Shown: piece by piece, positions 1 to 64,000 of the stretch
Layout of the letters: every line of letters starts with the position of its first letter
Numbering within the stretch: the first letter of the stretch is position 1
Assembly (NCBI GenBank): GCA_000004985.1
Contig: GG738883.1
Source of the DNA: Naegleria gruberi
Taxonomy: Eukaryota
Length of the DNA: 64,000 nt
Direction: 5' to 3' (one strand)
The notes under the pieces: model-generated
The model's input: the letters and a program-made list of their open reading frames with translations, nothing else
Databases searched by the model: none
What the model was told of the DNA's origin: nothing
Made by a program: the position numbers and the translations under genes

Positions 1-3000
1 GCCAAGCTTTGTACCATTCCTTATCGAAATCTGTGGCAGCCTTGAAATGAGAAAGAATTTGTGGTAATTTGCTCTCTTCTAATCCACCATGTTGTCTGTA
101 AATAACCTTTTGCCATTGTCCCAATGTAAGGAATGCTCTAGCTTTAAGTTGGTTATCACATTGAATGTTGTATACAAATTGGTTCATTAATTCATAAGCT
201 CTCATTTGCTTTCCTTCAACCCACATGTGTTTGAAATATTCATATGAAATCTTTGGATGTACTTCTGGAGAAATGAGAAGCTTTTCTGGTTCTTCACTCA
301 ATGAAATTCCATCAACTAATTTTTGAAGAATCTTTTCACTCATTCTAATCTTGTTAGACTTTCTGCAAATAGAAGCAAACTTCAACCATGTCGAAAGATC
401 TTGTCTTTCAGGAATTACTAATTTTCTAACTGAGAGAATGTTTTGCCAATGTTCAACATTTCTCTTACAACCATGAAGTCTGTCAATCCATATTTGGTGA
501 GTAAGAGCTTTGGTTTCTTCATCTTCAGCCTTTTGATATCTAATAATTTCTTCCATTTCAGACAATTGTTGGACGGTAACAATAATATCATAGGCTCTAT
601 TGTAACTTTCACCAACAAGTGCTGCAAGTTCGGTATCCAAAACTTTACGAGTCTTATCAATCAAAACCTCTGCATTATGATGATCCTTTTGGTGAATAGC
701 CAAAATTGCTCTAAAGAAAGCACCTTCACTTGTATCTTCGCTGAGAATGTTAACATAATTTCTCATGCTTTCCCATTCTCCCAAGTTCCAAGCAGCATGA
801 GCTGCCATTGGTGCCATTTCTTCTTTGATAGTATCACTGAAAGTGTTCCATGATTCTTGGCAAAGCTTGAAAAGCTTTTCCCATTCGCCAATAGCCTTCA
901 AACATCTCATCTTACCTAGAGTTAGGCTTTGGTCATATGGATTTTGCTTTTGTTTGATACTGTAGGCGTCATAAGCTTCCTTCCATCTTTGAAGTTTTTC
1001 ATACCACGATTCTTTGAGTTCAATACTGTGATTCTTTTGAGCATATTTAAGAATACCCATAGCGGCTTCATGTTGTTGGAGTTGGTTATTGATACTAATC
1101 AAATCTTCAATGAGAGCACTTGGATTTTGTTGGAATTCAATTTCCTTATAGTGCAATGCCTTGGCAAAACATTGACATTTTTCAGCCAAAGCACCAAGAG
1201 CACTTATAGCAATAGGAAGTGGATTTTCATCATGTTCCATAAATTCTGCCAAGTTCAAAAGTGTTTGCAAAACTTCAGGAGGTAAATCAGGGGAAGAGAA
1301 TGCCATCTCCAAAGCACGCACAACTTCATTTTGTGCCTTATCATCAAGTTCAGACCAACAGCTGACAAAACCAGCATTAAATAATTCTCTAGTAAGTGGA
1401 TGATAGACTTGAGCTAATGCTGAACATGAACGTAATGCAGGAGAAGGAGATTCTTTCAAAAGTTCAACTGAAAAACCTCTATTCCATTCAATCCAATCGT
1501 CCTTGGTTGCTCTCTGGGATGCTTCCCATGCCTTTCTCAAACTATTTTGGTTGATAACCATTTTCTTGACCTCTGTCATTGAGTCTTCTCCATTAGAATT
1601 ACTAACTTCATCTTCATCATCAGGCATATTAGGAAGTGGAAGTCCCTTCAACAAGTGGAATATGAATTCATTATACTTTTGATGTGTGATATTATATTGA
1701 GTTAACACTTTAGTAACCATTGGAATGAAAATAGAAAAGTCGCTTCCCAATTGGTGAATAATATTGCAGAGAGTATCCATAGCTTCTTGTCTAATTTCAT
1801 TGTTTGGTATTTTGAGAACTCTAGAAAGTGGATGAATAATTCTTGAAGAATATTCTGAGAAGTTCAAGATTCTACTCAATTTACCAATACATCTAATAGC
1901 CTCTCTCTTAAGAGAAATATTAGCCAATGGAGCTTCGAACAATTTAACCACTGTTGGAATAACGAGATATAAATATTCTTCTAAATGTCTACCAAAAACA
2001 ATAAGTGCATGAAGTGCTTTCTTTGCTGGTTTAAATTGTTGAGGAGTTTGAAGAACGCTCAATATTTGAGGGATAACATCAGGAAGGTTTGGTTTGAATT
2101 GCTCATTAAGTGCTGTACAAATTTCCTCTTCTAGTGAAATAATTTGTTCCTTGAAATCAGTATCAGAAGAACTCATATCCCAGAACTCGTGGATAAGTAG
2201 GAAAATCTCGTCTAAATAGTTTCTGATATGCTGCTTAACAATAGAAACTAGCAAACTTAATTGTTGGAAAACAGTATTACGAATATTAGGTTCACAATTT
2301 CTAATCAAGTTCAAGAAAGGAGGCATAACTTGAGGTAAGAAAGGAACACATTTCATATTTAAACTGGTAAAGATAAACATGACTGCTTGGATGGCGTTAA
2401 GATGGTGAATGGCAAGAGAAGGATCAGTCAAAATTCTAATAAGAGCATTAAATGCAACTGTAGGATAGTATTCTTCAGAAGAAGGGCTTAAACCTGGAAT
2501 AATGTCGCTGCTGTCGTTAGTTTCCTTTGCTGATTCCAATTGGAGCTTGTGTTGATATGGATCAATAGCACCAATAATACCAAGAACTTTGATTATTTCT
2601 CTTCTTGTGGTCCATTCTTCTTCCGACTTTAAAATAGCTAATAAAAGTGTCAGTAAATTAGGATACTTGATATAGGGAGTGATTACATAACCAGTGCTGG
2701 CAACTATTTGTCCTAAAGTCTTTACAGCCATAGCTCTCTTTGCTGAAGAACTTTGATCTTGTAAAGTTTCAATTACAGAAGGCAAAAGATCATCAATAAA
2801 ATCAGCAATATCCATTCCACCAACTTCTGCAAGTTTACCTGTTGTATCCAATACACAAGAGGCTACATTTGGATTATTGTCCTTGATTCTTTCCATTAAA
2901 ACTTTCAATACGCTCGAAACATATGGTTTTATCAATCTAGGAGCTGCAACTATTAAATGACCAAGCATTCTAGCGCTTTCTTCCTTGCTTCTAGAGTCTT

Positions 3001-4948
3001 GACTATATTCAAGTTCAGTCAAAAGTTGGAGAAGAGCCTTTCTTAAAGATGGAAGAACAAATGCAGGATTTCTAATGCTCAATCTTCCAATAACAGAAAT
3101 AGCAACCTCTCTAATTTCGAAAAATTCATCATTAAGAGCAATAAATAAGGATCTCAAATTATCTGATAATGCCAAATAATGATCAAACTTTGGATCTAAA
3201 GAAGATAAAACAGCAAATCTAATTGTGTAGTCTGTATCTGTAATACCAACAATTAAAAGTTTTGCTAAAACATCACCAACAACAGAACCAAAATGACCTT
3301 TAACTGGTGGTTTTCCTTGACTGACAAGAAGTCTGCAACATGTTTTAGCAGCCTCTTTTCTAACAGAAGGTATATCATCATCCAAATATTTTACAACACA
3401 ATCATGTACAAAATCTATCAAGTTGTGTCCCTTGACATTGAAACTTCCCAAAGTTTTAAGAGCAAAAACTATTGTTGGTGTACTATAAAGTGTAGATTCA
3501 ATATGTGGAGCAAATTGGGTTGGAGGTGTGACTGGATTAAGGGTATTAAATGGTTGTCTAGCCAAAATTTGAGAAATTGTGTCCAAAACTCTCTTTTGAA
3601 TAGGTTGTAAGAGTGCAGGGATTTCTTTGGAGATAATTGTAAGGGATTGGATAAGTGTTGTGGTTAAGCCACCAGCAAACATGGAAGGAAGTAAATGTAA
3701 AATACGGAGAGAAACTGTATCACCAACAGCTTTTGAAATATCACTAATACATGTTAAAGATTCCTCGCAAAAGTTCTTCTTTTTGATTTTAAGACCCCAT
3801 TCTGTTATTATGTTGAAAATGTCATCCACATATTTCTTGATAGGTTGTCCAACACGTGTTGTTAATTCACCAAGAGCAAGAAATGATGAAGGTCTTTCGA
3901 ACCCGTTTTTGATAGCTTCTAATATCAAATTAATTGATCTATGTAAGTATTTCTCATTAAATCTTTCTCCGTAAAACTTTGCCAATACGGGTATAAGCTC
4001 AATGACAGTTCTTCTGACCATTTTATCTTTATGTGAGTGGAATCCAAGAACTGTATTACAGATGGCATCAAATTCATCTTTCAAGACATTTCCTGCAAAT
4101 CCTAATAATTCACCAATGGCAAGTAAAGCTCCGTGAACAACATCAGATTTAGCATTCTTAAAGTTGATATTTGTCTGATTATAAATATCTTGATACCAAA
4201 TATTACGGAAATTTGTTGGACGTTCTGATATTAAACCAAGAACAGCATGAAGTGCTTGCACTGAACCAATTCTAACACTTACGTTTGGATCAGTGAGTCC
4301 ATTCCAAATCACACTCAAAAAGCTTTGTACATGTCCATAAAATAGTGTAGGAGCATTTTCAGCAAGTTCTTTTAGAATAAACACTGCTGCATATCGTTTT
4401 CCGTCATCATTTTTCTTGTTGTTATTGTTATCACTTTCCAACCATTCCAAAGCTCTCTTAATTTCAAATTCAACCCATTCTGCTGTTAAAGTTTTAGATT
4501 CACTTGCTCTGGCTAATTTACCAAAAGTTTTGGCAACCATTAACACTATCTGAGACTCGTTAGATGGATTTGCTACTATATTCCTAAGACATTGATAAAA
4601 TCGAGTTTTGTTAATTTTCCTTTGATCATCGTATCTAACATCAATTAAAACGTCGATTAATACGATGGCAGCAATACGGTCATTTGTTTCTCTAGAGCTT
4701 GAAAACTCTACAATTTTACTATGGTAAATATCATCTATAAACTTGATAAAGTTGTCAGCTGAATATTCACGATATATTTTCTCAACCTATTATCATCAAG
4801 ATATTGTGTTTAATGTTTATAATATTATTTAGTTTGATGAACAACAATAAAAACATACCTGTGTTTTGAACAATTGAACCCCAATGTTCCTTTGTTCCTC
4901 GTTCTTGCTTGTTATATTTGAAAATATTTCTACCAATTCACTACTCAT
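1..4948 (-). CDS. tor: TOR (target of rapamycin) PIKK-family kinase, N-terminal ~1600 aa (HEAT repeats into the FAT region). Exon 1 is 4859..4948 (MSSELVEIFSNITSKNEEQRNIGVQLFKTQ). The intron is 4787..4858 (GTATGT...AATAG, 72 nt). Exon 2 runs from 4786 down to <1 and continues beyond the left edge.
   Basis: Own translation of the minus strand gives an uninterrupted ORF from 4786 to the window edge after splicing. Long HEAT-like repeats are followed by ...ILSHFKAATDFDKEWYKAW, matching the conserved TOR FAT-region motif (W-Y-K-A-W-H-x-W-A). The ATG at 4948..4946 lies in an A-rich context and the intron boundaries are canonical. The gene is missing from the ORF track because no stop lies inside the window. 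Confidence 0.85.
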
Positions 4949-5652
4949 TCTTTAATAATTTAGTGGTGATCATCAACTAAGAGTGATTTTTCTATACAAT
5001 ATTATTTACTATTCGTCGTGATGTGTGTTATTGTTGTATTTACTATAAAGGATTATTAGTAATAGCAAAATAATTTTACAGCAACAATAAATTACTACCC
5101 AAGAGAGGATTTCGAAGATGATGATGCTGGGTTGTTGCTGTAATTGTAGAAATTTTGCTTTTTTTTAAAAATAAATAAAAATCCATTACGTTAATTGAGA
5201 GGCGATTGGTGATGAATTATTTACTTCATCCTTCCTATCTGGAAGTTTTGTAAGAAATATTAAACGTTGTTTATGTTTGAATTGTCGAACCAATTTATTA
5301 GGAACAATTTCCTGTTAATGGCATCGTGAACCTGGAATGTAATGGTGCAACAATAAAACCAAAGGAATAAATAACTAAAATGAAAGAACTCAAAAATTTG
5401 AATAACATCTCCTCTCATTACCGCCTTAGAAGTAAATTATTCTTCATAATAAAACTCCTCTGAATCTGAACCTTTAATCTGGGATAACATAATCTATGAT
5501 AAGTAATATTGAAATGATTGTAGAATTATCAATATATTGACACTACTCAAAAGTAGAATATGGTATGATTCTTTTCAATTAATCCTTGCAAACAGATATT
5601 AAACAACTATGCAGTAGACATCTATTTTAAATATTATTCATTTTCAATATAA

Positions 5653-5724
5653 GGGACCATGGTCTAGTGGTATGATTCTCGCTTTGGGTGCGAGAGGCCG
5701 TGGGTTCGATTCCCACTGGTCCCC
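5653..5724 (+). tRNA. tRNA-Pro, anticodon UGG
   Basis: Cloverleaf by eye. The acceptor GGGACCA pairs with TGGTCCC. The anticodon loop is tttgggt, with U33 and G37 flanking TGG. The T-arm is GTGGGTTCGATTCCCAC. A T5 run follows at 5734-5738, a pol III terminator. Confidence 0.9.
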
Positions 5725-5829
5725 ATTTCCTTTTTAAATTAATCCCATTTAAATTAGTATTGGTTTGTTTTTGCCTTAGTGCACTAAATTTATTAATAGA
5801 CTGTTTCAATTCCAAAATTGTAAAATGAT

Positions 5830-5901
5830 TAGCAAATCTAGGTTTCGATCCTAGGACCTATGGGTTATGAGCCCATCGCGCTTCCGCTGCGCCAATTTGC
5901 T
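5830..5901 (-). tRNA. initiator tRNA-Met, anticodon CAU
   Basis: The reverse complement is AGCAAATTGGCGCAGCGGAAGCGCGATGGGCTCATAACCCATAGGTCCTAGGATCGAAACCTAGATTTGCTA. Eukaryotic initiator hallmarks are present: an A1:U72 pair, three G:C pairs in the anticodon stem, and a T-loop AUCGAAA with A54 and A60. A T-run follows. Confidence 0.9.
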
Positions 5902-6138
5902 TTACATTACTACAAAGTTATTATTTTTATTAATGTTATTGGCCAAGTGAACTTATAAACACAAATAATTGTTATTTAAGGAATTTATTAGAATAGCAAA
6001 CAACAAGTTTCAATACGGTAAGTGATACAATCTCTTTCGTAGGGATCCAAATTGAGTGTGCTAACTCAGATGGACCACCTTTGAGAACTTATAATAATTT
6101 ATGAGCTTGGCCTCTTGCATTCCATGATTATGTTTCAG

Positions 6139-6685
6139 CAGGTGTCATTGATTATGTTTTCAATGATGTTTTTGACAGTTTGACAGATATTGTTGATCCA
6201 GCTAATTGTGTTAGATTGCAAACTTTTCCAAGGTATCAACTACTTTCTATGGGTGATGAATTCTTTGCTCCGTAAGTTTTCTTACAAAATTTCATTATTT
6301 AATCTCACCTTCCTTAATGTATAGGGATCTTAATGCACTTTCCTATTCAAAGATTAAGGATGAAAAGTATGTTCGTTTCCTTCCAAACACTGCTCACTAC
6401 ATGTTCAACACTGATGTTCTTACTGTTCTTGGAACATTCTACATTTCCAGATTGAATAATGCAATTCTTCCAAAGTACAATTTCTCTCATGAATATGTGA
6501 ATGCAGGTGTTGTCATTTATGTTTCAGTTAGTAATGGAATTAAGCCATCCAGTGTTAAAGTTTGGAACGCCACCAATCCATTTGCACACGATTTCAGAAC
6601 TTCCACCATTGGATCCAATGTTTGGCAAAATCAAACCTTAATTGAAACTCAACCACTCGTGACTGGAAACGAATCAGCTGAATAA
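6139..6685 (+). CDS. 3' part of a protein-coding gene, two terminal exons (6139..6261 and 6325..6685, intron 6262..6324 GTAAGT..GTATAG). The encoded C-terminus is ...GDEFFAPDLNALSYSKIKDEKYVRFLPNTAHYMF...TQPLVTGNESAE*. The 5' exons and start codon are unresolved.
   Basis: The ORF 6317..6685 is in frame with an upstream exon once the 63-nt intron is removed. The upstream frame is open from 6105 but has no ATG. A further intron is possible at 6018..6105 (GTAAGT...CTAAC...TTTATGAG). No family is recognised. Confidence 0.4.
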
Positions 6686-6955
6686 TCCTTTTCATCGAAA
6701 TTGGTTTGTATAGTCCTTGTAAATGATTGAAGGGAGTGTTAAAACATTGTAGATTTGATTTGGATGAGGATCTTAGGAGAAAACTGCATAAATTTGTATT
6801 AATTGCTGCAGTTTCTATGTGGGATTTGGATGAGAACCGAAATTTAAAATTGGAATACCCGATAGAGAGTTGGCATTCAAAAACTAAAATGACACCCATA
6901 CTTGCAAAGTCAACATATTGATAACCACCTATGAATGGTGCTTGATAAAACTCTT

Positions 6956-7189
6956 TCAATAATTCTCTCCTCTTAAACACTGATTAAAATTGTGCAATAA
7001 CATTTCCTCTCTCATAACCCTTGCATCAATTTTAAATAGTTTACAAATAGTGTCATTGTAAATTGTCTTATCAAAATAATCTGCTCTCAACATTTCTGCA
7101 AAATATTTGCTAGATCTCTCCATAATGGCAATACTGGGCAGTGGTAAGGTAATATCGGGTGAGTGGTAAACATCAGAAAGTGATGACAT
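6956..7189 (-). CDS. small hypothetical protein (77 aa)
   Basis: ORF with ATG in an AAAAAAATG context. No recognised domain. Confidence 0.3.
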   Translation of the reverse strand: MSSLSDVYHSPDITLPLPSIAIMERSSKYFAEMLRADYFDKTIYNDTICKLFKIDARVMREEMLLHNFNQCLRGENY

Positions 7190-7438
7190 TTTTTTAAAGA
7201 TATTTAATTTATTTAATATTCACCATCTCCTTAACACCCACGAAATGCTTGGTGATATTCTCCTTACCAGGTAAGTAATTTTTACCAATCACTTTCATAT
7301 TACTCCACAGAGAGGCCATTAAATAAACGAATCTTTACAAAGTAAGGCAGCCTTAAATATCAACAAAGAATCTTAGTTAGTCTAAAGATTTGGTCTCAGG
7401 CTGTTATTGATATAAGACATCTAATAAAGTTTCTCGTT

Positions 7439-7927
7439 TTATTCTACGCTAATAGGACCAATATTAAGTAATGTTAATTGTTTCATTTCACTTATGTATT
7501 TGGATCCTTCTGCACCAATTTGATTTCTACCAATATTAAGTAATGTTAATTGTTTCATTTCACTTATGAATTTGGCTCCTTCATCACCAATTTGATTTCT
7601 ACCAATATAAAGTGATGTTAATTGTTTCATTTCACTTATGAATTTGGCTCCTTCATCACCAATTTGATTGCCATCAATATTAAGTGATGTTAATTGTTTC
7701 ATTTCACTTATGAATTTAACTGTATCTGGAGAGTTAAGCAACTTATTAGAAAACTTAATGTTTACAATACTATTCATGAATTGACTTTTCATTAACAATT
7801 CAATTCTATTTTCTGTAAATTGTTTTTTAAATTGAATAACAAGTTTTGAACGTTCCTTGATCACATTAAACCATTGTTTTGAAATTAAAGAACAATTATT
7901 CAAAATAAACCACGAATCATCAATCAT
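7439..7927 (-). CDS. F-box-like / RNI-type leucine-rich-repeat protein (162 aa, possibly C-terminally truncated), containing four near-identical 24-aa LRR units
   Basis: The N-terminal motif NCSLISKQWFNVI is shared with the paralog at 39572..40873. The repeats read ISEMKQLTSLNIGRNQIGDEGAKF. Confidence 0.6.
   Translation of the reverse strand: MIDDSWFILNNCSLISKQWFNVIKERSKLVIQFKKQFTENRIELLMKSQFMNSIVNIKFSNKLLNSPDTVKFISEMKQLTSLNIDGNQIGDEGAKFISEMKQLTSLYIGRNQIGDEGAKFISEMKQLTLLNIGRNQIGAEGSKYISEMKQLTLLNIGPISVE
7457..7745. repeat. 72-bp tandem repeat, about 4 near-identical copies, encoding the LRR units of the 7439..7927 gene
   Basis: Direct reading: the unit accaatattaagtaatgttaattgtttcatttcacttatgaatttggctccttcatcaccaatttgatttct recurs with only a few substitutions. 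Confidence 0.85.
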
Positions 7928-8932
7928 GCAAATAATTTCAAAACAAACATCATCCGAAAATATAATATTCTCTATTAATTAGCAATTCATTTCATTAATT
8001 ATTATTATTATGAAAACAACCCTTCGAGAAAATACCAACCTTCTACAGGTTTTACCTCCATCACGATGATAATAATGATAGCAGGAATATTGGTAGTTTT
8101 TTCTGATAGAATATCGCAAACAATTCTTAATGTTCCATCATGTTCGCACAAATTAAAAGAATCAACAAATCAATAAGAATGGGCTTGTTCTGTAAAGTAT
8201 TTTTTTCAAAGTCAATACAGTAATTAATATTTTATGACAGAGTAATAATATTAATTACTTACTGTGATAGATAATATCAATTACCAATATTTGCCAAATT
8301 TCCTTGGTCTAGCAATAAATGTGTGTGATTCTTCTTCTAATAACTGTTGAATAACATCAGTTTTATCAACATGCCGTTCTTGATAATAGCAGAAAAGTTG
8401 TTGTCATCTTGATGTCTTCATTAATTATTGTACTCTCAATTTTCTGTATTTTTCTAACAATTGTTCTTCTGGTTTGGATAGGGATGGTTCTGCTATTTCC
8501 TCTTCTTCATTATTCGCTCTCTTCATTTTTTTAACAATATTTATCACAGTTTATTTTGGTTCTGATTTGTGGAAGCTTAATACATAAACTAAGGGTGTTA
8601 TCATTATCACAATTCACAATTCAAAGTTGAAAAGTGATAGGGAAATTGTGGCGAAGGCCTTCGCTCAGAACCTACTTCTCTGATATTTGCTTAAGAGCAT
8701 TTGATGCATGTTGTCATAATTTGAATGACATTTGGCGTCCAATGTGTAAAAGCTAGTACAGCTACATTGAAGAAACAACAGAGGAAGCAGGTACATTAGC
8801 TCGAATTGTAATTGGAAATTGAGAATTGAAATTCCATTTGCTTGTGAATTTTCTGCATTACCAGATTCAAAGAAATTTAAAACAATATCCAAATCCTTTA
8901 TTATTCAACATTAAGATTTTAAAATATTGATT

Positions 8933-9052
8933 GGCTACGGCCATATCACGATTCATGCACCTCATCCCGTCCGATTTGAGAAGTTAAGCATCGTCGAGCC
9001 ACATCAGTACTGAGGTTGGAGACAACTTGGGAACCTGTGGTGCTGTAGTCTT
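8933..9052 (+). rRNA. 5S ribosomal RNA (about 119 nt)
   Basis: GGCTACGGCCATATCACGATTCATGCACCTCATCCCGTCCGATTTGAGAAGTTAAGC...GGGAACCTGTGGTGCTGTAGTC matches the universal 5S consensus (box A, CCCGTCCGAT, AGTTAAGC, GGGA..GGTGCTGTAG). The termini pair to form helix I, and a TTTT terminator follows directly. Confidence 0.9.
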
Positions 9053-9259
9053 TTGCTTATTGGTTTTTCTGTTGAGGTAGTAGAAATTGAAAATTAAAGT
9101 TGTGTTATCCTGAGCTCTTCTCAATGTATTATCCTCTGTGCTACTCTGGGAGATTCTCCAACAACTACCTTAACAACCTTTCTTTTTGTAAACTGTGTGT
9201 TTACCAATATTGTTGAATATTCGCCCGATTGGTAAGTGTTTTGAACTTACAAAAAAAAA

Positions 9260-10324
9260 ATGCGACTATCAAATATCTTTCAAATTTTGCCTCACGATTT
9301 AATCAAAGAAATTCTCAGCCACATCAATTGTGTCGAACTAATATTCTCGCTCACACAAGTGTCTCGATATTGGAGAAGTGTTTGTCATGAATTTATGTGG
9401 CAACACTATCAAGAAACAAATTATTTAAGGCCTCCTCCTCCTCCGAAGAATCTAGATTCGTCATTTGAATTTCTCTACTCACCAGAAGGAAGAAAATTCA
9501 CCAAATATTTGCTCCGAAAACAAGTTTATGAATTTTCGAGTAAATTACAGAATAGTATTGAAAAAGGAAGTGATTCCTTCTCAAAAATGATTTTGTTGAA
9601 AGAGGAGTGGGTTGATGAAGAATTGAAAATTCTCAAGGGATACTTTAGACAATATTTTGATTTACAAGAATTGAAAACTGAAACGATTTCACGAGGATCG
9701 AATAGTTTTATTGGAAATACGTTTTCTTTTATTGGATCTTTCTTTTCAAGTAAATCAAAATCAACGAATAGCTTATCAAATTCAACAGTATCTCACAAAG
9801 ATGAAAACTATCTCACAAAGATACTTTTGGATGGTGAATCTGGAAGTGGAAAGACTTCACTACTCAATTGTGTCTTTTATAATTCACCTGTTGTTCCAAA
9901 TGCTTACGTTCCTTGCATGGGTGAAATGCCCATTAAAAATTATCAATTTGGAAACACAGCAAGAGTCAAAATTCAAATTTGGGATCTTCCAGGAAATACT
10001 CGTTTTAGAAGTATTTCTACATCCTATCATAGAGGAGCCACATTTTTTTTACTATTTGTTGATCCTTATTCAATTGATTACAATAGCTCACTAAAAGAAA
10101 AGCTGGAATATATGAAGAGTTATCTACCTGGAAAGGAAGTAATTTTCATTACAACAAAGAAAGATCGTACCAATGAGAAAAGATACTTTTCGAATGAACA
10201 AGCAGATCAGTTTGCTTTCGAAAATTTTGGTGGAATTCATTTAGATATTACCAATACTCAATTGGATGAACCAAAAACTATTGTATTATATTGTGCACTA
10301 CTCAAATATTTACTTTCTCCTTAA
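9260..10324 (+). CDS. F-box-like N-terminus fused to a divergent Ras/Rab-like small GTPase domain (354 aa)
   Basis: AAAAAAAAATG start. The F-box-like segment is LPHDLIKEILSHINCVELIFSLTQVSRYW. The P-loop is LLDGESGSGKTSL. The G3 motif is WDLPG, a variant of DTAG. The G4 motif is TTKKD, a variant of NKxD. Confidence 0.65.
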   Translation: MRLSNIFQILPHDLIKEILSHINCVELIFSLTQVSRYWRSVCHEFMWQHYQETNYLRPPPPPKNLDSSFEFLYSPEGRKFTKYLLRKQVYEFSSKLQNSIEKGSDSFSKMILLKEEWVDEELKILKGYFRQYFDLQELKTETISRGSNSFIGNTFSFIGSFFSSKSKSTNSLSNSTVSHKDENYLTKILLDGESGSGKTSLLNCVFYNSPVVPNAYVPCMGEMPIKNYQFGNTARVKIQIWDLPGNTRFRSISTSYHRGATFFLLFVDPYSIDYNSSLKEKLEYMKSYLPGKEVIFITTKKDRTNEKRYFSNEQADQFAFENFGGIHLDITNTQLDEPKTIVLYCALLKYLLSP

Positions 10325-10379
10325 ACATTCCAATACTATTATTTAACAAAAACAAATTCGTTTTTCATTAAAGAAAAAA

Positions 10380-20172: not shown

Positions 20173-22578
20173 ATGTTAACAGACTTTGAAATCAATGATG
20201 AGAATAATCATCAGGACGATCAGGGCTATGATGAAATTATTGGAGGAGAAGATCATCATGTTCGTAATAGTAACGAAACAAAATTTGATAATTTACCGGA
20301 GGAAGTAATTGCAAATATTTGTTCATGTTTTATGAGAAATTCAACAACAAATTTAGCAGAAAGAAAAGGACAACAGGATTTTTCTGAAAATTCATTGTTT
20401 GAGTATGAAGATTTTCATACTGTCAATATTGATGATTTAATAGATATTTATCCATTATCGTTACTTAATAGAACTATTAGAAACAAAATTTTAAATAATA
20501 ATCATTTGTGGAATGAACAAATGATTGTTGATCTGAGTGAATTTTCAAAATCAACCAAATTATTTAAATATATGAATAAGATTAATGATTGGAATTATAG
20601 TTCATCTGATGATGATCTAATTGTAACAGTAGAAAGAGAAAGACTAAATATTGCTTTGAACTTTCTTTCATGTCTTGGTTTATCTGAATATATTAAAAAG
20701 TTAAAAGTTAGTTGCATATTGAAAGAAGTTGGGTTGAAGGAATCCATTTCATGGTCAAAACTCATTATTCACTCATTCCCTAATCTAACAGATATCATCT
20801 ATTACAGCCTCACTGATAGAAATGTTGTTAAGAGGTACGAATCCTTAGATTGTACTCAGGGAAAATGGCAAAATTTGAGCTCAATAACTGTTTATTTTGA
20901 TTTTACGTCATTATTATCTTTAATAGAAAACCACAAATCTACTATCAAGTCTATTGCTTTTTCTCCAAAAATGTCAGATAGGAAATCAACAGAAGAACTC
21001 TTAAAAAATCCCAAGATACTGGAAAATGTACAGAACATTATTATTAGTATGAAGTTTGATTCTGCAATGATGGAATCTAACAAAAATTATATGGAAAAGT
21101 TTGGTGCATTAAACATAGATTGTTCTGCTTTAGATATAGAGCGTTGGATTCCAAAACTGACACACCTTAAAAAGTTGGTGTTGGAAGGAATATACAATCC
21201 AAATTTTAAAATTGAAAACGTTAATTTCACAAATTTAACTGAGCTAGTGATATGTTTAGCTAATCAATCGGAATTAGCTTTCAACAATGTTCAAGCTCCA
21301 GAATTGCAAGAGCTTAGCATTTCTAATGCATCAATAGAAGCATCAACAGAGCCATTTAAAAATTTGCGATCATTGAAATTTCAAACTTGTAATTATGATC
21401 AAAATTTTTGGATCAAATCTCACCCTACACTCATGTACTTTAGCTTGTTTTTTCCAGAGTTTAAAGACACTATGTATAATCGCTCATTTTCATTGACTGA
21501 CAATCAAAGCTTACTTGTTATTTTACTTACCTCACTGGAATCTGTCTCTATAACTAACATCAACCCTTCTTGCAAATTATATATTGAAAAATGTCAATCA
21601 ATTCAGATTAATACTAGTAAGATATCTGAAATTTATATACAGAGCTATTCTACTGCTAGCGATATAAATATCAAAGGAGATCACTGTTCAAAACTTCATC
21701 TTCCAAAAGGTATTGAAAAATGTAAAATAGATTTGAATTCAATTAGTGAGATGAACTGTTATTATCAAGATAATTATTCTAAAATATTACCTCTTAGAGC
21801 ACATAACATTTCGTTAGAAACATTGCATATATCCTGCTTTAACATTCCTATTTTTATTAAGGAATTCTTAACATCCTTTAAATATATTGGAACTTGTAAA
21901 TGTGTTATCAGTCATGATCATACATACTCAAAAGTATACAAAAACATTAGTCCAAGCTCTAATCTTGATACTGACATGTCTAGTGTTGAGAAAATAATTA
22001 CTCATGGAGATATATCACTTCATACACATTTGACAAATAGCACCTCCTTACATACAATAATATCTGGAAGCAAATTAATCTGTTCTCCCAATACCACCTA
22101 CTTGAGCACTTCACTCACTCATTTGGAAACAAGTATTCAAAACTTTTCTTCACAATTTGACCTCCCTAATTTGAAAAATTTAATAATTTCTCATTCTGCA
22201 GATATAGAAATTGATCTTTCTCAATATCCACATCTAGAAGATTTTTCAATTTCTCATTCTAAGAATGTAAAAATTCGAAATACATCCAAGAGTATGGAGA
22301 AAATGAAATTTTTCCTATTGGAGGGTATTAATTCTCTTTCAATCAGTATTGATAATGTACAAGCCCCAAATATCCGAGAAGCCATCATTCACTCAATCAA
22401 AAGCATTGAACCTGGTACTGAGCCAATATTCACTTTATCTCATAGCCCAAAGATGCTCTTTTACTATGTTTCATTTGTGTGGAAACCAGCTTTTAAACCA
22501 AACCCACCTCGTACACATCAAGAAACTTTTGTAACGCCAATACCTAACGAAAACACCAGAAATTGTGAAATATTATAA
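20173..22578 (+). CDS. large hypothetical protein (801 aa) with internal repeats (NVQAPELQELSISNASIEASTEPF / NVQAPNIREAIIHSIKSIEPGTEPI), leucine-rich
   Basis: Long ORF with ATG in an A-rich context. Confidence 0.5.
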   Translation: MLTDFEINDENNHQDDQGYDEIIGGEDHHVRNSNETKFDNLPEEVIANICSCFMRNSTTNLAERKGQQDFSENSLFEYEDFHTVNIDDLIDIYPLSLLNRTIRNKILNNNHLWNEQMIVDLSEFSKSTKLFKYMNKINDWNYSSSDDDLIVTVERERLNIALNFLSCLGLSEYIKKLKVSCILKEVGLKESISWSKLIIHSFPNLTDIIYYSLTDRNVVKRYESLDCTQGKWQNLSSITVYFDFTSLLSLIENHKSTIKSIAFSPKMSDRKSTEELLKNPKILENVQNIIISMKFDSAMMESNKNYMEKFGALNIDCSALDIERWIPKLTHLKKLVLEGIYNPNFKIENVNFTNLTELVICLANQSELAFNNVQAPELQELSISNASIEASTEPFKNLRSLKFQTCNYDQNFWIKSHPTLMYFSLFFPEFKDTMYNRSFSLTDNQSLLVILLTSLESVSITNINPSCKLYIEKCQSIQINTSKISEIYIQSYSTASDINIKGDHCSKLHLPKGIEKCKIDLNSISEMNCYYQDNYSKILPLRAHNISLETLHISCFNIPIFIKEFLTSFKYIGTCKCVISHDHTYSKVYKNISPSSNLDTDMSSVEKIITHGDISLHTHLTNSTSLHTIISGSKLICSPNTTYLSTSLTHLETSIQNFSSQFDLPNLKNLIISHSADIEIDLSQYPHLEDFSISHSKNVKIRNTSKSMEKMKFFLLEGINSLSISIDNVQAPNIREAIIHSIKSIEPGTEPIFTLSHSPKMLFYYVSFVWKPAFKPNPPRTHQETFVTPIPNENTRNCEIL

Positions 22579-22649
22579 CAATTTCTGGTGTGAAATATTA
22601 GAAACTTTGGATAACTTTTTTTCATTGAATCTGTGGCCAATTAATTGTG

Positions 22650-24089
22650 TTACTCCTCATTCATAGAAATTTCTAAAAACCTCGTTCCATTAAAATCTTT
22701 AATTGTTTCAATAACAATCTTATCTATTGGATCTGATAATAGCAATACTTCTAACCCTTTCTTGGAATACTGTTCAATAAGTACTTCATTAATATTGGTT
22801 TCAATGCTTAGCAAAAAGTAAATGAATGTTTGTCCCTCCATCATTCTTGAACAATAATCCCTCAAACTCGACCACTCCGTCCTTTTGCAATTCGAGTGAA
22901 ATCTCAAAAGGTCTGTCAGAAGTAATCTATTTGAATCATCTAAAATCACTCCCATCTTGATTTTCCTTCCAAAATTTTGGTAGAAGTTCTTATAATCATC
23001 CTTATTTTCAGCAAGTCTTTCAAACATTTGCAATGTTGCCCTTGTCACACGTTTCCTTATTACTTTTAAAATTTTGTTTTCAGAAAATTGATATAAATTA
23101 AGAGGTAAATCTTCCGAATCTACCAATACTCTCATGAAATCCAAATAGTCTGGTACAATATATTTGCAATTATCCATTATAAACGTGCTTCTTATGTACA
23201 GATGACTGACAAGCTCATAATTAAAATGGGCCACCTTTGGAATAAACAATAGTAATTTGAATTCAAGAATTCCTTCAACTCTGTAATGAGACATGGTCAA
23301 GTAATCTTCCCAATCATTTGACATTTCCTTATAGAACTGTAAATATTCACTTTTTGAAATTTTTTCAGGATCTCTTGTCCACAAGGGCTGATCTTTGTTC
23401 AAAAACTCACATTTCTGTTCATTATTTTCATCCAGAGTCTGTAGTAACACTGGATATCTAATTGGTTTGGAAAGAACAGTCAGATACATCTTGAGAAATG
23501 AATTATCCAACAATACAAGTGAATCCTCATTCAAATATAGTGTTACTCTTGTTCCTCTTGTCAATTGTTCAGAACTTGTGTCACTTGCTACTTTGAAAAC
23601 TCCATCTCCACTCGATTTCCAAATAAATTGCTCATTTCCATGCATTTTAGATGAAACCACCACTTTTTCAGCAATCATAAATGCTAAATTAAATCCAAAA
23701 CAATTTCCAAACCGTTCCATTACACTACTTTTATCACCTTGTTTCAATAATTCAACATATAATTTCACTCTCTTACTCAAAGAACCTCCTAAATTCAACA
23801 CAAGATCATTCCTTGACATTCCAAATCCTGAATCAATAATACTCAATGATTTACTCTCCAAATCAGGAATTATTTTAATGAATAGTTGAGGTTCACTCAA
23901 CAAGACAGAAGAATCCGATAGACTTGCATATTTAATTCTATCCAAAGCATCAGAAGAGTTGGAAATTAGTGATTTGAGAATAGTTTGCAAGTTATTGGAA
24001 GGAGGAATTTGTTTCAATAATTTGATTAATTCTGCAATTTCCTCTTGAAATAAGAAAGTATCTTCCGATATCTGATGATCTGAAGCCAT
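22650..24089 (-). CDS. divergent, C-terminally short HSP90-family paralog (479 aa from MASDHQISEDTF...)
   Basis: EDTFLFQEEIAELIKLL...LISNSSDALDRIKYASLSD aligns with HSP90 ETFAFQAEIAQLMSLI...LISNSSDALDKIRYESLTD. IDSGFGMS aligns with DTGIGMT. FGNCFGFNLAFMIAEKVVV aligns with FGVGFYSAYLVAEKVTV. GTRVTLYLNED aligns with GTKVILHLKED. No MEEVD tail is present. Confidence 0.7.
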   Translation of the reverse strand: MASDHQISEDTFLFQEEIAELIKLLKQIPPSNNLQTILKSLISNSSDALDRIKYASLSDSSVLLSEPQLFIKIIPDLESKSLSIIDSGFGMSRNDLVLNLGGSLSKRVKLYVELLKQGDKSSVMERFGNCFGFNLAFMIAEKVVVSSKMHGNEQFIWKSSGDGVFKVASDTSSEQLTRGTRVTLYLNEDSLVLLDNSFLKMYLTVLSKPIRYPVLLQTLDENNEQKCEFLNKDQPLWTRDPEKISKSEYLQFYKEMSNDWEDYLTMSHYRVEGILEFKLLLFIPKVAHFNYELVSHLYIRSTFIMDNCKYIVPDYLDFMRVLVDSEDLPLNLYQFSENKILKVIRKRVTRATLQMFERLAENKDDYKNFYQNFGRKIKMGVILDDSNRLLLTDLLRFHSNCKRTEWSSLRDYCSRMMEGQTFIYFLLSIETNINEVLIEQYSKKGLEVLLLSDPIDKIVIETIKDFNGTRFLEISMNEE

Positions 24090-24573
24090 TTTTTTAATAT
24101 ATTGTAATGGATAATATTTTGTAAACAACATGCAGGAAAAATAGCGTTGGTCTGATGAAAATTAAATTGTCATCAACACAATTTCTTATGGAAAGACACC
24201 ATACAATAAAAGTAAGTTGTAGGTTCAATTACTGGTCCTAACAAGGATTTTTCTTCAGCTAAAACACTCAAAAAAATACAACAAATTCACTTCTAAAAAA
24301 AACCTCCATCGGTACGGTTTTGGCTTTTTTCGTTCTCTTCATCACAAAGTTAAACCGTTGTTGTGTATTTTAAAAAGGCTTTGCAGAATAAGAAATAACA
24401 TCGGCCCACAACATCAACATCTTCAACAACAACAACAACAAAATTTAAAAACACAACAGGTGATAGATTTCTACCTGATACAATCTAGGCTATTAACTGA
24501 TTCATCATCAATTTGATCAAAATACTTTTCAACAATACAATTTCACGGATATGATAAAAACAAAACAATCACA

Positions 24574-25941
24574 ATGAATACTCAACTCTCCAATAATAAC
24601 CAATCCTCTTCCTCTGAACCCCACGAAATTTCAACTCACAAACAAAATGATGAAGCAAACAATATTCCAGTTGACGTTGCTTCTGGTGATCCTAATTCCC
24701 AATCATGGGTGAATTTACAACAACAGTTCATGGGAAATCCACATTACATGCCACCAAATATGACACCACAACAATACTATTATATGACTCTGTGGTTAAT
24801 GCAACAAAACGGAGGCAAGGATGATCCCAATAAGAAGAAAACAGACAATCCATCAATAATAGATCCATCAGGTGCTGCTCCAAACGGAGAAGCTGAAAAT
24901 CCATTAGGTATCTACCCACCACAAGTATATTTCCCATTTCCTGGCAACAATCCACCAAATAATTCACAAATTCCATCCCTAAATGTTGTTCAATCACAAG
25001 AAGACACAAACATTTCACAAGAAGCTGCAACACAAGAAAAGAAAACTAAAAGAAGAACAAAAGCCGCATCAACAACTCCTAAATCTTCAACTAAAAAACG
25101 AAAAAACACAAAGGAAGCAACAACTCCTGTTGAAGAAAGTTCTAACACACCAGATACACCAAAGAAAAAAAAGAAAAAGGAAACAACTTCTTCAAATGCA
25201 GGATCTAGTAGTAGAGGATCGAGAGGAGGACTTAGACATTTTAGTTTTAAAGTTTGCGAACTTGTTCAAAGAAAGAAAACAACTACAATTAATGATGTTG
25301 CTGATGAACTGGTTCAAGCAGAACTTCAAGATGAAGACAGTAAATCTGATGACAAGAACATTAGACGACGTGTTTATGATGCTCTCAACGTTTTAATGGC
25401 TTTAAATATTATTTCAAAAGATAAGAAAGAGATTAAGTGGAAGGGTTTACCTGTAGATTCACAAAAAGAATGTGAAGCATTGAATCAAATCAAATTACAA
25501 CGTTTAGAAATGATTCAAAAAAAAACTCAACAATTACAAGAACTTGAAAAACAACATCGATCATTATCAAGTTTATGTCAAAGAAATTCAAGCATGAATT
25601 TTGCAGAATCTAAGAGGATTGAATTACCTTTTATTATTGTTCATACATCAAAATCAACACAAATTGAATGCGAAATGGATGAAAATAGGTCTGAGGTATT
25701 TTTCAATTTCGACAAGCCTTTCGAAATTCATGATGATAATGAGATTTTATATAGGTTAAATCTAGGTTCAGATCAAAATCAATCTTCAAATCAACCAAGT
25801 GAGTCGAATAATATGAACATTTCAACATCAGGTCAAGCAGAAGATGACTTCTTTTCATTGGAACAACCCACAAACACTTCCTCTCCAAAAAAACCTTCTA
25901 ATAGCACTTCAAACAATGAAAAAGATATGGACACTCAATAA
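24574..25941 (+). CDS. tfdp: transcription factor Dp (TFDP, E2F dimerisation partner) homolog (455 aa)
   Basis: LRHFSFKVCELVQRKKTTTINDVADELV...DKNIRRRVYDALNVLMALNIISKDKKEIKWKGLP matches the DP winged-helix DNA-binding domain almost motif for motif. The downstream DP dimerisation region is also present (LPFIIVHTSKSTQIECEMDENRSEVFFNFDKPFEIHDDNEIL). Confidence 0.85.
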   Translation: MNTQLSNNNQSSSSEPHEISTHKQNDEANNIPVDVASGDPNSQSWVNLQQQFMGNPHYMPPNMTPQQYYYMTLWLMQQNGGKDDPNKKKTDNPSIIDPSGAAPNGEAENPLGIYPPQVYFPFPGNNPPNNSQIPSLNVVQSQEDTNISQEAATQEKKTKRRTKAASTTPKSSTKKRKNTKEATTPVEESSNTPDTPKKKKKKETTSSNAGSSSRGSRGGLRHFSFKVCELVQRKKTTTINDVADELVQAELQDEDSKSDDKNIRRRVYDALNVLMALNIISKDKKEIKWKGLPVDSQKECEALNQIKLQRLEMIQKKTQQLQELEKQHRSLSSLCQRNSSMNFAESKRIELPFIIVHTSKSTQIECEMDENRSEVFFNFDKPFEIHDDNEILYRLNLGSDQNQSSNQPSESNNMNISTSGQAEDDFFSLEQPTNTSSPKKPSNSTSNNEKDMDTQ

Positions 25942-25955
25942 ACTTGTACATTTTG

Positions 25956-27371
25956 TTATTTATTGTTGCTTAGTAGATGCATTACTTCAGACAGAACTCT
26001 TCTTGTTTTTTCATTCGCCATAAAAGCCTCATTATAATCTGATTCAATTTGATTTAGTTCCATTTCTAGAGAAGCAATTAATTTCTTCTGATCTTCTATC
26101 CTTACAACAAGATCCTGCTTAGTCTTTCGTTCGGTTTCAATCTTTTTCTTAATGTCTGAAATTGAGCTTGGGGGAGAACTCGAGGGAGAAGGCTCCTTCA
26201 CTTTGTCAAATGAAAATTTGTAAAAATCCACATCTGGCCTTCTGAAAAATATCGTGTATTTGATTTCTGATTCCTCATTGAAATCCAACCAATCAACCAG
26301 ATATTTTTTGATATTGTTTCCAATTAGAATGAGTATCGATGCTCCATGCAGAGTGGAGTTTGTTTTTTGGGAGTGGGGATCAAAAATTACATGCACTATT
26401 TCTCCATATTCTTGGTCTAGAATTGAGTATATTAGCTTAGTAAATGTGTTCTGTTGGAGTAATAATATACAACTCCTTCGTTTCGTTTCCAAAACTCGAT
26501 CAACCTTGGAAGAAAGACTTGTGAGCTCTCTAAGAGTAATTGCAGCTGCGGCTTGAAGATCCAATAATTTGTTTAACCTATCGTTCATTCGCAACATGTG
26601 CTCTGCATCAAGAATTCCCTGTTGGGGATCTTGAAAAGCTCCAAGTTGTAGAACGTTGTCAATCAAAGAGTTGGTAATTTTTGATGGTTCTAGCACTCTG
26701 TAAAGCAATTGTGCACCCATTTCAAGGCAAGTCGGCAGTGATGATGTACTCACCCCAAATGTTTGATAATCATTTTCACTAGCGATTAATAAACACTTCT
26801 CGATGTACTTATAATTTTTCCTATACATGGTTTCGAATTCAAATTTCTTGATTGACCTAAGTGGTGATTCCCTCTCTGTTGTTGATTGTCTCGAATATTG
26901 TTTATCATTAATTTGATTCCTATCAATTGAATAATCATATGATCCGTAAGGGCTTCCACTTTTACTATAATTTCTTGATGGATCTGAAGGAGAGAAGGAT
27001 CTGGTTGGCGTTGAAAATCGAACTGAGGGTTCTCTTGGAGGAGATTTAATAAGTTCATTGCTAAGTGACCTACGCTTTGCATCCGAAGAAGATGGTTTTT
27101 GAGGAGGAGAAGCAATAGGTGAATTAAAATTTCTGAAAGGACCATCCGAAGGAAATATTGTTGAGTCTCCATATGATCTTCTGTGGGATTGTTTTGATGT
27201 TGTAGTTATCGATGAAGATACTGGAGTATATTTTGAATAAGTTAATGAGTTTGAATTTCCATAGACATGTTGTTGCTGTTGCTGATCAAAGTGATGGTCA
27301 TACTTTGGTCGTTGAGACATTTTATTCACTTTATTTTTTTGTAGAAAGTTTGGCGGGAAATCATTCTTCAT
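25956..27371 (-). CDS. hypothetical protein (471 aa) with an S/P-rich phospho-type N-terminal region, a conserved-looking central domain and a C-terminal coiled coil
   Basis: ORF with ATG in an A-rich context. No family is recognised. Confidence 0.5.
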   Translation of the reverse strand: MKNDFPPNFLQKNKVNKMSQRPKYDHHFDQQQQQHVYGNSNSLTYSKYTPVSSSITTTSKQSHRRSYGDSTIFPSDGPFRNFNSPIASPPQKPSSSDAKRRSLSNELIKSPPREPSVRFSTPTRSFSPSDPSRNYSKSGSPYGSYDYSIDRNQINDKQYSRQSTTERESPLRSIKKFEFETMYRKNYKYIEKCLLIASENDYQTFGVSTSSLPTCLEMGAQLLYRVLEPSKITNSLIDNVLQLGAFQDPQQGILDAEHMLRMNDRLNKLLDLQAAAAITLRELTSLSSKVDRVLETKRRSCILLLQQNTFTKLIYSILDQEYGEIVHVIFDPHSQKTNSTLHGASILILIGNNIKKYLVDWLDFNEESEIKYTIFFRRPDVDFYKFSFDKVKEPSPSSSPPSSISDIKKKIETERKTKQDLVVRIEDQKKLIASLEMELNQIESDYNEAFMANEKTRRVLSEVMHLLSNNK

Positions 27372-27484
27372 TCTTTTCTTCTAACAGAATTTAAATCTGA
27401 TGAATTTTCTTATCGCTCTCTAATCACTATTCAACTTAGCTAAAAACTAGGAAACGCGCTAGGAAGCATGCTGATAATTACCAA

Positions 27485-29437
27485 TTATTTTGATGGTTCC
27501 TTATCATCCTTCTTATCCTTCTTATCTCCTAAATCAATTTCATCATCACTACTGTGTTTAGTCGAAACTGTCCTTGCAGACATGCTATCTGATACAACCA
27601 TATGGTTTGAATTATTTGGAGGTAAAGTCAGATTTGGAAAACTCTTTTCTCCTGCTTGTTCCTTCTTATCTTCCTTCTTTTCTTCCTCTACTCTAGCAGA
27701 GCTTTGATTGTCATTGGAATTGCTTGTAGAAGCCACACTAATATCGCTTCTTGTTTTTCCTTGAGCTGAAAGAGGTTTAATCAACTTCATGATCGATTTA
27801 ACTTTAGTTTGAACTCGGGTTTTTGTAACAGTTGTTTTTTGGTTGGCTTGGGTTCTCTTCTCAGCTTCTTCCTGAATTTTCTTTTTGGCCTCAGGGAATC
27901 TTGCAAGCACATTGTCGAAATCCTCCTTATACAAAACGAACACTTCACAAATTTCTTTTGCTCTCACAGAAGCCATTCTCTTGGAGTTGGAAATTAAGGC
28001 TACCTCTCCAAAGAAAGAACCAGAGGTAAGAGTGGCCCAAATTTGACCTTGAGGGCCGACAATTTCAACTGTTCCTTTACCAAGGAAAAACATTTCTCTA
28101 CCAACCTCACCAAACTGCATCGCATAGTAATTTTCCAAAATGATTGTGTGGTTCAAGTAAAGACAAATTTCTTGAATGAATAATTCTTCCATATCTTTCA
28201 TGAAAGGGACTTTCTTTACAAGGTCTTTGTGCAAAAATTGAGAAACTTTTCTCTTTGTCTCAAGTTCCAAGTCTTCCAAGATATCCTCATCAGATTTTAG
28301 TTCTCTGTTAGCTCTCTGAATGATACCTAAAAAGTTACGAGAGTCAACAATTAGTTTAGTATTGACCTTTCTAAATTTCAAATAACCTGAAATGTCATCC
28401 AATTTTCTGTTAAACTTAGAACTCTGTTGATTCATTTGGTTTACAAGATTCGACACGACACCAACAATGCCGGCAAAGAACAGTACTCCAAAAATGGCAT
28501 TCAAAATGGAGTAGAGGGCACCAAGCTCATCTTGAGGGACGTCAGTTGCGAAACCCACAAGGAAGACAGTAGCAAAGTAAAAACTTCCTACATATTGCTT
28601 CACTCTTGTAACAAAGTTATAAGAAGCAATATCAGAAGATAGGTTCATAAACACTAAGTATTTCAAATTATCTGTTGTGTCCATCTGAATTAAAATATTA
28701 CCATATTCATGATACTGATTAAGGTTCCAAAAATATAGGCATGAAAACCAGTGAATAATAACACTGAGATAAATAATAGACTTGACAATACGTAAATAGA
28801 TGGGGTTAAGCCTACTCTTCGATTCTACAGTTTGATAATAGTCACCCAATCTGAGACTAATAACAGGAATAATTCTAAACAATCTAAATGCTGGATGATT
28901 GAGTAAAAACCAATCATATAATGTACAATACGAGAGAATATCTATTAACAACAATTTCCAGTAAGAAAGCAATCTTCCAAGTCTCTTTTTTTCAGGATCT
29001 GCTCCAACCATCTTTGGCTCCAAAAGGTGAGCTATCACATTGGTGATAGCCAAAACATCCGCAACAATATTCAAAACCAAAAATCCAACATGTGTATATT
29101 CTTCAAAACAAGCAAGGTAAGGTGCAATAATAGCATTATACAAAATTACTATTGTCATAATAAAATCCAAAACTATTCTAATATTGCTGTCAGGCATGAT
29201 GTAAAAGGATGTTGTTATGTTTTTTATCCTCATCGGAATAGAAACATGTTCTTTTTGACTCTCCTTATCTGCCAGTTTTACATCAACGTGACTTGATGAT
29301 GCTGGAGAATCTGGTTTTACTCTTCGTTTTCCTCTCTGAAAGAATTTACTCAGGAACATTTCAGTTATTTTTTTTATAGTTACCAGTAGCATGTTTGGCG
29401 GGAAAATATGAACATTGAGATGCTCAATGATTGGCAT
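27485..29437 (-). CDS. 6TM cation-channel-like protein with a C-terminal cyclic-nucleotide-binding domain (650 aa)
   Basis: Six hydrophobic segments are followed by a pore-like helix (YVGSFYFATVFLVGFATDVPQD, no GYG). The CNBD motifs are FGEVGREMFFLGKGTVEIVG...SGSFFGEVALIS...RMASVRA. Confidence 0.7.
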   Translation of the reverse strand: MPIIEHLNVHIFPPNMLLVTIKKITEMFLSKFFQRGKRRVKPDSPASSSHVDVKLADKESQKEHVSIPMRIKNITTSFYIMPDSNIRIVLDFIMTIVILYNAIIAPYLACFEEYTHVGFLVLNIVADVLAITNVIAHLLEPKMVGADPEKKRLGRLLSYWKLLLIDILSYCTLYDWFLLNHPAFRLFRIIPVISLRLGDYYQTVESKSRLNPIYLRIVKSIIYLSVIIHWFSCLYFWNLNQYHEYGNILIQMDTTDNLKYLVFMNLSSDIASYNFVTRVKQYVGSFYFATVFLVGFATDVPQDELGALYSILNAIFGVLFFAGIVGVVSNLVNQMNQQSSKFNRKLDDISGYLKFRKVNTKLIVDSRNFLGIIQRANRELKSDEDILEDLELETKRKVSQFLHKDLVKKVPFMKDMEELFIQEICLYLNHTIILENYYAMQFGEVGREMFFLGKGTVEIVGPQGQIWATLTSGSFFGEVALISNSKRMASVRAKEICEVFVLYKEDFDNVLARFPEAKKKIQEEAEKRTQANQKTTVTKTRVQTKVKSIMKLIKPLSAQGKTRSDISVASTSNSNDNQSSARVEEEKKEDKKEQAGEKSFPNLTLPPNNSNHMVVSDSMSARTVSTKHSSDDEIDLGDKKDKKDDKEPSK

Positions 29438-29816
29438 TGAAATTAAGAGTTCTTATTTGAACATTTTAAGTGCTTCTCGAGTAATTAAAATCTAGTGATG
29501 TTATTAGCTCACTTTTTTGATAGTCACGTCAAAGTTGGTATTGAATTTATTCTGGTTATAAGAATTACAACAAACCTAAAGCTTTACACTCAAAAAAATG
29601 TAGGTTTGATAATCATCTTAATTCTCTATTAAGTTTTGAAAGAATCTATGCAAGTAAATAGTGGAAGGCACAAATTTAGAATTGTCACCAAAGAATATTG
29701 AAAAATATTTTCCAACGTCATACCTTCTGCCTTGTTCATCTTCTCTGAGAATTTGTTTTCTCAGCACAGAAACTTCTCCGCAATATTCATAGCCTGAGCA
29801 ACACCATAGAAAAAAT

Positions 29817-32441
29817 ATGAACAATCGACAACTTCCCTCCAATTTTAACTTTTACGGGGAGACAACAACAGACTATCCCTCTGATTTTAATATGACAACA
29901 AATTTATTTGATGATTTTCTTGCTTCTTTAACTGAAACACATCTACTCACGGATAGTAATGTAAATACAAACAATAGCATGCTCCTTCCGCATAATGTAT
30001 CTTCTAATTTAATACCAACAACATCATCAACAAGTACATCATCATCGTCGACAATGTTGCCACCAATAACGGCACAAGATCTAACCGGTACTACATCTTC
30101 ACAAAACGATTCAAATTCTGGTCAACTTGTTACAAACGTTTCTCTAATTACAAATAATCAAAAATATCCATCAGGAATAATTCAAGATAATGTACATTTG
30201 TTTTTTGGTTCTCATGGTTCTTCAGATACATATAAATTGGAAGTTCAGGTAACGCCAATTGTTGATCAAATGATAATGAGTAATCAAACTAAACTTGTCA
30301 TACAAGTTAAAAGAGAAAATAGCAAGGAACTTTTGAAGAAGGCTCGTTGGGTATTGTCTTTGGAGAATAGAAAAGAAGAATGTATTTATCTCGTTCAAAA
30401 TAATAATTTTCCAAAAACAAGAAGAGGAAGAGGTATTAACGAATCTTGTTTATTTGCCTTCTCTCTGGAAAATTTACAAAATGTTCCTGAACAATTATTT
30501 CCAACATTTAAATTTCAATTTTACTCCAAGCTCATACCAGGAAGTTTCCCAACAGATTCGTTCACTGTTCCACCATCAACACAACTTTCTAGGCCAGAAG
30601 TATCCACATCCTCATCATCACCACCTACACAACAAATCATTTCCAATCCACCTATGATAGTAATGGAACAACCAAAACCTGTTATGAATAATATTCTCTT
30701 CCCAGCTTCTGCCTTTAATCAGTCAACCCAATCCTTTGATCCTATGTCACTTTTTAACTCTCTTACCGAACAATCCCAACAACAATCAGATGATCTAATT
30801 TATCAATCTTCAGGAAAAAAGAGGAAAAAGATAGAAATCTTTGAACCAAAGTTATTCTCAATCAATCCAATGTATGGAACTATTGGAAGCACTGTTGTTT
30901 TATTGGGCAATTTTAACGTTTTAAGTGAAAAAGCAGTCAAGGTCCATTTTGATCAAGTTGTTGTTGAGCATCCACATGCCGTTACGCCAAATACTATTGT
31001 TTGTACTGCTCCTGATCATGAAGATGGTAACTCTTTTGTTCAAGTTGTAGAAGAATTTGAACACTTCCAAATGAAAACTGAGCACAAAATTTTCAGATAT
31101 ATTTCACAAAGCTTCCAAATGGGTATCAACCAACTCGTCTTTAATTCAGGCCCAAGACCTTACCAATCACCACCTTCATATCTTTCTCCTGGAGCTCCAA
31201 ACACTGACTCATCTTCTAGTTCTAACTCTTATAACTCAGGGCAAATGTTTTATGATAGTCTTAGACAAAATAATTTACATAGAGCAGCTTATGATGGTGA
31301 TTTGAGGGCTGTTGTTTCAATTCTTGAAAGCAGATCATGTGATCCATTTGAATTGGACAATTTTAAGAGAAGTCCATTCCACATTGCTTGTGCTATGGGT
31401 CACTTATCAGTTGTTCAAGCATTATGGACTCATATTGTTGATATTCTTCCTGAAGAAGAGGATGAAGATGAAGACGTACTTGCATCTGTTCTCTTATATC
31501 AACAGGATAGTTTCTCAATGACACCTCTCGATTTAGCTTCAAAGATTATAGACGACAATGAACATGATGTTATTTTCTTCCTTAAAGACAAATTAGTCAC
31601 CTATCCAAACTTGAATACAAAGCTAGGTAATGGTGATCTAGTTCTAGTAGAAAACGAGGTACACGAACGTAAACTAAATCAATTGAAGCACTTATTCCCA
31701 TCCTTTGACGATTTCTTCATTAGAGAAATTCTTGAGAGATGTGGTTGGAGTGAGACAGAAGCTGCTGCTTTGGTTTTATGCCAACAATTTGAATCCAATA
31801 TCTGTGCCAAATCATCTATGACTTCTAAGGAAGTTTTCATGGTAATAGAGAAACAAAAGGCCATCAATCAACTCATTGATTTTATGAACATGTCTCCCTT
31901 CTCAACACTTTTAGCAAACAAACTTTCTAGATTCTTTGATCCAGAGAAGCATTTCGAAAATTATGAAAAGGAAATCAAACACAAGTTTTCTAAAAAGATT
32001 TACAAGATTGAAAACATTGTTCATCCCGAGCTTCAACTCAGATTCAGCCAATATATCAATCAAGAAGAAAACCCACTGATATTTATGACATTCCACGGAA
32101 CAAGTGAACAAAATGTTTCTAGTATTAAGGAACACGGTCTCTTGGTTCCTGGAAAGGGTAATGATATTAGACCAGTTAATGGTAGCGAGTATGGATTGGG
32201 TATTTACACATCATTCTCGGGTACTTCATCAATTGAGTATTGTTATGGTGGTAACAAGATGTTTGTTTGTGCTGTGTGCGTTAGGGACAAGATTGTTATA
32301 AGTGAAGATGGAAATGTTCTTGTTGTTTTTGATGAAAGATCAGTATTGCCTTGCTGGCTGATAACATTTGAAAACCGAGTTGAAAATGTTCAAGAACCTG
32401 TCAATATGAACTATAACAATAACCTTCTCAGACAAATCTAA
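29817..32441 (+). CDS. multidomain PARP-family protein (874 aa), gene A. An S/T-rich N-terminal region is followed by IPT/TIG, ankyrin repeats, a CUE domain and a C-terminal PARP catalytic-like domain.
   Basis: TIG domain: PKLFSINPMYGTIGSTVVLLGNF...IVCTAPDHEDG. ANK: LHRAAYDGDLRAVVSILE...SPFHIACAMGHLSVVQAL. CUE: LNQLKHLFPSFDDFFIREILERCGWSETEAAALVL. PARP-like: FHGTSEQNVSSIKEHGL...YGLGIYTSFSGTSSIEY...VLVVFDE. Confidence 0.75.
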   Translation: MNNRQLPSNFNFYGETTTDYPSDFNMTTNLFDDFLASLTETHLLTDSNVNTNNSMLLPHNVSSNLIPTTSSTSTSSSSTMLPPITAQDLTGTTSSQNDSNSGQLVTNVSLITNNQKYPSGIIQDNVHLFFGSHGSSDTYKLEVQVTPIVDQMIMSNQTKLVIQVKRENSKELLKKARWVLSLENRKEECIYLVQNNNFPKTRRGRGINESCLFAFSLENLQNVPEQLFPTFKFQFYSKLIPGSFPTDSFTVPPSTQLSRPEVSTSSSSPPTQQIISNPPMIVMEQPKPVMNNILFPASAFNQSTQSFDPMSLFNSLTEQSQQQSDDLIYQSSGKKRKKIEIFEPKLFSINPMYGTIGSTVVLLGNFNVLSEKAVKVHFDQVVVEHPHAVTPNTIVCTAPDHEDGNSFVQVVEEFEHFQMKTEHKIFRYISQSFQMGINQLVFNSGPRPYQSPPSYLSPGAPNTDSSSSSNSYNSGQMFYDSLRQNNLHRAAYDGDLRAVVSILESRSCDPFELDNFKRSPFHIACAMGHLSVVQALWTHIVDILPEEEDEDEDVLASVLLYQQDSFSMTPLDLASKIIDDNEHDVIFFLKDKLVTYPNLNTKLGNGDLVLVENEVHERKLNQLKHLFPSFDDFFIREILERCGWSETEAAALVLCQQFESNICAKSSMTSKEVFMVIEKQKAINQLIDFMNMSPFSTLLANKLSRFFDPEKHFENYEKEIKHKFSKKIYKIENIVHPELQLRFSQYINQEENPLIFMTFHGTSEQNVSSIKEHGLLVPGKGNDIRPVNGSEYGLGIYTSFSGTSSIEYCYGGNKMFVCAVCVRDKIVISEDGNVLVVFDERSVLPCWLITFENRVENVQEPVNMNYNNNLLRQI

Positions 32442-32770
32442 TTGTAAAATATAATTAAACAAAAGTTTATTCCATTGATCAATGGTTCATTTTCATAATA
32501 ATAATCAGTTGCTTCAGCTTTGTAATAAGCATACTTCATTTCCAATTGAATTTCGTCATTATCATCCCTTGTAGCATAGAGTTTAAATTGACCTTTGTAA
32601 CTACATTGTGGCACCTCTAACAGCTCCAAAGAGATTCATCACACCTGCACATTTAGAAACGAGTACCTTTGGTGATTATTTCTTTAAATTCTTTGGTGAG
32701 AACCTTCTGGCCGTTGCGTTCCATATTGGATAGTTCTAAATTTGATTGGTGGAATTAATTCTCCTCTTAA
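32438..32770 (-). pseudogene. 3' fragment (last ~110 codons) of a third paralog of the secreted Cys-rich (MACPF-like) family. It abuts and overlaps the stop codon of gene A.
   Basis: 32418..32670 matches 37226..37570 at >90% nucleotide identity, apart from a 95-bp indel. 32680..32760 matches 37843..37950 with deletions. The minus-strand reading ...LEVPQCSYKGQFKLYATRDDNDEIQLEMKYAYYKAEATDYYYENEP is homologous to the C-terminus of the 14278..15912 protein (...VYGCRSAAVRLFVSRNWQDEIQVSVVYSFIDD). Confidence 0.6.
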
Positions 32771-33119
32771 TGTGAAATTTCTAACATTTTTCAATTATCA
32801 TCATTTCACCATTTTCACCCATATCAATTTTATTCATATTCAATACATCTTTGTATTCGGTTCCATCATGTGGATTGGCGCCAAAATTGATAATGAAACC
32901 TTAATCAAAAAAAAATGCTCAAACATGATCACACCATGCGCTTTATTCTCTCATTGTTCAATGACGGAGATGAATTTGTTTATTTAAAAAATTAGCAATG
33001 GTGAGAAATAGTATCTGAATTTGGTGGGAATTCTAATAATTTATTACTTTGGTTAAATCGTGATGAATGGTGACCAACATTGATCCAGCTGTCAGCATTT
33101 CTAGATTCTTCATAAAAAA

Positions 33120-36100
33120 ATGGCAGATTTTCAGAAGGCGTTTTATGCTGCGAGAGACGGCAAAATTGATGAATTTAATAATTATTTTAATGAACAAGAT
33201 GTTAATAATAAATCACAGTATGGTCAAACCATGTTGTGGGTTGCTTGCTTCAACGGACATTTAGAAATTGTTAAATTATTATTATCATGTAAAACAATTG
33301 ATGTTAATTTGGGAGTAAGTATTTAATATTTAATGTAATTTTATATTTATAATATTAGAATGTAAGTATTTAATATTATTTTTATTTATATTTATAATAT
33401 TAGAGAGTAAGTATTTTAATATTTAATTTTATTTATAATATTAGGATGTAAGTATTTAATATTTAATTTTATTTATATATTTAATATTAGTCACCATTAT
33501 ACACTGCTTGCCAAAATGGACATTTAGAAATTGTTAAATTATTATTATCATGTAAAACAATTGATGTTAATTTGACTGTAAGTTTAATATTTAATGTAAT
33601 TTTATATTTATAATATTAGGATGTAAGTATTTAATATTTAATATTATTTATATTTATAATAATAGTATGTAAGCATTTTAATATTTAATATTATTTATAT
33701 TTATAATATTAGAGAGTAAGTATTTAATATTTAATTTAATTTTATACTTTTAATTAGGATGTAAGTTAAATATTAAATATTATTTATATTTATAATATTA
33801 GTATGTAAGTATTTTAATATTAATTTTATTTATATATATAATATTAGTCACCATTATACATTGCTTGCCGATATGGATATTTAGAAATTATTAAACAATT
33901 ACTTCAACATCCAAATATTGAAATAGATAGCACATTGTCAGTGAATGGAATTAATATTCAAACAATTAAAAGTAACATGGAAAAAGAACAACAACAAATA
34001 TTAAAAGAACAATTAGAACAAGAAGAGTTTAAACAACTAGAAGTGGAAAGATTAGAAAGAGACAGAATTAAAAAATTAGAAATGGAAAGATTAGAAAGAG
34101 AAAGAATTGAAAAGGAACATTTACTAAAAATAGAAAGAGAAAGATTAGAACGAAAAGAATTGGAGAAAAAACAACCATTCATAATCACATCTGAAACATT
34201 TTCAAAATTATGTTCACTCAACCAACAAATTGATAATAATAGAAGAAAAATTGAAAAACAATTTGAATCAATTCAATCATTTTTTTCTTCTATTCAAATT
34301 AAGAAAGAATTTGAAGATGAATATTTAACAATTTGTGATAATTTAAATAATTGTTGTAATTTAATTGACAAATTAACAAGTAATAATTATAATATTGAAA
34401 ATAACGAACATTTGTTAAATATTAATAATTTGATGAATAATATTAGAACTATATTGGAATTTATTAATAATCAAAAATACTTATTTAAATTACAATCTTA
34501 TTCAGAAGTATTAAAAGACAAATTACAATTATTTAATGAATTTAATTCTCAATTTATTAAACAAGAATTATTTGACAATATTGAAATGAGTGAACAATCT
34601 ATTAAGAATATAAAAAGTATTAATATAGTTCCAACTCATAATAAATTTAGAAATGAAACTAAAACAACATTACAACAAGTTACAAAACAATTATCAAATA
34701 TTGTTAACTCAATCAATAATTGTAATGAAATTGATTTGTCACAATTTTCAAATAATTTACAAAAAGCAATGGAATTATCAGAACAAGAAGAATTATATTT
34801 AAATAATATATTGTCAAATTGTAAAGTATTAATTTCAGACAATGATCAAATGAATATTTTACAATTATTTAATTTTTATCAAACACAAGAATTAAATTGT
34901 AAATTATTAATTCAAGAAACAATTCCATATATAATTGAAAAATATGAAATGTTACAAAATATTATAAATATTATGGATGATTATTCAAATTTATCAGAAC
35001 AATTTAAAACTATTCAAAGACAAAAAACAAAAATTACAAGAAATTTACATATTGTAAATCTAGATATTGAAGGATTAAAAGATGAATTGAAACATGTCAA
35101 TAATGACGATGAAATTAAAGATGAAATTCAAACTAAAGAAAAGAATTTAATTGAATTAAAATCTAATTTGAAGGAAAATATTCAAAAGTTAAATGAAATT
35201 AAAATGAAATTTCTTCAATTAAAAACAATTGGATTTGATATTAAATCAAACATGACAAGTGATTTATTATCTAATTTAAATATTAATGAAATGACACCTG
35301 AAATGTTTAAAGAAATTAAACCAATTCAAAATTGGAATGGAAATCATAATGTTTTTATTGGAATTGATTTAAATGATAAAAAACATATAATTAAACAATA
35401 TAATTTAAAAGATAAGAAATCAATTGAAGGTTTAGAAAAGGAATTGAAAATAACAAACAAATTAAAGCACGCAAATATTATTGAAATTGAAGGAATTTAC
35501 ACTGAAGCTGATAACAAACACAGTACCACTAATGTATTTATTGTAATGCCATATTATTCAAATGGAAATTTGAAAGAATTTATTCAAACTAAAAGAAATC
35601 ATCAAAGTAATACTTTAAATTTATTATTTTGGGAAAGAACATGGAGACAATTATTAATTGGAATTCAACATGTACATTCCAGAGGTGTTATTCATTGTGA
35701 TATAAAACCAGAGAATATATTTGTTGGTGATAAAGATGAATCAACAGAATATTATCCAATTATTTTAGGTGATTTTGATATTAGTTTAGATATAACAAGT
35801 AGAACAATGAATTTATTCACAAGAACAAGTGGAATTGCTGGTACATTAGATTATTTATCACCTGAACTAGTGAATGGAAAAACATCAGCAACATTTAGAT
35901 CTGACATGTTTGCATTTGGTAAAACAATTCAAAATTGTATGACAGATCAAGAATTGAAACAATTCAAATCATTGAATAATTTATGTGAAGAGTGTTTGAA
36001 TTCAGATGTAAATTTGAGACCATTTGCATCTGATGCACTTGCAAATGAATTCTTTATGAAAGAAACATTATTAGATGAAGTTAAAATTCAGAAACATGTT

Positions 36101-37113
36101 CAATTAATCGAAAATCAATCAAAAGAATTGAAAGATTATCACAATCAATTGAATGAATTTGAATTGAAAATGAAAAAAAATCATGAAAATTTGAAAACTG
36201 AAATTTTAAATCTAGAAAAGGAAAAGAAACAATTTTCAAATTCAAAGCAAAGGAAAACGAAGAAATTTCAAAGAAATTACAAAATTTGAAACAAAAAGAA
36301 ATTGAAATTGAGAAAATGGAAAAGGAAATTAAAGAATCAAAATCCAAACAATTAACAATATCACTTCCAGGTTATTGGAAAAGAAACACATTCCCAAGCT
36401 ATTCGAAAAGATATTACACTGTTGATGTTACACAATATTTAAAAGATACAATGCAAGAAATTATGAATGCATCCTGTAATTCTGCAACACTTGGATCTGG
36501 AAGAGATCAAGTATCAAGAATTATGTATTCTAAATTGATTGTTTCCAGTGTTTCAAGAATTGAAAATTCAACACTTTTCACTTCATTCAAATCAAGAATG
36601 AATCAGTTAATTTCATATCAAGATTCAATTAATTCACTCCAAGTTCAGACTGAAAATATTTCAAAAACATCAAAAACATTTGAATGGATGAAAACAATTG
36701 GATTGAATTCTAATATGAATGAAAAATATTTATGGCATGGAACAAAACCTGAATTTGTGAATACAATTGCAGAACATGGATTCGATGAAAGAGTTGCAAA
36801 TTTAAATGGATTATTTGGAGCAGGTATTTATTTTGCAGAATATTGTTCAAAGAGTGATCAATATTGTACGCCTGATCATTCCAATGAATTTACTCTATTA
36901 TTATGTAGAGTTGTAATGGGAAGACAAATTCATTTCACAAAACAAGTGATGAATAATCAGAGAAGACCACCTGAAATTTCAGGAAGTAATAATAGAGTTT
37001 ATGATAGTGTTATTGGTCAATCAAATACTTCAACTAATTCATATAGAGAATTCATTGTCTATGATAAATGTCAATGTTATCCTGAATTTATAATTAAATA
37101 CAAGAGACAATAA
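33120..37113 (+). CDS. gene B: ankyrin repeats + long coiled coil + Ser/Thr protein kinase domain + coiled coil + PARP catalytic domain. Exons are 33120..33314, 33491..33577 and 33848..36289, with introns 33315..33490 and 33578..33847. There is a single-base frame break near 36254-36257, after which the ORF continues to 37113.
   Basis: AAAAAAATG start. Exon-1 ANK: MLWVACFNGHLEIVKLLLSCKTIDVNLG|GTAAGT. Exon 2: SPLYTACQNGHLEIVKLLLSCKTIDVNLT. Exon 3: SPLYIACRYGYLEIIKQLL..., in frame with ORF 33935..36289. Kinase motifs: HCDIKPENIF, GDFDIS, GTLDYLSPE. PARP motifs: LWHGTKPEFV, GAGIYFAEY, YREFIVYD (an H-Y-E triad). Restoring one A in the A-run at 36254-36257 joins the kinase ORF to the PARP ORF through a continuous coiled coil (...SNSKQKENEEISKKLQNLKQKEIEIEKMEKE...). 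Confidence 0.7.
33315..33490 (+). repeat. intron 1 of gene B: a tandem array of about 4 mini-intron-like units of ~45 bp each (GTAAGTATTTAATATT...TTTATAATATTAG)
   Basis: Direct reading shows repeated GTAAGT...ATATTAG units separated by 3-4 nt. Confidence 0.8.
33578..33847 (+). repeat. intron 2 of gene B: a tandem array of about 6 mini-intron-like units of ~45 bp each. The flanking exons 2 and 3 are diverged duplicates of the exon-1 ankyrin cassette.
   Basis: As above. In addition, 33262..33314 and 33521..33577 are nearly identical at the nucleotide level. Confidence 0.8.
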
Positions 37114-37342
37114 GGAATCAATCAAAGAATTACCAATTTCACTCCCGATGTGAGAATTAGTTATAGAAACCTGTTGTAGAGATTACTACCATAAATCAGT
37201 AACTCTCAGGATCCGGACTATTGCAATAACCTTCTCAGACAACTCTAAATATAATTAAAACAAAAGTTTATTCCATTAAGTAAGGACATGAGCACTCATG
37301 TTTACAACAATACAACCACCTTCCTTTCTCTTTTCACTTACA

Positions 37343-38831
37343 TTACATGCTTTCCTCTTGGTAGACATAATTTGGTTCATTTTCATAATAATAATCAGTT
37401 GTTGCTTCAGATTTGTAATAAGCATACTTCATTTCCAATTGAATTTCGTCATTATCATCCCTTGTAGCATAGAGTTTAAATTGACCTTTGTAACTACATT
37501 GTGGCACCTCTAACAGCTCCAAAGAGATTCACCACACCTTGCACATTTAGAAACGAGTACCTTTGGTGTGCTACTTCTTCTAATCATGATATCTTTGTAA
37601 TAAGAATAGTGCATGCAGGTCTTTGACTTCCTGACTTGCAACGAATTCCATTCTTTCCAGCTCGGCAAATATTTTGTGAAAAATCTTGATATCCACATGG
37701 ACTTTGTTGTAAGAAAACTTTCAATAGAATTGGTTGAGATGTTTGTTTGGTTATCATATTTTCTATTCTTTGAATTCTTCTTTCCTTTTTAGCAACAGAT
37801 TTTTCCATGCACTTTTTGTAGGCGATTTTAAGATTTCTTCTTTGATGAGAACCGTCTGGCATTGCTTCCCATATTGGAATAGTTCTAAATTTGATTGGTG
37901 AAGGATTTTTCACAAAAGATGTAATTCTCCTCTTAATGTGTGAAATTTCTGGATTTCCTCCAATAATATCTCTGGCAGCAATCTTTGAATATTTCAAAAA
38001 AGTTGCTAGAATTGGGAGATTTTCAGTTGAGTTTGTTGATTGAATGAAGTTTTGCAGCATAACTAACAGCTTTCTCTCTCGAATAACAAGATCTGGTAAT
38101 ACTGGTTTGTCCAACAATTCCTCCATAATAAGTTTGAGTCATGACTCTTTCTCCAAAATACTTAATAACCATACTATAAACAGAATAAGAATATTTCGCT
38201 GGTAATCTGTGGAAATTTCTCTGAAATTCATCACTGAATGTTAAATTTCTATGACTTCCAACTGAATAATACATATATTTGGTATCAATGGAATGAATTA
38301 AAGTCTCAGATTTGAAAAGTTTGTGATAGGTTTGAGAAGCACTTTCAAAAGTATCTGAATATAATGTGGCCGTCAATGTGCTTGCATTAAAGTTATAGAA
38401 ATGATTGTAGAACCTTCTTGGACTTTTGAATTGTTTATCCTTTGTGTCCACAATTGGAGTTTCCAAAACTTTAACATAGATTTGAGAACTTGTAATTTAA
38501 CTTCATGATCCAAAACTGAGTATCCATAACCTGAAATGATGTTGGACAAATCAACGGCTGGAGCTGAAGAAACTTTCTTGGATTTTGTTAGAGAATTCAA
38601 TGCCATTTCTTCCACTTTTATCGAGCAAACATGTTTCATTTGTTTAATTCTCTTCTTAATCTTTGGACATGTCTTAATGAGAGCATTATTGAGCATATCA
38701 TACCAATTAATAAGGAGCATGGTGCAAGATTTAATTAAACTCCCTGGTGGAAAGATTCTAGTCAGGAACAATGAACTTTGTTTGTACCTTTGTAAATTTA
38801 AAAATAAAAAATTCCAACTGTAAAAAAACAA
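37343..38831 (-). pseudogene. second paralog of the secreted Cys-rich (MACPF-like) family. It is colinear with the 14278..15912 protein but split into 5 reading-frame segments. It has no signal-peptide exon, so it is either a pseudogene or an intact gene obscured by homopolymer miscalls.
   Basis: Segment by segment, the ORFs 38831-38373, 38466-38023, 38126-37584 and 37698-37510 and the terminal exon to 37343 align to the intact paralog. Matching blocks include SGYGYSVLDHEVKLQVL, FYNHFYNFNASTLTATLYSDT, YYGGIVGQTSI, FLKYSKIAARDIIGGNPEIS, IMIRRSSTPKVLVSKC and DEIQLEMKYAYY. Each of the four frame changes is repaired by +/-1 nt in a 3-4 nt A or T run (near 38485, 38045, 37600 and 37545) without any length change in the alignment. 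Confidence 0.6.
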
Positions 38832-38832
38832 A

Positions 38833-39219
38833 ATGTGTGGATTAGTTCGTTATGGATTTTATCGAGCAGGAAAGGTGAAATTCACCAATGATCCGAAATT
38901 AGCTGCTAAACATCGAAGTATTTGGTTGCGAGAGGATGACAATTCGACGATTGTTTCACAAGCAAATGATGAGAAGCAAAGAAGATCATATTCGAAAAAG
39001 AATATTCGAAAGCAGTATGAAAGAGCTTCCAGTAGAGGAGAAACTGAACAGGTAGGATTGACCATTGATAAAATGGAATTTGGATTGGAAAAACAAGTTT
39101 ATAATGAATTGAAGGACAAGTTTTACAATACTAAAACTGTAAGAAATGGAAAGAATCATAAAAAATGGCATAGAAATCATAGAGATTGTTATTCGAATAG
39201 AGAAGTAGTTTATGAGTAA
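38833..39219 (+). CDS. small basic hypothetical protein (128 aa)
   Basis: ATG in an AAACAAAATG context. K/R-rich. No recognised domain. Confidence 0.35.
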   Translation: MCGLVRYGFYRAGKVKFTNDPKLAAKHRSIWLREDDNSTIVSQANDEKQRRSYSKKNIRKQYERASSRGETEQVGLTIDKMEFGLEKQVYNELKDKFYNTKTVRNGKNHKKWHRNHRDCYSNREVVYE

Positions 39220-39571
39220 TTGAATAAAATCACTCAAAATGAAACACTTTTTAAACGTGGCATTCACTGAAAGATACTCAAAACGAAACTGAATTGGGGT
39301 TAAAACAGCTTTGAAATACCATTTGCCATTGGTGTAAACAGGTTTATTCCTTATCTAATTAAGTTTTTCTGTAATTTCATGGTAAAAAAGAAGCCTCCTG
39401 TGAAGTAGAGCCAACAGTTTCTCAAAACCTTTTCCAGATATTGCTTAAATCAAAGCTTTGACATTAGAATTTGAACAAATTGTTCAAAATTAGAGACGAC
39501 ACAAGAGCAAGCTTGTATTTGGGAGTTACTTTCGAAAACAATTAAGAGTTTGATGAAGGAAAAATTAACAC

Positions 39572-40873
39572 TTAAATGAAAATACTATCATGGAATATTT
39601 TGATTAAACGATTAGCAACCTCATCACAAATGTTATTTCCAGAAATATCAAAACTGGTCAATTGTTTCAAATCACTAAAATAAAGAGCTCCTTCATCACT
39701 AATACTATTGCAATTAATATCAAGATTGGTCAACCATTTCATATCGCCTATGTGTCTAGCTCCTTCATCTCCAAGATTATTTCTATGAATGGAGAGATGA
39801 GCTAGTTTATCCAATCCACTAACATATTGAGATCCTTGTTGACCAATATTATTAATAGAAATATCAAGAAAAGTTAATAATTTCAATTCTCTTATAAATT
39901 TAACTCCAATAGCACTAATACTATTAGAAGAGATACTAAGTTTGGTCAATTTTGTCAAACCACTTAGATAAGTGGCTCCTTCATCACCAATTCTACAACT
40001 ATTAATGTTAAGTTTGGTCAACTGTTTCATTTCACCTATATATTTTGCTCCTCCAGGACCAAAAGAAATACCAAATATATCAAGATCGGTCACTTGTGGC
40101 AGTTCATTTATAAATTTTACTCCTTCTTCATGAATTCCATTCTTAGCAATAGCTAAACTTGTTAAGTGTTTTAATTTACCAACATGAAATGCTCCTTTAT
40201 CACCAATATTAATGTTATTAACATTTAAACTGGTCAATTGTTTCATTTTAATGATATCTTCAAATGCAATATTTCCAATATCATTTCCGTTAATATTAAG
40301 ACTAGTCAACTTCCTCATATTGGTAATATATTTGAGACAATTCATACCAAATCTATTTTTACTTATAACAAGATTTGTTAATTGTTCCAATTTACTTATA
40401 TGCATAACTCCATAATTACCAATACTATTATCAGAAACATTAAGATAAGTCAACTGTTTCAATTTACTTATTGGTTCCACTATTGAATCAGTTATCAAAC
40501 TCTTAGATATGTCAAGACTAATCAATTGATCCAATGAAATTAAATATTTAGACATTTCTACAAAATTAATTTTTGAAATTCGAAGATCAGTTAATGATTT
40601 CATCATGATCAACTTGTTGTAAGTTTCAGAGTTTCCCCATCTAGTCATCGTCAGAGTTTTAATATTTTGTAAAAATTGACCAGCTATTCTGTCCATTCTT
40701 GCACCTTTACATTTCAAGTAAAGATGATGACATGTCGATAACACCACATTGAACCACTGTTTTGAAACCAATGAACAATTCATGACAATAAATTTAAAAT
40801 CATCATGAAAGGATAAAATTTCATAAATTACATCATCAGGAAATGTTTCTACTACTGGGAGTTGTTGAGACAT
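39572..40873 (-). CDS. F-box-like + RNI-type leucine-rich-repeat protein (about 433 aa from MSQQLPVVETFPDD...)
   Basis: The ATG at 40873 sits in an ATAAAAATG context. FPDDVIYEILSF...NCSLVSKQWFNVVL resembles the 7439..7927 N-terminus. There are at least 14 LRRs of the 24-28-aa ribonuclease-inhibitor type (LTSLNINGNDIGNIAFEDI...). Confidence 0.7.
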   Translation of the reverse strand: MSQQLPVVETFPDDVIYEILSFHDDFKFIVMNCSLVSKQWFNVVLSTCHHLYLKCKGARMDRIAGQFLQNIKTLTMTRWGNSETYNKLIMMKSLTDLRISKINFVEMSKYLISLDQLISLDISKSLITDSIVEPISKLKQLTYLNVSDNSIGNYGVMHISKLEQLTNLVISKNRFGMNCLKYITNMRKLTSLNINGNDIGNIAFEDIIKMKQLTSLNVNNINIGDKGAFHVGKLKHLTSLAIAKNGIHEEGVKFINELPQVTDLDIFGISFGPGGAKYIGEMKQLTKLNINSCRIGDEGATYLSGLTKLTKLSISSNSISAIGVKFIRELKLLTFLDISINNIGQQGSQYVSGLDKLAHLSIHRNNLGDEGARHIGDMKWLTNLDINCNSISDEGALYFSDLKQLTSFDISGNNICDEVANRLIKIFHDSIFI

Positions 40874-41252
40874 TTTTATTCCTTTGATGAAAAACACTTC
40901 CAATTATCTGATAGAAAAATCTCTTCCCATGATAACATGTTGATCTTTGATGTGAGAATAATCCACAATTTTCTCAGAGCATAAATTCAGTATTATATAA
41001 TTTAAGAAAAGAGATGATTAATGGCTATTCATCATCGGAATTGATTTTGAATAAACTTAAACTGTAAATTTTTACAAAACAAAAATTCAAAACAAGCCTT
41101 CATCACGCCTATTTGTTAGGAAACAAATTCTCTTGCTTTCTTTTGAAAAAATGTTTGTCCACCATTATCACAAGGAAAGGAATTCTAAAGTTTTATAAAT
41201 TCAAAGGCTTTGTGTTGCAAAACTAATACAAGACAAAAAAATTAAAAGTAAT

Positions 41253-43713
41253 ATGCTCCCTCAGACAAATAGTGATGATGATTCGCTGATTGATGATGAT
41301 CAACTTGCATCAATTTACGAAGCAATCTATCCATCAAATCAAATTAATGTAGTTGACAATAATAATAATCAAAGTGTATTAATTGATGATATAATGATTG
41401 TTGATCCTTCTTCGGAATCAACATTTAGGATCTATTTGAATGAATTTATATTTACAGAATATGAATATGTTGAAGTTACTCGTAATTATGAAAACCAAAA
41501 GGAATACAGAAAAACAAATGTCAATGCATGTGGTTGGTTGAAGAAGAATACTAAGAATTCTACTCCATACTTGGATAATAAGACGTATCAAATACCATTA
41601 GATCCTAATGGTGACTACTTTATTGAGAAACTGTTGCTAGTACAGATTAGCCCTGGTAAGATTCCAAAGAGATACTCTCTTGAGAGAACTATTCCTGAAT
41701 TTAGAGTCGATGCAAGTGGTAATCGTTATATTGGAGCAAAATTGAGGAAAATCAAAGCATTTAATGCTAATCAAGAAACTGTGAACAGAATTTTGAGGAT
41801 TTCCAAACATATACAGGATAAATTGATCCAAGAATGGCCTGAGAATTTGAGAGAAGATGTATTTTTATTACCATTGGTTTCCTCCTCAACTGGATCATCA
41901 GATATTTCACTGTTCAATGGTATTCCTTACTTGGATGTTTTGGAACAATTCTTCTCTAACAATAGTTTACTTATCCAAGATGCTGAGTTTGAGAAAAGGT
42001 TGAAAAACCCAAAAGGTTTATTAGTCAGATGTGAGCAAACATTTGAATACTCAATTTTAGGTAAGTATTTTACGCACAATTTTACCAATAGTTTCACCAG
42101 TTGGTCATTATCAAGGAAAATTGCTTGGCAGAAAACTCACCAAAGAATTGGTAAAGTGCTTCATTAGTAACCCACACTTAATAAGTGCCAAGAATGCTGA
42201 CATTGAAATTGATCCAAGTTATGTTTCATTCCCCAGATATGGACTTGAACTTGTTGAACAATTAAGAGAGCAATTTTACATGGAGTTAGATGTATTAATC
42301 CAGATGAATCACTATCAAAAAATGTTAGATTTTTATATTATCAAATTTCCTGGTTACCGTTTTCTTAAGGATCCATTATTGATTAGGGTAGCCCATACCT
42401 TCCCTTCCTATGCACACAAAATGAATTTTGGTCGTGGTCACTATGAGAGATTAGAGTTTATGGGAGATTCTGTGGTTAATCTTACTGCTTGTGTAGAACT
42501 GATCAAATCTTGCAGAAACGATGATTCAAAGAAGGGAGATTGGAATGCTGGATTCACTGTATTGATTGCCAACGATTCAATTACCAGAGAAGCAGAAAAG
42601 TTACAAATTTCTGAACATTTCCTCAATAGTTCTGATAAGTTTTCAAAAAAGGCACAGTCCAATGTTATTGAGTCTATCATTGGAGCATTGTACATGGCTG
42701 AAGGAATAAGAGGTGCTCGATCTTTTGCAAAGGAATTACTTATACCAACTAGCATTGACTTTAAATGTCTAAAGAAATTTTCTAGCTCCTTCCCAAGCGT
42801 TTCAAATGAGGGAGAGCAATGGAAAAGAGATGTTGAGCATATGAAGTTATTTATTGGACAAGATATTATAGAAAAATTGCAAGACATTTTGCATTATAGA
42901 TTTAGGGATGTTGGATTGATACAAGAGGCTCTAATTAGCTGCAGTTACAATAACACATTTATGGATCTAAGAAATGTACCCATGACTGAAAAGATTCAAA
43001 AATTTTTGAAAAAGAGAAATGATAGCAAAATAGTTGGCCTTTATCATTTGTACAATAATGAACAACTCAAATTATTGGGATCAGCACTACTCAAGTTTAT
43101 GGTCACTGAATTTGTTTACAAGAGATTTACAGAAGCACAGCCAAGCAAATTAACTTTGCTGGCTCACCAAATAATCTCAAAGCAAGGCAAAGTATTCTCA
43201 GCTATCCATGAAAAGTTTAGATTTGATCAATTCTTAATGAAGACTGATATCGACGCTGATTATTCAGAAATTCAGCAATCCTATGACTGTTTTACTGCCC
43301 TTTTGGGAGCTATTTTCATGGATCAAGATTGTTTATTTTATAAGTTTGAATTTGCAACAATTTCTAACACCTATACAGAAGAGCTTGCCAATTCTACTGA
43401 TCCTTGCTCATCTTATTTCCTCAAAAGACATGATGTTACTCCTGACAAGTTCTTCTATTCATTCTTGTTCCCTTATATCGAACAGTTTGAGTTGAGCCCT
43501 TATACCATTGAGCCTCCAAAGAAGCACACACTTCAACATTTGATCCAAGTCAACCACAAAAGCGTTCCATCTTATGTAAAGAATCAGGACGTATCCCAAG
43601 AGTTTTGTGTTACTATTATGGTAAATGGACAAGAGTTCAGTAAGGGTGTTTCTTCTAAATCTTTTGCAGAAGCAGAAGAACAAGCAATAGAAATGGGCTT
43701 GAAAATGTTTTAG
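41253..43713 (+). CDS. Dicer/Drosha-like class-3 RNase III (about 806 aa): two RNase III domains plus a C-terminal dsRBD, with no helicase or PAZ. Exons are 41253..42060 and 42101..43713, separated by a 40-nt intron.
   Basis: The RNase III signature is HYERLEFMGDSVV. The second domain is LLGSALLKFMVTEFVY...DCFTALLGAIFMDQD. The dsRBD is KKHTLQHLIQVNHKSVPSYV...EAEEQAIEMGLKMF. Removing GTAAGTATTTTACGCACAATTTTACCAATAGTTTCACCAG at 42061..42100 joins the two ORF-track ORFs in frame. Confidence 0.75.
42061..42100 (+). other. 40-nt spliceosomal intron (GTAAGT...CACCAG)
   Basis: This is the only canonical GT..AG choice that joins the 41253 ORF (phase 1) to the 42121 ORF frame. Confidence 0.65.
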
Positions 43714-43743
43714 TGTAATTAAAATTGTTTTACTATTGATCCC

Positions 43744-44770
43744 TTAATTTGATGTTTCTGTTACTACACTTGGCTTTTCTACTAAAGATCCTTCACTGGC
43801 TAATTGTTCTTCATTCCTGTCCAAAATAAATTTCTTAATCTCGTACATCATATCTTCAAAATAGAGACTTTCACAATTATTATGTCCAGCATCTGGTAAT
43901 GAAACAAATCTCGAGCATGATTTTTCATTTGGATTCAATTTTGATGATGCAATCTTATACAGAGTGTATCCATGTTCATAAGGAACAACCACATCCTTTC
44001 TGCCATGGAATATAAGAATAGGAATATTCTTCAAGAATGAGTAGTTACAAATCGATGCCATCTTTTCCTCATTTTTCATCATGTCAGCTATGTAAGTTAG
44101 TGAAATATTAAAATATTAAATTACGTACAAATGAAAAAGTCTGGTACTGTAAATGCATTAAATTTCGTCTTTACAGCACTTAATAATGGAGATTGTAAAA
44201 CCATACCCTTGATTTTAATTCTCTTTTCTACACATTCCTTGAATAAATCAGTGGTTGGTCCTGAACCAATCGATCGTCCATAAATAATTATTTCCTCTGT
44301 AGGAACTATCTTACAATCCGTTAAGAATTTAAATGCTAATCTAATATCTATTGAATATTAAAATTTCCGATATTATCACAAAACTCACCTGAAAAGAAAT
44401 GTTTTTCAGTTGGTGTATTATTTGAACATCCATATCCTTGATAATCATAAGCAATTGTATTACATTTTAAATATCTGCTCAGATAAATCATCCACTTCTT
44501 TAACTGTCCAATATCTTCTGCATTTCCGTGAGAATACAGTATTGTTGTTTTGGCACCAGGATAAACACAATGAAAAGCACTTAATCTTTGTGATTCCTCT
44601 TTAGAGTCGTTTAAAAAGTTATCAAACGGATCAAAGTCTTTTATACAGTCAGGAGTTATATAGAATGTTGATTTCAAGTCTTCATTTACAACATTTGTAC
44701 ATTCACTATCAGGAGGTAAATAGGAGGCAGGATTAGGTGGTCTAAAAACAATATAATCAATCGGAATCAT
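43744..44770 (-). CDS. ABHD17/FAM108-like alpha/beta-hydrolase (about 310 aa). Three exons: 44389..44770, 44129..44335 and 43744..44087. Introns: 44336..44388 (53 nt) and 44088..44128 (41 nt).
   Basis: Exon 1 reads ...ILYSHGNAEDIGQ...YDYQGYGCSNN. Exon 2 restores the GxSxG nucleophile (IIIYGRSIGSGPTTDL). Exon 3 reads PILIFHGRKDVVVPYEHG...LPDAGHNN. Both introns are GT..AG, and the second has a CACTAAC branch-like motif. Confidence 0.75.
44088..44128 (-). other. 41-nt spliceosomal intron (GTACGT...CACTAAC..CATAG)
   Basis: It joins ...VPDFFI to S-DMMKNEEK..., matching the ABHD17 ...FDAFPNIEK... block. Confidence 0.6.
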
Positions 44771-45543
44771 GATCAATTTAAATTTAAATATATTCAATGA
44801 TGATGAATAGGAAACACAATCTTTCTATTACTACTAAATATTCAACAATAAAACAAATTATAAAAAACAAATTGTCTCCTCTATCTGCAATTATCTAATT
44901 GTCTCGATCGCTGGTAAAAAGTAAGCTAGGTTACGATGTATTTTTTGTTCCACTTCACGCAATGTTCCTACAAGTCCAATTCATCATCAACAGCCTTTGA
45001 TGACGCTAATGACGAAAAGCTGGAAGGTGTTTGGATCAAGAAAATGGAATTAAATTCGATGTACTCCTCGGAGGTAAAATTAAGTCGGGTTTGTGAGTGT
45101 GACATTGTAAGCGTAGGATTGATCAATTCCTTCTTTTATGGACTAAGGATATTCATGTCTTTTCAATAAGTAATAATGTATCTCTTCTTTCCTTGGAAAA
45201 CAATGTAACATCTATCAAAAAAATCTGTGATATGAAAACCTACAGTAGACTATTTACCCCAACCCGATACAACAAAGATTGTTGTAATTAATCTTTGGAA
45301 ATACAGAAGTGTATCTGGTTTACAGAATTGTTGGCAGTGTTCCTCTCCAATTTGAATACTCTACAGAAGATATTGATTTCTTGATCCTTATTTGTTGATT
45401 TTTATAAGTTGGAATATTGTCTCTTATATCCTTCGTAAATATTGTGGAACTCGTGAATCCACAGAGTATCTTTGGAGGTGTTCAATGCAAACGATCCAAC
45501 ATATTATTTCTGTCAAATCAAATAACCATTTGAATAGGAGAAT

Positions 45544-46314
45544 TTAAAGCAAAATCTCATTATCACCGATTGTTAGCAACAATTCTTTAGCTTTAGGATG
45601 ACTGTAATCTATAGCAAGAGAACAAAAGAATCTAGCTCTATCAAATTGATCATTTGATTTGTTTAAACAACAGGCTGCATTATAGCAACAAGTGCCTAGA
45701 AATACGCTGTCTTCTGAGTGAACAAATTTTCCCATTAAGTAACAGAAAATGAAGGCCTCAGCTGCCAATTCATAGTTTTTGTTTCTAAACAAACCAATTG
45801 CAACATCCTGTTGAGCCATAATTCTTGTTCTTAATTGATCTCCTTGTTCAGAATTGGAAAATTCAGAAAGCCATTGGTTGTTTGGGGAACAGAGAAGACA
45901 AAGTACTTTCCCTGGTTCCAGTTCATATATGATAGAGTTTGAGGCAAGCTGGAAAGGTCTGAAGGAATTGACTCTAATAAGATTCATAAAATCAAGTAAC
46001 AGAAACCTGCCAATAACTATATCATCTTCTTCAAAATGGTTAGCCGCCACAATATTTGAAGAAGCTCCACTAATATCTAATGAAGGAATGTTAACACTGC
46101 ACAATCCCATTTTCTCAACATTTGATCCTTCATGGAAACTCATGAATAATCCAACTTCGCCGAACATTTTGGAGAATGTGGCTGGAGATACAGCAATACC
46201 AGAGTCACAACCAGTGTCCAACACAACATTTCGAAACTCAAATTGTTTGCCATTCGCAATTATAATAATCTTATTAATCGTATCTTTTCTGTCTTCGCTT
46301 GATGAAGACATCAT
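45544..46314 (-). CDS. retropepsin-like aspartyl protease domain protein (about 256 aa from MMSSSSEDRK) with a helical C-terminal region
   Basis: IIIIANGKQFEFRNVVLDTGCDSGIAVSP carries a D-T/S-G active-site motif in a retroviral-protease-like context. No flanking retroelement ORFs or LTRs are seen. Confidence 0.55.
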   Translation of the reverse strand: MMSSSSEDRKDTINKIIIIANGKQFEFRNVVLDTGCDSGIAVSPATFSKMFGEVGLFMSFHEGSNVEKMGLCSVNIPSLDISGASSNIVAANHFEEDDIVIGRFLLLDFMNLIRVNSFRPFQLASNSIIYELEPGKVLCLLCSPNNQWLSEFSNSEQGDQLRTRIMAQQDVAIGLFRNKNYELAAEAFIFCYLMGKFVHSEDSVFLGTCCYNAACCLNKSNDQFDRARFFCSLAIDYSHPKAKELLLTIGDNEILL

Positions 46315-46525
46315 TCTAACTTTCGGAATACAATCTGGTGTAACTGAGGTTTTGATTGTCACAGGCTTTATGGTTTTCTTTGGACCCAAAAGATTTTCAA
46401 CCTTAACACGAATCACCATTTTTTTTAACTTTTAATTTTACCTCTGTAGATGATATTCGAATGGTTTATAGTGATGTAACTAGAAGTATGGAAACAATGA
46501 AATAAAAATCAATGGGATATTGTCT

Positions 46526-49093
46526 TTACCAATAGTCACCACAAGTACATTTTCCATCCTTAAAATGGTGGAACCGTGAGGCATCACGAATTATTATTTC
46601 ACAATTTCTAACTGCTGACAACAATTTAGTGGCATTATGGCAATCTCCACAAACCCTCAAGTTCGTTGTTAAATGAATTGTTGATGTATTTGGCTGTTTG
46701 TTGAAAGCATATGCCATGGCTATCTTTTCAGAATGTTTGTATAGTAAATCCAGTTTTTCTGCATCAGTGTCAACATTTTTAATCACCCAGCTTAGGTCTG
46801 GTTGATAACCTGCCTTAATGAGATCAGCTACCATTTTTTTTAGTTCTTTCTCTATCATCTTTATCTCTGGATGCTCCTTTTCTTCACAAACAAAAGAATG
46901 CATTTTCCCTTCGATACAAACTTGCGTCATACTTGGTAACTTTTTAAATCCACCAAATTCCATCAACTCTTTAACCCTTTTGGCGTCTTCGTACATGTCT
47001 TGAGAAGCATAAATGTTAGCCATTAAAATGAAGTGAGATGATTCCACTTCATTTCGTTCAATAAGCATATTGAAAAGTTTCTCTGCTAAGGTGACATTGT
47101 TGAATTTTCTACAGACCCCAAATAAAGTGGACACAGTAACAACGTCAGGACTGATACAAGACCCTAGCAATTTCTCAGCCTCTTTAATATTACCTTTTCT
47201 TGCCAATGCATCGATCAAACATGCCAAATGTATGTTTGATGGTTTGATTGAATATTTGGACTCCATGTGGTTGTATATTTCTTTTGCTTCGTCCACCATA
47301 CCACAATGGCCACATGCATGCAACACACATGTTAGAGTATGCTCATTTGGTTTAATATTTTCTTTGCTCATTTGGTTCAAAAGTTCAATAGCCTTCAATC
47401 CCATTCCATGTATTGCATAAGCATTTATGATACAGGTCCACGAAACAACATCTTTGTTTGGTACTGAGAGGAAAACTTCATGTGCACTTGTTAAATCTCC
47501 ACATTTTGCATACATATTAATGAGTGCATTAAACAAGTTGTGGTCTCTGATTCTTAGCTCACTAATATTTCTGTGAATTATTTTTCCAAAATCCAAATTT
47601 CCAAATTCAGAGCATACAGAAAGAAGCAAAATAAGGGTTGGTACATCTGGAACCAAGTTGTTATTGATCATATCTTCGTACAGGGAGATAGCTTCTGGCA
47701 TTTTCTTAAGATTGGCCCATAACTTTATCATACATCCATAATGTGCTGTAATTCTTGCTATCTTGAATAAGGTGTTCATATTATCGAACAAGAAACATGC
47801 TTCTTGTTCCATAGAATGATTTGCAAAAAATGTTAACATAACCGTCATGGTTACATCATTCGGTTGGGTATACTTTGGCATGATCTTGAAATAAAGTAAT
47901 AATCTTTTTGTATCTCCATTTTGGGAGCATCCCTTAAGAAATGAGTTCCATGTTATTACATCTTTGAATTCCATTTGGTTGAATATTGATTCTGCATGTT
48001 CTACTTTACCACTCTTCAAAAACGAATCCAAAAGAACATTGAAAACAAAAACAGAGGTAACGCCTTCACTAATAATAATACTTTCTATTTCTTCCAACCT
48101 ACCCTCTTCACAATACGTTGGTATGATTAGTGTCCAAGTTGTATCGTCCAGTTGTTTCGTTTTAAGCATCTTCATAAACAGTTCTATTGCTGTTTGAGTT
48201 TCCCCACATTTCGAAAACATGTTAATGAGATTATTCTGAACAGTAATACTCCTGTATAGTTCATAATTTTTCATAATTGTTTCGTGCAATTTTTTCCCAT
48301 TAACTAGAGATCGAGTAATAGCACATCCTTTCAACAAAAGAATAAATGTTACTTCGTTTGGAATGAGTTCTTTCTCTTGTCTGTAAATATTCATAGCTTC
48401 CTCACTTTCTCCATTCTCAATCAATGCCTTTATCAGACAATTAAAGTGAATAATATCTGGAGAAACGCCATATTCTTTCATTGAAAAATAAATTTCTTTG
48501 GCCTTTTCGCTCATGTTTGAATTGGCAAGAGAATTCAATAGTGAAGAAAATGTTTTGGGTTCTATTGGAATCTGTTTGCTTTTGACATATTTTAACAATT
48601 CAAATATGGTGGAAATATGTCCTGTATTGCAAAATCCTCTAATAATATAATTCCATGTTGGTGGATTTACTTTCTTCTTATATTCTTCTTGTAATGAAAG
48701 CATAATTGTTGAGAGATCATCCCATAATGAGGTACTTCTGTCACTGCTTTCGATTTTGCAATAACTTATTAATGAAATAATAACAAAATAATTTAAAAGT
48801 GATTTCTCCTTCAATAAATAATAGGCTTTAAAAGAATCATCCAACGACAACAATCTTTTTGATATGAGTAAGTTGGCATCAAAGGAATTTGGTTTCTGGA
48901 AAAAATGTTTCGTTGCTGAATCAACTTTTCCTTCGGCTATTAAATTTCGAACCACTCGATAATCAAAAACAGGAGAGTACGTATGGAAACTATGAAATTT
49001 ATTTGTATCACTAAACTTCAGAGTTTCCATATAAGATTTCTTGCACTTAAGGTTCTTGAAAAGAAAATTTTCAGCACAAACCAGCACACGCAT
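46526..49093 (-). CDS. pentatricopeptide-repeat protein with a C-terminal DYW cytidine-deaminase domain (855 aa); a putative organellar C-to-U RNA-editing factor
   Basis: AAAAAAATG start. There are more than 15 PPR-like 35-aa repeats. The C-terminus reads HSEKIAMAYAF...LRVCGDCHNATKLLSAVRNCEIIIRDASRFHHFKDGKCTCGDYW*, carrying the HxE and CxDCH zinc motifs and the terminal DYW. Confidence 0.85.
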   Translation of the reverse strand: MRVLVCAENFLFKNLKCKKSYMETLKFSDTNKFHSFHTYSPVFDYRVVRNLIAEGKVDSATKHFFQKPNSFDANLLISKRLLSLDDSFKAYYLLKEKSLLNYFVIISLISYCKIESSDRSTSLWDDLSTIMLSLQEEYKKKVNPPTWNYIIRGFCNTGHISTIFELLKYVKSKQIPIEPKTFSSLLNSLANSNMSEKAKEIYFSMKEYGVSPDIIHFNCLIKALIENGESEEAMNIYRQEKELIPNEVTFILLLKGCAITRSLVNGKKLHETIMKNYELYRSITVQNNLINMFSKCGETQTAIELFMKMLKTKQLDDTTWTLIIPTYCEEGRLEEIESIIISEGVTSVFVFNVLLDSFLKSGKVEHAESIFNQMEFKDVITWNSFLKGCSQNGDTKRLLLYFKIMPKYTQPNDVTMTVMLTFFANHSMEQEACFLFDNMNTLFKIARITAHYGCMIKLWANLKKMPEAISLYEDMINNNLVPDVPTLILLLSVCSEFGNLDFGKIIHRNISELRIRDHNLFNALINMYAKCGDLTSAHEVFLSVPNKDVVSWTCIINAYAIHGMGLKAIELLNQMSKENIKPNEHTLTCVLHACGHCGMVDEAKEIYNHMESKYSIKPSNIHLACLIDALARKGNIKEAEKLLGSCISPDVVTVSTLFGVCRKFNNVTLAEKLFNMLIERNEVESSHFILMANIYASQDMYEDAKRVKELMEFGGFKKLPSMTQVCIEGKMHSFVCEEKEHPEIKMIEKELKKMVADLIKAGYQPDLSWVIKNVDTDAEKLDLLYKHSEKIAMAYAFNKQPNTSTIHLTTNLRVCGDCHNATKLLSAVRNCEIIIRDASRFHHFKDGKCTCGDYW

Positions 49094-49354
49094 TTTTTTA
49101 ACAATACTCTTAAGAATAAATATACTTCATCAAAAGCTGCACCATGTGGTTTTTATATTCAATCATCAATTAATTCGGAATGTATCTTAGCTCCTTCAAG
49201 ATCAAATATCATTATAACTAATAGTTAAGGCTGGTCAATCGAGTCAATTTCTTTATGTGCCTTTTCTCTCAATAGTGTTAACAGAAATATCAAGATTGGT
49301 CAATTTACTAACGGGTTTTAATTATTAAGGCTTTTAATAAATAGAACAAAAAAA

Positions 49355-52300
49355 ATGACACACAGAAAAACTCTTTACGTTAAAGTTCCCACGATCGATG
49401 CTACAAAAGATGAAGAAACTCCTAATCATCAACAAGACCCAGAGCTAAAAACACCCACAGGTCTTCTCGGAAGAGGGAGAAGTAGAGGTCGAGGAAGAGG
49501 AAAAGGTACACACCTTGTTTTTAACCAAAAAAATAAGGCTCAAACTCTACAAAAAAGAACATCTCATAACCAAGTTACAAGCAAAATTCAATATGAGGTA
49601 GAGATTGTTACAAAGATACAAACATCAACGGAGGCTACATCACAACAACCATCCACAATCACACAAAAAGAAATCATCACTTCTTGTATATCTCAAACTT
49701 CAACAACAGAAAGCGAAATCATTGTTCCTAATAGAAAAATTGTTAATCTCAAGGAAGTTCAAACCCTGACAAGGGAAGAGGTTTGCTCAATGATACACCC
49801 ATATTTACCTCGTGACATAATTCAGCAACAATTTGAGTTGGGATTGGATGGTACAGTAGTTTTTAATTACTTAAGAAACAAGGGTACTGACATACCACCC
49901 CAGTACACTAATTTTGTTTGGTTAGGCGTAACTGTTTTAACTGAAAAAAGACTTTTTCCATTTTGGAACGAAGAATTCACGATCCGTAAACTTCGGGAAA
50001 AGAAGATCATTAAGGATGTCAATACTAAATTTAATGTCAATGATTATATTTCGAGAATTGCTGATGGTATTTATAACAATGAATCTTTACCCCTCATCAG
50101 AGAAGAATCTGTGTTTTTATCTTCAATAACTGATAACAAATGGGAGTTATTGGTCAAATTTGTGACAGATTTAATGACTATCGAAATTATTCCTTTTCAT
50201 TATTCTTACAAAATTTCTGAATTACTATTGGAATTACCAAAATCCTTTAATCAGTCGAAGCAGAGATGGTGTTTAAAGATCCAGGAAGCAGTACGAGATC
50301 AAAAGGGTAAATTAGGAAGTTTATTCAAACAAGCAATACTTCCAGATCATTACAAAGGATTTTATGCCATTAAAAGAGATCCTATGTTGCGTGAATGGAC
50401 TTACCACTTTAACGAATTGAAAATTCCAGAAAACAAAGGAAAGCCTTTGATTGACCTATTATCAAAAGATATTTCAGTTGGGAGAGGCAACGATTTTGGA
50501 TATGGTATTATCCCAATTATTGATTTGTCAACCTCTGGAAAGACTTATACAATGTTTCAACTGGTCAACTCAATTCCTACAATTAATTACAAATTCTTTT
50601 TTGTTATACACATTTATCAGTCATCTCTATTTTGTGAGGCACTAATAGAAAATATTAAGTCGAACAAACGCCCAATATCTGAACTCGTAGCCTCATTTGT
50701 GTTAACTATATTAATAACAATTAAAACTTTGGTTGAAACAGAACCTGATATCCACCCGCGTGATTTTTTGAAGTAGGTATTTAATTTTATTGTTTTTTAT
50801 CAAATGATTGAAATCAACAGATTTATTAGAGATGAAGGTGATGTATGTTTAACAGAAATATTTAAAAAATTAGTTTCTACCTATTTTGAAAAGAAGATTA
50901 GTGTTTTGAATGAAGATCTTACAAATGAATTAAAAGAAAAAATGATTAAGGTGGTATTTTCATTTGATGAAGCTCAAACATTGCTTGAGTATAAAACCGA
51001 TTCATGTTGTTTGATTAATGAACTGTGCAAAGAAATTAGACGTTACAATAATCCAGTATTTCTTGGAACAACCTTTAGTATTTCAAAGGCTGTGTTAAAT
51101 GTTAGTCAAGAAGGAAGGCAATTTTTGTTTCCTGTAATTGGTACTCTTGAGCCTTGGTATTTGAATGATGTTGACAAGATATTAAGTCACATGTTCAATA
51201 TTGAAGATTTTAAGAAAGATAATGAAGAAGAGTATTGGATATTATGCTATTTACTATCTGGCGCACCTGAGAATGTAGTTAGATTCCACCAAACATTATA
51301 TCAACACGCAGAACTCTATCATAACGATAGTCTGGCTCTTTTTAGGAAAAGTCTTGAAGAAGTTGTACAGTTCAAAGAAGAGAGAAGTGCAGTTAGAATT
51401 GTATCTTTTTTGAATGATACATCAATCATGGACAGAGAAGATCATTTGTTAAAACTTATTTTTGACAGAGAAGTCGAAAATCAAAAGTTGATGAATTCAG
51501 ATTTGGTCATGAATAGTTTCAAGAGGGCATTCATTGAAAAAACCATTGCTTTTGTTGTTAGGAAAGACACAAATTCTTTATTTGAGATTGTAGATCCAAT
51601 TATTGCAAAATCATATTTTACAATTTTAGTGGAAGATTACACAGAAATGATGGTTTCTTTCATGACAGCCAACTTCACTAAGAGGGGAGAAGACTTTGAG
51701 CTATTTATGGTTATATTACTAATACTTGAAAGTAATAGATTGAAAGATCAACCTATGGTTGTTAGTCCATTATTTGCAAGTGCAACCAGTTTGTGCAAGT
51801 ATCAACTGATTACTAGAACCTTTCTAAATGATAAACATTTAAGCAAAAAGCTTTTATCACAATTTGCCAACATTTCAAGCATTTGGTATTGCCAATTGGC
51901 ATGCCATTTCTTTATGGATACATATGTGAAATCAGATAATAATATGGGGCCACTTGTGCTATGACACTTATATCTGACGGAATTACCGATAAAGAACAGC
52001 CCCATAAAGCCATCAATCTATTCAGAACTCTTTCCTTTGGAACAAAAACTGGACGAGGCAATAATTTCAAAGTTCCAACTTCACTTGTCAATCTACCATG
52101 CGTAAGATGGATTGTAGCACCAAATATGAAGAAAAACTTGTTTTCTGAGAGGAACCTTAGGAATGAGTATTCGTATTTGAATTCTGAAACACCAATTGAC
52201 GATGCATTTGCATGTCTTCAAAATAATTCTCTTGAATTGGTTATCACTGGATCAGGGGATATTAGTAAGTGCATTGAATGTTATCGTTCAAAACCGTACT

Positions 52301-52380
52301 ATGAGAATTTGAAATCATTATGGAAGAAATTCAAGTTAAACAAAAAGAAAAAAGGAAACAAAAAATCCGTTAAGGATTAG
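49355..52380 (+). CDS. large hypothetical protein (about 990 aa) with an RGG-rich N-terminus (GRGRSRGRGRGKG). It appears as three ORF pieces: 49355..50772, a 48-nt intron at 50773..50820 that contains an in-frame TAG, then 50821..51964, then a frame break in the GGGG run at 51946-51949, then on to 52380.
   Basis: ORF1 and ORF2 share a frame and are separated only by TAG inside GTAGGTATTT...ATCAACAG. ORF3 opens at 51943 in the +1 frame. Adding one G gives a continuous ...NNMGATCAMTLISDG.... Confidence 0.5.
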
Positions 52381-52893
52381 TCTGCGTTTTACCAAGAAAG
52401 CTACTTGAAATATATTTCTATATATTTATAATAAAATTACAAATTGGAAATAGTCTCGTGAAGCACATGCCAATTCATTGAAAATTGAGTAATCTGCTGA
52501 AGTATTCGGATGATGATGTAATACCAACTTGGAATTTTGCTAAAAATATAATTATTTCCGTTCTTGTCCCGTTGAAGTATTGTGAGAGCCACCGTTTTCA
52601 TGTGCTATGCAATTTGGTTGTATAATGTTGCTGTTGCGCTCGAAAGGTTCAATCAACTTTGTAAACGCAAAAACCTATACAATTTACTCGTCACATCATC
52701 TATCGCTTTCCAGTGTTTTGATTGGAGGGGCAAAAATATTTGTATTGCTACCAAAATGCCTGCAAATTAAAAATAACTGTGCTCGAGAAAACAGTAAACC
52801 TTCAAGACAAAAAAACTGCACAACATCAATACACGAGCGCGGCTCTTACCACACAATCACACACTAATCATCGTTAATTAAATATTCAGCAAG

Positions 52894-55800
52894 ATGAATT
52901 CCTACCACCAACAATTTATGAAAAAGTTGAAGGAATCTAACGACCAATTAGAAAATACCACAAAGAAATTGTTGGAACAACAAAAGAGTCAGCTGAATGA
53001 TCTCTTCAAGATGAGAGATCTTTTGCTCAATGTTCATAAATCCAAAGTAAATAAGACCACCAATGATTCACTGGAAAAGATGGAAAAAATCATCAATACA
53101 GAAGAAGAAAATCCTAAACCAATTGTAGTTGCCTTCCTTGGTAATGCAGGTGTTGGTAAAAGTAGTTTCATCAATGATATGATTGGTGGTCAACTATTAC
53201 CAAGTTCTTCTGGAAGAATACATGTAACAAAGGCCCTATGTCACTTGAGCTATTCAAACAACATTACAATGGAACCAGTTTTATGTTCAGAAGATGAAGT
53301 GAAGGAAAGATGTGCTGAAACTCACTATGACTATGGTTCTATCAAGCCAGTTAGCATTGTTTCCAAGGTTACAGAGTACAAAACTATCCAAGATTTGACC
53401 ACAGCCATGGTCACATTTCAAAATCAAATGACAGAGAGTGATGTTTACAGAATCAAATTGATTCGAGTTAAAGTACCTCTTCCTAAAATCAAGTCCAAGT
53501 TTGAAGTTATTGATGTACCTGGTATTAATAGTGGTACATTGAGTGGAATATTCGAAAGAATGGCTTTGGAAGCTTGTATACTTTCTGATAGAATTTTATT
53601 ATTCCCAAATAGTTTCAGATCAGAGATTCCAACAGATGTTTTCGAATTCGTCCGTAAAATATTCAGTGACCCAATCATTCAAAAGAATCCAAAAACATTT
53701 AGTTTTTGCCATGGTGGTAGAAGTTTCCAAGAAGCAGATGCTCATAAGGAATATCTTGATTGTCTCCATGATTATAACATATCCAAGATTCATGTTTCAT
53801 TTTGTCAATTACTTTCTAATTACTTTGATTTTAAATTCGATGATATTCCAAAAGCTCCCAATGAGAAACCAGTTAATGATCAAATTGTGTTTGTCGAGAA
53901 TAAGAAAGTAGTATTGGAATTACTAAAGGATAATTTTGTTTCCTTTCCAATTCCACACAACAAGTCAAAAAGCTTGACACATGAAATCAATATCACTCAA
54001 CTCTATTTTGATATCATGCTCAAGAAGGATAGACTTATTCTAGTTGGTAGAATGATTCAATCACTACGGGAGCTAGCCCTGTTGTGCATCCCAAATTTGC
54101 TATTCAAATCCAAGTTTCAAACTGCCAAGAGTAATCAAGATAACAATGTAGAAATTATGGATGGATGTAATGAGGTTGTACATGATATTGTGAGAAAGAT
54201 GCAAAAGGTTTTGAAAAAGCGTGGTGGTTTTAAGAAATCGAATGTCAAATTCCCTACTAATTTCCTTCTTGACGTCCTGTCATCTGAAGTTGTTAAGAAT
54301 TTCAAGGAGAAAGAACATACTCTAATCCAAAACCAATTAGCTCTCATGGAAAAGCACATCAAACTCTTGGGTTCTATCCATTTAATCAAGAGTCAATCTG
54401 GAGATGCTGAGCAAGATTTAAAGAACTTTTCCGAACAAGTTCTTCCACTATTCGATTTAAATCACAAAGATCACATTACATTGGCAACTGAAATGAAAGG
54501 TGTTTTGAATGATTTATTTAAGAGTTTCATTTTGGAACGTAACTTTGAGTATGAACACAAGTTTGATATCAATTTTTGTGATGTCAGAAGAGATGAACAC
54601 AATTCAGGTGTTTTAAAACTTCCAAATAGAATGTTTTCAAGTGTTGAAGACATGACAAGTGCCAAGATAGTTTCAAATGGTGACAGTTTAACAAAGGCAA
54701 ACAAGTATAGAAATGATAAATCTGAAATGCAAGTCAGAAAATTGGAGAGTTCTGTACTTCTTCCAGCTTCTTCACAAAATATAATGGAAATTAATATTAG
54801 AAAGGACAAAATTATTGAGATTGAAGGTGGTGATCAATCATTTGATTCATTTAAGAGCATGTTGCCTTCAAGTACTTTACTCAATCATCATGCAAAAACT
54901 AGAATTGCTCCAACATTCTTCCTTTCCTTAGATGGAACATGTCCAAACCTTGCATTTAATTCATGTTGGGTAAATTACACCTCCGAATCACTTGTCATTA
55001 TTGTTACTCCACATGAATATGTCGATAACTTTGTTGATTTGGTTCAACAACACAATGAGAATGATCAACATAGAGTGATGATATTAAGTGTTTCAGTTGA
55101 GAATGAATTATATTCTGAAGGATCCTTGATGAATGCTGTCTTTGATTTTTCATCATACTTTGATTTTCCAATCATTCATCTTGTCAAACTGAATGTCAAA
55201 AACATTTATGAATATGTCAGTCCATTGAAAGAATACGTTCACAATGAATGGACACCAATTAGATATTTCAGAAGTTCAGAAGCAATTGTTTACAATGAAA
55301 TTAATAGTCTTAGTGATGATAAGAAGCAAGAAATTGCCAAAAAGTTTGTAACCTCAGCAAATGACATTATTTATAAGAATAGTTTGAGATCAGATGAGAG
55401 GATTAATGATTTATCATCTCATTACAATGCGAAGGAAGCACTTGCTGATGTTGAAGGATTTGTTGATTATCTGAGATTAATTGATTCCAAAGTTAATGGA
55501 AATTTGGAAAAGAATTTCAAGCAAAGTTTCTTTTCAAAGAATAAGGCAAGAGTTGGATGTTGGGATGGATTGACTAGAAATATTGATAGAAATAAGATTT
55601 ATTCTAGAAATGGATATAATTACATGATTTCTAATTATGCGACTGCCATTGAAACTTATTTCATGCAAGCTCTAGACAAGATTAGACCAGTTTCTGATAT
55701 TAAATTCACCCAAGATTTGCCAAAAGAGGGATATCAAACCATAGAGAATGGTTTTGACAGCAAAATGATTAGTTTCAGAACTAATATGCTAGCAAATGGT

Positions 55801-55935
55801 GTTGGTGGATTTATTCATTTCGGTTTCAAGTACGATTTGAATCGTTACGAGAAGATGAAACAAAAACAACAAACACCAAAAAGAAAGAAATCAACAAAGA
55901 AGAACAATTTCACATCCAGAAAGAAGAGAAAATAA
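52894..55935 (+). CDS. large P-loop GTPase (1013 aa) of the IRG/dynamin-like class, with a K-rich C-terminal tail
   Basis: VVAFLGNAGVGKSSFINDMIG is a G1 motif; a downstream T and VIDVPGINSG give the G2 and G3 motifs. Confidence 0.6.
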   Translation: MNSYHQQFMKKLKESNDQLENTTKKLLEQQKSQLNDLFKMRDLLLNVHKSKVNKTTNDSLEKMEKIINTEEENPKPIVVAFLGNAGVGKSSFINDMIGGQLLPSSSGRIHVTKALCHLSYSNNITMEPVLCSEDEVKERCAETHYDYGSIKPVSIVSKVTEYKTIQDLTTAMVTFQNQMTESDVYRIKLIRVKVPLPKIKSKFEVIDVPGINSGTLSGIFERMALEACILSDRILLFPNSFRSEIPTDVFEFVRKIFSDPIIQKNPKTFSFCHGGRSFQEADAHKEYLDCLHDYNISKIHVSFCQLLSNYFDFKFDDIPKAPNEKPVNDQIVFVENKKVVLELLKDNFVSFPIPHNKSKSLTHEINITQLYFDIMLKKDRLILVGRMIQSLRELALLCIPNLLFKSKFQTAKSNQDNNVEIMDGCNEVVHDIVRKMQKVLKKRGGFKKSNVKFPTNFLLDVLSSEVVKNFKEKEHTLIQNQLALMEKHIKLLGSIHLIKSQSGDAEQDLKNFSEQVLPLFDLNHKDHITLATEMKGVLNDLFKSFILERNFEYEHKFDINFCDVRRDEHNSGVLKLPNRMFSSVEDMTSAKIVSNGDSLTKANKYRNDKSEMQVRKLESSVLLPASSQNIMEINIRKDKIIEIEGGDQSFDSFKSMLPSSTLLNHHAKTRIAPTFFLSLDGTCPNLAFNSCWVNYTSESLVIIVTPHEYVDNFVDLVQQHNENDQHRVMILSVSVENELYSEGSLMNAVFDFSSYFDFPIIHLVKLNVKNIYEYVSPLKEYVHNEWTPIRYFRSSEAIVYNEINSLSDDKKQEIAKKFVTSANDIIYKNSLRSDERINDLSSHYNAKEALADVEGFVDYLRLIDSKVNGNLEKNFKQSFFSKNKARVGCWDGLTRNIDRNKIYSRNGYNYMISNYATAIETYFMQALDKIRPVSDIKFTQDLPKEGYQTIENGFDSKMISFRTNMLANGVGGFIHFGFKYDLNRYEKMKQKQQTPKRKKSTKKNNFTSRKKRK

Positions 55936-56128
55936 GTGTTGACAACCTGAAGCTGATGATTTCGATATTCTCTTTTTTAACTTGTAAATAAAACAACATG
56001 ACAATTAATTGATTCAAAGCTTTTCATTGATGTGATGAAAATAGAAAATGAGTAGAAAAGAACACAAAATAAATAAAAATATTTTATATTATTAACATTT
56101 ATTACAATGTGTTCTTTGAGTAAATTTC

Positions 56129-59100
56129 TTATAATTTAACTCTCTGAAATCTTCTTTCTGTATCCATCATTACATTTTCAATAACAGTTACCATACTATC
56201 AAATAAATTAAGTGGTATATAATCATGAGTAATTTGTTCAGTTTCGTCTGAGAATATTAATTTAGACATGGCATGAATTTGACTTTGTGTAATATTGAGT
56301 GGTGAAGTTGATGATTCAGATATGAATGTGTTGAATATTTCCTTTGCTATTCTCCTTCTCTCTCTCACTCTATATTCTGTCTTGTATGTAAATTCAACCT
56401 TTTCCCAGAATAGTATATTTTGAGAAGATTGTTCAGTTGAGCAGTAATGTTTAAATTGAGTTCGTAAATCATCTCTTTCAAGTGTTCGTTTTAAAGATGA
56501 TTGAGAAAGATATCTAATCTCTCTCAATTTCAAATCATATTGTAATAAAAGATGATGTTGATATGGTATCAGAGTAACATCTGTACTTCCATTCAGAATC
56601 ATTAAATCTCTTAATAAAGCTATAGCACATTCCAATCTTAATTGTCTATTCTTAATGAGATAGGCAATTATAATAGTATAACTAGCTTCAAATATTTTAA
56701 TTTCATCAAAATCAATACTAGATGTTGAACTAGAATGATTACTGTGAGTAGAAACTGCTTTCATAGAATCATCTGAAATCTTTTCAGATAAAGATGGTGG
56801 ACTAGATGGTGCAAGGAAGAGATTGATTTTCTGTTGAACTAACATGGTCAAATCCTTATCAGATTGAGATGGATTATATTCTGAAATGAGACAATGCTCT
56901 TTAGAATCTTCAATCCATTTCACACATTCGTCTAATTTTTCAAAATTTAATCTATTACTAGCTGGAAGATAAACAACAAGATATTCAATACTTGTGTTAT
57001 AAATCTTGTACGTTTTGAAAATGTACTCGGAAAATCTGTGTGGATCAATACCATCACATAATTTGAATCTTTCATCGGATTCACTAATAATTTGAATAAT
57101 ATGTGTCACTTGCTTGTTTTTCATTTCTTTTGTAATGCTCTTATGTAAGTGTAATAAATTTGAATCACAAAATAGTACAGATTCAAATAGACATGTTGTA
57201 AAACTTGGATTTTCCCAATCAACCTTTTCACATACAGTATATAAATGATTAAATAATGAATAGGTATTAATATTTGTCAATTTAGGTGATATCTTTTTCC
57301 AATCTTGACTAATTTGTTGTTGATCCTTCAATGAAATAAAGTTATATGAACATTCTAGAGTTTTCAATTCATTTAACTTTTTAGTAGAAGAAGCACTATC
57401 AATTTGAATGTTTAAACTTGTTAAACAATTTCTATTCAACTTCAATTCATGTAAATATCTAAAATCTAACCATCTATTTCCTGCAACATGTTCAAAATCA
57501 TGAGTGGTAATACCACAACCACTCAAATTTAAAGTTTCAATATTTTTCAATTGGAATAAACCATCAAATACTTGATTATTCCAATGAATGTCATTATAAC
57601 TTAAATCTAAAACGTATAAAGTTTCAGAGAATAATTCAATACCTTTCAAACATTTAATTCTATTGAAAGATAAATTAATAGTTTCAATACGTTTCAAGAG
57701 AGATAATTCTTGAATACTATTTGCATCTAAAAACATTTTCTCAAAGACCAATTCATTATGGCATAGACATAGATTTTTCAAATATCTCATTCCAGAGAAT
57801 AATTTAGAAGGTAACTTTTTCAAACAATTATAACTCAAATCTAAATGTTTCAATTGAACCATTCCAGTAAGTGTATTATCTTGAATGGATTCTAAATAAT
57901 TGTGAGACAAGTCCAAATAGGTAATAGTAGAATACAATTTTTCAAGCATGCTATTGCTGTTAATAAATCTTAGATTGTTATGACTTAGTTTTAGTGTTTC
58001 AATATTGGATGTAATGTAATCGGTTGGAATTTGTGGTAATTCTTTCAGTCTATTATGAGAAATATCTAAAAAATCAACACTTGATAAACTCATTATCGAT
58101 TGAATAGAACCCTTAATAAAACAATTCTTCATTTCCAACCTTCTCAAGAATGAAAGACCTCTAATAGTTGAAGGTAAATCATCTTCTTGAGTTTCTAATC
58201 CAAATGGTCCATTATTATTCATTCTCAATAATTTAAGTTTTGGAAATCTTCTTAACCATTCTATTGGAAAGTTAACTAAACCACAACTACTAATATCAAT
58301 TTCTGTAATGCTATGATGAAAATGTTCAGAAACAAGGAAACTAGAAACTGTTTGTTTTCGTTGTAATAACAATTCCTTTTCAATATTAATCATATCATCA
58401 TCAGTCTTTCTAATAACTCTTGACATTCTTGGAGAAACTTTTGAAATTGAACCATTAGTTGATGATGATGATGATTGATTTGATGCATTATTATTTGGTG
58501 ATGAAATTGAATTATTTGCTTCATTATTTGGATCAATAATTGTAAATATTTGTGATAAATTCAATGTCGACCTATTACTAATATTAATTAATTGATGAGT
58601 TGATGTTAAATTTGGAGCAGATTTTGAAAGAGTGTCATTATTTGAATGATGGAATTGACCTGAAATGATTACACTTGTACTCGTCGTATTGAGTGACATG
58701 TTTAAAGAAAAATCCGATTCATGACTAAATAAACTAGGATTTGCACTCAAATCTAAAGTTTCCAATAAACGTAAATCATCTAAACACTGTGGATAACCTC
58801 CATAAAGTCTATTATTACTTAAATTCAAGTAAATTAAAGAATTTGCAAGTGGTTTGTGTTGTTTGCTTGATATTTTCTCATTATGAAACTCTGCTGTTAA
58901 ATTACGTGAAGATTCAGATGATTTCTTTTTTAAACCACCCTTCTTGAAAGAAATACCTAAAAAGTTCTCAATTTGATTGAATGAATAATCTAAATGTGTT
59001 AATTGTTTCATCTTTCTCAAAGGTTCACTAAATTGTGTAAATAAATTGTGAGATAAATTTAGAATTTTTAAACTTTTCATCTTGTTAATTTTCTCTGGAA

Positions 59101-59281
59101 CTTGATCCAAACTATTTTGTGATAAATTGAGAGAAAGTAAATGATTTCTCAAACTATCATCATCACAAATTATTTTAAATTGTTTCTTTGATATGTTACA
59201 ATTAATGAGTGAGAGATTTTTCAAGTAATTATTCAATTTTGAATGATGATTCCATTTACCAAATTGTGAATTTGATGCCAT
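56129..59281 (-). CDS. leucine-rich-repeat protein with a C-terminal RGS (regulator of G-protein signalling) domain (1050 aa)
   Basis: There are multiple LxxLxLxxN LRRs in two blocks. The RGS core reads FKHYCSTEQSSQNILFWEKVEFTYK...IHAMSKLIF...IPLNLFDSM. Confidence 0.7.
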   Translation of the reverse strand: MASNSQFGKWNHHSKLNNYLKNLSLINCNISKKQFKIICDDDSLRNHLLSLNLSQNSLDQVPEKINKMKSLKILNLSHNLFTQFSEPLRKMKQLTHLDYSFNQIENFLGISFKKGGLKKKSSESSRNLTAEFHNEKISSKQHKPLANSLIYLNLSNNRLYGGYPQCLDDLRLLETLDLSANPSLFSHESDFSLNMSLNTTSTSVIISGQFHHSNNDTLSKSAPNLTSTHQLINISNRSTLNLSQIFTIIDPNNEANNSISSPNNNASNQSSSSSTNGSISKVSPRMSRVIRKTDDDMINIEKELLLQRKQTVSSFLVSEHFHHSITEIDISSCGLVNFPIEWLRRFPKLKLLRMNNNGPFGLETQEDDLPSTIRGLSFLRRLEMKNCFIKGSIQSIMSLSSVDFLDISHNRLKELPQIPTDYITSNIETLKLSHNNLRFINSNSMLEKLYSTITYLDLSHNYLESIQDNTLTGMVQLKHLDLSYNCLKKLPSKLFSGMRYLKNLCLCHNELVFEKMFLDANSIQELSLLKRIETINLSFNRIKCLKGIELFSETLYVLDLSYNDIHWNNQVFDGLFQLKNIETLNLSGCGITTHDFEHVAGNRWLDFRYLHELKLNRNCLTSLNIQIDSASSTKKLNELKTLECSYNFISLKDQQQISQDWKKISPKLTNINTYSLFNHLYTVCEKVDWENPSFTTCLFESVLFCDSNLLHLHKSITKEMKNKQVTHIIQIISESDERFKLCDGIDPHRFSEYIFKTYKIYNTSIEYLVVYLPASNRLNFEKLDECVKWIEDSKEHCLISEYNPSQSDKDLTMLVQQKINLFLAPSSPPSLSEKISDDSMKAVSTHSNHSSSTSSIDFDEIKIFEASYTIIIAYLIKNRQLRLECAIALLRDLMILNGSTDVTLIPYQHHLLLQYDLKLREIRYLSQSSLKRTLERDDLRTQFKHYCSTEQSSQNILFWEKVEFTYKTEYRVRERRRIAKEIFNTFISESSTSPLNITQSQIHAMSKLIFSDETEQITHDYIPLNLFDSMVTVIENVMMDTERRFQRVKL

Positions 59282-59400
59282 ATTACTAAAAAAGTAAAAT
59301 TTAGAATGTAATGATGTTATTTGTAATGTTTCTAAAGTATTATAATCATTTTGTATCTATTATTAAATATTATTATTATTAAATATTATTACATATATTA

Positions 59401-59973
59401 TTAAATATTAAATATTTCATCATTATGATTGTTATTATTATTATTATTATCAGCAAATTTAAAGTTCAATGTTATATTATTATGATTGTTATTATTAAAA
59501 TTCATTATCGCAAATTGTCCATTGTCATCATCATCATTATAAAAGGAAATATTAATGATGTTATTTATATTAATTCTTCTTCTTCTTCTTACCTTTTGAT
59601 AAATATTTTGAGTAAATTCATCCGATTCATTACCATCACGCAATGTTAATTTAATTTCCTTCACCGAATGATTCTGTAAATTTTTATCATTAAATTGTTG
59701 TATGTTACTAATGAGTGTAAATTGTTGTTGTTGTTGTTGGAGTTGTGAATGATGATTTAATGATGAAGATGAGGATAAAGATGATGAAGATGAAGGTAAT
59801 AAACTTAGGCTTGATTGTGTGTTGTTGGATGTTGTTGTTGTTGAAGAGGATGATGAATTTAACGGGGAGGAAAGGATGGAGGATGATGATAAATGTCTCC
59901 TTGCCTTGTTGCCCTGGAAAAAACTCATATTTTTTTTTAATGTTGACAGATGATGAGACAAGTGACTTTTCAT
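59401..59973 (-). CDS. low-complexity S/N/Q-rich hypothetical protein (190 aa)
   Basis: ORF with ATG. Homopolymeric S, N and Q tracts typical of dictyostelid proteins. Weak support. Confidence 0.35.
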   Translation of the reverse strand: MKSHLSHHLSTLKKNMSFFQGNKARRHLSSSSILSSPLNSSSSSTTTTSNNTQSSLSLLPSSSSSLSSSSSLNHHSQLQQQQQQFTLISNIQQFNDKNLQNHSVKEIKLTLRDGNESDEFTQNIYQKVRRRRRININNIINISFYNDDDDNGQFAIMNFNNNNHNNITLNFKFADNNNNNNNHNDEIFNI

Positions 59974-60492
59974 GGTGATGTAAGAATGAGGGAAATAAAG
60001 TTGCCCAACAAGTATTTGTGAAAGTTAATATTCAATTTCTTTTAATGAAGAATGAGATATTTGCAATTTAATATTTCATTGATAAAAATTAAATCCAAAG
60101 TTGAATAAAACCAATCCACTCCTAAACAAACAAGATTAACAACAAACATTTCCAATTTAAATAAAACAAAGATAATTTAATATAGTTAAGGCCTTAACAG
60201 TAATCAAATATTTTCCATTAAATAATTTTAATTGATTTACTTCATTTGTAGATTATCGCCAAAAAATCAACCTGCTATTAATAAATCATCAGTGGCAACA
60301 ATGAATCCAAGAAAGAACACCAAACAACACGTGGAAGGCTTTTTTTCCTCCTTGCTTGAACAAATTGCCGTTGGTGCTAATGAAACTTCAAAAAAAAAGC
60401 CTTTAAAAGAAACGTAACCTCTCTCTCACTTGTTCATCATCGTAATCAACTTTGTCAACTCCGAAACAAAGATAACGTTTTTTTATATTAAA

Positions 60493-61237
60493 ATGATGAA
60501 AAAGTGTGATAAAGAATGTAGTGGTGGATTGAGAAGGAAGATTAAATCTAATAGTGCTGATTTTCAAGTCAAGTTAGCTAGATATACTGAAAAGCAATTA
60601 AATTTAGCATTAAAAGTATCAAACTTTCAACAAACTCAAATCATTGAAATATTATTTGATAATTTGACTCAAGTGATTGACTCGGAATATCAAAATCAAT
60701 TGTCACAATTATCAAATGATTCAATTTCTGCTACTCCTATGAAACAATTCAGAAATGACACTACACAGAATCAATCAAAGTATTTTTACCATATTTTAGC
60801 AGATTACTATTATAATAATCCAAATGAATCAGAAAGATTGCAAAAATTATGTTTAAAACTCTTAACCAATCAATATCTTCCTTCCATATATACAATGCTC
60901 TTTTATAGATGGGTAAGTCAATTTGATTTACAATTTGTGATTTAATTTTCATTTAGATGTTTGATAGTGAATCTCAAAATTTGAGTTTAATTCATATTAA
61001 TATATTTATGAAAGGTGTAAATAGATTATTCTGGTCAGATGTACAAAGTAAAACACTAAGATACAATAGTTTATTTAGAGTAAGTTTTTCTGCTCTACCA
61101 TTCTCAATAATAATTATGATAGTTTATTCAAAATGATATTTTACTGAAAGATAATTTCTCTAGTTTTTTCAATCCTACAAATCCTTATTCATCATTTCAT
61201 GCTAGGAATTATAGTGAAGCAGAGGATGGATATGTGA
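60493..61237 (+). CDS. hypothetical protein, three exons: 60493..60912, 60957..61079 and 61151..61237. It may be the 5' part of one gene with the 61246..62115 ORF.
   Basis: ATG in a TATTAAAATGATG context. The introns are GTAAGT..TTTAG and GTAAGT..CTGAAAG. Exon 3 in this frame ends after a hydrophobic stretch. Adding one T to the T6 run at 61164-61169 would continue into ...NPTNPYSSFHARNYSEAEDGYVTPDMDSKD... and the downstream ORF. Confidence 0.4.
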
Positions 61238-61245
61238 CACCTGAT

Positions 61246-62115
61246 ATGGATTCAAAAGATTTGGAAAATGTAATGAAATCACCTGTAATGGATGAATATA
61301 AAGAAAGAAAATCAATTTCTAACACAATTGAAGATGATGGAACTGTGGTTAATGTACAAAAAGTTATTCAATCGAAAAAAATTGATTTAATAAGCATTGT
61401 TGCTAAATACTATTTCTATTATGAGAATAGAGATTCGAGATACAAACTGAAACCATACATTATGCATTTATCAGAAAAATGTGCTCTAGATCCATCTCAA
61501 ACAACAGATTTTGCTGATGAAATTGAAAAGAAAAACAAGACCTATTCTAAACCTAATGATAAGCTAAGATTGACTAACAAACAAGATGAGAATTACAAAG
61601 TAATGCTTATTCTGATTTCTGACATGTTTGTTAATGAAAATATTTTGCTTTTGTCAACCGTGGATGATGAAGAAATAATTTTGAGCGTGTTAACAAGATG
61701 TCAATTATTCTCAGAGTTGGAAATCACAAACAGGACTATGGTAAAGTTTCAAGCAGCCATCTATGCCTTCACTTGTCCTGGAACACCTAATATTCATACT
61801 TCTAGTTTAATTAGAGCTAAGGCATCCAAAACATTGGATTATCTCTTCCCTAGTGGTAAATATGCAAGATGGTGGTTAAATACATCATTTAGATTGCTCT
61901 ATTATAATTGGCCTGTGTCTTTGTGGAATTGGTCAAAAGAAAAGGTAGCACAAGTATTTGATCTGCCCAACAGAGCTTGGGAGTTTGTAAATTATCATTT
62001 CAATTTCCAACCTGAACTGACCATTCAATACGATACCAAGACATTTTATGATAGTACAGACGAGGAAGATGACCAAAATATTTATTCTATTACTTTCAAT
62101 AGTAGTAACTTGTAA
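61246..62115 (+). CDS. hypothetical protein ORF (290 aa from the first ATG), probably the 3' part of the 60493 gene
   Basis: The long ORF is open from 61123 and has a complex composition. Only 9 nt separate it from the upstream stop. Confidence 0.4.
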   Translation: MDSKDLENVMKSPVMDEYKERKSISNTIEDDGTVVNVQKVIQSKKIDLISIVAKYYFYYENRDSRYKLKPYIMHLSEKCALDPSQTTDFADEIEKKNKTYSKPNDKLRLTNKQDENYKVMLILISDMFVNENILLLSTVDDEEIILSVLTRCQLFSELEITNRTMVKFQAAIYAFTCPGTPNIHTSSLIRAKASKTLDYLFPSGKYARWWLNTSFRLLYYNWPVSLWNWSKEKVAQVFDLPNRAWEFVNYHFNFQPELTIQYDTKTFYDSTDEEDDQNIYSITFNSSNL

Positions 62116-62275
62116 ATAAAATCAGAAAGTAATCATGTCAGAATATGTTACCTCTCTTCAGAATCATGATCACCATATTCAATTCATAAGTTGAATTGTT
62201 CTCTACAGGTTGCAATTGGAATAAGATAGAGAAGGGGAATGGGTTGGATCGTGTTTGTAAATTTTGGAAATTGAC

Positions 62276-63220
62276 CTATTCTATTTTCATTTTTCTTAAT
62301 TCCTTAAAAGCCTCAACATTAGCATATGGTTTACGAGTTAGTGGGTCAATATATTTTGCTGGTAAACCTGTTATTACACATTTGAGTTGTTTCTCCTCCT
62401 TTGGAATATTGAATCTTTTGACTTCCTCATCTGGCATTTTCTGATTAATACATTGTGGAATGCCATGGTTGACAAATTCAATAAGATTTGTTCCCATCTT
62501 TGAAATATATTTAACTCTTGGCTCATATGGATCAATCATCTTTGATTTTGAATCTCTAGCCTTTTTTTTAACATCTTCCTCAGTTTGTCTCAATTTTAAA
62601 AGACTCTTCTTGTTCTCTTCTGTAGTTATTTTTGCCTCTTCCAATAATTCCTCTTGTGTGAATTTTTTCAATTCCTTTGGAGCTTTTGGTGTTTTTGTCT
62701 TTGATGTTTTAGCTTTAATTTTCTCATCTGTAGCCTCTGTAGCTTTCACTGTTGATTGTCTGGAAGATCTCTTCATTTCTACTGGCAAAGTTGTTTTTGG
62801 TGTTTTTGGTGCTTTAGGTGTTTTAGGTTGTTTTTCCACAGTTGATGCTGCTGATTTATCTGTTGATTTCTTCTTCTTTGATTTAGATTCATCCTTGTAT
62901 ACATTCTTTCTCTTTTTAGTTTCTCGTTCTTCTTTAGCAATCTTTTTCTCTACATTATTTGCTCTTTGTTGTTCTCCTTCTTCATCAGAAGTATATTCGT
63001 CCATATCCGAATCTTCATAATCTTGTTCTTCCTCCAATATTTGTTCCGTTGTTTCAAATTCATTGTCTCCTTCATCTTCGGCAAACATGTTCATCTTCCA
63101 AAATTCGTCATCAACATCTTTATCAATTCCTTCAAGTTCTGTCAGTCTTTTACCACGAGTACTTCTTGATGGTAATCTTCTTCTTTCCTCTCCCTCATCC
63201 GATGCTTGTGATGGATCCAT
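62276..63220 (-). CDS. YL1/Vps72 homolog (SWR1/SRCAP-complex subunit) with an acidic N-terminus and a YL1 C-terminal domain (314 aa)
   Basis: The C-terminal block KCVITGLPAKYIDPLTRKPYANVEAFKELR is the YL1_C signature. A highly acidic N-terminus and a K-rich middle region are present. Confidence 0.75.
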   Translation of the reverse strand: MDPSQASDEGEERRRLPSRSTRGKRLTELEGIDKDVDDEFWKMNMFAEDEGDNEFETTEQILEEEQDYEDSDMDEYTSDEEGEQQRANNVEKKIAKEERETKKRKNVYKDESKSKKKKSTDKSAASTVEKQPKTPKAPKTPKTTLPVEMKRSSRQSTVKATEATDEKIKAKTSKTKTPKAPKELKKFTQEELLEEAKITTEENKKSLLKLRQTEEDVKKKARDSKSKMIDPYEPRVKYISKMGTNLIEFVNHGIPQCINQKMPDEEVKRFNIPKEEKQLKCVITGLPAKYIDPLTRKPYANVEAFKELRKMKIE

Positions 63221-63454
63221 TGTTATTGTAATTGATTAATTTTATGATGAGGAAAAGTAAAAGGCTTGTTTTTGTGTGATGAGAATTTTTTCAAGATGTA
63301 ATTTTGGAGGGAATTGGTCGACAATAATTCTTTAGGTGATGATTCAAAATATAAATTTGTTACAAGAATTGTAAAAAGTATTATATGGCAAATCAATCAC
63401 AACAGCAATTCTGCTGTTATTGGCTATGGTTTATTGCAACTATTGATGAGAATA

Positions 63455-64000
63455 TTAATTTAACTTTTCAGAGTTTTGTTTGAAACTAAAGTTGAGTACA
63501 GTCATTGATAATGTATCAACAAAAGTATTATCGTGAGCATCGTATCTATTCAAAATGTACTTCAATGAAGTCTTCTGTTCAGCAGGAACAACTTCTTCAG
63601 TGACAGAAGCCATTTCATGATAGTTAGTTGGCATTGAAGGCCATTTGATCTTATTACTATTTACATTACTTCCTTCCAATTCCATTACTAATTCATAGTA
63701 CCGCCGTTTAAGGGTACTCAAAGAAACGTTTAACTTTTTAGCAGCAACACTTTGTGGAAGTGTCATGTATCTAATCAAATCATTAAGAGGAATGTCAATC
63801 TTGTTTCTCTTTGTTTTCCTCTTCTTTTGAATACCAGATTCAAGCTTAAGTTCTTGTTTTTCTGGTTTTTCTTGCTTTGGGAAAACAGAAATATCCAAAG
63901 TATGTGGTAATTTGTTAGAGTTTGCAGTTGTAGTAATACTAGTTGCAGGGATTACAGGAGTGACAACAGGAATTGGCTGTACAGTTTGATTTCTAATTAA
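63455..64000 (-). CDS. RWP-RK domain protein, C-terminal part; the N-terminus lies beyond the right edge
   Basis: IDIPLNDLIRYMTLPQSVAAKKLNVSLSTLKRRYYELVMEL...KIKWP matches the RWP-RK motif (a KxKWP variant). The frame remains open upstream to position 64000. The 'M' at 63898 in the track is TTG. Confidence 0.7.
   Translation of the reverse strand, partial: LIRNQTVQPIPVVTPVIPATSITTTANSNKLPHTLDISVFPKQEKPEKQELKLESGIQKKRKTKRNKIDIPLNDLIRYMTLPQSVAAKKLNVSLSTLKRRYYELVMELEGSNVNSNKIKWPSMPTNYHEMASVTEEVVPAEQKTSLKYILNRYDAHDNTFVDTLSMTVLNFSFKQNSEKLN

Follow-up and report, generated by a model that had tools for sequence, protein, structure and literature searches.

The gene and its reading frame

One open reading frame in the window, a 64,000-nt stretch of Naegleria gruberi nuclear DNA, appears to join an F-box to a Rab-like GTPase with deviant motifs. 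This raises the question whether the fusion is real, whether the GTPase domain still works as one, and what role such a protein could have.

9260..10324, plus strand: F-box–Rab-like GTPase gene, complete, single-exon, 354 aa, with the TAA stop at 10322-10324 (ORF list)

The gene is one uninterrupted frame of 354 codons, with an in-frame stop five codons upstream of the ATG at 9260. The RefSeq protein XP_002674580.1 has 245 aa and is 100% identical to the product of this ORF over aa 110-354. It starts at Met110 (position 9587), and thus the F-box is left out. Under the RefSeq model, translation would yield just aa 110-354, a free-standing Rab-like GTPase, and would pass over the F-box frame upstream. 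This is hardly credible. The annotated start at Met110 speaks for it, but the 109 codons upstream are in frame, free of stops and colinear with full-length homologues, both paralogues and orthologues, from three Naegleria species. Moreover, Met110 falls within a linker helix conserved in the family alignment and present in the AlphaFold2 (AF2) model, and the N-terminus was restored in the expert reannotation of Herman et al. 2021. Table S8 of that study (BMC Biol 19:142, Additional file 10) contains the identical corrected 354-aa protein, described as 'Rab' with the additional domain 'F-box'; it bears no putative-pseudogene flag, and no orthologue outside Heterolobosea is given. By these comparisons, the public RefSeq model is N-terminally truncated, which is confirmed here.

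The F-box and the linker

9281..9418, plus strand: F-box, aa 8-53, with the LP motif L10-P11 and VSRYWRSV (Pfam, AF2, 67% identity to the paralogue P0002)
9452..9649, plus strand: conserved family-specific helical linker, aa 65-130, with motifs GRKFTKYLLRKQVYEF and EEWVDEELKILKGYF (family alignment, AF2)
9665..9796, plus strand: Ser/Asn-rich spacer of variable length, predicted to be disordered, aa 136-179 (pLDDT <50; gap-rich in the family alignment)

An F-box was accepted if the HMM score reached the curated Pfam gathering threshold. In the scan of the 354-aa ORF, the F-box model PF00646 matches aa 9-43 with 26.0 bits (cut-off 20.5, E 7.9e-6), and the F-box-like model PF12937 reaches 25.2 bits (cut-off 24.3); together the two matches lie within aa 8-49. 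The core positions of the F-box are present (L10-P11, I15, I18-L19, L27, V34, W38), and the family retains LP or xP at the first of them. Three helices are predicted in this region by AF2, at aa 12-19, 24-33 and 36-53. The model was built from a 17-sequence family alignment and has pLDDT 76 and pTM 0.77, whereas a two-sequence alignment gave a pLDDT of only 36.

The first-pass annotation, made from the letters of the DNA, had described the gene as a fusion of an F-box-like domain with a Ras/Rab-type G domain and had named an HMM scan as the way to check it. The scan bears the fusion out, as both F-box models are above their curated cut-offs and the Ras model matches with 46.4 bits. Nor is the N-terminal similarity an effect of low complexity. 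At least 15 full-length relatives have the F-box and the linker in conserved form, and between the protein and its closest paralogue P0002 no region is better conserved than the F-box (67% identity). The F-box-like score of P0002 itself is 20.0, below the Pfam cut-off of 24.3.

The linker is predicted to form helices at aa 65-72, 75-103 and 116-130 with pLDDT of about 80-90. It has no Pfam match.

Other genes with putative F-box-like N-termini

39572..40903, minus strand: F-box-like/RNI-type LRR gene, probable real start at the Met of MSQQLPVV; full-length paralogue of the gene at 7439
7439..7975, minus strand: short F-box-like/LRR paralogue; the box FSDDVCFEIICMIDDSWFILNNCSLISKQWFNV continues upstream past the first ATG (7927) as far as about 7975, with a stop before it
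10380..11705, plus strand: orphan ORF next to the 9260 gene; its N-terminus is weakly F-box-like, and it has two hydrophobic segments

These three genes had been grouped with the 9260 gene on account of a common F-box-like N-terminus. The grouping is partly right: 7439 and 39572 are true paralogues that have NCSL[IV]SKQWFNV and RNI-type LRRs in common (BLASTP E 2e-30), whereas the F-box call for 10380 is weak. As for the F-box itself, none of the three passes a Pfam cut-off. The gene at 39572 comes closest, with E 0.004 (F-box-like) and 0.01 in Pfam and E 2e-4 against the family F-box HMM; its LRR_6 match has 98 bits. No F-box HMM match was found for 7439, even with the upstream extension included, and this gene is either lacking its first exon or a truncated copy. 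The ORF at 10380 has about E 0.05 to both Pfam F-box models (0.054 for F-box) and E 0.3 to the family HMM. The two TM-like segments (aa 285-311 and 338-363) are borne out by the Kyte-Doolittle profile. The RefSeq model of this ORF (P0164) starts at Met108, which excludes the putative box, and a homologue search returned only the ORF itself.

A search of the six-frame translation of the whole window with the family F-box HMM revealed no further F-box genes beyond 39572. The suggestion of modular reuse stands in the sense that F-box modules recur with differing C-terminal domains.

The G domain

9803..10315, plus strand: Rab-like G domain, aa 182-352 (Pfam Ras/Roc, PDB phmmer, Foldseek, hhalign)
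9833..9856, plus strand: G1/P-loop GESGSGKT, aa 192-199, canonical GxxxxGK[ST] (aligned to GNSSVGKT of Rab3C)
9905..9931, plus strand: switch I/G2 YVPCMG-EMP, aa 216-224 (sequence alignments)
9980..10006, plus strand: G3/switch II WDLPGNTRF, aa 241-249, with Asp and Gly of DxxG retained
10151..10165, plus strand: G4 TTKKD, aa 298-302, TKxD in place of NKxD, with Lys and Asp retained
10238..10321, plus strand: family signature HLDITNTQ, standing where ETSAK of the Rab G5 would be, followed by a conserved C-terminal helix ending in ..LYCALLKYLLSP

In Pfam, the G domain matches Roc (48.3 bits) and Ras (46.4 bits, aa 187-321). The best PDB matches in phmmer are Rab3, Rab8 and Rab1 (E 4e-15), the structural matches in Foldseek include Rab7, Rab3, Rab18 and Ypt1 (TM 0.76-0.82), and hhalign to the canonical Rab profile gives E 6e-46. 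Thus the G domain is closest to Rabs by sequence, by profile and by predicted fold.

The good P-loop, the DLPG and the TKKD noted in the first-pass annotation are read directly in the sequence as GESGSGKT, WDLPGN and TKKD. The canonical Rab set G1-G5 is incomplete, and only G1 is canonical: there is Cys219 in switch I, DLPGN without Gln in G3, TKKD in G4 and LDITNT in place of SAK. The position of the catalytic Gln of Rabs is occupied by Asn246 here and by Pro in the family consensus WDQCGPERF. Compared with TIGVDF of the family and of Rabs, switch I has Cys219 in place of the conserved Thr and is one residue shorter. Alignment to Rabs therefore supports the deviant G3 and G4; however, TKKD and the missing Gln are features of the whole family and not peculiarities of this copy. 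In the aligned sequences the family-wide traits are TKxD, the absence of the catalytic Gln and (D/E)ITNT, and the copy-specific ones are only the switch-I change and DLPGN.

The RabF1-F5 motifs are reportedly those defined by Pereira-Leal and Seabra. Read by eye from the alignments, F2 (KIQIW), F3 (RFRSIS) and F4 (YHRGA) are largely retained, whereas F1 (MG-EM vs IGVDF) and F5 (LFVDPY vs LVYDIT) are degenerate. The protein ends two residues past the G domain, and its C-terminus ...LYCALLKYLLSP contains no CC, CxC or CaaX prenylation motif. No hydrophobic segment was found in the 354 aa (maximum KD19 1.2).

Two consequences had been considered in the first-pass annotation. A change in nucleotide specificity is unlikely: of [N/T]KxD, both Lys and Asp are kept, and TKxD is family-wide. 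The G4 Asp sets guanine specificity, and TKxD is used by dynamin and SRP GTPases. The other suggestion, a pseudo-GTPase, has to be divided. With G1, DxxG and TKxD intact, nothing points to a loss of nucleotide binding in this copy, but impaired hydrolysis and switching are plausible, as the switch-I Thr is Cys and the Gln is missing.

The family and its evolution

A word-indexed search gave only 3 homologues. An exhaustive HMMER search over 1.84 billion representatives revealed about 12 full-length relatives. Those with names are all from Naegleria (N. gruberi, N. fowleri, N. lovaniensis), the rest being metagenome sequences, and the 354-aa protein can be aligned colinearly over its full length with named members from the three species. 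Other matches are plain or tandem Rabs.

The fusion gene and the Naegleria-specific family are already known. Herman et al. 2021 (Additional file 4, Suppl. Material 4) described the family with its conserved N-terminal extension, found no relatives outside Naegleria, noted that it expanded differentially in N. gruberi and underwent birth-and-death evolution, with disrupted members, and proposed 'GTPase-dependent ubiquitination', while stating that a specific functional prediction was not possible. Their entry is the same gene, with nothing different in identity (an exact 354-aa match, Rab / F-box). The oddity of the locus is thus confirmed, but it is not new. They also reported a subgroup without the prenylation motif, and by its C-terminal sequence the 9260 protein belongs there.

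What is added here is this placement, together with the family-wide TKxD, the Pro at the catalytic-Gln position and ITNT replacing SAK, the loss of the switch-I Thr in this copy alone, and the finding that other members have repeatedly lost G motifs while retaining the F-box. G3 and/or the P-loop Lys are lost in 5 of the 17 aligned members, which keep the F-box and the C-terminal motif. Therefore nucleotide gating is not essential across the whole family.

In the neighbor-joining tree the 9260 gene falls within a clade specific to N. gruberi (92% bootstrap) and has the longest branch of that clade. It has 57% protein identity to its closest paralogue, a level at which saturation of synonymous sites is expected, and its identity to the outgroup paralogues is 45-47%, compared with 53-59% for P0002. 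By these measures it is the fastest-evolving and most diverged member of the clade. The Thr-to-Cys substitution and one-residue deletion in switch I and the accelerated divergence are also compatible with relaxed constraint.

Proposed function and alternatives

The reading that we favour, with somewhat better than even confidence, is that 9260..10324 is a functional gene encoding an F-box–Rab-like GTPase of the SCF-receptor type, a member of a birth-and-death family. In the order F-box, conserved helical linker, disordered spacer and Rab-fold G domain, the F-box would dock the protein on Skp1, and within an SCF (CRL1) ubiquitin ligase the protein would then be the substrate receptor or an adaptor. 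Partner recognition would fall to the G domain. In canonical members of the family the nucleotide state may gate this recognition. The G domain of the 9260 copy has probably kept its guanine-nucleotide binding, with poor hydrolysis and switching, and the protein could then act as a constitutively 'on' or fast-exchanging receptor. A literature search on Naegleria Skp1 or cullin returned nothing directly usable. To our knowledge, SCF is universally conserved, and Skp1 is presumed to be present in N. gruberi.

Auto-ubiquitination is common among F-box proteins, and this suggests a role in which the F-box mainly makes the GTPase itself short-lived. The protein would then be no receptor for other substrates but a Rab-like GTPase of signalling or trafficking that controls its own abundance through SCF-dependent self-ubiquitination. 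The F-box of TbFRP has indeed been tied by its authors to rapid turnover and proteolysis (PMC3593210). However, an integrated, receptor-like architecture is suggested by the conservation of the helical linker and by the model's high pTM (0.77), and we consider self-turnover as the main role unlikely, although it is the most probable of the alternatives. Self-turnover and substrate reception are mutually compatible. A much less probable role is the one known from yeast Rcy1, whose complex with Skp1 is not an SCF and acts with Ypt31/32. By this precedent the F-box would bind Skp1 but act outside the cullin ligase, in membrane traffic, with organelle or effector contacts given by the Rab-like domain, and the nearest relatives of the G domain are indeed exocytic and recycling Rabs (Rab3, Rab8, Rab1, Rab11). 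On the other hand, there is neither a prenylation Cys nor a hydrophobic segment (maximum KD19 1.2), so no membrane anchor is evident, and the RabF1 effector/switch motif is degenerate.

It is also improbable, if marginally less so than the Rcy1-like role, that the gene is a pseudo-GTPase copy with no nucleotide-dependent function, either decaying or neofunctionalised, whose intactness is due to chance or to a relaxation that is still recent. Such copies could be expected in a family where disrupted members and birth-and-death evolution have been reported (Herman et al. 2021) and where other members have clearly lost their G motifs. The long branch, the lower identity to the outgroup paralogues, the loss of the switch-I Thr with a deletion and the departure of G3 from the family QCGPE all point the same way. 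However, the 354-codon frame is open and was not flagged as a putative pseudogene by Herman et al. 2021, and the F-box, the linker motifs, the P-loop, DxxG, TKxD and the C-terminal signature are all kept. Only 10 of the 57 family-conserved columns deviate in this copy, compared with 24-33 in clearly degenerate members.

Extended to the whole family, the receptor reading becomes a tentative proposal, which we think less likely than not. The Naegleria F-box–Rab-like proteins would be lineage-specific SCF receptors in which the Rab switch gates substrate capture. Paralogues like the 9260 copy, without the switch-I Thr and the catalytic residue, and the members that have lost G3 or the P-loop Lys would be 'locked' or nucleotide-independent receptors, diversifying fast at the interface between organism and environment. 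The system would be a CRL1 analogue of Rab40–CRL5 and independent of FRP. If this is true, the direct coupling of small-GTPase switches with SCF ubiquitin ligases is extensive in Naegleria, and regulation of this kind would be unusual, having few precedents (Rab40/CRL5, RhoBTB/CRL3). GTPase-dependent ubiquitination as such was already proposed by Herman et al. 2021, and only the refinement to locked receptors, or pseudo-switches, would be new. The practical value of the 9260 locus is modest: it consists of the confirmed RefSeq truncation and a description of the motifs, from which one would expect nucleotide to be bound but hydrolysis and switching to be defective. We know of no genetic tools for Naegleria.

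Comparison with known systems

Roc is nominally the top Pfam match of the G domain (48.3 bits vs 46.4 for Ras), and this likeness to Roco proteins (Roc–COR) made them a candidate. Membership was rejected: no COR domain or other Roco feature was found by Pfam, and the profile and the fold are Rab-like. The Roco family is missing from Naegleria according to Herman et al. 2021.

The euglenozoan protein TbFRP/FRP (FYVE–F-box–Ras-like GTPase; PMC3593210) also has an F-box N-terminal to a divergent Rab-related G domain without the catalytic Gln. Both lineages belong to Discoba, and a link to ubiquitin or turnover has been proposed for both proteins. However, FRP has a FYVE domain at its N-terminus, and none was found in the 9260 protein (Pfam, E up to 1); NKxD is lost in FRP, whereas TKxD is kept in the Naegleria family. 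The FRP authors found no orthologue in N. gruberi (PMC3593210), and no FRP-like proteins occur among the long top HMMER matches. When the two families are compared by hhalign, the alignment is confined to the G domains (score 95, E 2e-12), and the match of each family with canonical Rabs is far stronger (scores 318 and 149); the FRP sequences used were rebuilt from a machine-read supplementary alignment and may contain errors. Specific kinship with FRP was therefore rejected, as only the G domains align and both families are nearer to ordinary Rabs. These comparisons provided no evidence of a shared origin of the two fusions.

The proposed system as a whole would be the CRL1 counterpart of RhoBTB/CRL3 and Rab40-SOCS/CRL5. 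Rab40 is prenylated and has canonical G motifs, while the 9260 protein has neither. The docking box of Rab40 is a C-terminal SOCS box (ElonginB/C–Cul5), in contrast to the N-terminal F-box (Skp1–Cul1) of the 9260 protein, where no SOCS box was found by Pfam and no sequence is left C-terminal to the G domain. RhoBTB, an adaptor of Cullin3 (PMC4931677) that is present in Naegleria too (Herman et al. 2021), similarly combines an atypical, probably hydrolysis-deficient G domain of the Ras superfamily with a cullin-adaptor module in one polypeptide. It differs in the Rho type of the G domain, the BTB/Cul3 docking and the reversed domain order. Both RhoBTB with Cullin3 (PMC4931677) and Rab40b/c with Cullin5 (PMC8129794, PMC9070665) are precedents for a GTPase as a cullin-ligase receptor. 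Rab40, a substrate receptor of the Cullin5 ligase (PMC8129794, PMC9070665, PMC10509765), shares with the 9260 protein the pairing of a G domain of Rab type and a small box for docking on a cullin ligase, and is the best functional precedent for a Rab as a CRL substrate receptor.

F-box–GTPase fusion and its gene model

The fusion is encoded by a single gene:

9260..10324, + strand: F-box–Rab-like GTPase gene, unbroken frame of 354 codons and a TAA stop

Five codons 5' of the ATG, the frame is closed by a stop. Both Pfam models of the N-terminal domain score above their cut-offs, F-box with 26.0 bits (cut-off 20.5; aa 9-43) and F-box-like with 25.2 bits (cut-off 24.3), and for the G domain (aa 187-321) Pfam gives 48.3 bits with Roc and 46.4 bits with Ras. 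The fusion proposed in the first-pass annotation is thus real, as the similarity of the N-terminus has HMM support and is not mere low complexity. The motifs quoted there are also read in the sequence: a P-loop in G1 (GESGSGKT, aa 192-199), DLPG in G3 (WDLPGNTRF, aa 241-249) and TKKD in G4 (TTKKD, aa 298-302).

Over aa 110-354, the protein has 100% identity to XP_002674580.1 ('rab family small GTPase [Naegleria gruberi]'), a RefSeq model of 245 aa that starts at Met110 and omits the F-box. This truncated protein might be taken for the true product. As the 109 codons upstream of Met110 align colinearly with full-length paralogues, and Met110 itself falls within a conserved predicted helix, the correct product of 9260..10324 is predicted to be the 354-aa protein. 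It is 57% identical to its closest paralogue, P0002, and 67% identical in the F-box. This gene and its neighbour at 10380 both have RefSeq models that begin at an internal Met, and the N-termini left out (9260-9586 and 10380-10700) are conserved or plausible. The RefSeq model of the gene at 10380, P0164 ('predicted protein', 334 aa), lacks the putative box. No published correction of this model was found, whereas XP_002674580.1 was corrected by Herman et al. 2021.

The known family and the copy in the window

All N. gruberi Ras-superfamily genes were reannotated by Herman et al. 2021 (BMC Biol 19:142, PMC8296547). XP_002674580.1 appears in their Table S8, its sequence corrected by hand to one identical with the ORF described here, and is annotated as 'Rab' with the additional domain 'F-box'; that row bears no pseudogene flag and gives no orthologue outside Heterolobosea. 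According to their Supplementary Material 4, the F-box–Rab-like subgroups have undergone differential expansion in N. gruberi, birth-and-death evolution is reflected in members whose coding sequences are disrupted, and one subgroup has a CaaX motif. Rho, Ran and G-alpha domains are likewise fused to F-boxes (PMC8296547). Since the same corrected sequence is listed and the family described, in descriptive terms the fusion is already known; both the gene and the Naegleria-specific family to which it belongs have been catalogued, and nothing in the gene is categorically new. What remains of value are the motif-level predictions, the model still truncated in RefSeq, and the hypothesis of a GTPase-gated SCF.

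Apart from the gene itself, a word-indexed search retrieved no more than one paralogue and a weak match. When 1.84 billion representatives were searched exhaustively with a profile, about a dozen full-length relatives emerged. Those with a species name belong to N. gruberi, N. fowleri and N. lovaniensis, and several more lie on metagenome contigs; the rest of the top matches were ordinary or tandem Rabs. Two of these contigs, L002 (JGI metagenome 3300002220, gene at 2130-3212) and L001 (ENA ERZ27315067, gene at 3001-4116), carry full-length members in which the TIGVDF, WDQCG and TKxD motifs are canonical; both contigs could come from other Naegleria species or other heteroloboseans.

The consensus of 17 aligned family members comprises an F-box with an LP motif, a linker with GRxFxKxLLR and W..EL..LK.YF..F.DL, a variable Ser/Asn-rich spacer, the G motifs GxxxSGKTS (G1), TIGVDF (G2), WDQCGPERF (G3) and TKxD (G4), (D/E)ITNT at the position of the Rab ETSAK, and the C-terminus WY(C/S)xLLKYLL without a prenylation Cys. 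Judging by the alignment, TKxD and the absence of the catalytic Gln and of SAK, all seen in this consensus, are traits common to the family and not peculiar to the gene at 9260. Specific to this copy are the replacement of the switch-I Thr by Cys219 with a one-residue deletion (PCMG-EM), and DLPGN at the position of the family DQCGPE.

These changes raise the question of whether the gene is a decaying paralogue. It deviates in 10 of 57 family-conserved columns, compared to 1-7 in its closest relatives and 24-33 in clearly degenerate members. With P0163 and P0004, paralogues that serve as outgroup, it shares 45-47% identity (53-59% for P0002), and in the neighbour-joining tree it has the longest branch within a clade confined to N. 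gruberi (92% bootstrap). By these column counts, identities and branch length, the copy is seen as a derived, not a degraded, family member. Among the 17 aligned relatives, five (P0021, P0031, P0035, P0046 and P0047) have lost the P-loop Lys and/or G3 (DxxG); in each of them the F-box and linker motifs remain, as does the ITNT...LLKYLL signature at the C-terminus. These losses point to recurrent origin of true pseudo-GTPases within the family, which is not mentioned in the parts of Herman et al. (PMC8296547) that were consulted.

Predicted structure and biochemistry

The AlphaFold2 model built with the family alignment (pLDDT 76, pTM 0.77) consists of an F-box of three short helices (aa 12-53), a confident helical linker (aa 65-130), a disordered spacer (aa 136-179) and a Rab fold (aa 182-352). 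Foldseek matches the G domain to Rab7, Rab3, Rab18, Ypt1 and Rab8 in PDB with target-normalised TM-scores of 0.76-0.82, in agreement with sequence and profile comparisons.

The P-loop Lys and Thr, the DxxG Asp and Gly, and the TKxD Lys and Asp are all kept. Guanine specificity is set by the G4 Asp, and TKxD is naturally used by dynamin and SRP GTPases. Thus guanine-nucleotide binding with normal specificity is expected, rather than the altered specificity suggested in the first-pass annotation. The position of the catalytic Gln is occupied by Asn (Pro in the family). Switch I is normally linked to the gamma-phosphate and Mg2+ by its Thr. As both the Gln and this Thr are missing, intrinsic hydrolysis is predicted to be very low and the conformational switch to be weakened. 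The other suggestion, a pseudo-GTPase, fits poorly in its nucleotide-free sense with the intact key residues of the P-loop, DxxG and TKxD; the protein would be an atypical GTPase, probably GTP-locked or fast-exchanging.

Other F-box-like genes and gene content of the window

The first-pass annotation placed the gene at 9260 in a local family with those at 7439, 10380 and 39572. This grouping holds in part: the gene at 9260 is a bona fide F-box gene, and those at 39572 and 7439 are clear paralogues of each other (BLASTP E 2e-30), combining an F-box-like N-terminus with RNI-type LRRs (LRR_6 matches), as claimed. The 39572 box does not reach the Pfam thresholds (E 0.004 and 0.01) and is significant with the family F-box HMM (E 2e-4). 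Its shorter paralogue is

7439-7975, - strand: F-box-like/LRR gene, 178 aa alignable against 433

The reading frame of its box runs upstream past the first ATG, with a stop before it, and the LRR array ends abruptly. Either an intron and an upstream first exon are unannotated, or this is a truncated fragment or copy. Membership of 10380 is doubtful, with E ~0.05 for the Pfam F-box models and 0.3 for the family HMM; a homologue search with its protein retrieved only itself. Its TM-type region was correctly noted, as there are two strongly hydrophobic segments. The family F-box HMM detected no further F-box genes in the window. Modular reuse of the F-box is a reasonable reading that fits the genome-wide picture of Herman et al. 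(PMC8296547). Overall, the central observation of the first-pass annotation is confirmed and its interpretation partly supported.

By the 100% match to XP_002674580.1 the window is N. gruberi nuclear DNA, with G+C of ~32%, dispersed tRNA genes, a stand-alone 5S rRNA gene and typical eukaryotic genes (MACPF, actin-like protein, Hsp90, transcription factor DP, cyclic-nucleotide-gated channel, ankyrin-PARP protein, protein kinase, PPR-DYW deaminase). Among its features are:

5653-5724, + strand: tRNA-Pro(UGG)
5830-5901, - strand: tRNA-Met(CAU), convergent with tRNA-Pro, tail-to-tail, 105 bp between
8933-9051, + strand: stand-alone 5S rRNA gene, full length, Rfam 100 bits
17366-17436, + strand: tRNA-Asp(GUC), apart from the Pro/Met pair
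46526-49093, - strand: PPR protein, 855 aa, with E motif and C-terminal DYW deaminase domain

A mere 209 bp separate the 5S rRNA gene from the start codon of the F-box–GTPase gene downstream, and no other rRNA genes are linked to the 5S gene within the window. The PPR-E-DYW layout is that of plant-type organellar RNA-editing factors; PPR proteins with a C-terminal DYW deaminase are known in Naegleria. Two adjacent ORFs (11757-12011 and 12053-12997, - strand) resemble halves of one RluA-type pseudouridine synthase, with HRLDRDTSG in the upstream part, and the gap of ~41 bp is probably a short intron. The G+C content falls to 21% at 34001-36000, within a long ORF (33935-36289) with a protein kinase domain at aa 480-674; the coding region of its N-terminal half is probably AT-rich and of low complexity.

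Possible function and comparison with known systems

TbFRP is a FYVE–F-box–GTPase confined to Euglenozoa, and its authors found no N. gruberi orthologue (PMC3593210). FRP sequences were rebuilt from the supplementary alignment of that paper by machine reading, so they may contain errors. In hhalign, the Naegleria family aligns with these rebuilt FRPs in the G domains alone (score 95, E 2e-12), and both are closer to the canonical Rab profile (Naegleria family, score 318, E 6e-46; FRP, score 149, E 6e-22). Unlike TbFRP, the 9260 protein has no FYVE domain detectable with Pfam. Thus there is no evidence for a shared origin of the two fusions. Membership in the Roco family, despite Roc being the nominal top Pfam match, was rejected, as the protein has no COR domain; Roco proteins are reported absent from Naegleria by Herman et al. 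(PMC8296547).

Several roles of the F-box may be considered. It might make the GTPase itself unstable, as suggested for TbFRP (PMC3593210), or serve a Skp1-dependent, non-SCF role in trafficking, as is established for yeast Rcy1. The best-supported reading, put forward by Herman et al., is that of an SCF (CRL1) receptor: the F-box would dock on Skp1, and the Rab-like domain would be the recognition module. The same authors proposed 'GTPase-dependent ubiquitination' and declared the specific function unpredictable (PMC8296547). For such a receptor there are precedents in Rab40–SOCS/Cullin5, where a GTPase is itself the cullin-ligase receptor (PMC8129794, PMC9070665), and in RhoBTB/Cullin3, where a GTPase is coupled to a cullin ligase (PMC4931677).

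Follow-up and report, generated by a model that had tools for sequence, protein, structure and literature searches.

A truncated and highly divergent Hsp90-like protein in Naegleria gruberi with substitutions in its ATPase-cycle elements

The 64-kb stretch of Naegleria gruberi DNA analyzed here (contig GG738883.1; hereafter, the window) carries on its minus strand an intact single-exon coding sequence at 22650..24089, comprising 479 codons and a TAA stop (22650-22652), as documented by the listing of open reading frames, database identity and a Pfam match. Counted from its first ATG, at 24131 in the upstream region, the in-frame ORF spans 22650..24131 and 493 aa; a start at the ATG at 24089 gives the 479-aa product, exactly the extent originally predicted. 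This product is 100% identical to N. gruberi P0001 (EFC41917.1 / XP_002674661.1 / NAEGRDRAFT_44674), whose public gene model also comprises one exon and 479 aa and is annotated only as an uncharacterised "predicted protein". The remaining five frames across the interval contain 18-55 stops, and a random run of 479 codons with the same composition would be free of stops with a probability of ~1e-17 to 1e-19, so that the open frame is not a product of chance. Its accessions were found in no paper, and papers matching '44674' proved unrelated to this gene. The HSP90 used in RT-qPCR of N. gruberi is a different gene (XM_002682845.1), whose primers are absent from the window. In the databases queried, neither a transcript-derived copy of XP_002674661.1 nor a contig record was found. 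Tryptic peptides unique to the protein include FGNCFGFNLAFMIAEK and VLVDSEDLPLNLYQFSENK.

Downstream, a convergent 801-aa ORF occupies 20173..22578 on the plus strand, so that the two stop codons are separated by 71 nt (22579..22649; 72 bp end to end). Upstream, an intergenic region of 484 bp (24090..24573) is shared with a divergently transcribed gene for a DP transcription factor (24574..25941, plus strand). A scan for GAAnnTTCnnGAA allowing at most one mismatch detected no heat-shock-element-like site in 24090-24573; across the window such sites number 52, against 43.8 +/- 6.5 expected by chance, and are thus not above chance. A viral origin was considered and rejected, as the protein has no relative in IMG/VR and the neighboring genes are ordinary eukaryotic ones.

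Affiliation of the product with the Hsp90 family is supported by several comparisons. The Pfam HSP90 profile (PF00183) is matched at 266.6 bits (E 6.7e-79; cutoff 24.4) over aa 237-490 in the numbering of the 493-aa ORF, phmmer comparison with structures of human HSP90-alpha gives E 2e-109, and a Foldseek search with the AlphaFold2 (AF2) model matches Hsp90 N-M structures with E 5e-43. The generic GHKL profile, HATPase_c, scores 20.7 bits, under its cutoff of 26.4, and P0001 is the sole match lacking precomputed PF02518/PF13589 annotations; an N-domain fold matching that of Hsp90 is nonetheless predicted with pLDDT of 80-95. Among subfamilies, cytosolic Hsp90 is nearest (E ~1e-109), followed by GRP94 (~1e-81), HtpG (~1e-78) and TRAP1 (~1e-45). 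As judged by alignment, neither the signal peptide and KDEL of GRP94 nor the presequence of TRAP1 is present: similarity to these subfamilies is weaker, the C-terminus reads NEE, and the first conserved strand begins at residue 9-10, which leaves no space for a targeting extension. Judged by these comparisons, the protein is homologous to cytosolic Hsp90 across the N-terminal domain and the middle domain and ends at the boundary between middle and C-terminal domains (M/C boundary), in agreement with the original prediction, which had aligned it along the same two domains. It is extremely diverged, however, sharing 42-47% identity with all cytosolic Hsp90s compared, whereas these share 66-100% among themselves.

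The N-terminal, GHKL/Bergerat-type domain (aa 1-216; 23442..24089, minus strand), delimited by alignment to human HSP90-alpha and canonical Hsp90s, combines a preserved adenine pocket with a disrupted catalytic apparatus. Retained pocket residues are N44, D47, D86, G88, G90, M91, N99, F133 and T180, corresponding respectively to human N51, D54, D93, G95, G97, M98, N106, F138 and T184, so that motif II (DxGxG; D86, G88, G90, with M91) and the motif IV Thr (T180) are both present. The core of the domain (aa 41-97) is the best-conserved segment, retaining 21 of 26 highly conserved columns. In motif I the Asn (yeast N37 / human N51) is kept as N44, but the catalytic Glu (yeast E33 / human E47) is replaced by Ser40 (codon TCA, 23970..23972, minus strand), the local alignment reading 'LKSLISN' against the canonical 'LRELISN'. 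Helix 1 is rewritten as well, from 'IINTFYSNKEIFLRE' to 'LKQIPPSNNLQTILKS'. The ATP lid (aa 98-139; 23673..23798, minus strand) is degenerate by alignment and column conservation: human K112/S113/G114/T115 are replaced by S/K/R/V, only 12 of 33 highly conserved columns are retained, and pLDDT falls to 64-80, compared with mainly 80-95 in the domain at large. Within it the GxxGxG motif (human G132/G135/G137) has become ERFGNCFGFN (aa 125-134; nt 23688-23717), in which human G132 is replaced by Glu (E125) and two residues, N129 and C130, are inserted.

Two altered motifs had been quoted in the original prediction as evidence of a degenerate nucleotide-binding lid, and they fare differently in the alignment. 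FGNCFGFN is indeed degenerate, since ERFGNCFGFN has lost the first Gly and gained two residues relative to GQFG--VGFYS; GFGMS, on the other hand, is a conservative variant, because DSGFGMS keeps the Asp and both Gly residues of D(T/S)G(I/V)GMT. A survey of the Bergerat residues thus identifies E47->S, G132->E with the adjacent insertion, and replacement of lid K112 and G114 as the substantive changes, to which R400->Q in the middle domain is added. The most telling losses (Glu to Ser, Arg to Gln, helix 1, the charged linker, and the shortening of a loop at aa 286-296) had not been part of that prediction.

The charged linker is reduced to a remnant of ~11 residues (aa 217-227; 23409..23441, minus strand; alignment A1, columns 227-290), with ~50-60 residues of the canonical cytosolic Hsp90 linker missing; correspondingly, HMMER matched the human protein as two stretches, 17-232 and 288-544, against an unbroken query. 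The middle domain that follows (aa 228-475; 22665..23408, minus strand), assigned from the Pfam HSP90 match and alignments, retains W237, W260, PLWTR, NDWED, FIMDNC, VDSEDLPLN and NKILKVIRK. The loop at aa 286-296 is shortened by a 6-residue deletion, and the catalytic Arg (yeast R380 / human R400) is replaced in the alignment by Gln334 (codon CAA, 23088..23090, minus strand), directly followed by a 2-residue deletion ('LPLNLYQ--FSENK' against 'LPLNISREMLQQSK'). In the AF2 model pLDDT is 31-60 over a large part of the first subdomain of the middle domain (aa 240-340), and under 50 in the segments aa 286-308 and aa 327-332, weak confidence that could reflect structural decay.

Alignments and tblastn place the C-terminal tail, ...EISMNEE and its stop, at 22650..22664 (minus strand). 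The protein thus extends no further than the counterpart of human residue ~548, at the M/C boundary, and both the C-terminal dimerisation domain (CTD) and the MEEVD-type TPR-binding motif are absent from the ORF, bearing out the earlier claim that it stops near 480 aa without either; that the terminal 'MNEE' is a degenerate mimic of MEEVD is speculation. When full-length Naegleria Hsp90 was compared with the whole window by tblastn, only its aa 1-510 were matched (24071..22674), and neither strand of the 64 kb showed similarity to the CTD (aa 515-699) at E <= 10. Three-frame translation of the 1.7 kb downstream revealed no frame open for more than 58 codons and no Hsp90 similarity, and the convergent gene, which ends 72 bp past the stop, is too close for a 3' exon to fit in between. 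Since no exon for a CTD was found, and since the ATP-binding residues are altered, the original prediction of a non-canonical protein withstands the case raised against it, namely a normal C-terminal domain downstream together with fully conserved ATP-binding residues.

It is nevertheless conceivable that the CTD is encoded elsewhere and joined by trans-splicing, or across an intron that is very long or missing from the annotation, to yield a full-length though divergent Hsp90. A precedent exists in Giardia, where Hsp90 is encoded as separate HspN and HspC halves (PMC4006730, PMC8494341); in addition, the stop overlaps a GT in GTAA context (…GAGGA|GTAAC…) that could conceivably act as a 5' splice site, and the search covered 64 kb of the genome. 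Against such an arrangement stand the lack of CTD-like sequence on both strands of the window, the proximity of the convergent neighbor, the position of the break at the M/C boundary (the Giardia split precedes the catalytic Arg), the public single-exon model of 479 aa, and the presence in N. gruberi of two intact full-length genes. We regard a split gene as highly improbable; moreover, with the catalytic Glu, the catalytic Arg and the lid gone, even a product supplied with a CTD would not be a canonical Hsp90.

The two full-length genes encode normal Hsp90A proteins (P0279 and P0280), both ending in MEDVD. The relationship of the truncated paralog to these was assessed at nine positions where the canonical copies of Naegleria and Willaertia have specific states: it shares one of the nine (W406), and shows the general eukaryote state at four others, a pattern which hints that the duplication may be older than the divergence of those canonical copies. 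A neighbor-joining (NJ) tree placed the protein among other long branches, with sister groups that were unstable over 200 bootstraps; this grouping is long-branch attraction, and on account of the long branch the tree gives neither a resolved placement nor a date for the duplication. No ortholog was identified: nothing exceeded 45% identity in a word-indexed search of 5.8 billion proteins or in an exhaustive phmmer search of 1.84 billion representatives, and the same protein searches yielded no ortholog from N. fowleri, N. lovaniensis or Willaertia magna. P0121, a candidate relative of similar length (477 aa), was rejected as a partial, linker-less fragment from Oikopleura that is otherwise canonical, with all catalytic residues present.

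Such an orphan raises the question of whether the gene is a relic, that is, a duplicate of Hsp90A which lost its 3' end by rearrangement, is no longer constrained as a chaperone and is becoming a pseudogene, either recently inactivated or unexpressed. Several features are in keeping with this: the failure of both large searches, which include the three related heterolobosean genomes, to recover a counterpart; the disappearance of all catalytic features; substitution of 99 of 257 near-invariant Hsp90 columns, with 11 more deleted; the low pLDDT at aa 240-340; the lack of an upstream site resembling a heat-shock element; and the documented occurrence of pseudogene-like truncated cytosolic Hsp90 ORFs in Trichomonas vaginalis (PMC5973626). 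The reading frame itself argues otherwise. Simulated neutral decay to the observed 45% identity (n=300) introduced a mean of 21.7 stops (range 7-38), where none is observed. The mean BLOSUM62 score at substituted sites is +0.08, as opposed to -0.58 +/- 0.11 under neutrality and -0.73 +/- 0.13 after permutation, making the substitutions ~6 SD more conservative than the neutral expectation, and the indels, at least six in number, are all multiples of three and in frame. Nor are the losses random. Highly conserved columns are retained at 22 of 58 positions in strand 1/helix 1 and the lid, and at 125 of 199 elsewhere (Fisher p = 0.0009), so that residue losses are concentrated in ATPase-cycle elements while the pocket core is spared. 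Beyond the stop there is no recognizable C-terminal half of the kind seen in the Trichomonas cases.

Premature stops, frameshifts and a neutral pattern of substitution are thus all lacking, and the sole "disabling" feature is that the protein stops short at the M/C boundary. The complete absence of stops where some 22 would be expected, together with conservative substitutions and in-frame indels, is unlike an old pseudogene, and these are signatures of purifying selection that would have kept the frame open; they span the history of the lineage, and a very recent loss of function would escape them. As no ortholog was found, dN/dS is not computable and long-term retention is not demonstrable by comparison. 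On balance, we view a decaying relic as a credible but unlikely account of this gene.

Comparison with known Hsp90 systems helps to define what is distinctive here. With canonical Hsp90A (human HSP90-alpha/beta, yeast Hsp82 and Naegleria P0009/P0279/P0280) the protein is homologous along the whole of the N and M domains, sharing the pocket N, D, GxG and T, the middle-domain motifs and, in the AF2 model, the N-M fold; it differs in lacking linker, CTD and MEEVD, in the Glu->Ser and Arg->Gln replacements, in its broken GxxGxG and in its rewritten helix 1. The truncated ORFs of Trichomonas vaginalis likewise represent extra protist Hsp90s of cytosolic type with an N domain and part or all of an M domain, but these are reported to result from nonsense mutations in otherwise alignable copies, whose C-terminal halves persist as adjacent ORFs (PMC5973626); the Naegleria copy, by contrast, is extremely diverged, has no CTD remnant past its stop and bears signatures of selection in its frame. 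Giardia HspN is similar in that a genomic ORF encodes just the N-terminal part of Hsp90. The Giardia lamblia halves, however, rejoin before the catalytic Arg to form a fully canonical, active ATPase (PMC4006730, PMC8494341), whereas the Naegleria ORF includes the whole M domain, has lost the catalytic residues and has no second half within 64 kb. P0124, from the foraminifer Bolivina argentea, and P0127, from a metagenome, are cytosolic-type proteins that also have a degenerate lid and a replaced catalytic Arg (NVSLE and NISHE, respectively), and P0124 resembles the Naegleria protein further in lacking the linker and a normal CTD. Neither is an ortholog (40% identity): both keep the catalytic Glu, P0127 retains its CTD, and it is through long-branch attraction that the NJ tree unites them with the Naegleria protein. 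The same domain content is seen in CTD-deleted N-M versions of Hsp90 made in the laboratory and in the N+M construct of GRP94 used for crystallography (PDB 2o1w), on which the AF2 model superposes best (TM 0.56); these are engineered, with catalytic residues intact, whereas the Naegleria gene is natural and its catalytic residues are replaced too. An Hsp90 deprived of its CTD is a monomer with almost no ATPase activity.

The retained pocket bears on how such a protein might act. Yeast E33 and R380 are the residues essential for ATP hydrolysis by Hsp90. An atypical nucleotide-dependent chaperone could be envisaged, in which the pocket binds ATP, and hydrolysis or dimerisation proceeds by non-canonical means, for example through transient N- or M-domain contacts with the canonical Hsp90s; preservation of the nine pocket residues, and the standing of the N core as the best-conserved segment of the protein, are in line with this. 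Yet both hydrolysis-essential residues are replaced, the phosphate-contacting glycines and Lys of the lid are lost, the strand/helix-1 segment through which the N-terminal domains dimerise is rewritten and the constitutive dimerisation domain is absent, all of which make such activity improbable.

The features of this gene are perhaps best reconciled, at a confidence slightly above even, with a third Hsp90A-derived gene that is restricted to its lineage, evolves very fast and has been kept for a binding role, its product being putatively monomeric and ATPase-dead. This derivative has shed the C-terminal dimerisation domain with its MEEVD tail and the charged linker, along with the elements of the ATPase cycle (the catalytic Glu, the Gly-rich phosphate-binding lid, the N-terminal strand and helix 1, and the catalytic-loop Arg), while keeping folded N and M cores and the residues of the pocket that contact adenine. 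The product would be an N-M "pseudo-Hsp90", presumably monomeric and devoid of ATPase activity, for which a clamp cycle would be impossible. With its dimerising tail and ATPase residues lost, it probably acts through binding of partners rather than by normal chaperoning; binding would presumably be stoichiometric and use the surface of the middle domain, the pocket of the N domain or both; this pocket may still accommodate adenine nucleotide or another small ligand. The protein could serve as a holdase or an adaptor, or as a decoy vying with both canonical Hsp90s for clients or for co-chaperones that bind the N and M domains. Expression of the gene, and a "regulatory or pseudo-chaperone" role of the kind first suggested for it, are what we infer from sequence. 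A narrower proposal, that a selected, hydrolysis-dead N-M monomer binds nucleotide, clients or N/M-binding co-chaperones by way of its pocket and middle-domain surfaces and so tunes or buffers canonical Hsp90 as competitor or decoy, is a doubtful one as it stands. The pseudo-Hsp90 might also serve one life stage in particular, for instance encystment or the amoeba-to-flagellate switch.

Few eukaryotic proteins are as conserved as Hsp90, whose function is considered to require both dimerisation and an ATP-driven clamp cycle. If the Naegleria gene is maintained, it would represent a natural test of what Hsp90 can usefully do without that cycle, be it the binding of clients, of co-chaperones or of nucleotide, and Hsp90 would join the enzymes that have selected pseudo-enzyme derivatives. 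If it is unexpressed, it would be no more than a decaying duplicate confined to its lineage, and of minor consequence. The gene model NAEGRDRAFT_44674 could carry a more informative name than "predicted protein".

Read from its ATG at position 24089, the minus-strand ORF at 22650..24131 gives a 479-residue protein whose first residues, MASDHQISEDTFLFQEEI, align with the start of canonical Hsp90; this protein is 100% identical to the N. gruberi 'predicted protein' EFC41917.1 / XP_002674661.1 / UniProt D2VN17 / NAEGRDRAFT_44674, whose public model is a single exon on a 371-kb scaffold. The original prediction of homology to the N-terminal (N) and middle (M) domains of HSP90 is borne out by a Pfam HSP90 match of 266.6 bits and by matches to solved structures, best to cytosolic HSP90-alpha/beta (E ~1e-109) and weaker to GRP94 (1e-81), HtpG (1e-78) and TRAP1 (1e-45). 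By descent, the protein is a member of the HSP90 family, of Hsp90A type. The generic GHKL profile HATPase_c scores only 20.7 bits against it (cutoff 26.4 bits), and it alone among the large-protein-search matches has PF00183 without PF02518/PF13589. Its alignment covers human HSP90-alpha residues 17-232 and 288-544, ending at the M/C boundary, and the charged linker is absent since no query residues lie between these segments. The predicted stop before the C-terminal dimerisation domain (CTD) also held: a tblastn search of the whole 64 kb with full-length N. fowleri Hsp90 returned a single match (aa 1-510 at 24071..22674) and nothing for aa 515-699, and in the 1.7 kb after the stop no frame is open for >58 codons or resembles Hsp90, leaving no 3' exon with a normal CTD found within the 64 kb. 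Two features of the terminus may be coincidental: the protein ends (22650..22664, minus strand) in EISMNEE, an acidic tail with Met faintly like the MEEVD/MEDVD of cytosolic Hsp90, and its TAA stop overlaps a GTAA resembling a 5' splice site (GAGGA/GTAAC).

In Hsp90, hydrolysis requires residues E33 and R380 (yeast), and the Gly-rich lid shuts over the phosphates. Constitutive dimerisation comes from the CTD; if that is missing, N-terminal dimerisation and ATPase activity collapse. MEEVD brings in TPR co-chaperones. Residue states were read from alignments, with codons verified in the DNA (human numbering first). The catalytic base E47 is S40; K112/S113/G114/T115 have become S/K/R/V; R400 of the catalytic loop is Q334, followed by a 2-residue deletion; the near-invariant IINTFYSNKEIFLRE reads LKQIPPSNNLQTILKS, with one residue inserted; and a middle-domain loop at aa 286-296 has lost 6 residues. 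The FGNCFGFN motif, singled out initially as altered, is a true disruption, G132-Q133-F-G135-V-G137-F-Y being replaced by E-R-F-G-[N-C]-F-G-F-N with loss of the first Gly and insertion of 2 residues; GFGMS, likewise read as degenerate, is instead a conservative variant retaining both Gly residues. The pocket residues N51 (N44), D54 (D47), D93 (D86), G95/G97 (G88/G90), M98 (M91), N106 (N99), F138 (F133) and T184 (T180) are kept, and therefore the adenine half of the pocket survives; K58 is conservatively replaced by R51. What has been lost is the phosphate/lid half, along with the two residues for hydrolysis, the N-terminal segment and the dimerisation domain. By mechanism the protein does not qualify as a working Hsp90, and presumably cannot run the canonical cycle. 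An atypical nucleotide-dependent chaperone, a minor rival that the surviving adenine half favours and the lost hydrolysis residues oppose, seems improbable.

Compared over their N and M domains, cytosolic Hsp90s of plants, animals, fungi, algae and heteroloboseans (73 sequences) share 66-100% identity among themselves (mean 77%), versus 42-47% between each of them and the Naegleria protein. Of the 257 columns conserved in >=95% of those 73 sequences, 147 are unchanged in the Naegleria protein, 99 carry a substitution and 11 are deleted. These losses are unevenly distributed: cycle elements retain 22/58 conserved columns as against 125/199 elsewhere (Fisher p = 0.0009), with 10/25 kept in strand 1/helix 1, 12/33 in the lid, 21/26 in the N core and 48/73 in the large M subdomain. 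An AF2 model built with a 74-sequence alignment (mean pLDDT 77, pTM 0.60) is confident in the N domain, weaker in the lid (64-80) and low at aa 240-340, falling below 50 at aa 286-308 (the shortened loop) and 327-332 (the former catalytic loop). Foldseek matched it to Hsp90 chains (E 5e-43); its best global superposition was with an open GRP94 N+M construct (TM 0.56), closed-state dimers giving TM 0.44.

The main rival, a decaying relic, is possible though rather unlikely. The sense frame has no internal stops (18-55 in the other five); a run of 479 random codons of the same composition would lack a stop with a probability of ~1e-17 to 1e-19. Neutral HKY decay, simulated in 300 runs from a back-translated Naegleria Hsp90 to the observed 45% identity, produced 7-38 stops (mean 21.7) and no stop-free run (0/300). 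Where residues have been replaced, the changes are much more conservative than those produced by neutral decay or by permutation (mean BLOSUM62 at substituted sites +0.08, versus -0.58 +/- 0.11 and -0.73 +/- 0.13), and every indel that separates the gene from canonical Hsp90, at least six in all, is a multiple of three. The absence of stops, the conservative substitutions and the in-frame indels thus indicate purifying selection for a folded protein over most of the lineage's divergence; very recent death is possible. A 164-aa antisense ORF at 23395..23889 (plus strand) lies in the frame with 18 stops, the fewest of the five non-coding frames, and is probably a by-product of sense-strand codon composition.

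Truncated cytosolic Hsp90 ORFs of Trichomonas vaginalis arose by nonsense mutation and still adjoin their C-terminal halves (PMC5973626), and Giardia HspN/HspC, split before the catalytic Arg, are restored by trans-splicing to a fully active enzyme (PMC4006730). Unlike either, the Naegleria gene combines extreme divergence with the lack of any CTD remnant and of catalytic residues, and bears signs of selection; a Giardia-style split gene, of which the 64 kb showed no second half, is very improbable.

The gene is supernumerary, because N. gruberi has two canonical full-length cytosolic Hsp90s, P0279 and P0280 (91% and 86% identical to N. fowleri Hsp90), both terminating in MEDVD. It is also a single-species orphan: neither the word-indexed nor the exhaustive phmmer search found an ortholog, the best matches after the protein itself being canonical Hsp90s at <=45% identity, including those of N. 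fowleri, N. lovaniensis and Willaertia magna. A match of the same length, P0121, proved to be a partial canonical Oikopleura fragment. The rare Trp406 is common to the protein and all Naegleria and Willaertia copies, and is the only one of nine clade-specific states it shows, the general eukaryote state occurring at four; an NJ tree grouped it merely with other long branches. In that tree the full-length Hsp90A copies, two each in N. gruberi and Willaertia magna (P0044, P0281), cluster by species, not by paralog, which suggests independent duplications or gene conversion.

We found no paper naming the gene, and no transcript-derived copy is on record. The N. gruberi 'HSP90' for which RT-qPCR showed heat induction is another gene (XM_002682845.1), whose primers are absent from the window. 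No heat-shock-element-like site was found in the 484-bp upstream region, which is weak evidence because Naegleria promoter elements are not known to be characterised.

The window as a whole is nuclear DNA (G+C ~32%), the neighbouring genes are ordinary eukaryotic ones with no sign of a viral or mobile island, and no relatives of the protein were found in IMG/VR. A divergently transcribed DP transcription factor gene lies 484 bp upstream; a convergent 801-aa ORF (20173..22578, plus strand), without Pfam match, ends 72 bp from the Hsp90-like stop, and its sequence resembles degenerate leucine-rich repeats. Farther neighbours include MACPF, cNMP-gated channel, PARP-ankyrin, kinase, LRR, PPR-DYW and dynamin-like genes. 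The MACPF/perforin-domain ORF (14278..15912, plus strand; 5.7e-13) is followed by one at 16003..16974 (plus strand) whose match to the actin profile is confined to the first half of that profile (7.9e-27); this ORF is presumably a single exon of an actin-family gene. The lowest-G+C stretch (32001..36000, 21-27%) falls on the N-terminal half of a 784-aa ORF (33935..36289, plus strand; listed mechanically with a TTG start) that has a protein kinase domain as its C-terminal part; the 5' part of this ORF probably contains introns or is of low complexity. An 855-aa ORF (46526..49093, minus strand) combines numerous PPR repeats with an E motif and, at the C-terminal end, a DYW deaminase domain (PF14432, 1.9e-39); it is an organellar C-to-U RNA-editing factor of the plant type. 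Genes of this DYW-PPR class have already been described in Naegleria gruberi. Three tRNA genes are present: Pro(TGG) (5653..5724, plus strand) and Met(CAT) (5830..5901, minus strand), a divergent pair ~100 bp apart, and Asp(GTC) (17366..17436, plus strand).

A monomeric binding protein fits best, because the cycle elements were lost together while the domain cores, the adenine-contacting residues and stretches of the middle domain, NKILKVIRK and NDWED among them, were kept. On balance the product is probably such a protein, one that could serve as a holdase or adaptor, or else as a decoy or regulator. Two further Hsp90-like proteins, non-orthologous and independent, have a degenerate lid and a replaced catalytic Arg: P0127 (metagenome, 623 aa) and P0124 (Bolivina argentea transcriptome, 534 aa), the latter with Arg replaced by Leu and with neither the linker nor a normal C-terminal domain. 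In protists, degenerate derivatives of Hsp90 may be something that recurs and has escaped study.

Follow-up and report, generated by a model that had tools for sequence, protein, structure and literature searches.

PARP domains are known from more than 100 catalogued architectures, in which they have repeatedly been wired to the ubiquitin system, and ubiquitin-related domains accompany PARPs of all clades (PMC4245714). For example, PARP10 (ARTD10), which is confined to vertebrates, carries the triad H-Y-I, acts as a mono-ADP-ribosyltransferase (mono-ART) via substrate-assisted catalysis, and binds ubiquitin through its UIMs (PMC4245714). Here we describe gene A, located in a 64,000-nucleotide stretch of contig GG738883.1 of Naegleria gruberi (the window), whose product resembles PARP10 in pairing His and Tyr with a third triad residue that is hydrophobic (Val, where PARP10 has Ile) and in placing a ubiquitin-binding module, in gene A a candidate one, N-terminal to the ART domain. 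PARP10, however, has UIMs and an RRM where gene A has CUE, TIG, ankyrin and Ig-like domains, the ART domain of gene A is about 25 residues shorter than that of PARP10 before strand beta-5, and the two are not orthologs, because their sequence similarity is low. The PARP6/8-like proteins of Acanthamoeba, Trichomonas, fungi and plants offer another parallel, in that their PARP domain is fused to a UBA or UBCc domain of the ubiquitin system, and UBA is related to CUE, both being ubiquitin binders of three helices; these proteins nevertheless fall in another PARP clade, which has a Cys-rich motif, and they differ from gene A in their ubiquitin module and in lacking TIG, ankyrin and Ig-like domains (PMC4245714).

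The best matches to the gene A family profile are PARP12 and PARP13 (ZAP) of Clade 3, and PARP12 is likewise hydrophobic at the position of Val834 in gene A. Both have WWE domains and zinc fingers of the CCCH type, which gene A lacks, and ZAP, whose triad reads Y-Y-V with Val at the third position, is inactive and lacks the His that gene A keeps. Tankyrases share with gene A the presence of ankyrin repeats upstream of the PARP domain, but they are H-Y-E polymerases that have a SAM domain and five ARCs, whereas gene A combines H-Y-V with about three repeats and no SAM. Outside the PARPs, NF-kB p100/p105, CAMTA and Spt23/Mga2 resemble gene A in having an Ig-type or TIG domain followed by ankyrin repeats, as well as a basic motif resembling an NLS; the CG-1, IQ, RHD, C-terminal TM and death domains found among these proteins are all missing from gene A, and none of the proteins themselves has a CUE or PARP domain. 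Gene A is, therefore, not a CAMTA as judged by CG-1 and IQ, not a Rel/NF-kB protein as judged by RHD, and not a tankyrase.

A single-exon gene conserved in Naegleria and Willaertia

Gene A is an uninterrupted ORF whose product is identical to N. gruberi XP_002674587.1 / D2VN20, catalogued as a "PARP domain-containing protein". Its features are as follows (positions in the window; residues as aa).

29817..32441, + strand: gene A, single-exon ORF of 874 aa plus stop (TAA)
29853..29921, + strand: short conserved motifs YGETTTD (aa 13-19) and acidic-hydrophobic DDFL (aa 32-35), with Y13, G14, E15, T17, T18, D19, D33, F34 and L35 invariant
30129..30524, + strand: Ig-like beta-sandwich (aa 105-236), lineage-specific, conserved
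30813..30830, + strand: GKKRKK, invariant columns G333-K338, fitting the classical monopartite nuclear localisation signal pattern
30843..31106, + strand: IPT/TIG domain (aa 343-430), near the Pfam TIG cutoff here and supported by orthologs
31254..31610, + strand: about three ankyrin repeats (aa 480-598), Pfam Ank_4 5.9e-9 and Ank_2 8.1e-7, both above cutoff (aa 487-576)
31650..31796, + strand: CUE-type three-helix domain (aa 612-660), just below the Pfam cutoff, profile match to the SMARCAD1 CUE
31797..31964, + strand: helical linker into the PARP domain (aa 661-716), conserved (identity 52-73%)
31965..32381, + strand: compact PARP/ART catalytic domain (aa 717-855), Pfam PARP 8.4e-12, with PDB and family-profile alignments
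32382..32441, + strand: C-terminal tail (aa 856-874 plus stop codon), invariant end motif NNNLL(K/R)QI, columns N867-I874

An in-frame TAG at 29790 lies 27 nt upstream of the ORF, and a run of 874 stop-free codons would arise by chance with a probability of about 4e-31 at 31.6% GC. Colinear orthologs were found in N. lovaniensis, N. fowleri and Willaertia magna, as well as in one or two metagenome-derived sequences, and the alignment used throughout comprises five sequences, the N. gruberi protein and four orthologs. Gene A has been conserved in Willaertia and throughout Naegleria, also in the pathogenic species N. fowleri. At the two loci inspected, in N. lovaniensis and W. magna, it is again a single uninterrupted ORF in one exon.

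Evidence that the ORF is a fusion of two genes would have refuted the first-pass annotation; in such an artefact, annotation or assembly would have joined a TIG/ankyrin gene to a PARP gene. We found no evidence in support of such a fusion and consider its probability negligible, because the protein recurs with the same colinear layout in four independent assemblies; indeed, a two-gene fusion is refuted by the continuous ORF without frame change, the colinear orthologs and the single exon at both inspected loci, and the linker leading into the PARP domain (aa 661-716) is itself conserved. Gene A is a real gene, a lineage-specific variant and no new kind of system.

A second PARP gene, gene B, was correctly placed by that annotation some 700 bp away, its first ATG lying 678 nt downstream of gene A, and the view that the two catalytic domains are not close paralogs is borne out by an identity of 35% over 52 aa (E 1e-4). 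The proximity of gene B has no conserved significance, since the adjacency is absent from both inspected loci, in N. lovaniensis and W. magna.

Domains and motifs upstream of the PARP domain

The combination of IPT/TIG, ankyrin, CUE and PARP domains proposed earlier survives profile testing in all four parts, with the PARP and ankyrin assignments clear and the TIG and CUE assignments marginal. For the latter two, profile support came from the orthologs (TIG, in four of the five sequences) and from the ortholog profile (CUE, 1.5e-5), but in gene A itself both fall just below the Pfam cutoff. The first-pass annotation had missed the N-terminal Ig-like domain, the KKRKK motif and the conserved motifs at the two ends, as well as the compact form of the PARP domain. 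A full-length AF2 model built on the five-sequence alignment has a mean pLDDT of 46.8, falling to about 30 in the PARP region.

The N-terminus is disordered and poorly conserved (pLDDT <30) apart from the YGETTTD and DDFL motifs, for which an activation-domain-like role is speculation. In the Ig-like domain that follows, the basic loop NNFPKTRRG (aa 196-204) is invariant. Searched by HMM against 1.84 billion representatives, the domain returned orthologs only, with neither sequence relatives nor specific fold relatives detected. Between the Ig-like and TIG domains, KKRKK was assigned as a putative NLS by the pattern K-K/R-x-K/R.

The TIG domain scores 20.3 bits against a Pfam cutoff of 20.9 (aa 346-411), just under, and the best E-value among the four matching sequences is 4.9e-7. 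PF01833 is precomputed for one sequence of the family (P0003), and gene A can be assigned to the IPT/TIG family at the level of the gene family. Identity among the orthologs is 72-81% in this region, and the region is beta-rich in the low-confidence AF2 model. Searches with the TIG profile gave no meaningful match and no sequence relative among PDB sequences, and zero matches in a set of 5.8 billion proteins. The ankyrin region matches DARPins down to 3.6e-17, contains the inserted acidic stretch EEEDEDED (about aa 546-553), and is modelled as helix pairs at a pLDDT of about 70.

The CUE region (aa 616-643) scores 20.3 bits against a Pfam cutoff of 21.1 and is individually matched in two of the five sequences. 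The ortholog profile finds the SMARCAD1 CUE1/CUE2 chain 6h3a_D (1.5e-5), followed by 6qu1_D (0.0095) and the Tollip CUE 1wgl (0.025), and AF2 places three helices here (605-626, 632-641 and 646-663; pLDDT 63-85). By inspection, the invariant F627-P628 occupies the position of the MFP motif, and V653-L654, of which L654 is invariant, forms a hydrophobic pair at the di-leucine position of helix 3. We judge the evidence for a CUE assignment favourable overall. SMARCAD1 CUE1, the best match, binds KAP1 besides ubiquitin, and a CUE fold is, therefore, no proof of ubiquitin binding. The linker that follows is modelled as helices 668-691, 697-706 and 709-723.

The compact ART domain and its catalytic signature

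The ART domain is the most conserved part of the protein, with 84-89% identity as against 13-37% in the linkers, and purifying selection is strongest here. Pfam PARP (PF00644) matches aa 717-826 with 45.4 bits against a gathering cutoff of 26.7 (E 8.4e-12) and is found in all five aligned sequences, although the match spans only profile positions 15-122 of 199. In a search of the PDB with the single sequence, the best match was PARP10 (0.011); the family profile matched PARP12 and ZAP (1.5e-9) and PARP4 (3.8e-8), as well as PARP1 and PARP10, and aligned with PARP12 and ZAP end to end, beta-5 and beta-6 included, across a gap of about 25 residues. The domain is thus about 25 residues shorter than canonical PARPs, before strand beta-5. 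The low-confidence AF2 model reproduces the order of secondary structure of the PARP fold, with beta-5 beginning at V834, but its pLDDT of about 30 makes it unusable for active-site geometry.

The catalytic signature consists of H760 (32094-32096), Y797 (32205-32207) and V834 (32316-32318), all invariant, as are G761, S805, Y808 and the loop GLLVPGKGN. The acidic residues E830, D831, D839 and E840 do not vary either. H760-G761, Y797 and S805/Y808 align with the NAD+-pocket motifs of PARP2, PARP4 and PARP10, and the donor loop GLLVPGKGN is common to the family and its distant relatives. On profile and pocket motifs, gene A is a member of the PARP/ARTD family. His and Tyr had been recognised in the first reading of the sequence, which also took the third position to be non-canonical, at VVFDE; it is V834 that aligns with the catalytic Glu, the Glu of VVFDE (E840) lying six residues further on. 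In the HMMER alignments, V834 stands opposite Ile of PARP10 and PARP12 and Glu of PARP4. A distant relative, P0009, has a Glu aligned with V834 and bridges the alignment because it retains the canonical YDS...E-W-V-L-F context.

With an invariant Val in place of the catalytic Glu, gene A falls, by alignment, outside the H-Y-E polymerase class. It has instead the sequence features of a mono-ART, His and Tyr being kept and a hydrophobic residue replacing Glu. H760-Y797-V834 agrees with the initial suggestion of an enzyme that is either a mono-ART or inactive.

Predicted function and alternative readings

We think it somewhat probable, on the features of the sequence, that the product of gene A is a scaffolded mono-ADP-ribosyltransferase specific to Heterolobosea, which probably resides in the nucleus and carries a module of the ubiquitin-binding type. 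The Ig-like domain, TIG, about three ankyrin repeats and CUE would be four protein-interaction modules that recruit or position the protein, the CUE-type module serving in ubiquitin binding or dimerisation, and the compact C-terminal ART would transfer a single ADP-ribose from NAD+ to the bound targets. Nuclear localisation is suggested by the KKRKK motif, and mono- rather than poly-ADP-ribosylation by the hydrophobic residue at the position of the chain-elongating Glu, as in PARP10 and PARP12. We infer ubiquitin binding by the CUE as well as the identity of the targets, and a linkage of ubiquitin reading to ADP-ribose writing may reasonably be proposed.

Alternatively, the PARP-like domain may be catalytically dead, like that of PARP13/ZAP or PARP9, its role in the Ig-like/TIG/ankyrin/CUE scaffold then being structural, the sensing of NAD+ or ADP-ribose, or protein binding. 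As a counterpoint to the mono-ART reading, V834 matches the Val of inactive ZAP, which the family profile also ranks joint first among its PDB matches (1.5e-9), and the loss of about 25 residues before beta-5, with Pfam covering profile positions 15-122 of 199, points the same way. We nevertheless regard a dead domain as unlikely, though a serious contender, as the His absent from ZAP is kept, the nicotinamide-pocket residues G761, Y797, S805 and Y808 are all invariant, distant relatives have the invariant donor loop in common with gene A, one of them, P0009, carrying Glu where gene A has V834, and 84-89% identity exceeds the usual need of a pure scaffold. A tankyrase-like polymerase, in which the ankyrin repeats recruit substrates and the PARP domain makes PAR chains, is very improbable. 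The literature describes the pairing of ankyrin repeats with PARP in N. gruberi as a case of convergence with tankyrases (PMC4245714), but the catalytic position is occupied in the alignment by the invariant V834 in place of Glu, no SAM match was obtained at E<=1, about three repeats stand against five ARCs, and the closest PDB relatives are PARP12, ZAP and PARP10, of the mono-ART class, and PARP4, not tankyrase.

Quite unlikely, in our estimate, is a transcription-factor-like regulator, in which Ig-like, TIG and ankyrin domains form a DNA-binding or latent-factor scaffold of the Rel/NF-kB p100, CAMTA or Spt23 kind, the targets modified by the PARP domain are partner factors or chromatin, and a coupling to ubiquitin-dependent activation is provided by the CUE. 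The order Ig-like, TIG, ankyrin recalls NF-kB p100/p105, as TIG followed by ankyrin recalls CAMTA and Spt23/Mga2, and KKRKK, the basic loop NNFPKTRRG and the N-terminal acidic motif DDFL are all invariant. The label "DNA-binding-factor-type" given to the TIG domain in the first-pass annotation finds no support: searches detected neither CG-1 nor RHD nor any other DNA-binding domain in gene A, and Pfam gave no CG-1 or IQ match at E<=1. Perhaps, as a long shot, gene A is a nuclear regulator of the latent Rel/Spt23/CAMTA kind that only Heterolobosea possess: the Ig-like basic loop, TIG and ankyrin repeats would bind DNA or chromatin, the CUE would read ubiquitin, and the H-Y-V ART would write mono-ADP-ribose on chromatin proteins or on ubiquitin. 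If true, a single polypeptide, built like a transcription factor, would both read ubiquitin and write ADP-ribose.

Returning to the scaffolded mono-ART that we favour, our literature search found no description of a CUE-PARP or TIG-PARP protein in Naegleria, and the combination of Ig-like, TIG, ankyrin and CUE domains with a compact H-Y-V ART was not found described in the literature searched. Earlier surveys mention other Naegleria PARPs, or only the combination of ankyrin repeats with PARP (Citarelli 2010; Perina 2014; PMC4245714 for the latter combination). The novelty of gene A is modest, because ubiquitin-linked PARP architectures are already common; it overturns nothing in current understanding, and its value is that of a candidate for biochemical characterisation. 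It adds a lineage-specific Ig-like domain without detectable relatives, and its ART domain, a naturally minimal version of the PARP catalytic domain, could reveal which parts of the fold are dispensable. In N. fowleri, the ortholog is predicted to be a lineage-restricted enzyme candidate. More broadly, in this deep-branching eukaryote gene A may tie ubiquitin to mono-ADP-ribosylation by way of its CUE.

Gene A and its orthologs

The window is AT-rich (~32% GC), with long, intron-poor eukaryotic ORFs, and the gene under study, which encodes a TIG/ankyrin/CUE/PARP-domain protein, occupies exactly the coordinates assigned to it by the first-pass annotation:

29817-32441 (+): gene A, ORF of 874 codons plus TAA

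In the same frame, a TAG precedes the ATG by 27 nt, and by our own base-composition estimate the chance of 874 codons without a stop at the window GC is ~4e-31. The protein is 100% identical to N. gruberi NEG-M XP_002674587.1 (UniProt D2VN20), annotated as "PARP domain-containing protein", and the gene is therefore already catalogued in public databases. Full-length colinear homologs were detected in N. lovaniensis (61% identity; UniRef name "CUE domain-containing protein"), N. fowleri (58%), Willaertia magna (48%) and metagenome-derived sequences (59%). That the ORF might be an artefactual fusion of two genes, a concern raised earlier, is almost inconceivable given these conserved orthologs, which form a single uninterrupted ORF at both the N. 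lovaniensis and W. magna loci. The N. fowleri gene model (P0004) lacks ~26-30 residues directly after the CUE domain (columns ~750-785 of the ortholog alignment, A1), reading 'CCQPD' in place of the 'CEQFENNI...KEVFMVIEKQKA' conserved in the other orthologs; an annotation with a mis-predicted intron is likely.

Domain composition and catalytic site of gene A

Pfam matches in gene A
aa 346-411: TIG, 20.3 bits (cutoff 20.9)
aa 487-576: Ank_4 / Ank_2, above cutoff (E 5.9e-9 / 8.1e-7)
aa 616-643: CUE, 20.3 bits (cutoff 21.1)
aa 717-826: PARP, 45.4 bits (cutoff 26.7)

The PARP and ankyrin calls of the first-pass annotation thus stand above the Pfam cutoffs, and its TIG and CUE calls, just under them in gene A, gain support elsewhere. 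TIG was matched individually in four of the five aligned sequences (best E 4.9e-7) and CUE in only two. Searched against PDB, a CUE-region profile matched the SMARCAD1 CUE1-CUE2 chain (E 1.5e-5), isolated SMARCAD1 CUE1 (E 0.0095 and 0.014) and the Tollip CUE (E 0.025). The region is predicted to form three helices (pLDDT 63-85), and by inspection an invariant F627-P628 occupies the CUE "MFP" position and a hydrophobic pair, [VIL]653-L654, the di-leucine position. Because of these ortholog and profile matches, predicted helices and motif positions, we take TIG as a real domain and CUE as a probable one, both marginal by Pfam, and infer ubiquitin binding by the latter.

Other conserved parts of gene A had been overlooked. 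Residues 105-236 are strongly conserved among orthologs (57-75% identity), have no Pfam match and, as a profile searched against 1.84 billion representative proteins, matched nothing beyond the orthologs. Modelled alone, they give a confident Ig-like beta-sandwich (pLDDT 83.8, pTM 0.78) whose basic loop NNFPKTRRG is exposed and invariant, and we regard them as a predicted lineage-specific Ig-like domain. An invariant GKKRKK immediately N-terminal to the TIG domain fits the classical NLS pattern and may serve as such. Short conserved motifs also occur near the N-terminus (YGETTTD, DDFL) and at the C-terminus (NNNLL(K/R)QI), and the low-complexity linkers are merely 13-37% identical.

When the catalytic domain was aligned to PDB chains, both as a single sequence and as a profile, H760-G761 fell opposite the PARP His-Gly motif, Y797 (GIYTS) opposite the first Tyr, and S805 and Y808 opposite the Ser-x-x-Tyr motif of PARP2, bearing out the earlier statement that the H and Y of the triad are present. 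The Pfam match spans profile positions 15-122 of 199, leaving the C-terminal third uncovered. The PARP profile of the orthologs, used as a query, retrieved seven distant short PARP proteins (P0008-P0014), which have in common HGT..N..SI..GLLVPGKGN..GS.YGLGIYTS. These proteins are 149-319 aa long, come from metagenomes or short contigs (only ~1 kb), and carry the same GLLVPGKGN donor loop as gene A; some also have its deletion before beta-5. A profile of this wider family was aligned end to end with solved structures, matching PARP12 and ZAP/PARP13 (both E 1.5e-9), PARP4 (E 3.8e-8), PARP1 (E 2e-6) and PARP10 (E 3e-6). Gene A "DGNVLVVF" aligned onto PARP12 "DPSIFVIF" and PARP4 "EDDEFVVY", and V834 therefore lies where PARP12 has Ile and PARP4 has Glu; a weaker HMMER alignment to PARP10 places it likewise. 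P0009, with Glu in the canonical context "YDSHV...GTEWVLF", bridges the alignment, and across the wider family the third triad position is V, E, Y or A. The first-pass annotation was right that the third position departs from the canonical context: the Glu of its "VVFDE" (E840) lies six residues past the triad position, and the signature of gene A is therefore H-Y-V. Roughly 25 residues are missing between beta-3 and beta-5 relative to PARP12 in the profile alignment, making the domain compact, and E830, D831, D839 and E840 are invariant acidic residues either side of beta-5. The full-length AF2 model is unreliable over this region.

Genomic neighbourhood and gene B

33120-37113 (+): gene B, the second PARP gene; Ank, ~450 aa coiled coil, protein kinase and PARP, in that order
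33935-36289 (+): gene B kinase ORF
36286-37113 (+): gene B PARP ORF, 275 aa, in a different frame from the kinase ORF
22650-24131 (-): HSP90 fragment ORF
24574-25941 (+): E2F/DP-family transcription factor ORF
42121-43713 (+): double RNase III-domain ORF (Dicer/Drosha-like)
46526-49093 (-): PPR protein, 855 aa, E motif and C-terminal DYW deaminase domain (1.9e-39)

Gene B starts 678 nt downstream of gene A, close to the 700 bp first estimated, and the two PARP domains share just 35% identity over 52 residues, in agreement with the earlier view that they are not close paralogs. A cNMP-binding ion-channel gene lies 380 bp upstream of gene A in divergent transcription, and the upstream order of DP transcription factor, an unknown gene and channel is kept in N. 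lovaniensis. There, an extra 563-aa gene is predicted between channel and gene A (7796-9895 of locus L003); the matching N. gruberi interval (29438-29816) is just the 380-bp divergent intergenic region. The downstream neighbour in N. lovaniensis is a pseudouridine synthase, and the W. magna locus shows no synteny whatever. In neither species does gene B adjoin gene A. The pairing of two PARP genes is thus particular to N. gruberi, and the adjacency is no evidence of functional coupling. The RNase III, E2F/DP and HSP90 neighbours look like ordinary housekeeping context, and no macro-domain or PARG gene was found among the window ORFs scanned. The PPR-E-DYW protein has a plant-type RNA-editing factor architecture, one already known to occur in Naegleria.

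Gene B combines kinase (8.5e-30) and PARP (1.3e-25) domains, a fusion unusual in itself, and by inspection its WHGT, GIYFA and REFIVYD form an H-Y-E-type signature. Across an A-rich stretch (36202-36289, +) both frames are open, either translation resembles coiled coil, and there is no GT...AG intron signal, which suggests one gene split by a 1-nt frameshift that is real or stems from a homopolymer error in the assembly. The 275-aa ORF may be one of the two other Naegleria PARPs, short and H-Y-E, that Citarelli et al. (2010) described and left unplaced. A tankyrase-like ART domain has been reported in N. fowleri (PMC9688111).

Between 33315 and 33847 (+), within gene B and following a first exon from ATG 33120, ten near-identical intron-like units of 38-44 nt (GTAAGTATTTAATATT...ATATTAG) stand in tandem, separated by eight 3-nt segments (AAT, AGA, GAT, then GAT, TAT, AGA, GAT, TAT) and one 87-nt ankyrin exon. 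With every unit spliced, the predicted product is ...DVNLG-NRD-SPLYTACQNGHLEIVKLLLSCKTIDVNLT-DYRDY-SPLYIACRYGYLEII..., with ankyrin repeats of 33 and 34 residues; splicing each array as one intron gives 30 and 29. The restored lengths would imply consecutive 3-nt micro-exons, putatively made as a unit of one codon and an intron was duplicated in tandem. By TRF, the array has a period of ~46 (~12 copies) and a 263-nt higher-order repeat (89% identity), and a literature search on such an array found nothing.

Predicted function of gene A

The description in the first-pass annotation is accurate and its interpretation reasonable. Somewhat better than evenly, we favour gene A as a probably nuclear, scaffolded mono-ADP-ribosyltransferase, in which the Ig-like, TIG and ankyrin modules would choose partners and the CUE-type module would bind ubiquitin, or another protein in the manner of CUE domains, or would dimerise. 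A hydrophobic third residue in PARP10 permits only substrate-assisted mono-ADP-ribosylation, according to the passage of PMC4245714 that draws on Kleine et al. (2008), and by analogy V834 would limit gene A in the same way. It is less likely, though a serious rival, that gene A is a scaffold or reader with a catalytically dead PARP-like domain, as the Val and the truncation might suggest; against this, the His, Gly, Tyr, Ser, Tyr pocket is intact and conservation is extreme. No residue of the pocket varies among the orthologs, nor does V834, and conservation along the protein peaks in the ART domain (84-89% identity); this points to a role that is under constraint and probably catalytic.

Ig/TIG followed by ankyrin repeats recalls NF-kB p100, CAMTA and Spt23, but gene A matched no DNA-binding family or fold, and a DNA binder of transcription-factor type seems improbable. 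A polymerase of tankyrase type is more doubtful still, as gene A has neither the catalytic Glu nor a SAM domain.

Fusions between PARPs and ubiquitin-system modules occur widely, among them PARP10 with UIMs, PARP6/8-like proteins with UBA, UBCc or RWD, and WWE-containing PARPs (PMC4245714), and the N. gruberi Ank and PARP combination was already recorded by Perina et al. (PMC4245714). Our literature searches found no paper on a protein that joins PARP to CUE or TIG. What is new in this already catalogued gene is its lineage-specific set of accessory domains on a compact H-Y-V ART.

Follow-up and report, generated by a model that had tools for sequence, protein, structure and literature searches.

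A kinase-PARP family gene of Naegleria gruberi whose complete PARP domain lies out of frame and outside the public annotation

The window analysed here, a stretch of 64,000 nucleotides from contig GG738883.1 of Naegleria gruberi, contains the locus NAEGRDRAFT_70343, represented in GenBank by the model XP_002674588 (P0001). Sequence comparison showed the exons to be 100% identical to this model, which ends at the stop codon at 36287-36289 and leaves the PARP open reading frame (ORF) at 36286-37113 without annotation. As publicly annotated, the gene is cut short and lacks a complete PARP domain. The following features were identified:

32408..32674, no strand assigned: left copy of a direct repeat; upstream gene A has its 3' end here, and a minus-strand gene is represented by a truncated copy of its 3' exon
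33120..33314, plus strand: exon 1 with the start codon and the first ankyrin repeat; an ATG-initiated ORF, 100% identical to residues 1-65 of P0001 and within the Ank_2/Ank Pfam matches
33315..33490, plus strand: intron array 1, composed of four GTAAG...TAG units in tandem (38-44 nt each) and the 3-nt spacers AAT, AGA and GAT
33491..33577, plus strand: exon 2 with the second ankyrin repeat, 100% identical to residues 69-97 of P0001
33578..33847, plus strand: intron array 2, composed of six intron-like units in tandem and the 3-nt spacers GAT, TAT, AGA, GAT and TAT
33848..35290, plus strand: start of exon 3 with the third ankyrin repeat, an E/R/K-rich coil (~33960-34170) and an all-helical region conserved in the family
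35291..36049, plus strand: Ser/Thr protein kinase domain (Pfam Pkinase, PDB kinase matches, model fold)
36050..36345, plus strand: coiled-coil linker from kinase to PARP, K/E/L-rich and holding the frame break; once one base is corrected, gap-free against P0029, P0003 and P0004
36223..36257, plus strand: zone in which one base is lacking and frame 2 gives way to frame 1, with several short A runs; delimited by tblastn with P0003 and three-frame translation
36287..36289, plus strand: TGA closing the kinase ORF as assembled, end of XP_002674588
36346..37113, plus strand: complete PARP/ARTD catalytic domain (LPGYWK...RIEN...LWHGT...GAGIYFAE...REFIVYD) and stop codon (Pfam, PDB matches, 275-codon open frame)
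37217..37568, no strand assigned: right copy of the direct repeat, with a core of ~190 bp ~98% identical to the left copy and 89 extra nt at 37279-37367

The coordinates of the original prediction are correct, with the ATG at 33120, the end of exon 1 at 33314, exon 2 at 33491-33577, the start of exon 3 at 33848 and the TAA at 37111-37113. Its product length of ~1250 aa is not: the protein comprises 1182 aa, or 1190 aa if the GenBank model's 3-nt micro-exons are included. The two predicted introns are actually tandem arrays, consisting of four and six intron-like units, respectively. In the GenBank model, the spacers of array 1 are micro-exons encoding N-R-D, and those of array 2 read D-Y-R-D-Y. 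Exon 2 shares 91% DNA identity with the end of exon 1 (repeat family D6).

The direct repeat brackets a gene-bearing segment of 4.54 kb, and the flanking genes are ordinary eukaryotic ones (HSP90, DP, a cyclic-nucleotide-gated channel, LRR and RNase III). An ADP-ribosylglycohydrolase neighbour is present in N. fowleri; none was found in the flanks of the N. gruberi locus. A viral origin of this AT-rich gene was rejected, as no relative was found in IMG/VR contigs.

The spliced and frame-corrected model was searched against Pfam, and the three proposed domain types all scored above the curated (gathering) cut-offs: Ank_2 with 95 bits (E 3e-27; cut-off 27.3), Pkinase with 103.5 bits (E 1.6e-29; cut-off 31.7) at aa 603-797, corresponding to 35372-35956, and PARP with 83 bits (E 2.7e-23; cut-off 26.7) at aa 1025-1180. 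The order is three ankyrin repeats, a charged coil, a family-specific helical region, a non-RD Ser/Thr kinase, a coiled-coil linker of ~100 aa and the PARP domain. Between ankyrin repeats and kinase, a coiled coil of ~350 aa had been proposed. As the sole content of this stretch it did not hold up: ~450 aa of predicted helices are found, the E/R/K-rich coil being followed by the family-conserved helical region. The ORF at 33848..35290 could be aligned with P0003, P0029, P0006, P0007 and P0008, and residues 40-446 of P0003 match 34094-35293 in tblastn. In the AlphaFold model the region preceding the kinase consists entirely of helices (pLDDT ~70); a fold search with the helical-plus-kinase model returned generic kinases only and no match for the helical region.

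The kinase core contains HCDIKPENIF, DFD and GTLDYLSPE, as originally read. The beta3 Lys, alphaC Glu, HxD Asp, catalytic-loop Asn and DFG Asp are all found (HIIKQY, EKELK, HCDIKPEN, GDFD) and align with those of family members and PDB kinases. PDB kinases match at E values down to 2e-16, and the kinase fold is seen in the AlphaFold model, with Foldseek kinase matches. By profile score and catalytic residues, the domain belongs to the eukaryotic protein kinase superfamily (PF00069). The lack of an obvious Gly-loop, likewise observed before, was borne out: GxGxxG is absent, the Pkinase match begins at profile position 23, and the position of the loop holds N-G-N-H-N-V, the family consensus being G-x-H-x-V. 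Because GxGxxG is absent, we treat ATP binding by this kinase as no more than a candidate property.

With HCD replacing HRD the kinase resembles non-RD kinases of the IRAK/RIPK type, and RIPK1 is among its PDB matches (5e-13). DFD replacing DFG is a likeness to MNK1/2, as MNK kinases carry DFD where others have DFG. It differs from all of these by G-x-H-x-V where a Gly-rich loop is expected, and the locus protein has neither a death domain nor any other of the accessory domains of RIPK/IRAK kinases. Overall, the similarity is generic, the best PDB match being the uncharacterised MAPKK-like 9gmp, followed by GCN2, NEK1 and ULK.

For the PARP domain, 92 PDB PARP chains match at E<=1e-3, with tankyrase-1 as the best sequence match (3e-17) and PARP12 (1e-15), PARP15 (2e-12) and PARP14 (5e-9) among the further ones. 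The H-Y-E triad is intact, as predicted, and corresponds residue for residue to that of tankyrase-1 (LWHGT/LFHGS, GAGIYFAE/GAGIYFAE, YREFIVY/YAEYVIY). Profile score and triad place the domain in the PARP/ARTD catalytic family (PF00644), and we predict it to be an ADP-ribosyltransferase. No near-identical called protein for the PARP ORF was found in a collection of 15 billion proteins.

The layout shared with tankyrase (PARP5a/b) comprises ankyrin repeats N-terminal to a C-terminal H-Y-E PARP domain; a further likeness is that no PARP1-type helical regulatory domain was detected in the locus protein. Whereas tankyrase has five ankyrin repeat clusters, the locus protein has only three repeats. 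It also yielded no SAM domain match in Pfam, shows a gap in the PARP alignment where tankyrase-1 carries a Cys/His-containing insertion (presumably its zinc-binding insertion), and places a kinase and long helical regions between the ankyrin repeats and PARP. On account of the repeat number, the missing SAM match and the gapped insertion, identity with tankyrase was rejected. Combinations of ankyrin repeats and PARP have arisen independently several times (Perina et al. 2014, PMC4245714).

The second-best PDB matches are clade-3 mono-ARTs (PARP12, PARP14, PARP15, TiPARP-like). The PARP14 match begins at query residue 83, inside a conserved stretch ahead of the Pfam PARP match, and the paralogue P0003 has been named 'TCCD-inducible-PARP-like' by NCBI. 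Human clade-3 mono-ARTs have H-Y-I/L/Y triads and carry WWE, zinc-finger or macro domains; the locus protein, in contrast, retains the Glu and has none of these accessory domains. Two N. gruberi proteins with a C-terminal PARP domain fitted no clade in the analysis of Citarelli et al. (2010).

The combination of kinase and PARP had not been recognised in the original prediction from any characterised protein. This stands insofar as we found no description of it in papers, yet the architecture is not unique, as it occurs in at least 34 clusters (50% identity) from several supergroups. A phmmer search against 1.84 billion representatives returned 269 matches at E<=1e-30, and at least 32 of the best 150 cover both domains in one stretch. 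We define the kinase-PARP family here by a kinase followed by a C-terminal PARP domain and by the signatures HCD, DFD, G-x-H-x-V and LPxYWK...RIEN, all of which are found at the locus. Both PF00069 and PF00644 are present in 34/34 aligned members. The N. gruberi protein D2V8J6 (P0007, NAEGRDRAFT_47537) and 33 other clusters have kinase then PARP in uninterrupted ORFs, P0008 being a further example of this continuity; in the N. fowleri sequences P0002/P0029 and the fragment P0004, the kinase C-lobe, coiled coil and PARP are continuous. Named members are transcriptome-derived ORFs of Rhynchopus, Lacrimia, Bicosta, Salpingoeca, Hartaetosiga, Apiculatamorpha and Rigifila, the lineages represented in this way being diplonemids, choanoflagellates, a cercozoan and Rigifila.

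Catalytic residues are well kept in both domains (beta3 K in 28/30, HxD Asp in 30/34, Asn in 33/34 and DFx Asp in 30/34 for the kinase; H in 32/34, Y in 34/34 and E in 33/33 for the PARP triad). For the family member P0008, AlphaFold predicts the helical, kinase and PARP domains with confidence (pLDDT 81.6, pTM 0.66). A kinase followed by PARP on one chain is a real arrangement, maintained by selection. In the family, the N-terminal targeting part is variable and the C-terminal kinase and PARP module conserved.

The locus groups with P0029, P0003, P0004, P0007 and P0008 at 33-50% identity. In common with the database proteins it has PARP at the extreme C-terminus and, in common with the closer relatives, the helical region ahead of the kinase; the ~100-aa coiled coil between the enzymes is found only at the locus and in the Naegleria subgroup. 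The locus differs by three additional N-terminal ankyrin repeats and by its broken frame. All kinase-PARP proteins in the databases are uncharacterised and provide no functional precedent for it. Existing automatic database annotation already shows kinase and PARP together (UniRef100_D2V8J6; N. fowleri FDP41_002169/A0A6A5C1K6). Among the full texts searched, no paper was retrieved that describes such a fusion, and the PARP surveys of Citarelli (2010) and Perina (2014, PMC4245714) do not list a kinase fusion. Another case of two modification chemistries on one chain, a fungal PARP6-like protein fused to an E2 ubiquitin-conjugating domain, is described in a preprint (bioRxiv 10.64898/2026.07.25.740670); it involves ubiquitin conjugation instead of phosphorylation and belongs to another PARP clade and another lineage.

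As assembled, the locus does not hold both domains in a single uninterrupted frame: the kinase ORF (33935-36289) and the PARP ORF (36286-37113) are out of frame with each other, as had been reported. Both frames are open across ~36207-36289 in three-frame translation. The other two frames carry 77 and 121 stops over the kinase ORF and 16 and 31 over the PARP ORF. Since the probability of being open by chance is ~5e-39 and ~5e-12, respectively, neither ORF is a chance product of AT-rich DNA. The need for a one-base correction was upheld, but its assignment to 36254-36257 is too narrow, as any A run within ~36223-36257 suffices: in tblastn with P0003, the frame-2 HSP ends at 36253 and the frame-1 HSP begins at 36223. 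After this correction, the linker is gap-free and equal in length to those of P0029, P0003 and P0004. GC3 is unusually low in both ORFs, 0.12 for the kinase and 0.15 for PARP, as expected for one gene, compared with 0.21-0.33 in neighbouring genes. A chance adjacency of two unrelated genes was rejected on account of the uninterrupted homologues, the frame switch inside a conserved linker and the common GC3.

With a probability of roughly 0.8, we therefore regard NAEGRDRAFT_70343 as a member of a conserved protist kinase-PARP family; the locus was once one continuous gene, and in this assembly a base missing from its linker puts PARP out of frame. That the ankyrin, kinase and PARP domains belong to one ancestral gene is supported by these comparisons. 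As the ORF is broken in the assembly, expression of a fused protein in N. gruberi is a prediction. No entry was returned when P0001 and two versions of the PARP ORF were looked up by exact product, and neither an exact 26-mer scan nor a protein scan of metagenome contigs yielded independent sequence over the frameshift.

The cause of the break is a separate matter. An intact gene encoding one Ank-kinase-PARP protein of ~1190 aa, in which an A run was miscalled in the Sanger draft, comes slightly short of an even chance. This is a single lesion in ~3.5 kb of coding DNA and lies among short A runs; both ORFs are clean, compared with ~9-11% stop codons per codon position in random sequence of the same composition, and the family-conserved catalytic motifs of PARP and kinase have all been kept. 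It has to be kept in mind, however, that runs of 3-4 bases are seldom miscounted in Sanger assemblies, and that the N. fowleri orthologue bears a genuine frameshift.

A real frameshift, which would leave the locus either as a pseudogene of very recent origin or as a null allele in a fast-evolving, lineage-expanded family, is a credible if rather doubtful proposition. Both the deposited assembly and its annotation contain the stop, and the gene lies inside a recently inserted 4.5-kb segment of atypical composition. The N. fowleri orthologue is frameshifted within the catalytic loop of its kinase; since this frameshift is identical in two assemblies, one of which also has TCA changed to TAA, real decay does occur in the subfamily. 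In addition, some paralogues have a lost or degraded kinase: in N. gruberi, P0003 has lost it and that of P0007 is degenerate (HGN, DGFD). Against a real lesion, there is no second disabling mutation, and no conserved residue has been lost 3' of the break, so that the lesion, if real, would be extremely recent. Because nothing else is damaged in ~1180 codons of DNA with 20-28% GC, we lean slightly towards an error in the assembly, or towards a heterozygous allele, over a very recent real lesion.

Under gene fission, the locus would now encode an Ank-coil-kinase protein that stops at 36289 and, separately, a PARP domain on its own, both of them functional. The first in-frame ATG of the intact PARP ORF, at 36316, lies only 30 nt upstream of LPGYWK, the conserved domain start, and would give a complete domain; relatives bear the PARP module on other N-termini (ricin-B in P0005, no kinase in P0003). 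Fission is nevertheless improbable, as the ORFs overlap by 4 nt (36286-36289) with neither promoter nor intergenic spacer, and the frame-1 sequence 5' of this ATG still reads as conserved linker. Bridging of the frame, whether by programmed -1 frameshifting on the ribosome or by an unconventional intron, is very hard to credit even with both frames open over ~80 nt: sequence reading found no GT dinucleotide within 36207-36289, so that no canonical intron rescues the frame, nor any slippery heptamer of the form X XXY YYZ; relatives need no device at the matching position, and the break in N. fowleri is elsewhere and of different sign.

Returning to the continuous ancestral gene, its layout allows some proposals on function. 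The ankyrin and helical parts would serve partner recruitment and protein oligomerisation, and the two catalytic domains might constitute a coupled 'dual writer' that places phosphate and ADP-ribose onto common partners or onto each other. Such coupling could proceed, for example, through priming, mutual autoregulation or competition over shared Ser/acidic sites, and N-terminal sensing or targeting domains that differ between members (Ank, LRR, WWE, FYVE, DUF4116) would send the module to different pathways. Functional coupling of the kinase and PARP activities is something we only infer. The combination of a variable N-terminal part with a conserved effector module suggests a role of kinase-PARP proteins in stress or defence signalling, a proposal derived from the layout.

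We tentatively suggest, at somewhat less than even odds, that the kinase-PARP proteins form a conserved, undescribed 'dual-writer' class with members in Discoba, choanoflagellates, Cercozoa and CRuMs, in which the two modifications are coupled, and of which the N. gruberi copy is intact, its PARP half having been missed by annotation. Phosphorylation and ADP-ribosylation are usually linked via separate enzymes. An active-looking kinase and an H-Y-E PARP domain on one polypeptide across supergroups would be a natural setting in which to study how these modifications cross-talk. The choanoflagellate members place the family near animals, and the catalogue of PARP architectures gains a kinase fusion.

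The reading frames of NAEGRDRAFT_70343 are arranged as follows:

33120 onwards, + strand: ORF from the ATG, interrupted twice
33848 to the TGA at 36287-36289, + strand: exon 3 reading frame (ORF and sequence reading)
36286-37113, + strand: second ORF, in another frame (ORF and sequence reading)

The GenBank model (XP_002674588 / EFC41844), labelled 'predicted protein; non-specific serine/threonine protein kinase', is 100% identical to exons 33120-33314, 33491-33577 and 33848 onwards. It removes a 381-nt in-frame open stretch (34617-34997) as an 'intron', which is probably an annotation artefact since this stretch aligns to coding sequence of paralogues and orthologues. Joining the three exons and inserting one base after 36257 gave a corrected model of 1182 aa; the product thus comprises 1182-1190 aa, not the predicted ~1250 aa. 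In this model Pfam placed all three expected domains above the curated cut-offs: Ank_2 (95 bits), Pkinase (103.5 bits, aa 603-797) and PARP (83 bits, aa 1025-1180).

The solved structures closest to the PARP region are tankyrase-1 (3e-17) and PARP12 (1e-15). In the tankyrase-1 alignment, residues of LWHGT (His), GAGIYFAE (Tyr) and YREFIVY (Glu) fall on the H-Y-E triad, which had been proposed to be intact. The kinase retains the beta3 Lys, alphaC Glu, HCD...N, DFD and SPE; GxGxxG is absent from it, as anticipated. Its PDB matches are generic (MAPKK-like protein, GCN2, NEK1, ULK, PKR, RIPK1). The product belongs to the kinase superfamily as well as to the PARP superfamily. With domains, triad and kinase motifs in agreement, the original prediction was correct except for the length and the nature of the 'introns'. 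Identity with tankyrase was rejected: tankyrase has a SAM domain and a Cys/His-containing insertion in its PARP domain, whereas our product has no SAM match, only three ankyrin repeats and no such insertion.

The two predicted introns do interrupt the ORF, but each is a tandem array of intron-like units, four at 33315-33490 (array 1) and six at 33578-33847 (array 2). Units (GTAAG...TAG) are 38-44 nt long and separated by exactly 3 nt; the remaining candidate introns in the window measure at least ~90 nt. In the GenBank model, the spacers are 3-nt micro-exons coding for N-R-D (array 1) and D-Y-R-D-Y (array 2). These may be real, because they bring the ankyrin repeat spacing to 32 and 34 aa, near the canonical 33 (29 aa without them). 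The arrays look as if introns had multiplied through repeated tandem copying of a unit made of one intron plus one codon.

In the kinase–PARP linker, three-frame translation showed two frames both open from ~36207 to 36289. Direct reading of this interval revealed no GT dinucleotide, which excludes a canonical intron bridging the frames, and no slippery heptamer. With the paralogue P0003 as tblastn query, the frame-2 HSP ends at 36253 and the frame-1 HSP starts at 36223. One added base, as predicted, restores a gap-free linker of equal length to those of P0003, the N. fowleri orthologue (P0029) and a metagenomic fragment (P0004). Alternative frames of the kinase and PARP ORFs contain 77/121 and 16/31 stops; at the local composition, chance cannot account for open frames of such length (P ~5e-39 and ~5e-12). 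GC3 is unusually low in both ORFs (0.12 and 0.15 vs 0.21-0.33 in neighbouring genes). Given this homology frame switch, the corrected linker, the non-chance ORFs and the common GC3, the two ORFs are halves of one ancestral gene, split by a one-base deficit in the coiled-coil linker.

Neither exact-product look-ups nor metagenome contig scans yielded independent sequence spanning the break. We lean slightly towards an assembly error (probability roughly 0.45), or towards an allele that is intact, as there is a single lesion, placed among short A runs, and all conserved residues downstream of it are kept. Somewhat less probable is a real lesion, making the gene a young pseudogene or null allele: the kinase is missing in P0003 and degraded in paralogue P0007, and the N. 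fowleri orthologue is frameshifted within HCDIKPEN/F, identically in GCA_008403515.1 and ERZ2098899. Fission into two products, an ankyrin–kinase protein and a separate PARP translated from the ATG at 36316, would be possible, but is less parsimonious and rather unlikely; recoding across the break is very improbable.

The N. fowleri frameshift in the catalytic loop of FDP41_002169 (CCAGAAAATTTTTATTGA; L001 6340-6400 and L002 9960-10020 in the two assemblies) is accompanied by a gene model that skips this loop, and the ERZ2098899 contig additionally carries TCA -> TAA upstream of it. The upstream neighbour encodes an ADP-ribosylglycohydrolase, so that writer and eraser lie side by side in N. 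fowleri.

In N. gruberi, a 4.54-kb gene-bearing segment (32675-37216) lies between direct repeats of ~265-350 bp (core ~98% identical):

32408-32674: direct repeat, left copy
37217-37568: direct repeat, right copy

The repeat is made up of the 3' ends, which overlap, of two genes that converge, so the segment looks as if it had been inserted recently, duplicating a long target. NAEGRDRAFT_70343 (GC 0.20-0.28) is much richer in AT than its neighbours, and no viral relative was found among IMG/VR contigs. The adjoining upstream gene (29817-32441, + strand) has Pfam matches to TIG/IPT, Ank, CUE and PARP, the last being partial with Val at the third triad position (H-Y-V, judged by eye). It is a different PARP-domain protein, so two unrelated PARP genes adjoin.

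Homologous sequences show that the kinase-then-PARP order is real beyond this locus. Kinase and PARP share a single uninterrupted ORF in P0007 (D2V8J6) and in P0008, from a GC-rich eukaryote; kinase C-lobe, coiled coil and PARP are continuous in the N. fowleri orthologue (P0002/P0029) and P0004. A phmmer search of 1.84 billion representatives with the 500-aa kinase–PARP module of P0008 returned 269 matches at E<=1e-30, and in at least 32 of the best 150 a single match covered both domains. PF00069 and PF00644 are both present in 34/34 aligned members. Named among these are ORFs from diplonemids (Rhynchopus euleeides, Lacrimia lanifica), choanoflagellates (Bicosta minor, Salpingoeca punica, Hartaetosiga gracilis), Rigifila ramosa and the cercozoan Apiculatamorpha spiralis; as they derive from transcriptomes, the fusion sits on one assembled transcript in named organisms. 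Rhynchopus is the nearest named relative of P0008 among the matches listed (52% identity). N-terminal parts vary (Ank, LRR, WWE, FYVE, DUF4116). On ERZ25333236 ctg611 (L003, 5732-8667), a short Ank ORF lies immediately 5' of the helical-kinase-PARP ORF P0008, an arrangement that suggests the N. gruberi order (Ank-kinase-PARP) here too; several ORFs rich in Ank lie downstream.

Conservation over the 34 aligned members was:

Kinase beta3 Lys: 28/30
Kinase alphaC Glu: 27/30
Kinase catalytic Asp: 30/34
Kinase catalytic-loop Asn: 33/34
Kinase DFx Asp: 30/34
PARP His: 32/34
PARP Tyr: 34/34
PARP Glu: 33/33

In 21 members Cys precedes the catalytic Asp and in just 2 Arg does, which makes the family non-RD; 25 members have DFD, and a G-x-H-x-V motif substitutes for the Gly loop. 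Selection evidently acts on both chemistries, and this supports a putative bifunctional enzyme. The AlphaFold model of P0008, based on the 34-member alignment, has confident helical, kinase and PARP parts (pLDDT 81.6, pTM 0.66); that of the N. gruberi helical-plus-kinase region, all-helical followed by a kinase fold, is weaker (pLDDT 67).

The architecture had been regarded as unrecognised among characterised proteins. We found no description of it in the literature searched. Neither of two PARP surveys (Citarelli et al. 2010, PMC2964712; Perina et al. 2014, PMC4245714) refers to a kinase fusion; Citarelli et al. list two N. gruberi PARPs that they could not place, 'with no known N-terminal domains'. 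Database entries, automatically named only, already carry the architecture.

By analogy to tankyrase, partners would be bound through the ankyrin repeats; the charged coil and the helical regions would serve spacing or oligomerisation, and kinase and PARP would modify common targets or one another. Two conserved effector enzymes joined to N-terminal domains that vary are reminiscent of stress/defence signalling proteins; so are a kinase of the non-RD type and a PARP domain similar to the PARP12/14/15 group. It is this kinase–PARP family, rather than the damaged N. gruberi copy, that constitutes the finding.

Follow-up and report, generated by a model that had tools for sequence, protein, structure and literature searches.

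How should a gene be read when its introns are themselves made of what look like introns? The question is raised by gene B of Naegleria gruberi (NAEGRDRAFT_70343; public protein model XP_002674588.1), which lies on contig GG738883.1 within the 64,000-nt stretch of DNA that we analysed and call the window. The original prediction gave this gene introns of 176 and 270 nt, each built from tandem copies of a ~45-bp unit. Our analysis suggests that those two introns are probably the wrong unit, the short spacers inside them looking exonic by composition, protein fit and evolution, and their codons being kept in the public model. Judging from the sequences, we favor, with a probability of about 0.6, a reading of the region as ten separate U2-type GT-AG introns of 38-44 nt, a normal size here, arranged in arrays of four and six with eight one-codon exons between them, and not as two long introns.

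Gene B and its domains

The product of gene B has the order ankyrin - coiled coil - kinase (- PARP), and the gene is bracketed by a direct repeat (repeat family D5: 152 nt at 96% identity, spacing 4893). Its main features are as follows.

32425..32685, no strand: left copy of the direct repeat bracketing gene B (family D5, alignment)
33120..33314, + strand: exon 1, with the ATG at 33120; 65 codons, first ankyrin repeat, C-terminal end ...DVNLG
33491..33577, + strand: exon 2, 29 codons, SPLYTACQNGHLEIVKLLLSCKTIDVNLT; duplicated ankyrin repeat
33848..36289, + strand: exon 3; third ankyrin repeat, long coiled coil, protein kinase domain, second coiled coil
36286..37113, + strand: ORF of a PARP catalytic domain
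37215-37575, no strand: right copy of the direct repeat, with an extra 89 nt relative to the left copy

The translation of exon 1 is identical to the N-terminus of XP_002674588.1 and matches Pfam ankyrin families. The kinase in exon 3 matches Pfam Pkinase at 104.5 bits, the homologue P0003 aligns over its entire length, and the annotated stop is a TGA at 36287-36289. The PARP ORF (Pfam PARP, 86.2 bits) is in another frame than exon 3. It very probably forms the genuine C-terminal part of gene B, set apart by a 1-nt break of frame near 36245. The longer relatives, without exception, are coiled coil-kinase-coiled coil-PARP fusions with the shared order ...PxYW...LGxGRDQ...YLWHGT...GAGIYFA..., and at gene B the Pkinase and PARP domains do follow each other in order, but with the frame break between them. 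Since this break precedes the PARP domain, selection on gene B may be relaxed to some extent in this strain.

Anatomy of the two arrays

Both arrays sit at the same point of the ankyrin repeat, in phase 0 and directly before the S/T-P-L-Y codons with which helix 1 begins. They divide as follows.

33315..33490, + strand: array 1, four putative mini-introns; u1 33315-33358 (44 nt), u2 33362-33403 (42), u3 33407-33444 (38), u4 33448-33490 (43)
33359..33447, + strand: array 1, three putative one-codon microexons; 33359-33361 AAT (N), 33404-33406 AGA (R), 33445-33447 GAT (D)
33578..33847, + strand: array 2, six putative mini-introns; u5 33578-33619 (42 nt), u6 33623-33665 (43), u7 33669-33712 (44, GTAAGC donor), u8 33716-33757 (42), u9 33761-33801 (41), u10 33805-33847 (43)
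33620..33804, + strand: array 2, five putative one-codon microexons; 33620-33622 GAT (D), 33666-33668 TAT (Y), 33713-33715 AGA (R), 33758-33760 GAT (D), 33802-33804 TAT (Y)

An exact parse resolves the region into a single kind of unit, a GTAAG[T/C]...TAG body of 38-44 nt plus exactly 3 nt before the next GTAAG, and recovers the predicted head-to-tail copies, four in array 1 and six in array 2. Tandem Repeats Finder likewise reports a period of 46-47 both over 33315-33847 (11.9 copies) and over 33583-33848 (5.8 copies, 81% matches, score 342). The units had been said to begin with GTAAGT and to end in ATATTAG. The start holds for all of them except the one GTAAGC, whereas the end is not universal (one unit ends in AATAG and another in AATTAG, although in array 1 all four begin with GTAAGT and end in TAG), and the 3-nt spacers had been overlooked. 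In order, the spacers are AAT, AGA, GAT in array 1 and GAT, TAT, AGA, GAT, TAT in array 2. All 20 splice sites are intact. The sequence GTAAGTATTTAATATT has five exact copies, every one in the arrays, and seven matches with up to two mismatches against 0.2 expected; AG-NNN-GTAAGT occurs seven times in the 64 kb, always within the arrays, with 1.3 expected.

Introns recognised elsewhere in the window by the joining of open reading frames measure 31, 41, 41, 43, 44 and 53 nt, so that the earlier statements that ~40-nt introns occur there, and that each unit is a minimal intron of a size used by this genome, both stand. The start GTAAGTATTT is common to array units and to the ORF-joining introns at 12035-12075 (- strand) and 42061-42091 (+ strand). 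Candidate branch-point motifs resembling TTTAAT or TATAAT lie 8-25 nt upstream of the AG in N. gruberi, as do TTTGAT- or TTTGAG-like ones in the two homologues described below; motifs of a similar kind are also present in the ORF-joining introns. Every pairing of donor and acceptor keeps the reading frame, and any retained unit leads to a premature stop or a frameshift.

The exon between the arrays is, as first noticed, a near-duplicate of the 3' end of exon 1, with 66/70 nt identical, including a perfect run of 57 nt (repeat family D7: 79 nt at 91%, spacing 263). The two arrays also pair at their outermost units (u1-u5 94% identical, u4-u10 93%), and a higher-order period of 263 nt extends over 33255-33754 (1.9 copies, 89%, score 800). 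These alignments support the proposal that an exon-plus-intron cassette was amplified, and put the apparent duplicated segment at 263 nt. Units with the same spacer are more alike (u2-u7 with AGA, 89%; u6-u9 with TAT, 89%). The history would then be one in which the N. gruberi arrays were enlarged by DNA-level tandem duplication of units consisting of an intron and one codon, a larger duplication of 263 nt provided the extra ankyrin repeat of exon 2 along with the second array, and two more units were added to array 2 later.

Arrays in two homologues, and their spacers

The comparison with related loci that had been called for is provided by two environmental homologues of 31-34% identity, L001 (ERZ27315067) and L004 (ERZ27237200), which carry arrays with 3-nt spacers at the same codon boundary as those of N. 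gruberi. At least 5 units are present in L001 (spacers TGG CAA CGA GTT) and at least 2.6 in L004 (spacers CTT AGA); in both, the array is followed by TPLYAAC. It should be noted that L001 ends inside its array, and that the left edge of the L004 array is a 52-nt palindrome and may be chimeric. The unit sequences of the three loci are unrelated, and those of L001 and L004 are not low-complexity. Pooled, the three loci give 17 units, of which 17/17 start with GTAAG (16 with GTAAGT) and 17/17 end in AG (16 in TAG), with bodies of 38-45 nt and spacers of exactly 3 nt in 14/14 cases. None of the 14 spacer codons is a stop (N R D D Y R D Y, W Q R V and L R, respectively), which is not significant given the base composition, and we dropped it as evidence.

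Within an array the bodies are 80-98% alike and the spacers differ. Pairwise diversity (pi) in spacers versus bodies is 0.54 versus 0.12 in N. gruberi and 0.83 versus 0.115 in L001, and in neither does any other of the 46 three-column windows vary as much as the spacer. The four L001 bodies differ at 4/42 columns while its four spacers have almost nothing in common, so that 6 of at least 10 changes fall in 3/45 columns (p=1.5e-5); in L004 the bodies match at 43/44 positions and the spacers at 0/3 (p=1e-3). Over the three loci the contrast between spacer and body has a combined p=1.2e-7. In a simple minisatellite all parts of the unit diverge together, which is not what these arrays do, and the ordinary coding tandem repeats that fit the same pattern in a scan of 2.9 million viral contigs repeat their spacer unchanged in each unit. 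On these alignments, plain tandem duplication does not explain the decoupling of spacer from body.

The same generic pattern scan of 2.9 million viral contigs yielded no further instance of an array, and the only hits of a metagenome scan were two unrelated kinases that lack arrays. L005, the paralogue from N. fowleri, has an SNase N-terminus and a single 86-nt intron, and carries no array.

Are the spacers exons?

With a constant 3-nt spacer after each body, the arrays make most sense as ten introns interspersed with eight one-codon microexons. What can be observed directly is the anatomy, the agreement in size with other introns, the pattern of conservation, the base composition, the fit to the protein and the recurrence in two homologues; the inclusion of the microexons in mRNA, the order of splicing and the duplication history are inferred. 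Splice-site columns of the N. gruberi units are invariant at 8/9 positions, versus 15/36 for interior columns (Fisher p=0.013). Base composition changes between bodies and spacers at 3-nt resolution: G+C is 3/332 (0.9%) in intron interiors and 5/24 (21%) in spacers (p=4.5e-5), with exons at 22-29%.

The protein is consistent with the same reading. From D-x-N to the next [ST]PLY there are seven residues in the intron-free first loop of gene B itself, as there are in the intron-free relative P0004. Removal of whole arrays would leave loops of 2 and 2 residues, and retention of the microexons loops of 5 and 7 (canonical 7); the ankyrin periods would be 29 and 29 residues without microexons and 32 and 34 with them, about 33 being expected of ankyrin. 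The N-terminus matches Ank_2 (cut-off 27.3) at 108.4 bits without microexons, 113.9 with the codons of either array and 119.6 with both, and Ank_4 rises from 51.2 to 74.8. Inserts of the same length made of Ala or of Leu/Ile give no gain (Ank_2 104.2 and 99.4). In an AF2 model of the isoform with microexons, residues 66-68 and 98-102 lie in inter-repeat loops.

XP_002674588.1 carries the microexon residues, as GNRDS and TDYRDYS. It is no proof of inclusion, because it is probably ab initio rather than transcript-based and because it also splices out a 381-nt in-frame stretch (34617-34997) that the homologue P0003 keeps. Several observations count against microexons: loop 2 would have only 5 of the canonical 7 residues, the spacer residues W, V and L of L001 and L004 are less loop-like, and serial 3-nt exons are sterically awkward, as the U1 site and the upstream 3' splice site overlap. 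We found no published precedent for as many as five 3-nt exons in a row, each between introns of ~42 nt.

The two outcomes can be told apart by their products. Removal of whole arrays would join ...AATTTGGGA to TCACCATTATACAC and ...AATTTGACT to TCACCATTATACAT, and microexon-retaining products would read ...TTGGGAAATAGAGATTCACC... and ...TTGACTGATTATAGAGATTATTCACC...; the diagnostic k-mers are ATTGATGTTAATTTGGGAAATAGAGATTCACCATTATACACTGC and ATTGATGTTAATTTGACTGATTATAGAGATTATTCACCATTATACATTGC for microexons in, and ATTGATGTTAATTTGGGATCACCATTATACACTGC and ATTGATGTTAATTTGACTTCACCATTATACATTGC for whole-array removal. Exact-product searches for transcript-derived or other-strain contigs of gene B gave no match.

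Alternative explanations

A single splicing event could instead take out each array whole, as one intron of 176 or 270 nt running from its first donor to its last acceptor, with the internal GTAAGT and TAG silent, the array a neutral AT-rich minisatellite born of slippage inside an intron, and the microexons of the public model an artefact of the predictor. Such removal would be in frame and would leave a recognisable ankyrin domain (Ank_2 108 bits), Naegleria does have longer introns of 86-92 nt, the N. gruberi unit is low-complexity A/T and prone to slippage, the public model looks ab initio, with its dubious 381-nt in-frame intron, and copying of a body with its 3 nt would automatically keep the spacer constant. 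We nevertheless consider this unlikely. Silent internal splice sites should not be conserved above the interior, nor should intronic spacers be exon-like in composition or evolve unlike the bodies at all three loci, as ordinary tandem repeats with their identical spacers do not. One-step removal would also leave 2 loop residues where the family has 7, and it does not account for ankyrin scores that are raised by the real spacer residues and not by same-length controls, or for 3-nt-spacer arrays of unrelated, non-low-complexity units at the same codon boundary in two homologues. A separate candidate, folding of the arrays that would bring the outer splice sites together, was rejected with z-scores of only -1.9, -2.2 and -0.9. 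Far less probable still is that the arrays are a by-product of decay, gene B being a degenerating duplicate, or of assembly. The frame break that parts kinase from PARP near 36245, the 96%-identical flanking direct repeat, the ending of L001 within its array and the palindrome at the array edge of L004 could be taken that way; against it stand otherwise intact ORFs of 2.4 kb and 0.8 kb and the 20/20 intact N. gruberi splice sites. An assembly artefact behind the periodicity is unlikely because the same architecture is found in two independent environmental assemblies, which makes three independent assemblies with different sequences. Single Sanger reads of the 2010 JGI assembly were presumably also long enough to span arrays of 176-270 nt.

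A different origin, which we think distinctly improbable, would be the insertion of exact intron-body copies between pre-existing loop codons, whether through reverse splicing with subsequent reverse transcription and recombination, or through repair that uses excised intron RNA as its template, the spacers being the original codons. The concentration of L001 changes in the spacers and the contrast of matching bodies with unmatched spacers in L004 are what it predicts. Bodies that are 95-98% identical in L001 and L004 with unrelated spacers also count against duplication of an intron plus a codon; point mutation, even with positive selection, cannot alter about 2.5 of 3 spacer positions while bodies diverge by 2-5%, and exact copying bounded by GT...AG comes naturally only to an RNA-level process. 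However, insertion should be indifferent to spacing, yet 14/14 spacers are 3 nt; the junctions show no proto-splice-site consensus; and DNA duplication would lead one to expect what N. gruberi shows, a spacer type that goes together with the body subtype and is carried along in the 263-nt duplication. Homogenisation of bodies only, through short-tract conversion or template switching, together with purifying selection on the loop codons, would fit without a new mechanism.

A model for splicing and its implications

Under the favored reading of ten introns and eight microexons, each mini-intron would be recognised by intron definition and excised singly, probably in sequence, because adjacent splice sites overlap sterically. 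The mRNA would keep N-R-D from array 1 and D-Y-R-D-Y from array 2, and these residues would form the hairpin loop joining consecutive ankyrin repeats, in which case the number of units sets the length of the loop. With all pairings in frame and each retained unit giving a stop or frameshift, the arrays would be tolerated and easily changed. The original prediction had also raised recursive or alternative splicing. Strict recursive splicing is not the case, because AG and GTAAG lie 3 nt apart at all 14 internal junctions and no AG/GT is regenerated, while sequential or alternative use of the array splice sites is possible in principle.

A wider interpretation, which we offer tentatively and think unlikely, is that arrays of standard-sized mini-introns with one-codon exons are a conserved and evolvable gene-structure module with which Naegleria-like amoebae build and vary ankyrin loops, and that bodies kept alike, or copied with exact GT...AG boundaries independently of the codons, are the footprint of intron-precise copying or homogenising (reverse splicing, or repair templated on excised introns). 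As a module, each array would have as a side effect 2^(n-1) in-frame splice variants (8 x 32 here), which could vary the length and sequence of the loop; intron-precise copying, if true, would make intron multiplication directly observable.

Spliced-in microexons would constitute, to our knowledge, the densest intron packing and the smallest serial exons known (five consecutive 3-nt exons between ~42-nt introns), and they would probe how far intron definition can go and what steric rules adjacent spliceosomes obey, in a tractable, culturable protist. The locus would also be a clear and datable case of intron multiplication by duplication, with ten introns where the ancestor presumably had one. 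That bodies stay alike in three species while the intervening codons do not bears on the old question of how introns are gained and homogenised. In practical terms, neither gene predictors nor RNA-seq aligners can be expected to treat such loci correctly. Microexon splicing is already contained in the public model XP_002674588.1; for the serial architecture of mini-introns and one-codon exons we found no published description.

Comparison with known systems

Introns born from tandem arrays have reportedly been seen in human genes by Zhuo, Madden, Elela and Chabot (in PNAS, in 2007; a paper cited in PMC3488318). There, as in gene B, each unit is said to carry a 5' and a 3' splice site, providing many equivalent donors and acceptors that can create or lengthen introns. 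Unlike the gene B units, those repeats reportedly lie in, or become, one alternatively spliced intron without a constant one-codon exon between units; they have no link to a protein-repeat loop, do not recur at an orthologous site in other species, and are not the organism's standard minimal intron. In recursive splicing, as in Drosophila Ubx and in long vertebrate introns, an AG/GT regenerates the 5' splice site and leaves a zero-length exon. Gene B would resemble such ratchet points in the stepwise removal of a long region through internal splice sites and differs from them in that its AG and GT are 3 nt apart, and that those 3 nt appear to be kept and translated.

Single 3-nt microexons are known from Drosophila homothorax (micro-Ex8; PMC7392893), cytohesin-1 (PMC6314551), RPS24 (PMC11162997) and plants (PMC8831610). 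In these, as would be the case in gene B, a single codon forms an in-frame exon and alters a surface loop by one residue. The known examples are isolated, lie between long introns and depend on enhancers outside the exon, whereas those of gene B would stand up to five in series, each between ~42-nt introns that duplicate one another, and the organism is a protist whose introns are of a size suited to intron definition.

Introners and introner-like elements (PMC3609843; PMC4457414) are, like the gene B units, near-identical intron copies within one genome, and point to a recent multiplication of introns. Introners are scattered over many unrelated genes, are longer, and have a stable predicted structure or transposon features, whereas the gene B copies are strictly local and tandem, with no marked structure. 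We rejected an introner or transposon origin, as neither the 64-kb window nor L001 and L004 contain unit copies beyond the arrays, and no terminal inverted repeats or target-site duplications were found at the arrays, where neighbouring spacers differ.

Two systems come closer in the way that they multiply introns. In the Rogers model of intron gain by tandem genomic duplication, with cases in Drosophila (PMC2891723), DNA-level tandem duplication likewise adds introns and preserves the frame; there, duplication of an exonic AGGT-containing segment yields one new intron, whereas the unit in gene B is a whole intron plus one codon, iterated 4-6 times. In the SNHG14 snoRNA host gene (SNORD115/116), consecutive introns, dozens of them, were likewise made by tandem duplication of exon-plus-intron units (PMC11608373). 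There the unit measures kilobases, the host gene is non-coding and the functional product lies in the intron; in gene B the units are 41-47 nt long, in a protein-coding host, and the payload would be the codon between the introns.

Architecture of the arrays

The window is compact eukaryotic sequence (31.6% G+C) with large ORFs and few introns, and encodes a DYW-type PPR protein, MACPF, LRR-RGS, HSP90 and PARP proteins. An exact parse and a reading of 32400-35000 gave the following layout for the start of gene B (NAEGRDRAFT_70343):

33120: ATG of gene B, opening 65 codons
33315-33490: array 1, four head-to-tail units (u1-u4)
33491-33577: exon 2, 87 nt
33578-33847: array 2, six further units (u5-u10), with a long open frame downstream

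After each GTAAG...TAG body exactly 3 nt precede the next GTAAG (AAT, AGA, GAT in array 1; GAT, TAT, AGA, GAT, TAT in array 2), and this spacer length is constant while the bodies differ in length through indels (44, 42, 38 and 43 nt; 42, 43, 44, 42, 41 and 43 nt). Tandem Repeats Finder reports a period of 46-47 throughout 33315-33847, together with a 263-nt higher-order period (1.9 copies matching at 89%). In a scan of the window, all five exact copies of the 16-mer GTAAGTATTTAATATT lie in the arrays (with up to two mismatches, 7 matches against 0.2 expected), as do all seven occurrences of AG-NNN-GTAAGT in 64 kb (1.3 expected). The periodicity is more than AT-rich DNA would produce by chance, and both arrays of the original prediction are confirmed; its reading of the units as minimal introns is also supported, but the constant spacer had gone unrecorded.

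Exon 2 is, as had been proposed, a duplicate of the 3' end of exon 1 (66/70 nt identical, including a perfect 57-nt run; repeat family D7). The proposed duplication of an exon-plus-intron cassette is likewise borne out, by the 263-nt period and by the outer units, which pair between arrays at 94% and 93%. Units with a common spacer type are closer to each other (89%), and the order u5-[u6]-u7-u8-[u9]-u10 can be set against u1-u2-u3-u4. Judged from these alignments, the history of the N. gruberi arrays looks like one of DNA duplication. Folding of the array RNA gave no notable structure.

Probable mini-introns and one-codon exons

Our preferred reading, to which we give a probability of roughly 0.6, is that the arrays are ten genuine introns and eight one-codon exons, spliced singly and sequentially, and that they arose by duplication of intron and codon. 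The main rival, that each array is removed in one step as a neutral minisatellite intron, seems to us unlikely. It corresponds to the two long introns (176 and 270 nt) of the original prediction, which probably describe the locus less well than separate introns do, given spacer composition, loop length and ankyrin scores. Five independent lines of evidence (size, splice sites, composition, protein geometry and family-model scores) make the units plausible introns and the spacers exons.

Introns of about 40 nt do occur elsewhere in the window, as had been claimed (31, 41, 41, 43, 44 and 53 nt by ORF joining), and several of them start with GTAAGTATTT, as the array units do. Among the ten aligned N. 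gruberi bodies, invariant columns make up 8/9 at the splice sites versus 15/36 in the interior (Fisher p=0.013), a maintenance that conflicts with one-step removal. So does the exon-like composition of the spacers, in which 5/24 nt are G+C, similar to exons (22-29%), versus 3/332 nt in the almost pure A/T intron interiors (p=4.5e-5). On sequence features, the units would pass as GT-AG introns and the spacers as coding microexons; the units lack the stable predicted structure and transposon features of introners, with no dispersed copy elsewhere in the 64 kb, and do not qualify as strict recursive-splicing sites, contrary to the earlier suggestion, nor do the arrays behave as simple minisatellites.

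The protein also conflicts with one-step removal, which would leave loops of 2 and 2 residues at the array sites, against 5 and 7 if the microexons are kept; the first, intron-free inter-repeat loop of gene B has 7 residues (from D-V-N to T-M-L-W), as does the loop at every ankyrin repeat of an intron-free relative (P0004). An AF2 single-sequence model (pLDDT 77), which is weak evidence, places the microexon residues in inter-repeat loops. The ankyrin family models point the same way, and the two controls show that the gain in score is owed to specific residues (N, R, D, Y) and not to length alone.

Ankyrin family-model scores (bits) of gene B with different codons at the array sites: Ank_2; Ank_4; Ank_5
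No microexon codons: 108.4; 51.2; 58.6
Array 1 codons alone: 113.9; 65.3; 62.0
Array 2 codons alone: 113.9; 60.5; 66.0
Codons of both arrays: 119.6; 74.8; 69.3
Poly-Ala control, same length: 104.2; 46.3; 56.2
Leu/Ile control, same length: 99.4; 53.3; 54.8

Under the preferred reading, each mini-intron would be recognised by intron definition and excised in turn, the codons kept in the mRNA would build the ankyrin hairpin loops, and the arrays would have grown by tandem duplication of 'intron + codon' together with one 263-nt cassette duplication. Any donor/acceptor pairing across the arrays preserves the frame, and retention of any unit brings an in-frame stop or a frameshift; the arrays may be tolerated because mis-pairings all stay in frame and retentions are all caught by premature stops.

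Arrays in homologues and their evolution

The comparison with related loci that had been called for revealed arrays in two environmental homologues, at the same phase-0 boundary as in gene B, directly before [S/T]-P-L-Y; this recurrence too conflicts with one-step removal. The protein of contig L001 (P0003) is 31-34% identical to gene B throughout its coiled-coil and kinase parts, and the contig starts within a similar array that runs off its end, with at least five bodies of 42-45 nt (GTAAGTAATTTGAATTGAAATGAAGTTGATTGCATTTGATAG) and the spacers TGG, CAA, CGA and GTT, followed by ACT CCA TTG TAT, which encodes TPLY in the final ankyrin repeat. An exhaustive HMMER search added a further ankyrin-type member, P0244, whose contig L004 reads ...GAGTAG-CTT-[44-nt body]-AGA-[44-nt body]-ACA CCA TTA TAT. 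The unit sequences of the three loci are mutually unalignable, and the spacer is 3 nt in 14/14 cases (17 units). In other members of the family the N-terminus is of SNase, NHL or RCC1 type instead of ankyrin repeats, and the N. fowleri paralogue examined (L005) contains a single intron of 86 nt but lacks an array. Two further features of L004, at and beyond the left edge of its array, point either to an inverted duplication or to a chimeric metagenome contig:

2712-2763: 52-nt perfect palindrome that forms the left edge of the array and is built from the unit's 3' half
2440-2711 (-): beyond the palindrome, a different ankyrin-like exon (TPLYVACKGGHVDILKYLF...) on the opposite strand

Within arrays, bodies are far more alike than spacers, a difference that again conflicts with one-step removal. 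Pairwise diversity is 0.12 for interiors and 0.54 for spacers in N. gruberi, and 0.115 and 0.83 in L001; in both, no other of the 46 three-column windows varies as much as the spacer. Six of at least 10 changes among L001 units 1-4 fall in 3/45 columns (p=1.5e-5), and in L004 43/44 body positions match versus 0/3 in spacers (p=1e-3). The contrast has p=0.03 in N. gruberi and p=1.2e-7 with the loci combined. Generic tandem repeats with the same pattern in 2.9 million viral contigs have identical spacers throughout, as plain duplication predicts. One such match, at least eight perfect 42-nt repeats (GTAAGTCCGCTCGTGTATCACGTAAAAGACGTTCAGTAGCAC) in the last 300 nt (-) of a giant-virus-bin contig (IMG/VR GVMAG-M-3300024502-1_000001), was rejected as introns: it fits the pattern by chance alone and looks like coding sequence for a tandemly repeated basic peptide.

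For L001 and L004, mutation plus selection cannot account for turnover at 2.5/3 spacer positions alongside a body divergence of just 2-5%. We favour separate homogenisation of the bodies, by short-tract conversion or template switching, with the loop codons held by selection, which would imply that the codons are translated. There remains the alternative that bodies were copied into place between already existing codons, which leaves the constant 3-nt spacing unexplained. Why intron bodies and codons evolve separately is the point of interest here.

Public gene model and surrounding genes

A gene model of gene B with one-codon exons is already public. The product matches 'predicted protein [Naegleria gruberi]' (XP_002674588.1 / EFC41844.1), which reads ...DVNLG-NRD-SPLY... 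and ...DVNLT-DYRDY-SPLY..., so the annotators' model already splices the ten mini-introns singly and keeps the eight 3-nt exons. It was probably predicted ab initio. It also excises 34617-34997 (+), 381 nt that are open in frame (127 codons) and align with conserved residues of P0003, and are thus probably a mis-predicted intron; since the model drops this stretch, it is no proof of microexon inclusion.

In the region 36200-37113 (+), the annotated stop (TGA, 36287-36289) is probably not where gene B ends. It is followed, in a different frame, by an ORF with a PARP catalytic domain (Pfam 86 bits), and the longer relatives are without exception fusions of kinase, coiled coil and PARP. One frame reads ...EKEKKQFSNSK and the other KENEEISKKLQNLKQKEIEIEK...SLPGYWKRN, which suggests a 1-nt indel near 36245, possibly a sequencing error or a true frameshift in this strain. 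Other features of the window are:

29817-32441 (+): gene upstream of gene B, a single 874-aa ORF that joins TIG/IPT, ankyrin, CUE and PARP catalytic domains; the two are adjoining ankyrin/PARP genes
32425-32685 and 37215-37575: direct repeat bracketing gene B (152-nt core at 96%; right copy with 89 additional nt), each copy directly after a PARP-domain ORF (ending at 32441 and 37113), suggesting local segmental duplication involving PARP-encoding genes
46526-49093 (-): PPR protein encoded without introns, carrying an E motif and a DYW deaminase domain (134 bits for Pfam DYW_deaminase), of a plant-type organellar RNA-editing factor family known in Naegleria
7457-7717: 72-nt-period tandem repeat, 3.6 copies at 94%, inside a minus-strand ORF
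39625-39995: 72-nt-period tandem repeat, 5 copies at 61-73%, in a minus-strand ORF for a leucine-rich-repeat protein with F-box-like N-terminus, so that the 72-nt repeats would be 24-residue LRR units amplified in tandem
59338-59540: AT-rich microsatellite-like stretch (TAT, TATTAAA repeats; 57-nt period) in or between two minus-strand ORFs (56129-59281 and 59401-59973)
60913-60956 and 61080-61122 (+): introns of 44 and 43 nt around a 123-nt exon (gene ~60430-62115), or alternatively one 210-nt intron, so that nearest-pair and long-intron splicing compete there too

Comparison with known systems

The literature searched, whose coverage was incomplete, yielded no published description of mini-intron/one-codon-exon arrays. 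Zhuo and colleagues are said to have described, in 2007, human introns derived from tandem arrays, which have one aspect in common with the gene B arrays. The same holds for intron gain through tandem duplication (PMC2891723), introner-like elements (PMC3609843, PMC4457414), recursive splicing and SNHG14 with its tandem exon+intron units (PMC11608373), and isolated 3-nt microexons have been described from both animals and plants (PMC7392893; PMC6314551; PMC11162997; PMC8831610). None of the compared systems unites a repeat unit that is itself a minimal intron with constant one-codon exons, placement in protein-repeat loops and recurrence at orthologous sites with turned-over units.

Follow-up and report, generated by a model that had tools for sequence, protein, structure and literature searches.

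A single uninterrupted open reading frame occupies positions 46526..49093 on the minus strand of the window, the 64-kb stretch of DNA (64,000 nucleotides) analysed here. It opens with an ATG, encodes 855 amino acids followed by a stop codon, ends in KDGKCTCGDYW, and constitutes a complete single-exon CDS for a PPR-E1-E2-DYW protein, corresponding to NAEGRDRAFT_70351 with an extended N-terminus. Over residues 194–855 (662 aa) its product matches XP_002674667.1 (NAEGRDRAFT_70351; UniProt D2VN29) with 100% identity, and the sequences of five nearby ORFs agree exactly with N. gruberi NEG-M proteins from the same 371,401-bp scaffold. These identities place the gene in Naegleria gruberi NEG-M (Discoba, Heterolobosea), and not in the amoebozoan-like genome that the original prediction had envisaged. 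Within the 64-kb window it is the sole PPR or DYW gene. N. gruberi-specific genes flank it at 107 bp and 261 bp; judged from the ORF coordinates and the identity of the neighbour, the 261-bp intergenic region (49094..49354) between it and the divergently oriented XP_002674592.1 presumably holds the promoter and 5′ UTR. Base composition (GC 0.336, GC3 0.314) and codon usage (r=0.89 against the window) are typical of the 19 other window ORFs. The window sequence as a whole is AT-rich, intron-poor and amoeba-like. Since a family of about ten such genes in N. gruberi has been in print since 2010, the feature at 46526..49093 is already known: it is an intact plant-type PPR-DYW gene and a member of that published family.

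The database model XP_002674667.1 (662 aa against the 855-aa ORF) probably lacks 193 N-terminal residues. It starts at Met194 (MSEKAKEIY), inside PPR motif 2, leaving out the 193 codons at 48515..49093 (minus strand). A length of approximately 855 aa is favoured by the ORF itself, by the alignment of this region with the paralogue XP_002673292.1, and by a second allele (L001; 97.9% identical, 854 aa) on an ENA metagenome contig with the same flanks, in which the region is open and begins at the same Met1. An in-frame TGA TGA lies 12 codons upstream of Met1, and 134 of 135 nucleotides preceding Met1 are identical in the metagenome allele.

Residues 1–43 (48965..49093, minus strand) are predicted to form a disordered extension, being the only part of the AlphaFold2 model with pLDDT <50, and are a candidate mitochondrial presequence. 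By crude metrics this N-terminus is weakly presequence-like, with a net charge of +3 over the first 25 aa, modest amphipathicity and an acidic residue at position 8. The paralogue alignment begins past this extension, at aa 48 of the ORF. Residues 44–143 (48665..48964, minus strand) are modelled as three degenerate helical hairpins (helices 46–53/57–66, 70–78/84–92 and 99–111/119–133) that precede the PPR motifs proper. BLASTP aligns them to aa 25–120 of the paralogue, which marks the two N-termini as homologous, and their dN/dS against the metagenome allele is 0.08, a figure with few changes behind it.

PPR tract, E motifs and predicted RNA code

Four Pfam PPR families match the ORF, namely PPR_2 (3.1e-68, in nine stretches), PPR (5.7e-60), PPR_1 (4.1e-38) and PPR_3 (1.9e-24). 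Consensus scoring, AlphaFold2 helices and Pfam together delimit an RNA-recognition tract at aa 144–650 (47144..48664, minus strand), an array of 15 PPR motifs of 31–36 aa whose best consensus matches are P, L1, S1, P2, L2 and S2, as in a PLS-class array. Three P-type motifs come first, followed by irregular L/S/P motifs and finally by a canonical S1-P2-L2-S2 series. The motif bounds obtained from consensus scoring agree with the starts of helix pairs in the AlphaFold2 model (mean pLDDT 86), where helix a begins at residues 144, 179, 214, 247, 283, 317, 348, 379, 413, 449, 484, 518, 549, 584 and 620. Two further PPR-like helical hairpins, E1 and E2, follow at aa 651–718 (46940..47143, minus strand), with helices 651–661/667–679 and 685–697/701–713; Pfam E_motif (PF20431) matches aa 664–725 (E=5.7e-14), and consensus scoring sets E1 at 651–684 and E2 at 685–718.

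The best structural match to the model, found with Foldseek, is 9kfx, the crystal structure of a synthetic PPR-DYW protein in complex with its target RNA (E=2.3e-33; TM 0.77 normalised to target), and the whole-protein sequence match to 9kfx (E=6.7e-144) is far beyond chance. The expectation of a protein of the plant organellar editing-factor type is borne out: Pfam, consensus scoring and the AlphaFold2 model together give the architecture PLS-class PPR-E1-E2-DYW. Reading the PPR code from the 5th and last residues of each motif, a step that the original prediction had suggested, yields an upstream RNA element of approximately 5'-n G Y n U (A) U Y n n n U A n n-3', spanning positions -18 to -4 with S2 at -4; because motifs 4–11 are irregular, the predicted code is weak there.

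The DYW deaminase domain

The C-terminal 137 residues (aa 719–855; 46529..46939, minus strand) form a DYW cytidine deaminase domain with a diverged PG box, a gating-domain insertion and a terminal DYW, as supported by PF14432 and by alignments to solved structures. DYW_deaminase (PF14432) matches aa 762–855 over profile positions 1–93 of 93 (E=1.9e-39; 133.8 bits against a cut-off of 24). This full-length match, together with the PPR families above, bears out in the HMM scan proposed at the outset the description of an 855-aa ORF of PPR repeats ending in a DYW deaminase domain. The zinc site and the C-terminal DYW that had been pointed out had not been misread, with HSE at 787–789, CGDCH at 815–819 and DYW at 853–855.

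Residues of the domain align column for column with the solved domains of OTP86 (7o4e), DYW1 (7w86) and the synthetic 9kfx, and in this alignment adding 105 to an ORF residue number gives the OTP86 residue. By equivalence to OTP86 H892, S893 and E894, codons H787-S788-E789 (46727..46735, minus strand) are predicted to supply a Zn1 ligand and the catalytic Glu; similarly, C815 and C818 of C815-G-D-C818-H819 (46637..46651, minus strand) would be the Zn1 ligands corresponding to OTP86 C920 and C923 (roles from PMC7611903). PF14432 and the OTP86 alignment both recover the HxE(x)nCxxC zinc/catalytic signature of PLS-class PPR-DYW factors. Residues H787, S788, C815, C818, H819, H842, C849, C851 and W855 are invariant in all aligned sequences (32/32), and the residue at the catalytic position E789 is E in 29 of 30 plant homologues and D in the other. 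The second (structural) zinc site and the terminal motif are also present at the sequence level, in the form of H819, H842, the CxC at 849–851 and the DYW. The gating domain, defined as OTP86 H837–G891 (PMC7611903), has its counterpart in aa 732–786, which align to OTP86 837–891 with just two one-residue indels. A Foldseek superposition of the model on the active-state OTP86 DYW domain (7o4f) gives a TM of 0.79 normalised to target.

Two features depart from the plant pattern. The DYW-specific regulatory lysine of OTP86, K915, is replaced by T810 (46664..46666, minus strand, by alignment to OTP86); the same position is N in the paralogue and K in 29 of 30 plant homologues. When the plant domain is autoinhibited, K915 forms a pair with the catalytic Glu, and it has a role in activation, none in catalysis (PMC7611903), so that T810 is a regulatory difference and no ground for excluding membership of the class. 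The PG box reads PSMTQVCIEGKMHSF and is diverged from the consensus PGxSWIExxGxxHxF: the P, the spacing, the G at consensus position 10 and the H-x-F are kept, while G2, W5 and E7 are replaced, with the alignment uncertain at W. At the position matching E7, 21 of the 30 plant homologues carry a Glu.

Family membership, selection and proposed function

The DYW-type PPR family of N. gruberi was described by Knoop and Rudinger (2010, FEBS Lett 584:4287) and Rudinger et al. (2011, RNA 17:2058), as these are presented in the papers citing them. It is reported to comprise 10–11 genes against two verified mitochondrial C-to-U sites (PMC4202320), for which the DYW-PPRs are the proposed factors (PMC4202320; PMC5421314). 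The original prediction of a single DYW gene does not hold given this count and the paralogue XP_002673292.1 (P0004, 860 aa), which is encoded on another N. gruberi scaffold and aligns with 32% identity over aa 48–855 (E=1e-127), most strongly in the C-terminal E2-DYW region. The protein described here is nuclear-encoded and, through this alignment from aa 48 to the C-terminus, homologous over its full length to a family member.

The best matches outside Naegleria are all land-plant PPR-DYW proteins with 28–33% identity. A homologue search with the N-terminal 344 aa returned six plant PPRs only, also missing the identical database protein; the word filter of the search is the probable cause, and the result carries no information. 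A search with the E2-DYW region alone yielded nothing beyond short DYW fragments from plants or metagenomes, with no Naegleria paralogue among them. Among the best 150 matches to a two-sequence Naegleria profile, an exhaustive HMMER search gave no orthologue from another species, although weaker paralogues may rank lower; these 150 are mostly long PPR proteins matched in multiple stretches, and full-length matches in one or two stretches were confined to the two N. gruberi proteins. A metagenome scan by peptide patterns found no relatives, and no mention of the gene's accession or locus tag was found in the papers searched or in the supplement of Fu et al.

The gene is under purifying selection. 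The metagenome allele differs at 54 nucleotides, giving 20 amino-acid changes and one in-frame 3-bp deletion with the whole 854-codon frame kept, and dN/dS comes to 0.15 for the whole frame, falling to 0.09 within the DYW domain. The 5th and last code positions of the PPR motifs are untouched by the 20 amino-acid changes.

Gene identity, domain architecture, intact catalytic residues, a fold matching those of solved DYW proteins and purifying selection are thus observed, and on these grounds it is likely that NAEGRDRAFT_70351, as a member of the nuclear DYW-type PPR family of N. gruberi, is an organelle-targeted, site-specific C-to-U editing factor; we infer a mitochondrial location, an editing activity and a target site. 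After synthesis in the cytosol, the protein would enter the mitochondrion by means of its disordered N-terminal extension. There, the superhelix of approximately 15 PPR motifs, together with E1 and E2, would bind one single-stranded RNA stretch at one nucleotide per motif, the 5th and last residue of each motif presumably reading the base, as in the family at large. Binding would position the DYW domain over a cytidine that lies some 4 nt downstream of the nucleotide contacted by S2. As a zinc-dependent cytidine deaminase, it would convert this C to U with Zn1 held by H787, C815 and C818 and E789 shuttling the proton; conserved His residues and C849-x-C851, next to the terminal DYW, may hold a second zinc with a structural role. 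Such an activity has a precedent in moss, whose DYW-type PPR proteins PPR56 and PPR65 by themselves carry out C-to-U editing in E. coli (PMC6397227); functional characterisation of a Naegleria PPR-DYW protein has not been reported (PMC3753752; 2026 preprint 10.64898/2026.09.04.749523).

An editing role has the weakly presequence-like N-terminus, the diverged PG box, the Thr in place of K915 and the irregularity of motifs 4–11 against it. In addition, with 10–11 family members for two sites, most members, possibly including NAEGRDRAFT_70351, are without a known target. More tentatively, the protein may serve neither of the published sites, cox1eU1120HY and cox3eU787RW, and act instead on an undiscovered target, such as a C-to-U site that is edited at a low level, lies in non-coding RNA or depends on conditions, or in another RNA-processing step. 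As K915 is replaced by Thr here and by Asn in the paralogue, Naegleria DYW domains may, as part of the same conjecture, be constitutively unlocked deaminases that work without plant-type gating or helper proteins.

The excess of genes over verified sites also lends itself to a reading in which this genuine PPR-DYW protein is not an editing enzyme in vivo and instead takes part in endonucleolytic cleavage, splicing, transcript stabilisation or translation in the organelle, or has a cytosolic role, its DYW domain being used to bind or to cut RNA. The same alternatives were put forward by Fu et al. (2014, PMC4202320), ribonuclease activity in vitro has been linked to a DYW protein (PMC10318007), and the diverged PG box and lost regulatory Lys point the same way. 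However, all residues needed for deamination are present, few parts of the protein are as strongly constrained as the DYW domain, an intact HxE...CxxC site would be needless for a pure RNA binder, and low-level or non-coding editing sites may have escaped detection so far. We regard a non-editing role as unlikely.

Far less probable is that the gene is a decaying, non-functional relic of an old horizontal transfer, in the form of an expressed or silent pseudogene-like paralogue. The surplus of family copies could be read in this way, as could the truncated database model, if it reflects doubts about the annotation, and the fact that a close orthologue was not found beyond N. gruberi-like sequences. 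Against this stand an unbroken frame of 855 codons with every catalytic residue intact and, above all, the second allele, which for all its 54 nucleotide differences has only an in-frame 3-bp deletion and a dN/dS of 0.15; this largely refutes the relic.

The exclusively land-plant character of the best non-Naegleria matches might suggest plant DNA contamination or an assembly chimera, to which we give practically no credence: identity to plant proteins is only ∼30%, composition and codon usage cannot be told from those of the other window ORFs, N. gruberi-specific genes adjoin it closely on a 371-kb scaffold, and the gene recurs with these flanks on a metagenome contig of independent origin. 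Both composition and synteny led us to dismiss contamination or a recent transfer. Equally negligible is the reading in which one DYW gene of an amoebozoan or dictyostelid-type host accounts for the few dictyostelid mitochondrial C-to-U sites, a reading in keeping with the AT-rich, intron-poor, amoeba-like sequence but refuted by the N. gruberi host and its at least one further paralogue (10–11 genes reported in PMC4202320), which render the proposed link to dictyostelid editing moot.

Plant-type DYW editing factors were first encountered beyond the land plants in Naegleria, whose DYW genes are central to the debate on whether organellar C-to-U editing is of ancient origin or was spread by horizontal transfer. 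The patchy, HGT-like distribution outside land plants that had been noted for DYW-type PPR proteins is discussed in these terms by Fu et al. (2014, PMC4202320). As the point on Naegleria was made in 2010–2011, NAEGRDRAFT_70351 teaches nothing new about the family as a whole. The present analysis contributes a corrected gene model of full length, a table of the code for each motif, the missing regulatory lysine and the purifying selection evident from a second allele.

Comparison with known editing systems

Within the N. gruberi DYW family, the gene at 46526..49093 is one member (100% to XP_002674667.1), differing from the public entry in that the latter is a 662-aa model. The S1-P2-L2-S2-E1-E2-DYW C-terminal architecture is common to the Naegleria protein and land-plant PLS-class PPR-E1-E2-DYW factors (Arabidopsis OTP86, Physcomitrium PPR56 and PPR65, and the synthetic 9kfx), as are the HxE, CxDCH, HxF, CxC and DYW residues and the fold; alignment to 9kfx residues 278–612 proceeds without large gaps. 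In contrast, overall identity to the land-plant factors is only ∼30%, the N-terminal half consists of three P-type 35-aa motifs and irregular motifs where plants have regular P1-L1-S1 triplets, the PG box has PS..Q in place of PG.SW, OTP86 K915 is a Thr, and the host is without a plastid.

Among other Discoba, the heterolobosean Acrasis kona has 12 DYW-type genes and 2 verified mitochondrial C-to-U sites, likewise a small lineage-specific E/DYW expansion (Fu et al. 2014, PMC4202320). However, its edited genes, atp6 and cob, differ from those of N. gruberi, and the Acrasis genes group with Physarum whereas the Naegleria genes group with rotifers, which suggests independent acquisitions (PMC4202320). 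Diplonema papillatum PPRD1 (10.64898/2026.09.04.749523) is similarly a mitochondrial PPR-DYW protein of Discoba linked to deamination editing. It is, however, single-copy, with an atypical PPR array, the partner DAPX1 and >100 C-to-U and A-to-I sites, whereas in Naegleria the gene is one copy of several in its family and encodes a plant-like PLS-E1-E2 tract.

The PPR-DYW gene, its host and its family

The reverse strand of the window carries, at 46526–49093, an ORF that starts with ATG, runs uninterrupted through 855 codons plus stop and ends in ...KDGKCTCGDYW; a pair of in-frame TGA codons 12 codons before Met1 prevents any further 5′ extension. The HMM scan recovered both the expected PPR and DYW_deaminase matches: all four Pfam PPR families matched strongly, the E motif was placed at aa 664–725 (5.7e-14), and DYW_deaminase aligned over its full profile (positions 1–93 of 93; aa 762–855, 1.9e-39). 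The synthetic PPR-DYW protein 9kfx is the top sequence match among solved structures (E=6.7e-144), and the isolated DYW domains of the Arabidopsis editing factor OTP86 (7o4e) and of DYW1 (7w86) likewise match. HSE (787–789), CGDCH (815–819) and the terminal DYW (853–855), the residues that the original prediction had named, are all there; its observation of an intact PPR-DYW ORF is confirmed, and its interpretation is supported in part. No other PPR or DYW gene was found in the 64-kb window.

Residues 194–855 (the C-terminal 662) are 100% identical to "predicted protein [Naegleria gruberi]" (XP_002674667.1, synonymous with EFC41923.1, NAEGRDRAFT_70351 and UniProt D2VN29) on a 371,401-bp contig, and five further ORFs of the window are exact N. 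gruberi NEG-M proteins from the same contig (XP_002674585, -86, -87, -92 and -94). N. gruberi belongs to the Heterolobosea within Discoba, which contradicts the amoebozoan host originally suggested. The composition of the gene is typical of the window (GC 0.336, GC3 0.314, and codon usage that correlates at r=0.89 with that of the remaining ORFs), and contamination or recent transfer as its origin is therefore excluded.

Published work already describes lineage-specific heterolobosean expansions, a scattered occurrence among eukaryotes and a possible origin by horizontal transfer from early land plants (PMC4202320), so that the gene is an already-known family member which the original prediction correctly re-discovered, and the patchy, transfer-like spread outside plants that it described was already in the literature. 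Its assumption of a single-copy DYW gene does not hold, given 10–11 DYW genes in N. gruberi (PMC4202320) and the paralogue XP_002673292.1. The original papers on Naegleria DYW proteins, Knoop & Rudinger 2010 and Rudinger et al. 2011, are cited in PMC4202320, PMC5421314, PMC3753752, PMC3239186 and a 2026 preprint on Diplonema papillatum PPRD1 (bioRxiv 10.64898/2026.09.04.749523). Orthologues in other species were absent among the matches listed when the N-terminus or the DYW domain alone served as query, when HMMER was run exhaustively and when metagenomes were scanned, an absence whose meaning is limited by the design of these searches.

Architecture and length of the protein

Repeats were delimited by scoring the sequence against P, L, S, E1 and E2 consensus motifs, and their starts agree residue for residue with those of an AlphaFold2 model built on a 32-sequence alignment (mean pLDDT 86, pTM 0.68). 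A disordered N-terminus (aa 1–43, pLDDT below 50) and three degenerate helical hairpins (aa 44–143 in the model) precede 15 PPR motifs (starts 144, 179, 214, 247, 283, 317, 348, 379, 413, 449, 484, 518, 549, 584 and 620), E1 (aa 651–684), E2 (aa 685–718) and, directly after E2, a DYW domain of 137 residues. The array opens with three P-type motifs and is irregular in its middle, and the protein closes with a canonical S1-P2-L2-S2-E1-E2-DYW unit.

The public model XP_002674667.1 (662 aa) starts at Met194, within PPR motif 2. The 860-aa paralogue XP_002673292.1 aligns with the ORF from residue 48 through the C-terminus (E=1e-127), which indicates that the stretch 5′ of Met194 is homologous coding sequence; ordered helical repeats begin already at residue 46 in the structure model, and an 854-aa metagenomic allele (P0351, from a 2,770-bp contig of ERZ929261), which shares a 90%-identity cluster with the public protein, has the same Met1. 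The open frame, the alignment with the paralogue, the modelled structure and this independent allele together point to a full length of about 855 aa, so that 193 N-terminal residues (48515–49093, reverse strand) are probably absent from the annotation. Of two candidate starts, Met22 gives an N-terminal extension near the paralogue's in length and Met1 a more basic one.

Selection on the gene, and other features of the window

The metagenomic allele occupies positions 136–2700 of contig k127_35433 of the environmental ENA metagenome ERZ929261 and is 97.9% identical to the window allele, with flanks matching at 134/135 and 69/70 nt. Among 2,565 aligned coding positions, 54 distinguish the two alleles, and the metagenomic one carries an in-frame 3-bp deletion that removes one codon of PPR motif 6. 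By the Nei-Gojobori method, this pair yields dS 0.068, dN 0.010 and dN/dS 0.15 for the whole gene, 0.09 for the DYW domain, 0.19 for the PPR tract and 0.30 for aa 1–193, the last from five synonymous and six non-synonymous changes. The 20 amino-acid differences all spare the fifth and last positions of the motifs. The gene thus evolves under purifying selection rather than persisting as a relic. Five of the amino-acid changes cluster within ten residues (535–544), in the second helix of motif S1.

Elsewhere in the window there are a 5S rRNA gene (8933–9051, forward; Rfam, 100 bits) and tRNA genes for Pro-TGG (5653–5724, forward), Met-CAT (5830–5901, reverse) and Asp-GTC (17366–17436, forward), the first two forming a divergent pair ∼100 bp apart. 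Two RNase III domains (PF14622 and PF00636) lie in a forward ORF at 42121–43713, which overlaps the 3′ end of a preceding 304-aa ORF in a different frame; an intron or frameshift may divide a single Dicer-like or RNase III gene into these two ORFs, which span 41253–43713. A protein-kinase ORF (33935–36289, forward), probably with a long low-complexity N-terminal region, occupies the most AT-rich stretch (GC 0.21 at 34–36 kb). Five long ORFs (25956–27371, 27485–29437, 45544–46419 and 56129–59281, reverse; 50804–51964, forward) have no exact match in the protein collection, where their neighbours do occur as exact sequences; introns or alternative starts probably set their public models apart. 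Neither of the ORFs directly beside the PPR-DYW gene (45544–46419 and 49355–50776) has a Pfam domain. At 52894–59281, a 1,013-aa dynamin-family GTPase (XP_002674594.1) stands tail to tail with a 1,050-aa LRR and RGS protein, a pair without apparent link to the PPR-DYW gene.

Proposed function and comparison with plant enzymes

In the PPR code, the fifth and last residues of a motif specify A (T/S+N), G (T/S+D), U (N+D) or a pyrimidine (N+N or N+S), and the S2 motif is aligned with nucleotide −4 relative to the editing site; these rules were reportedly worked out by Barkan in 2012 and by Yagi and Takenaka in 2013. Their application to the informative motifs predicts G at −17, Y at −16, U at −14, possibly A at −13, U at −12, Y at −11, U at −7 and A at −6. 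The 2026 preprint gives the same spacing of four nucleotides. It is most likely that the PPR-DYW protein would be imported into the mitochondrion, bind one transcript sequence-specifically and carry out zinc-dependent deamination of a cytidine four nucleotides downstream. Two mitochondrial C-to-U sites in N. gruberi were verified by Rudinger et al. 2011, as cited in PMC4202320. The main alternative, a non-editing role, has been raised in the literature on account of 10–11 DYW genes set against only these two sites (PMC4202320); however, the catalytic site of the protein is intact and strongly constrained, and we favor the editing role. According to PMC3753752 and the 2026 preprint, no Naegleria DYW-type member has been functionally characterized.

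The top PDB match of the model in Foldseek is the 9kfx crystal structure with target RNA (E=2.3e-33, target-normalized TM 0.77), of which residues 278–612 align nearly gap-free with the Naegleria S1-to-DYW block, and the DYW part also matches the active-state OTP86 DYW domain (7o4f, TM 0.79). From the alignment with OTP86, whose residue roles are those of Takenaka et al. 2021 (PMC7611903), ORF residue numbers plus 105 give OTP86 numbers. The equivalents of the Zn1 ligands H892, C920 and C923 are H787, C815 and C818; E789 takes the place of the catalytic E894, and S788 that of S893. All 32 aligned sequences share H819, H842, C849, C851 and W855. The PG box (aa 720–734; 46895–46939, reverse) is unusually diverged, reading PSMTQVCIEGKMHSF against PGxSWIExxGxxHxF, whereas the paralogue retains PG and has Tyr for the conserved His. 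In the autoinhibited plant enzyme, the DYW-specific K915 of OTP86 forms an ion pair with the catalytic Glu and takes part in activation, not catalysis (PMC7611903). At this site (46664–46666, reverse), where 29 of the 30 plant homologues carry Lys, the PPR-DYW protein has Thr810 and XP_002673292.1 has Asn, and these two substitutions suggest that Naegleria DYW domains may operate without the 'gated zinc shutter' lock of plants.
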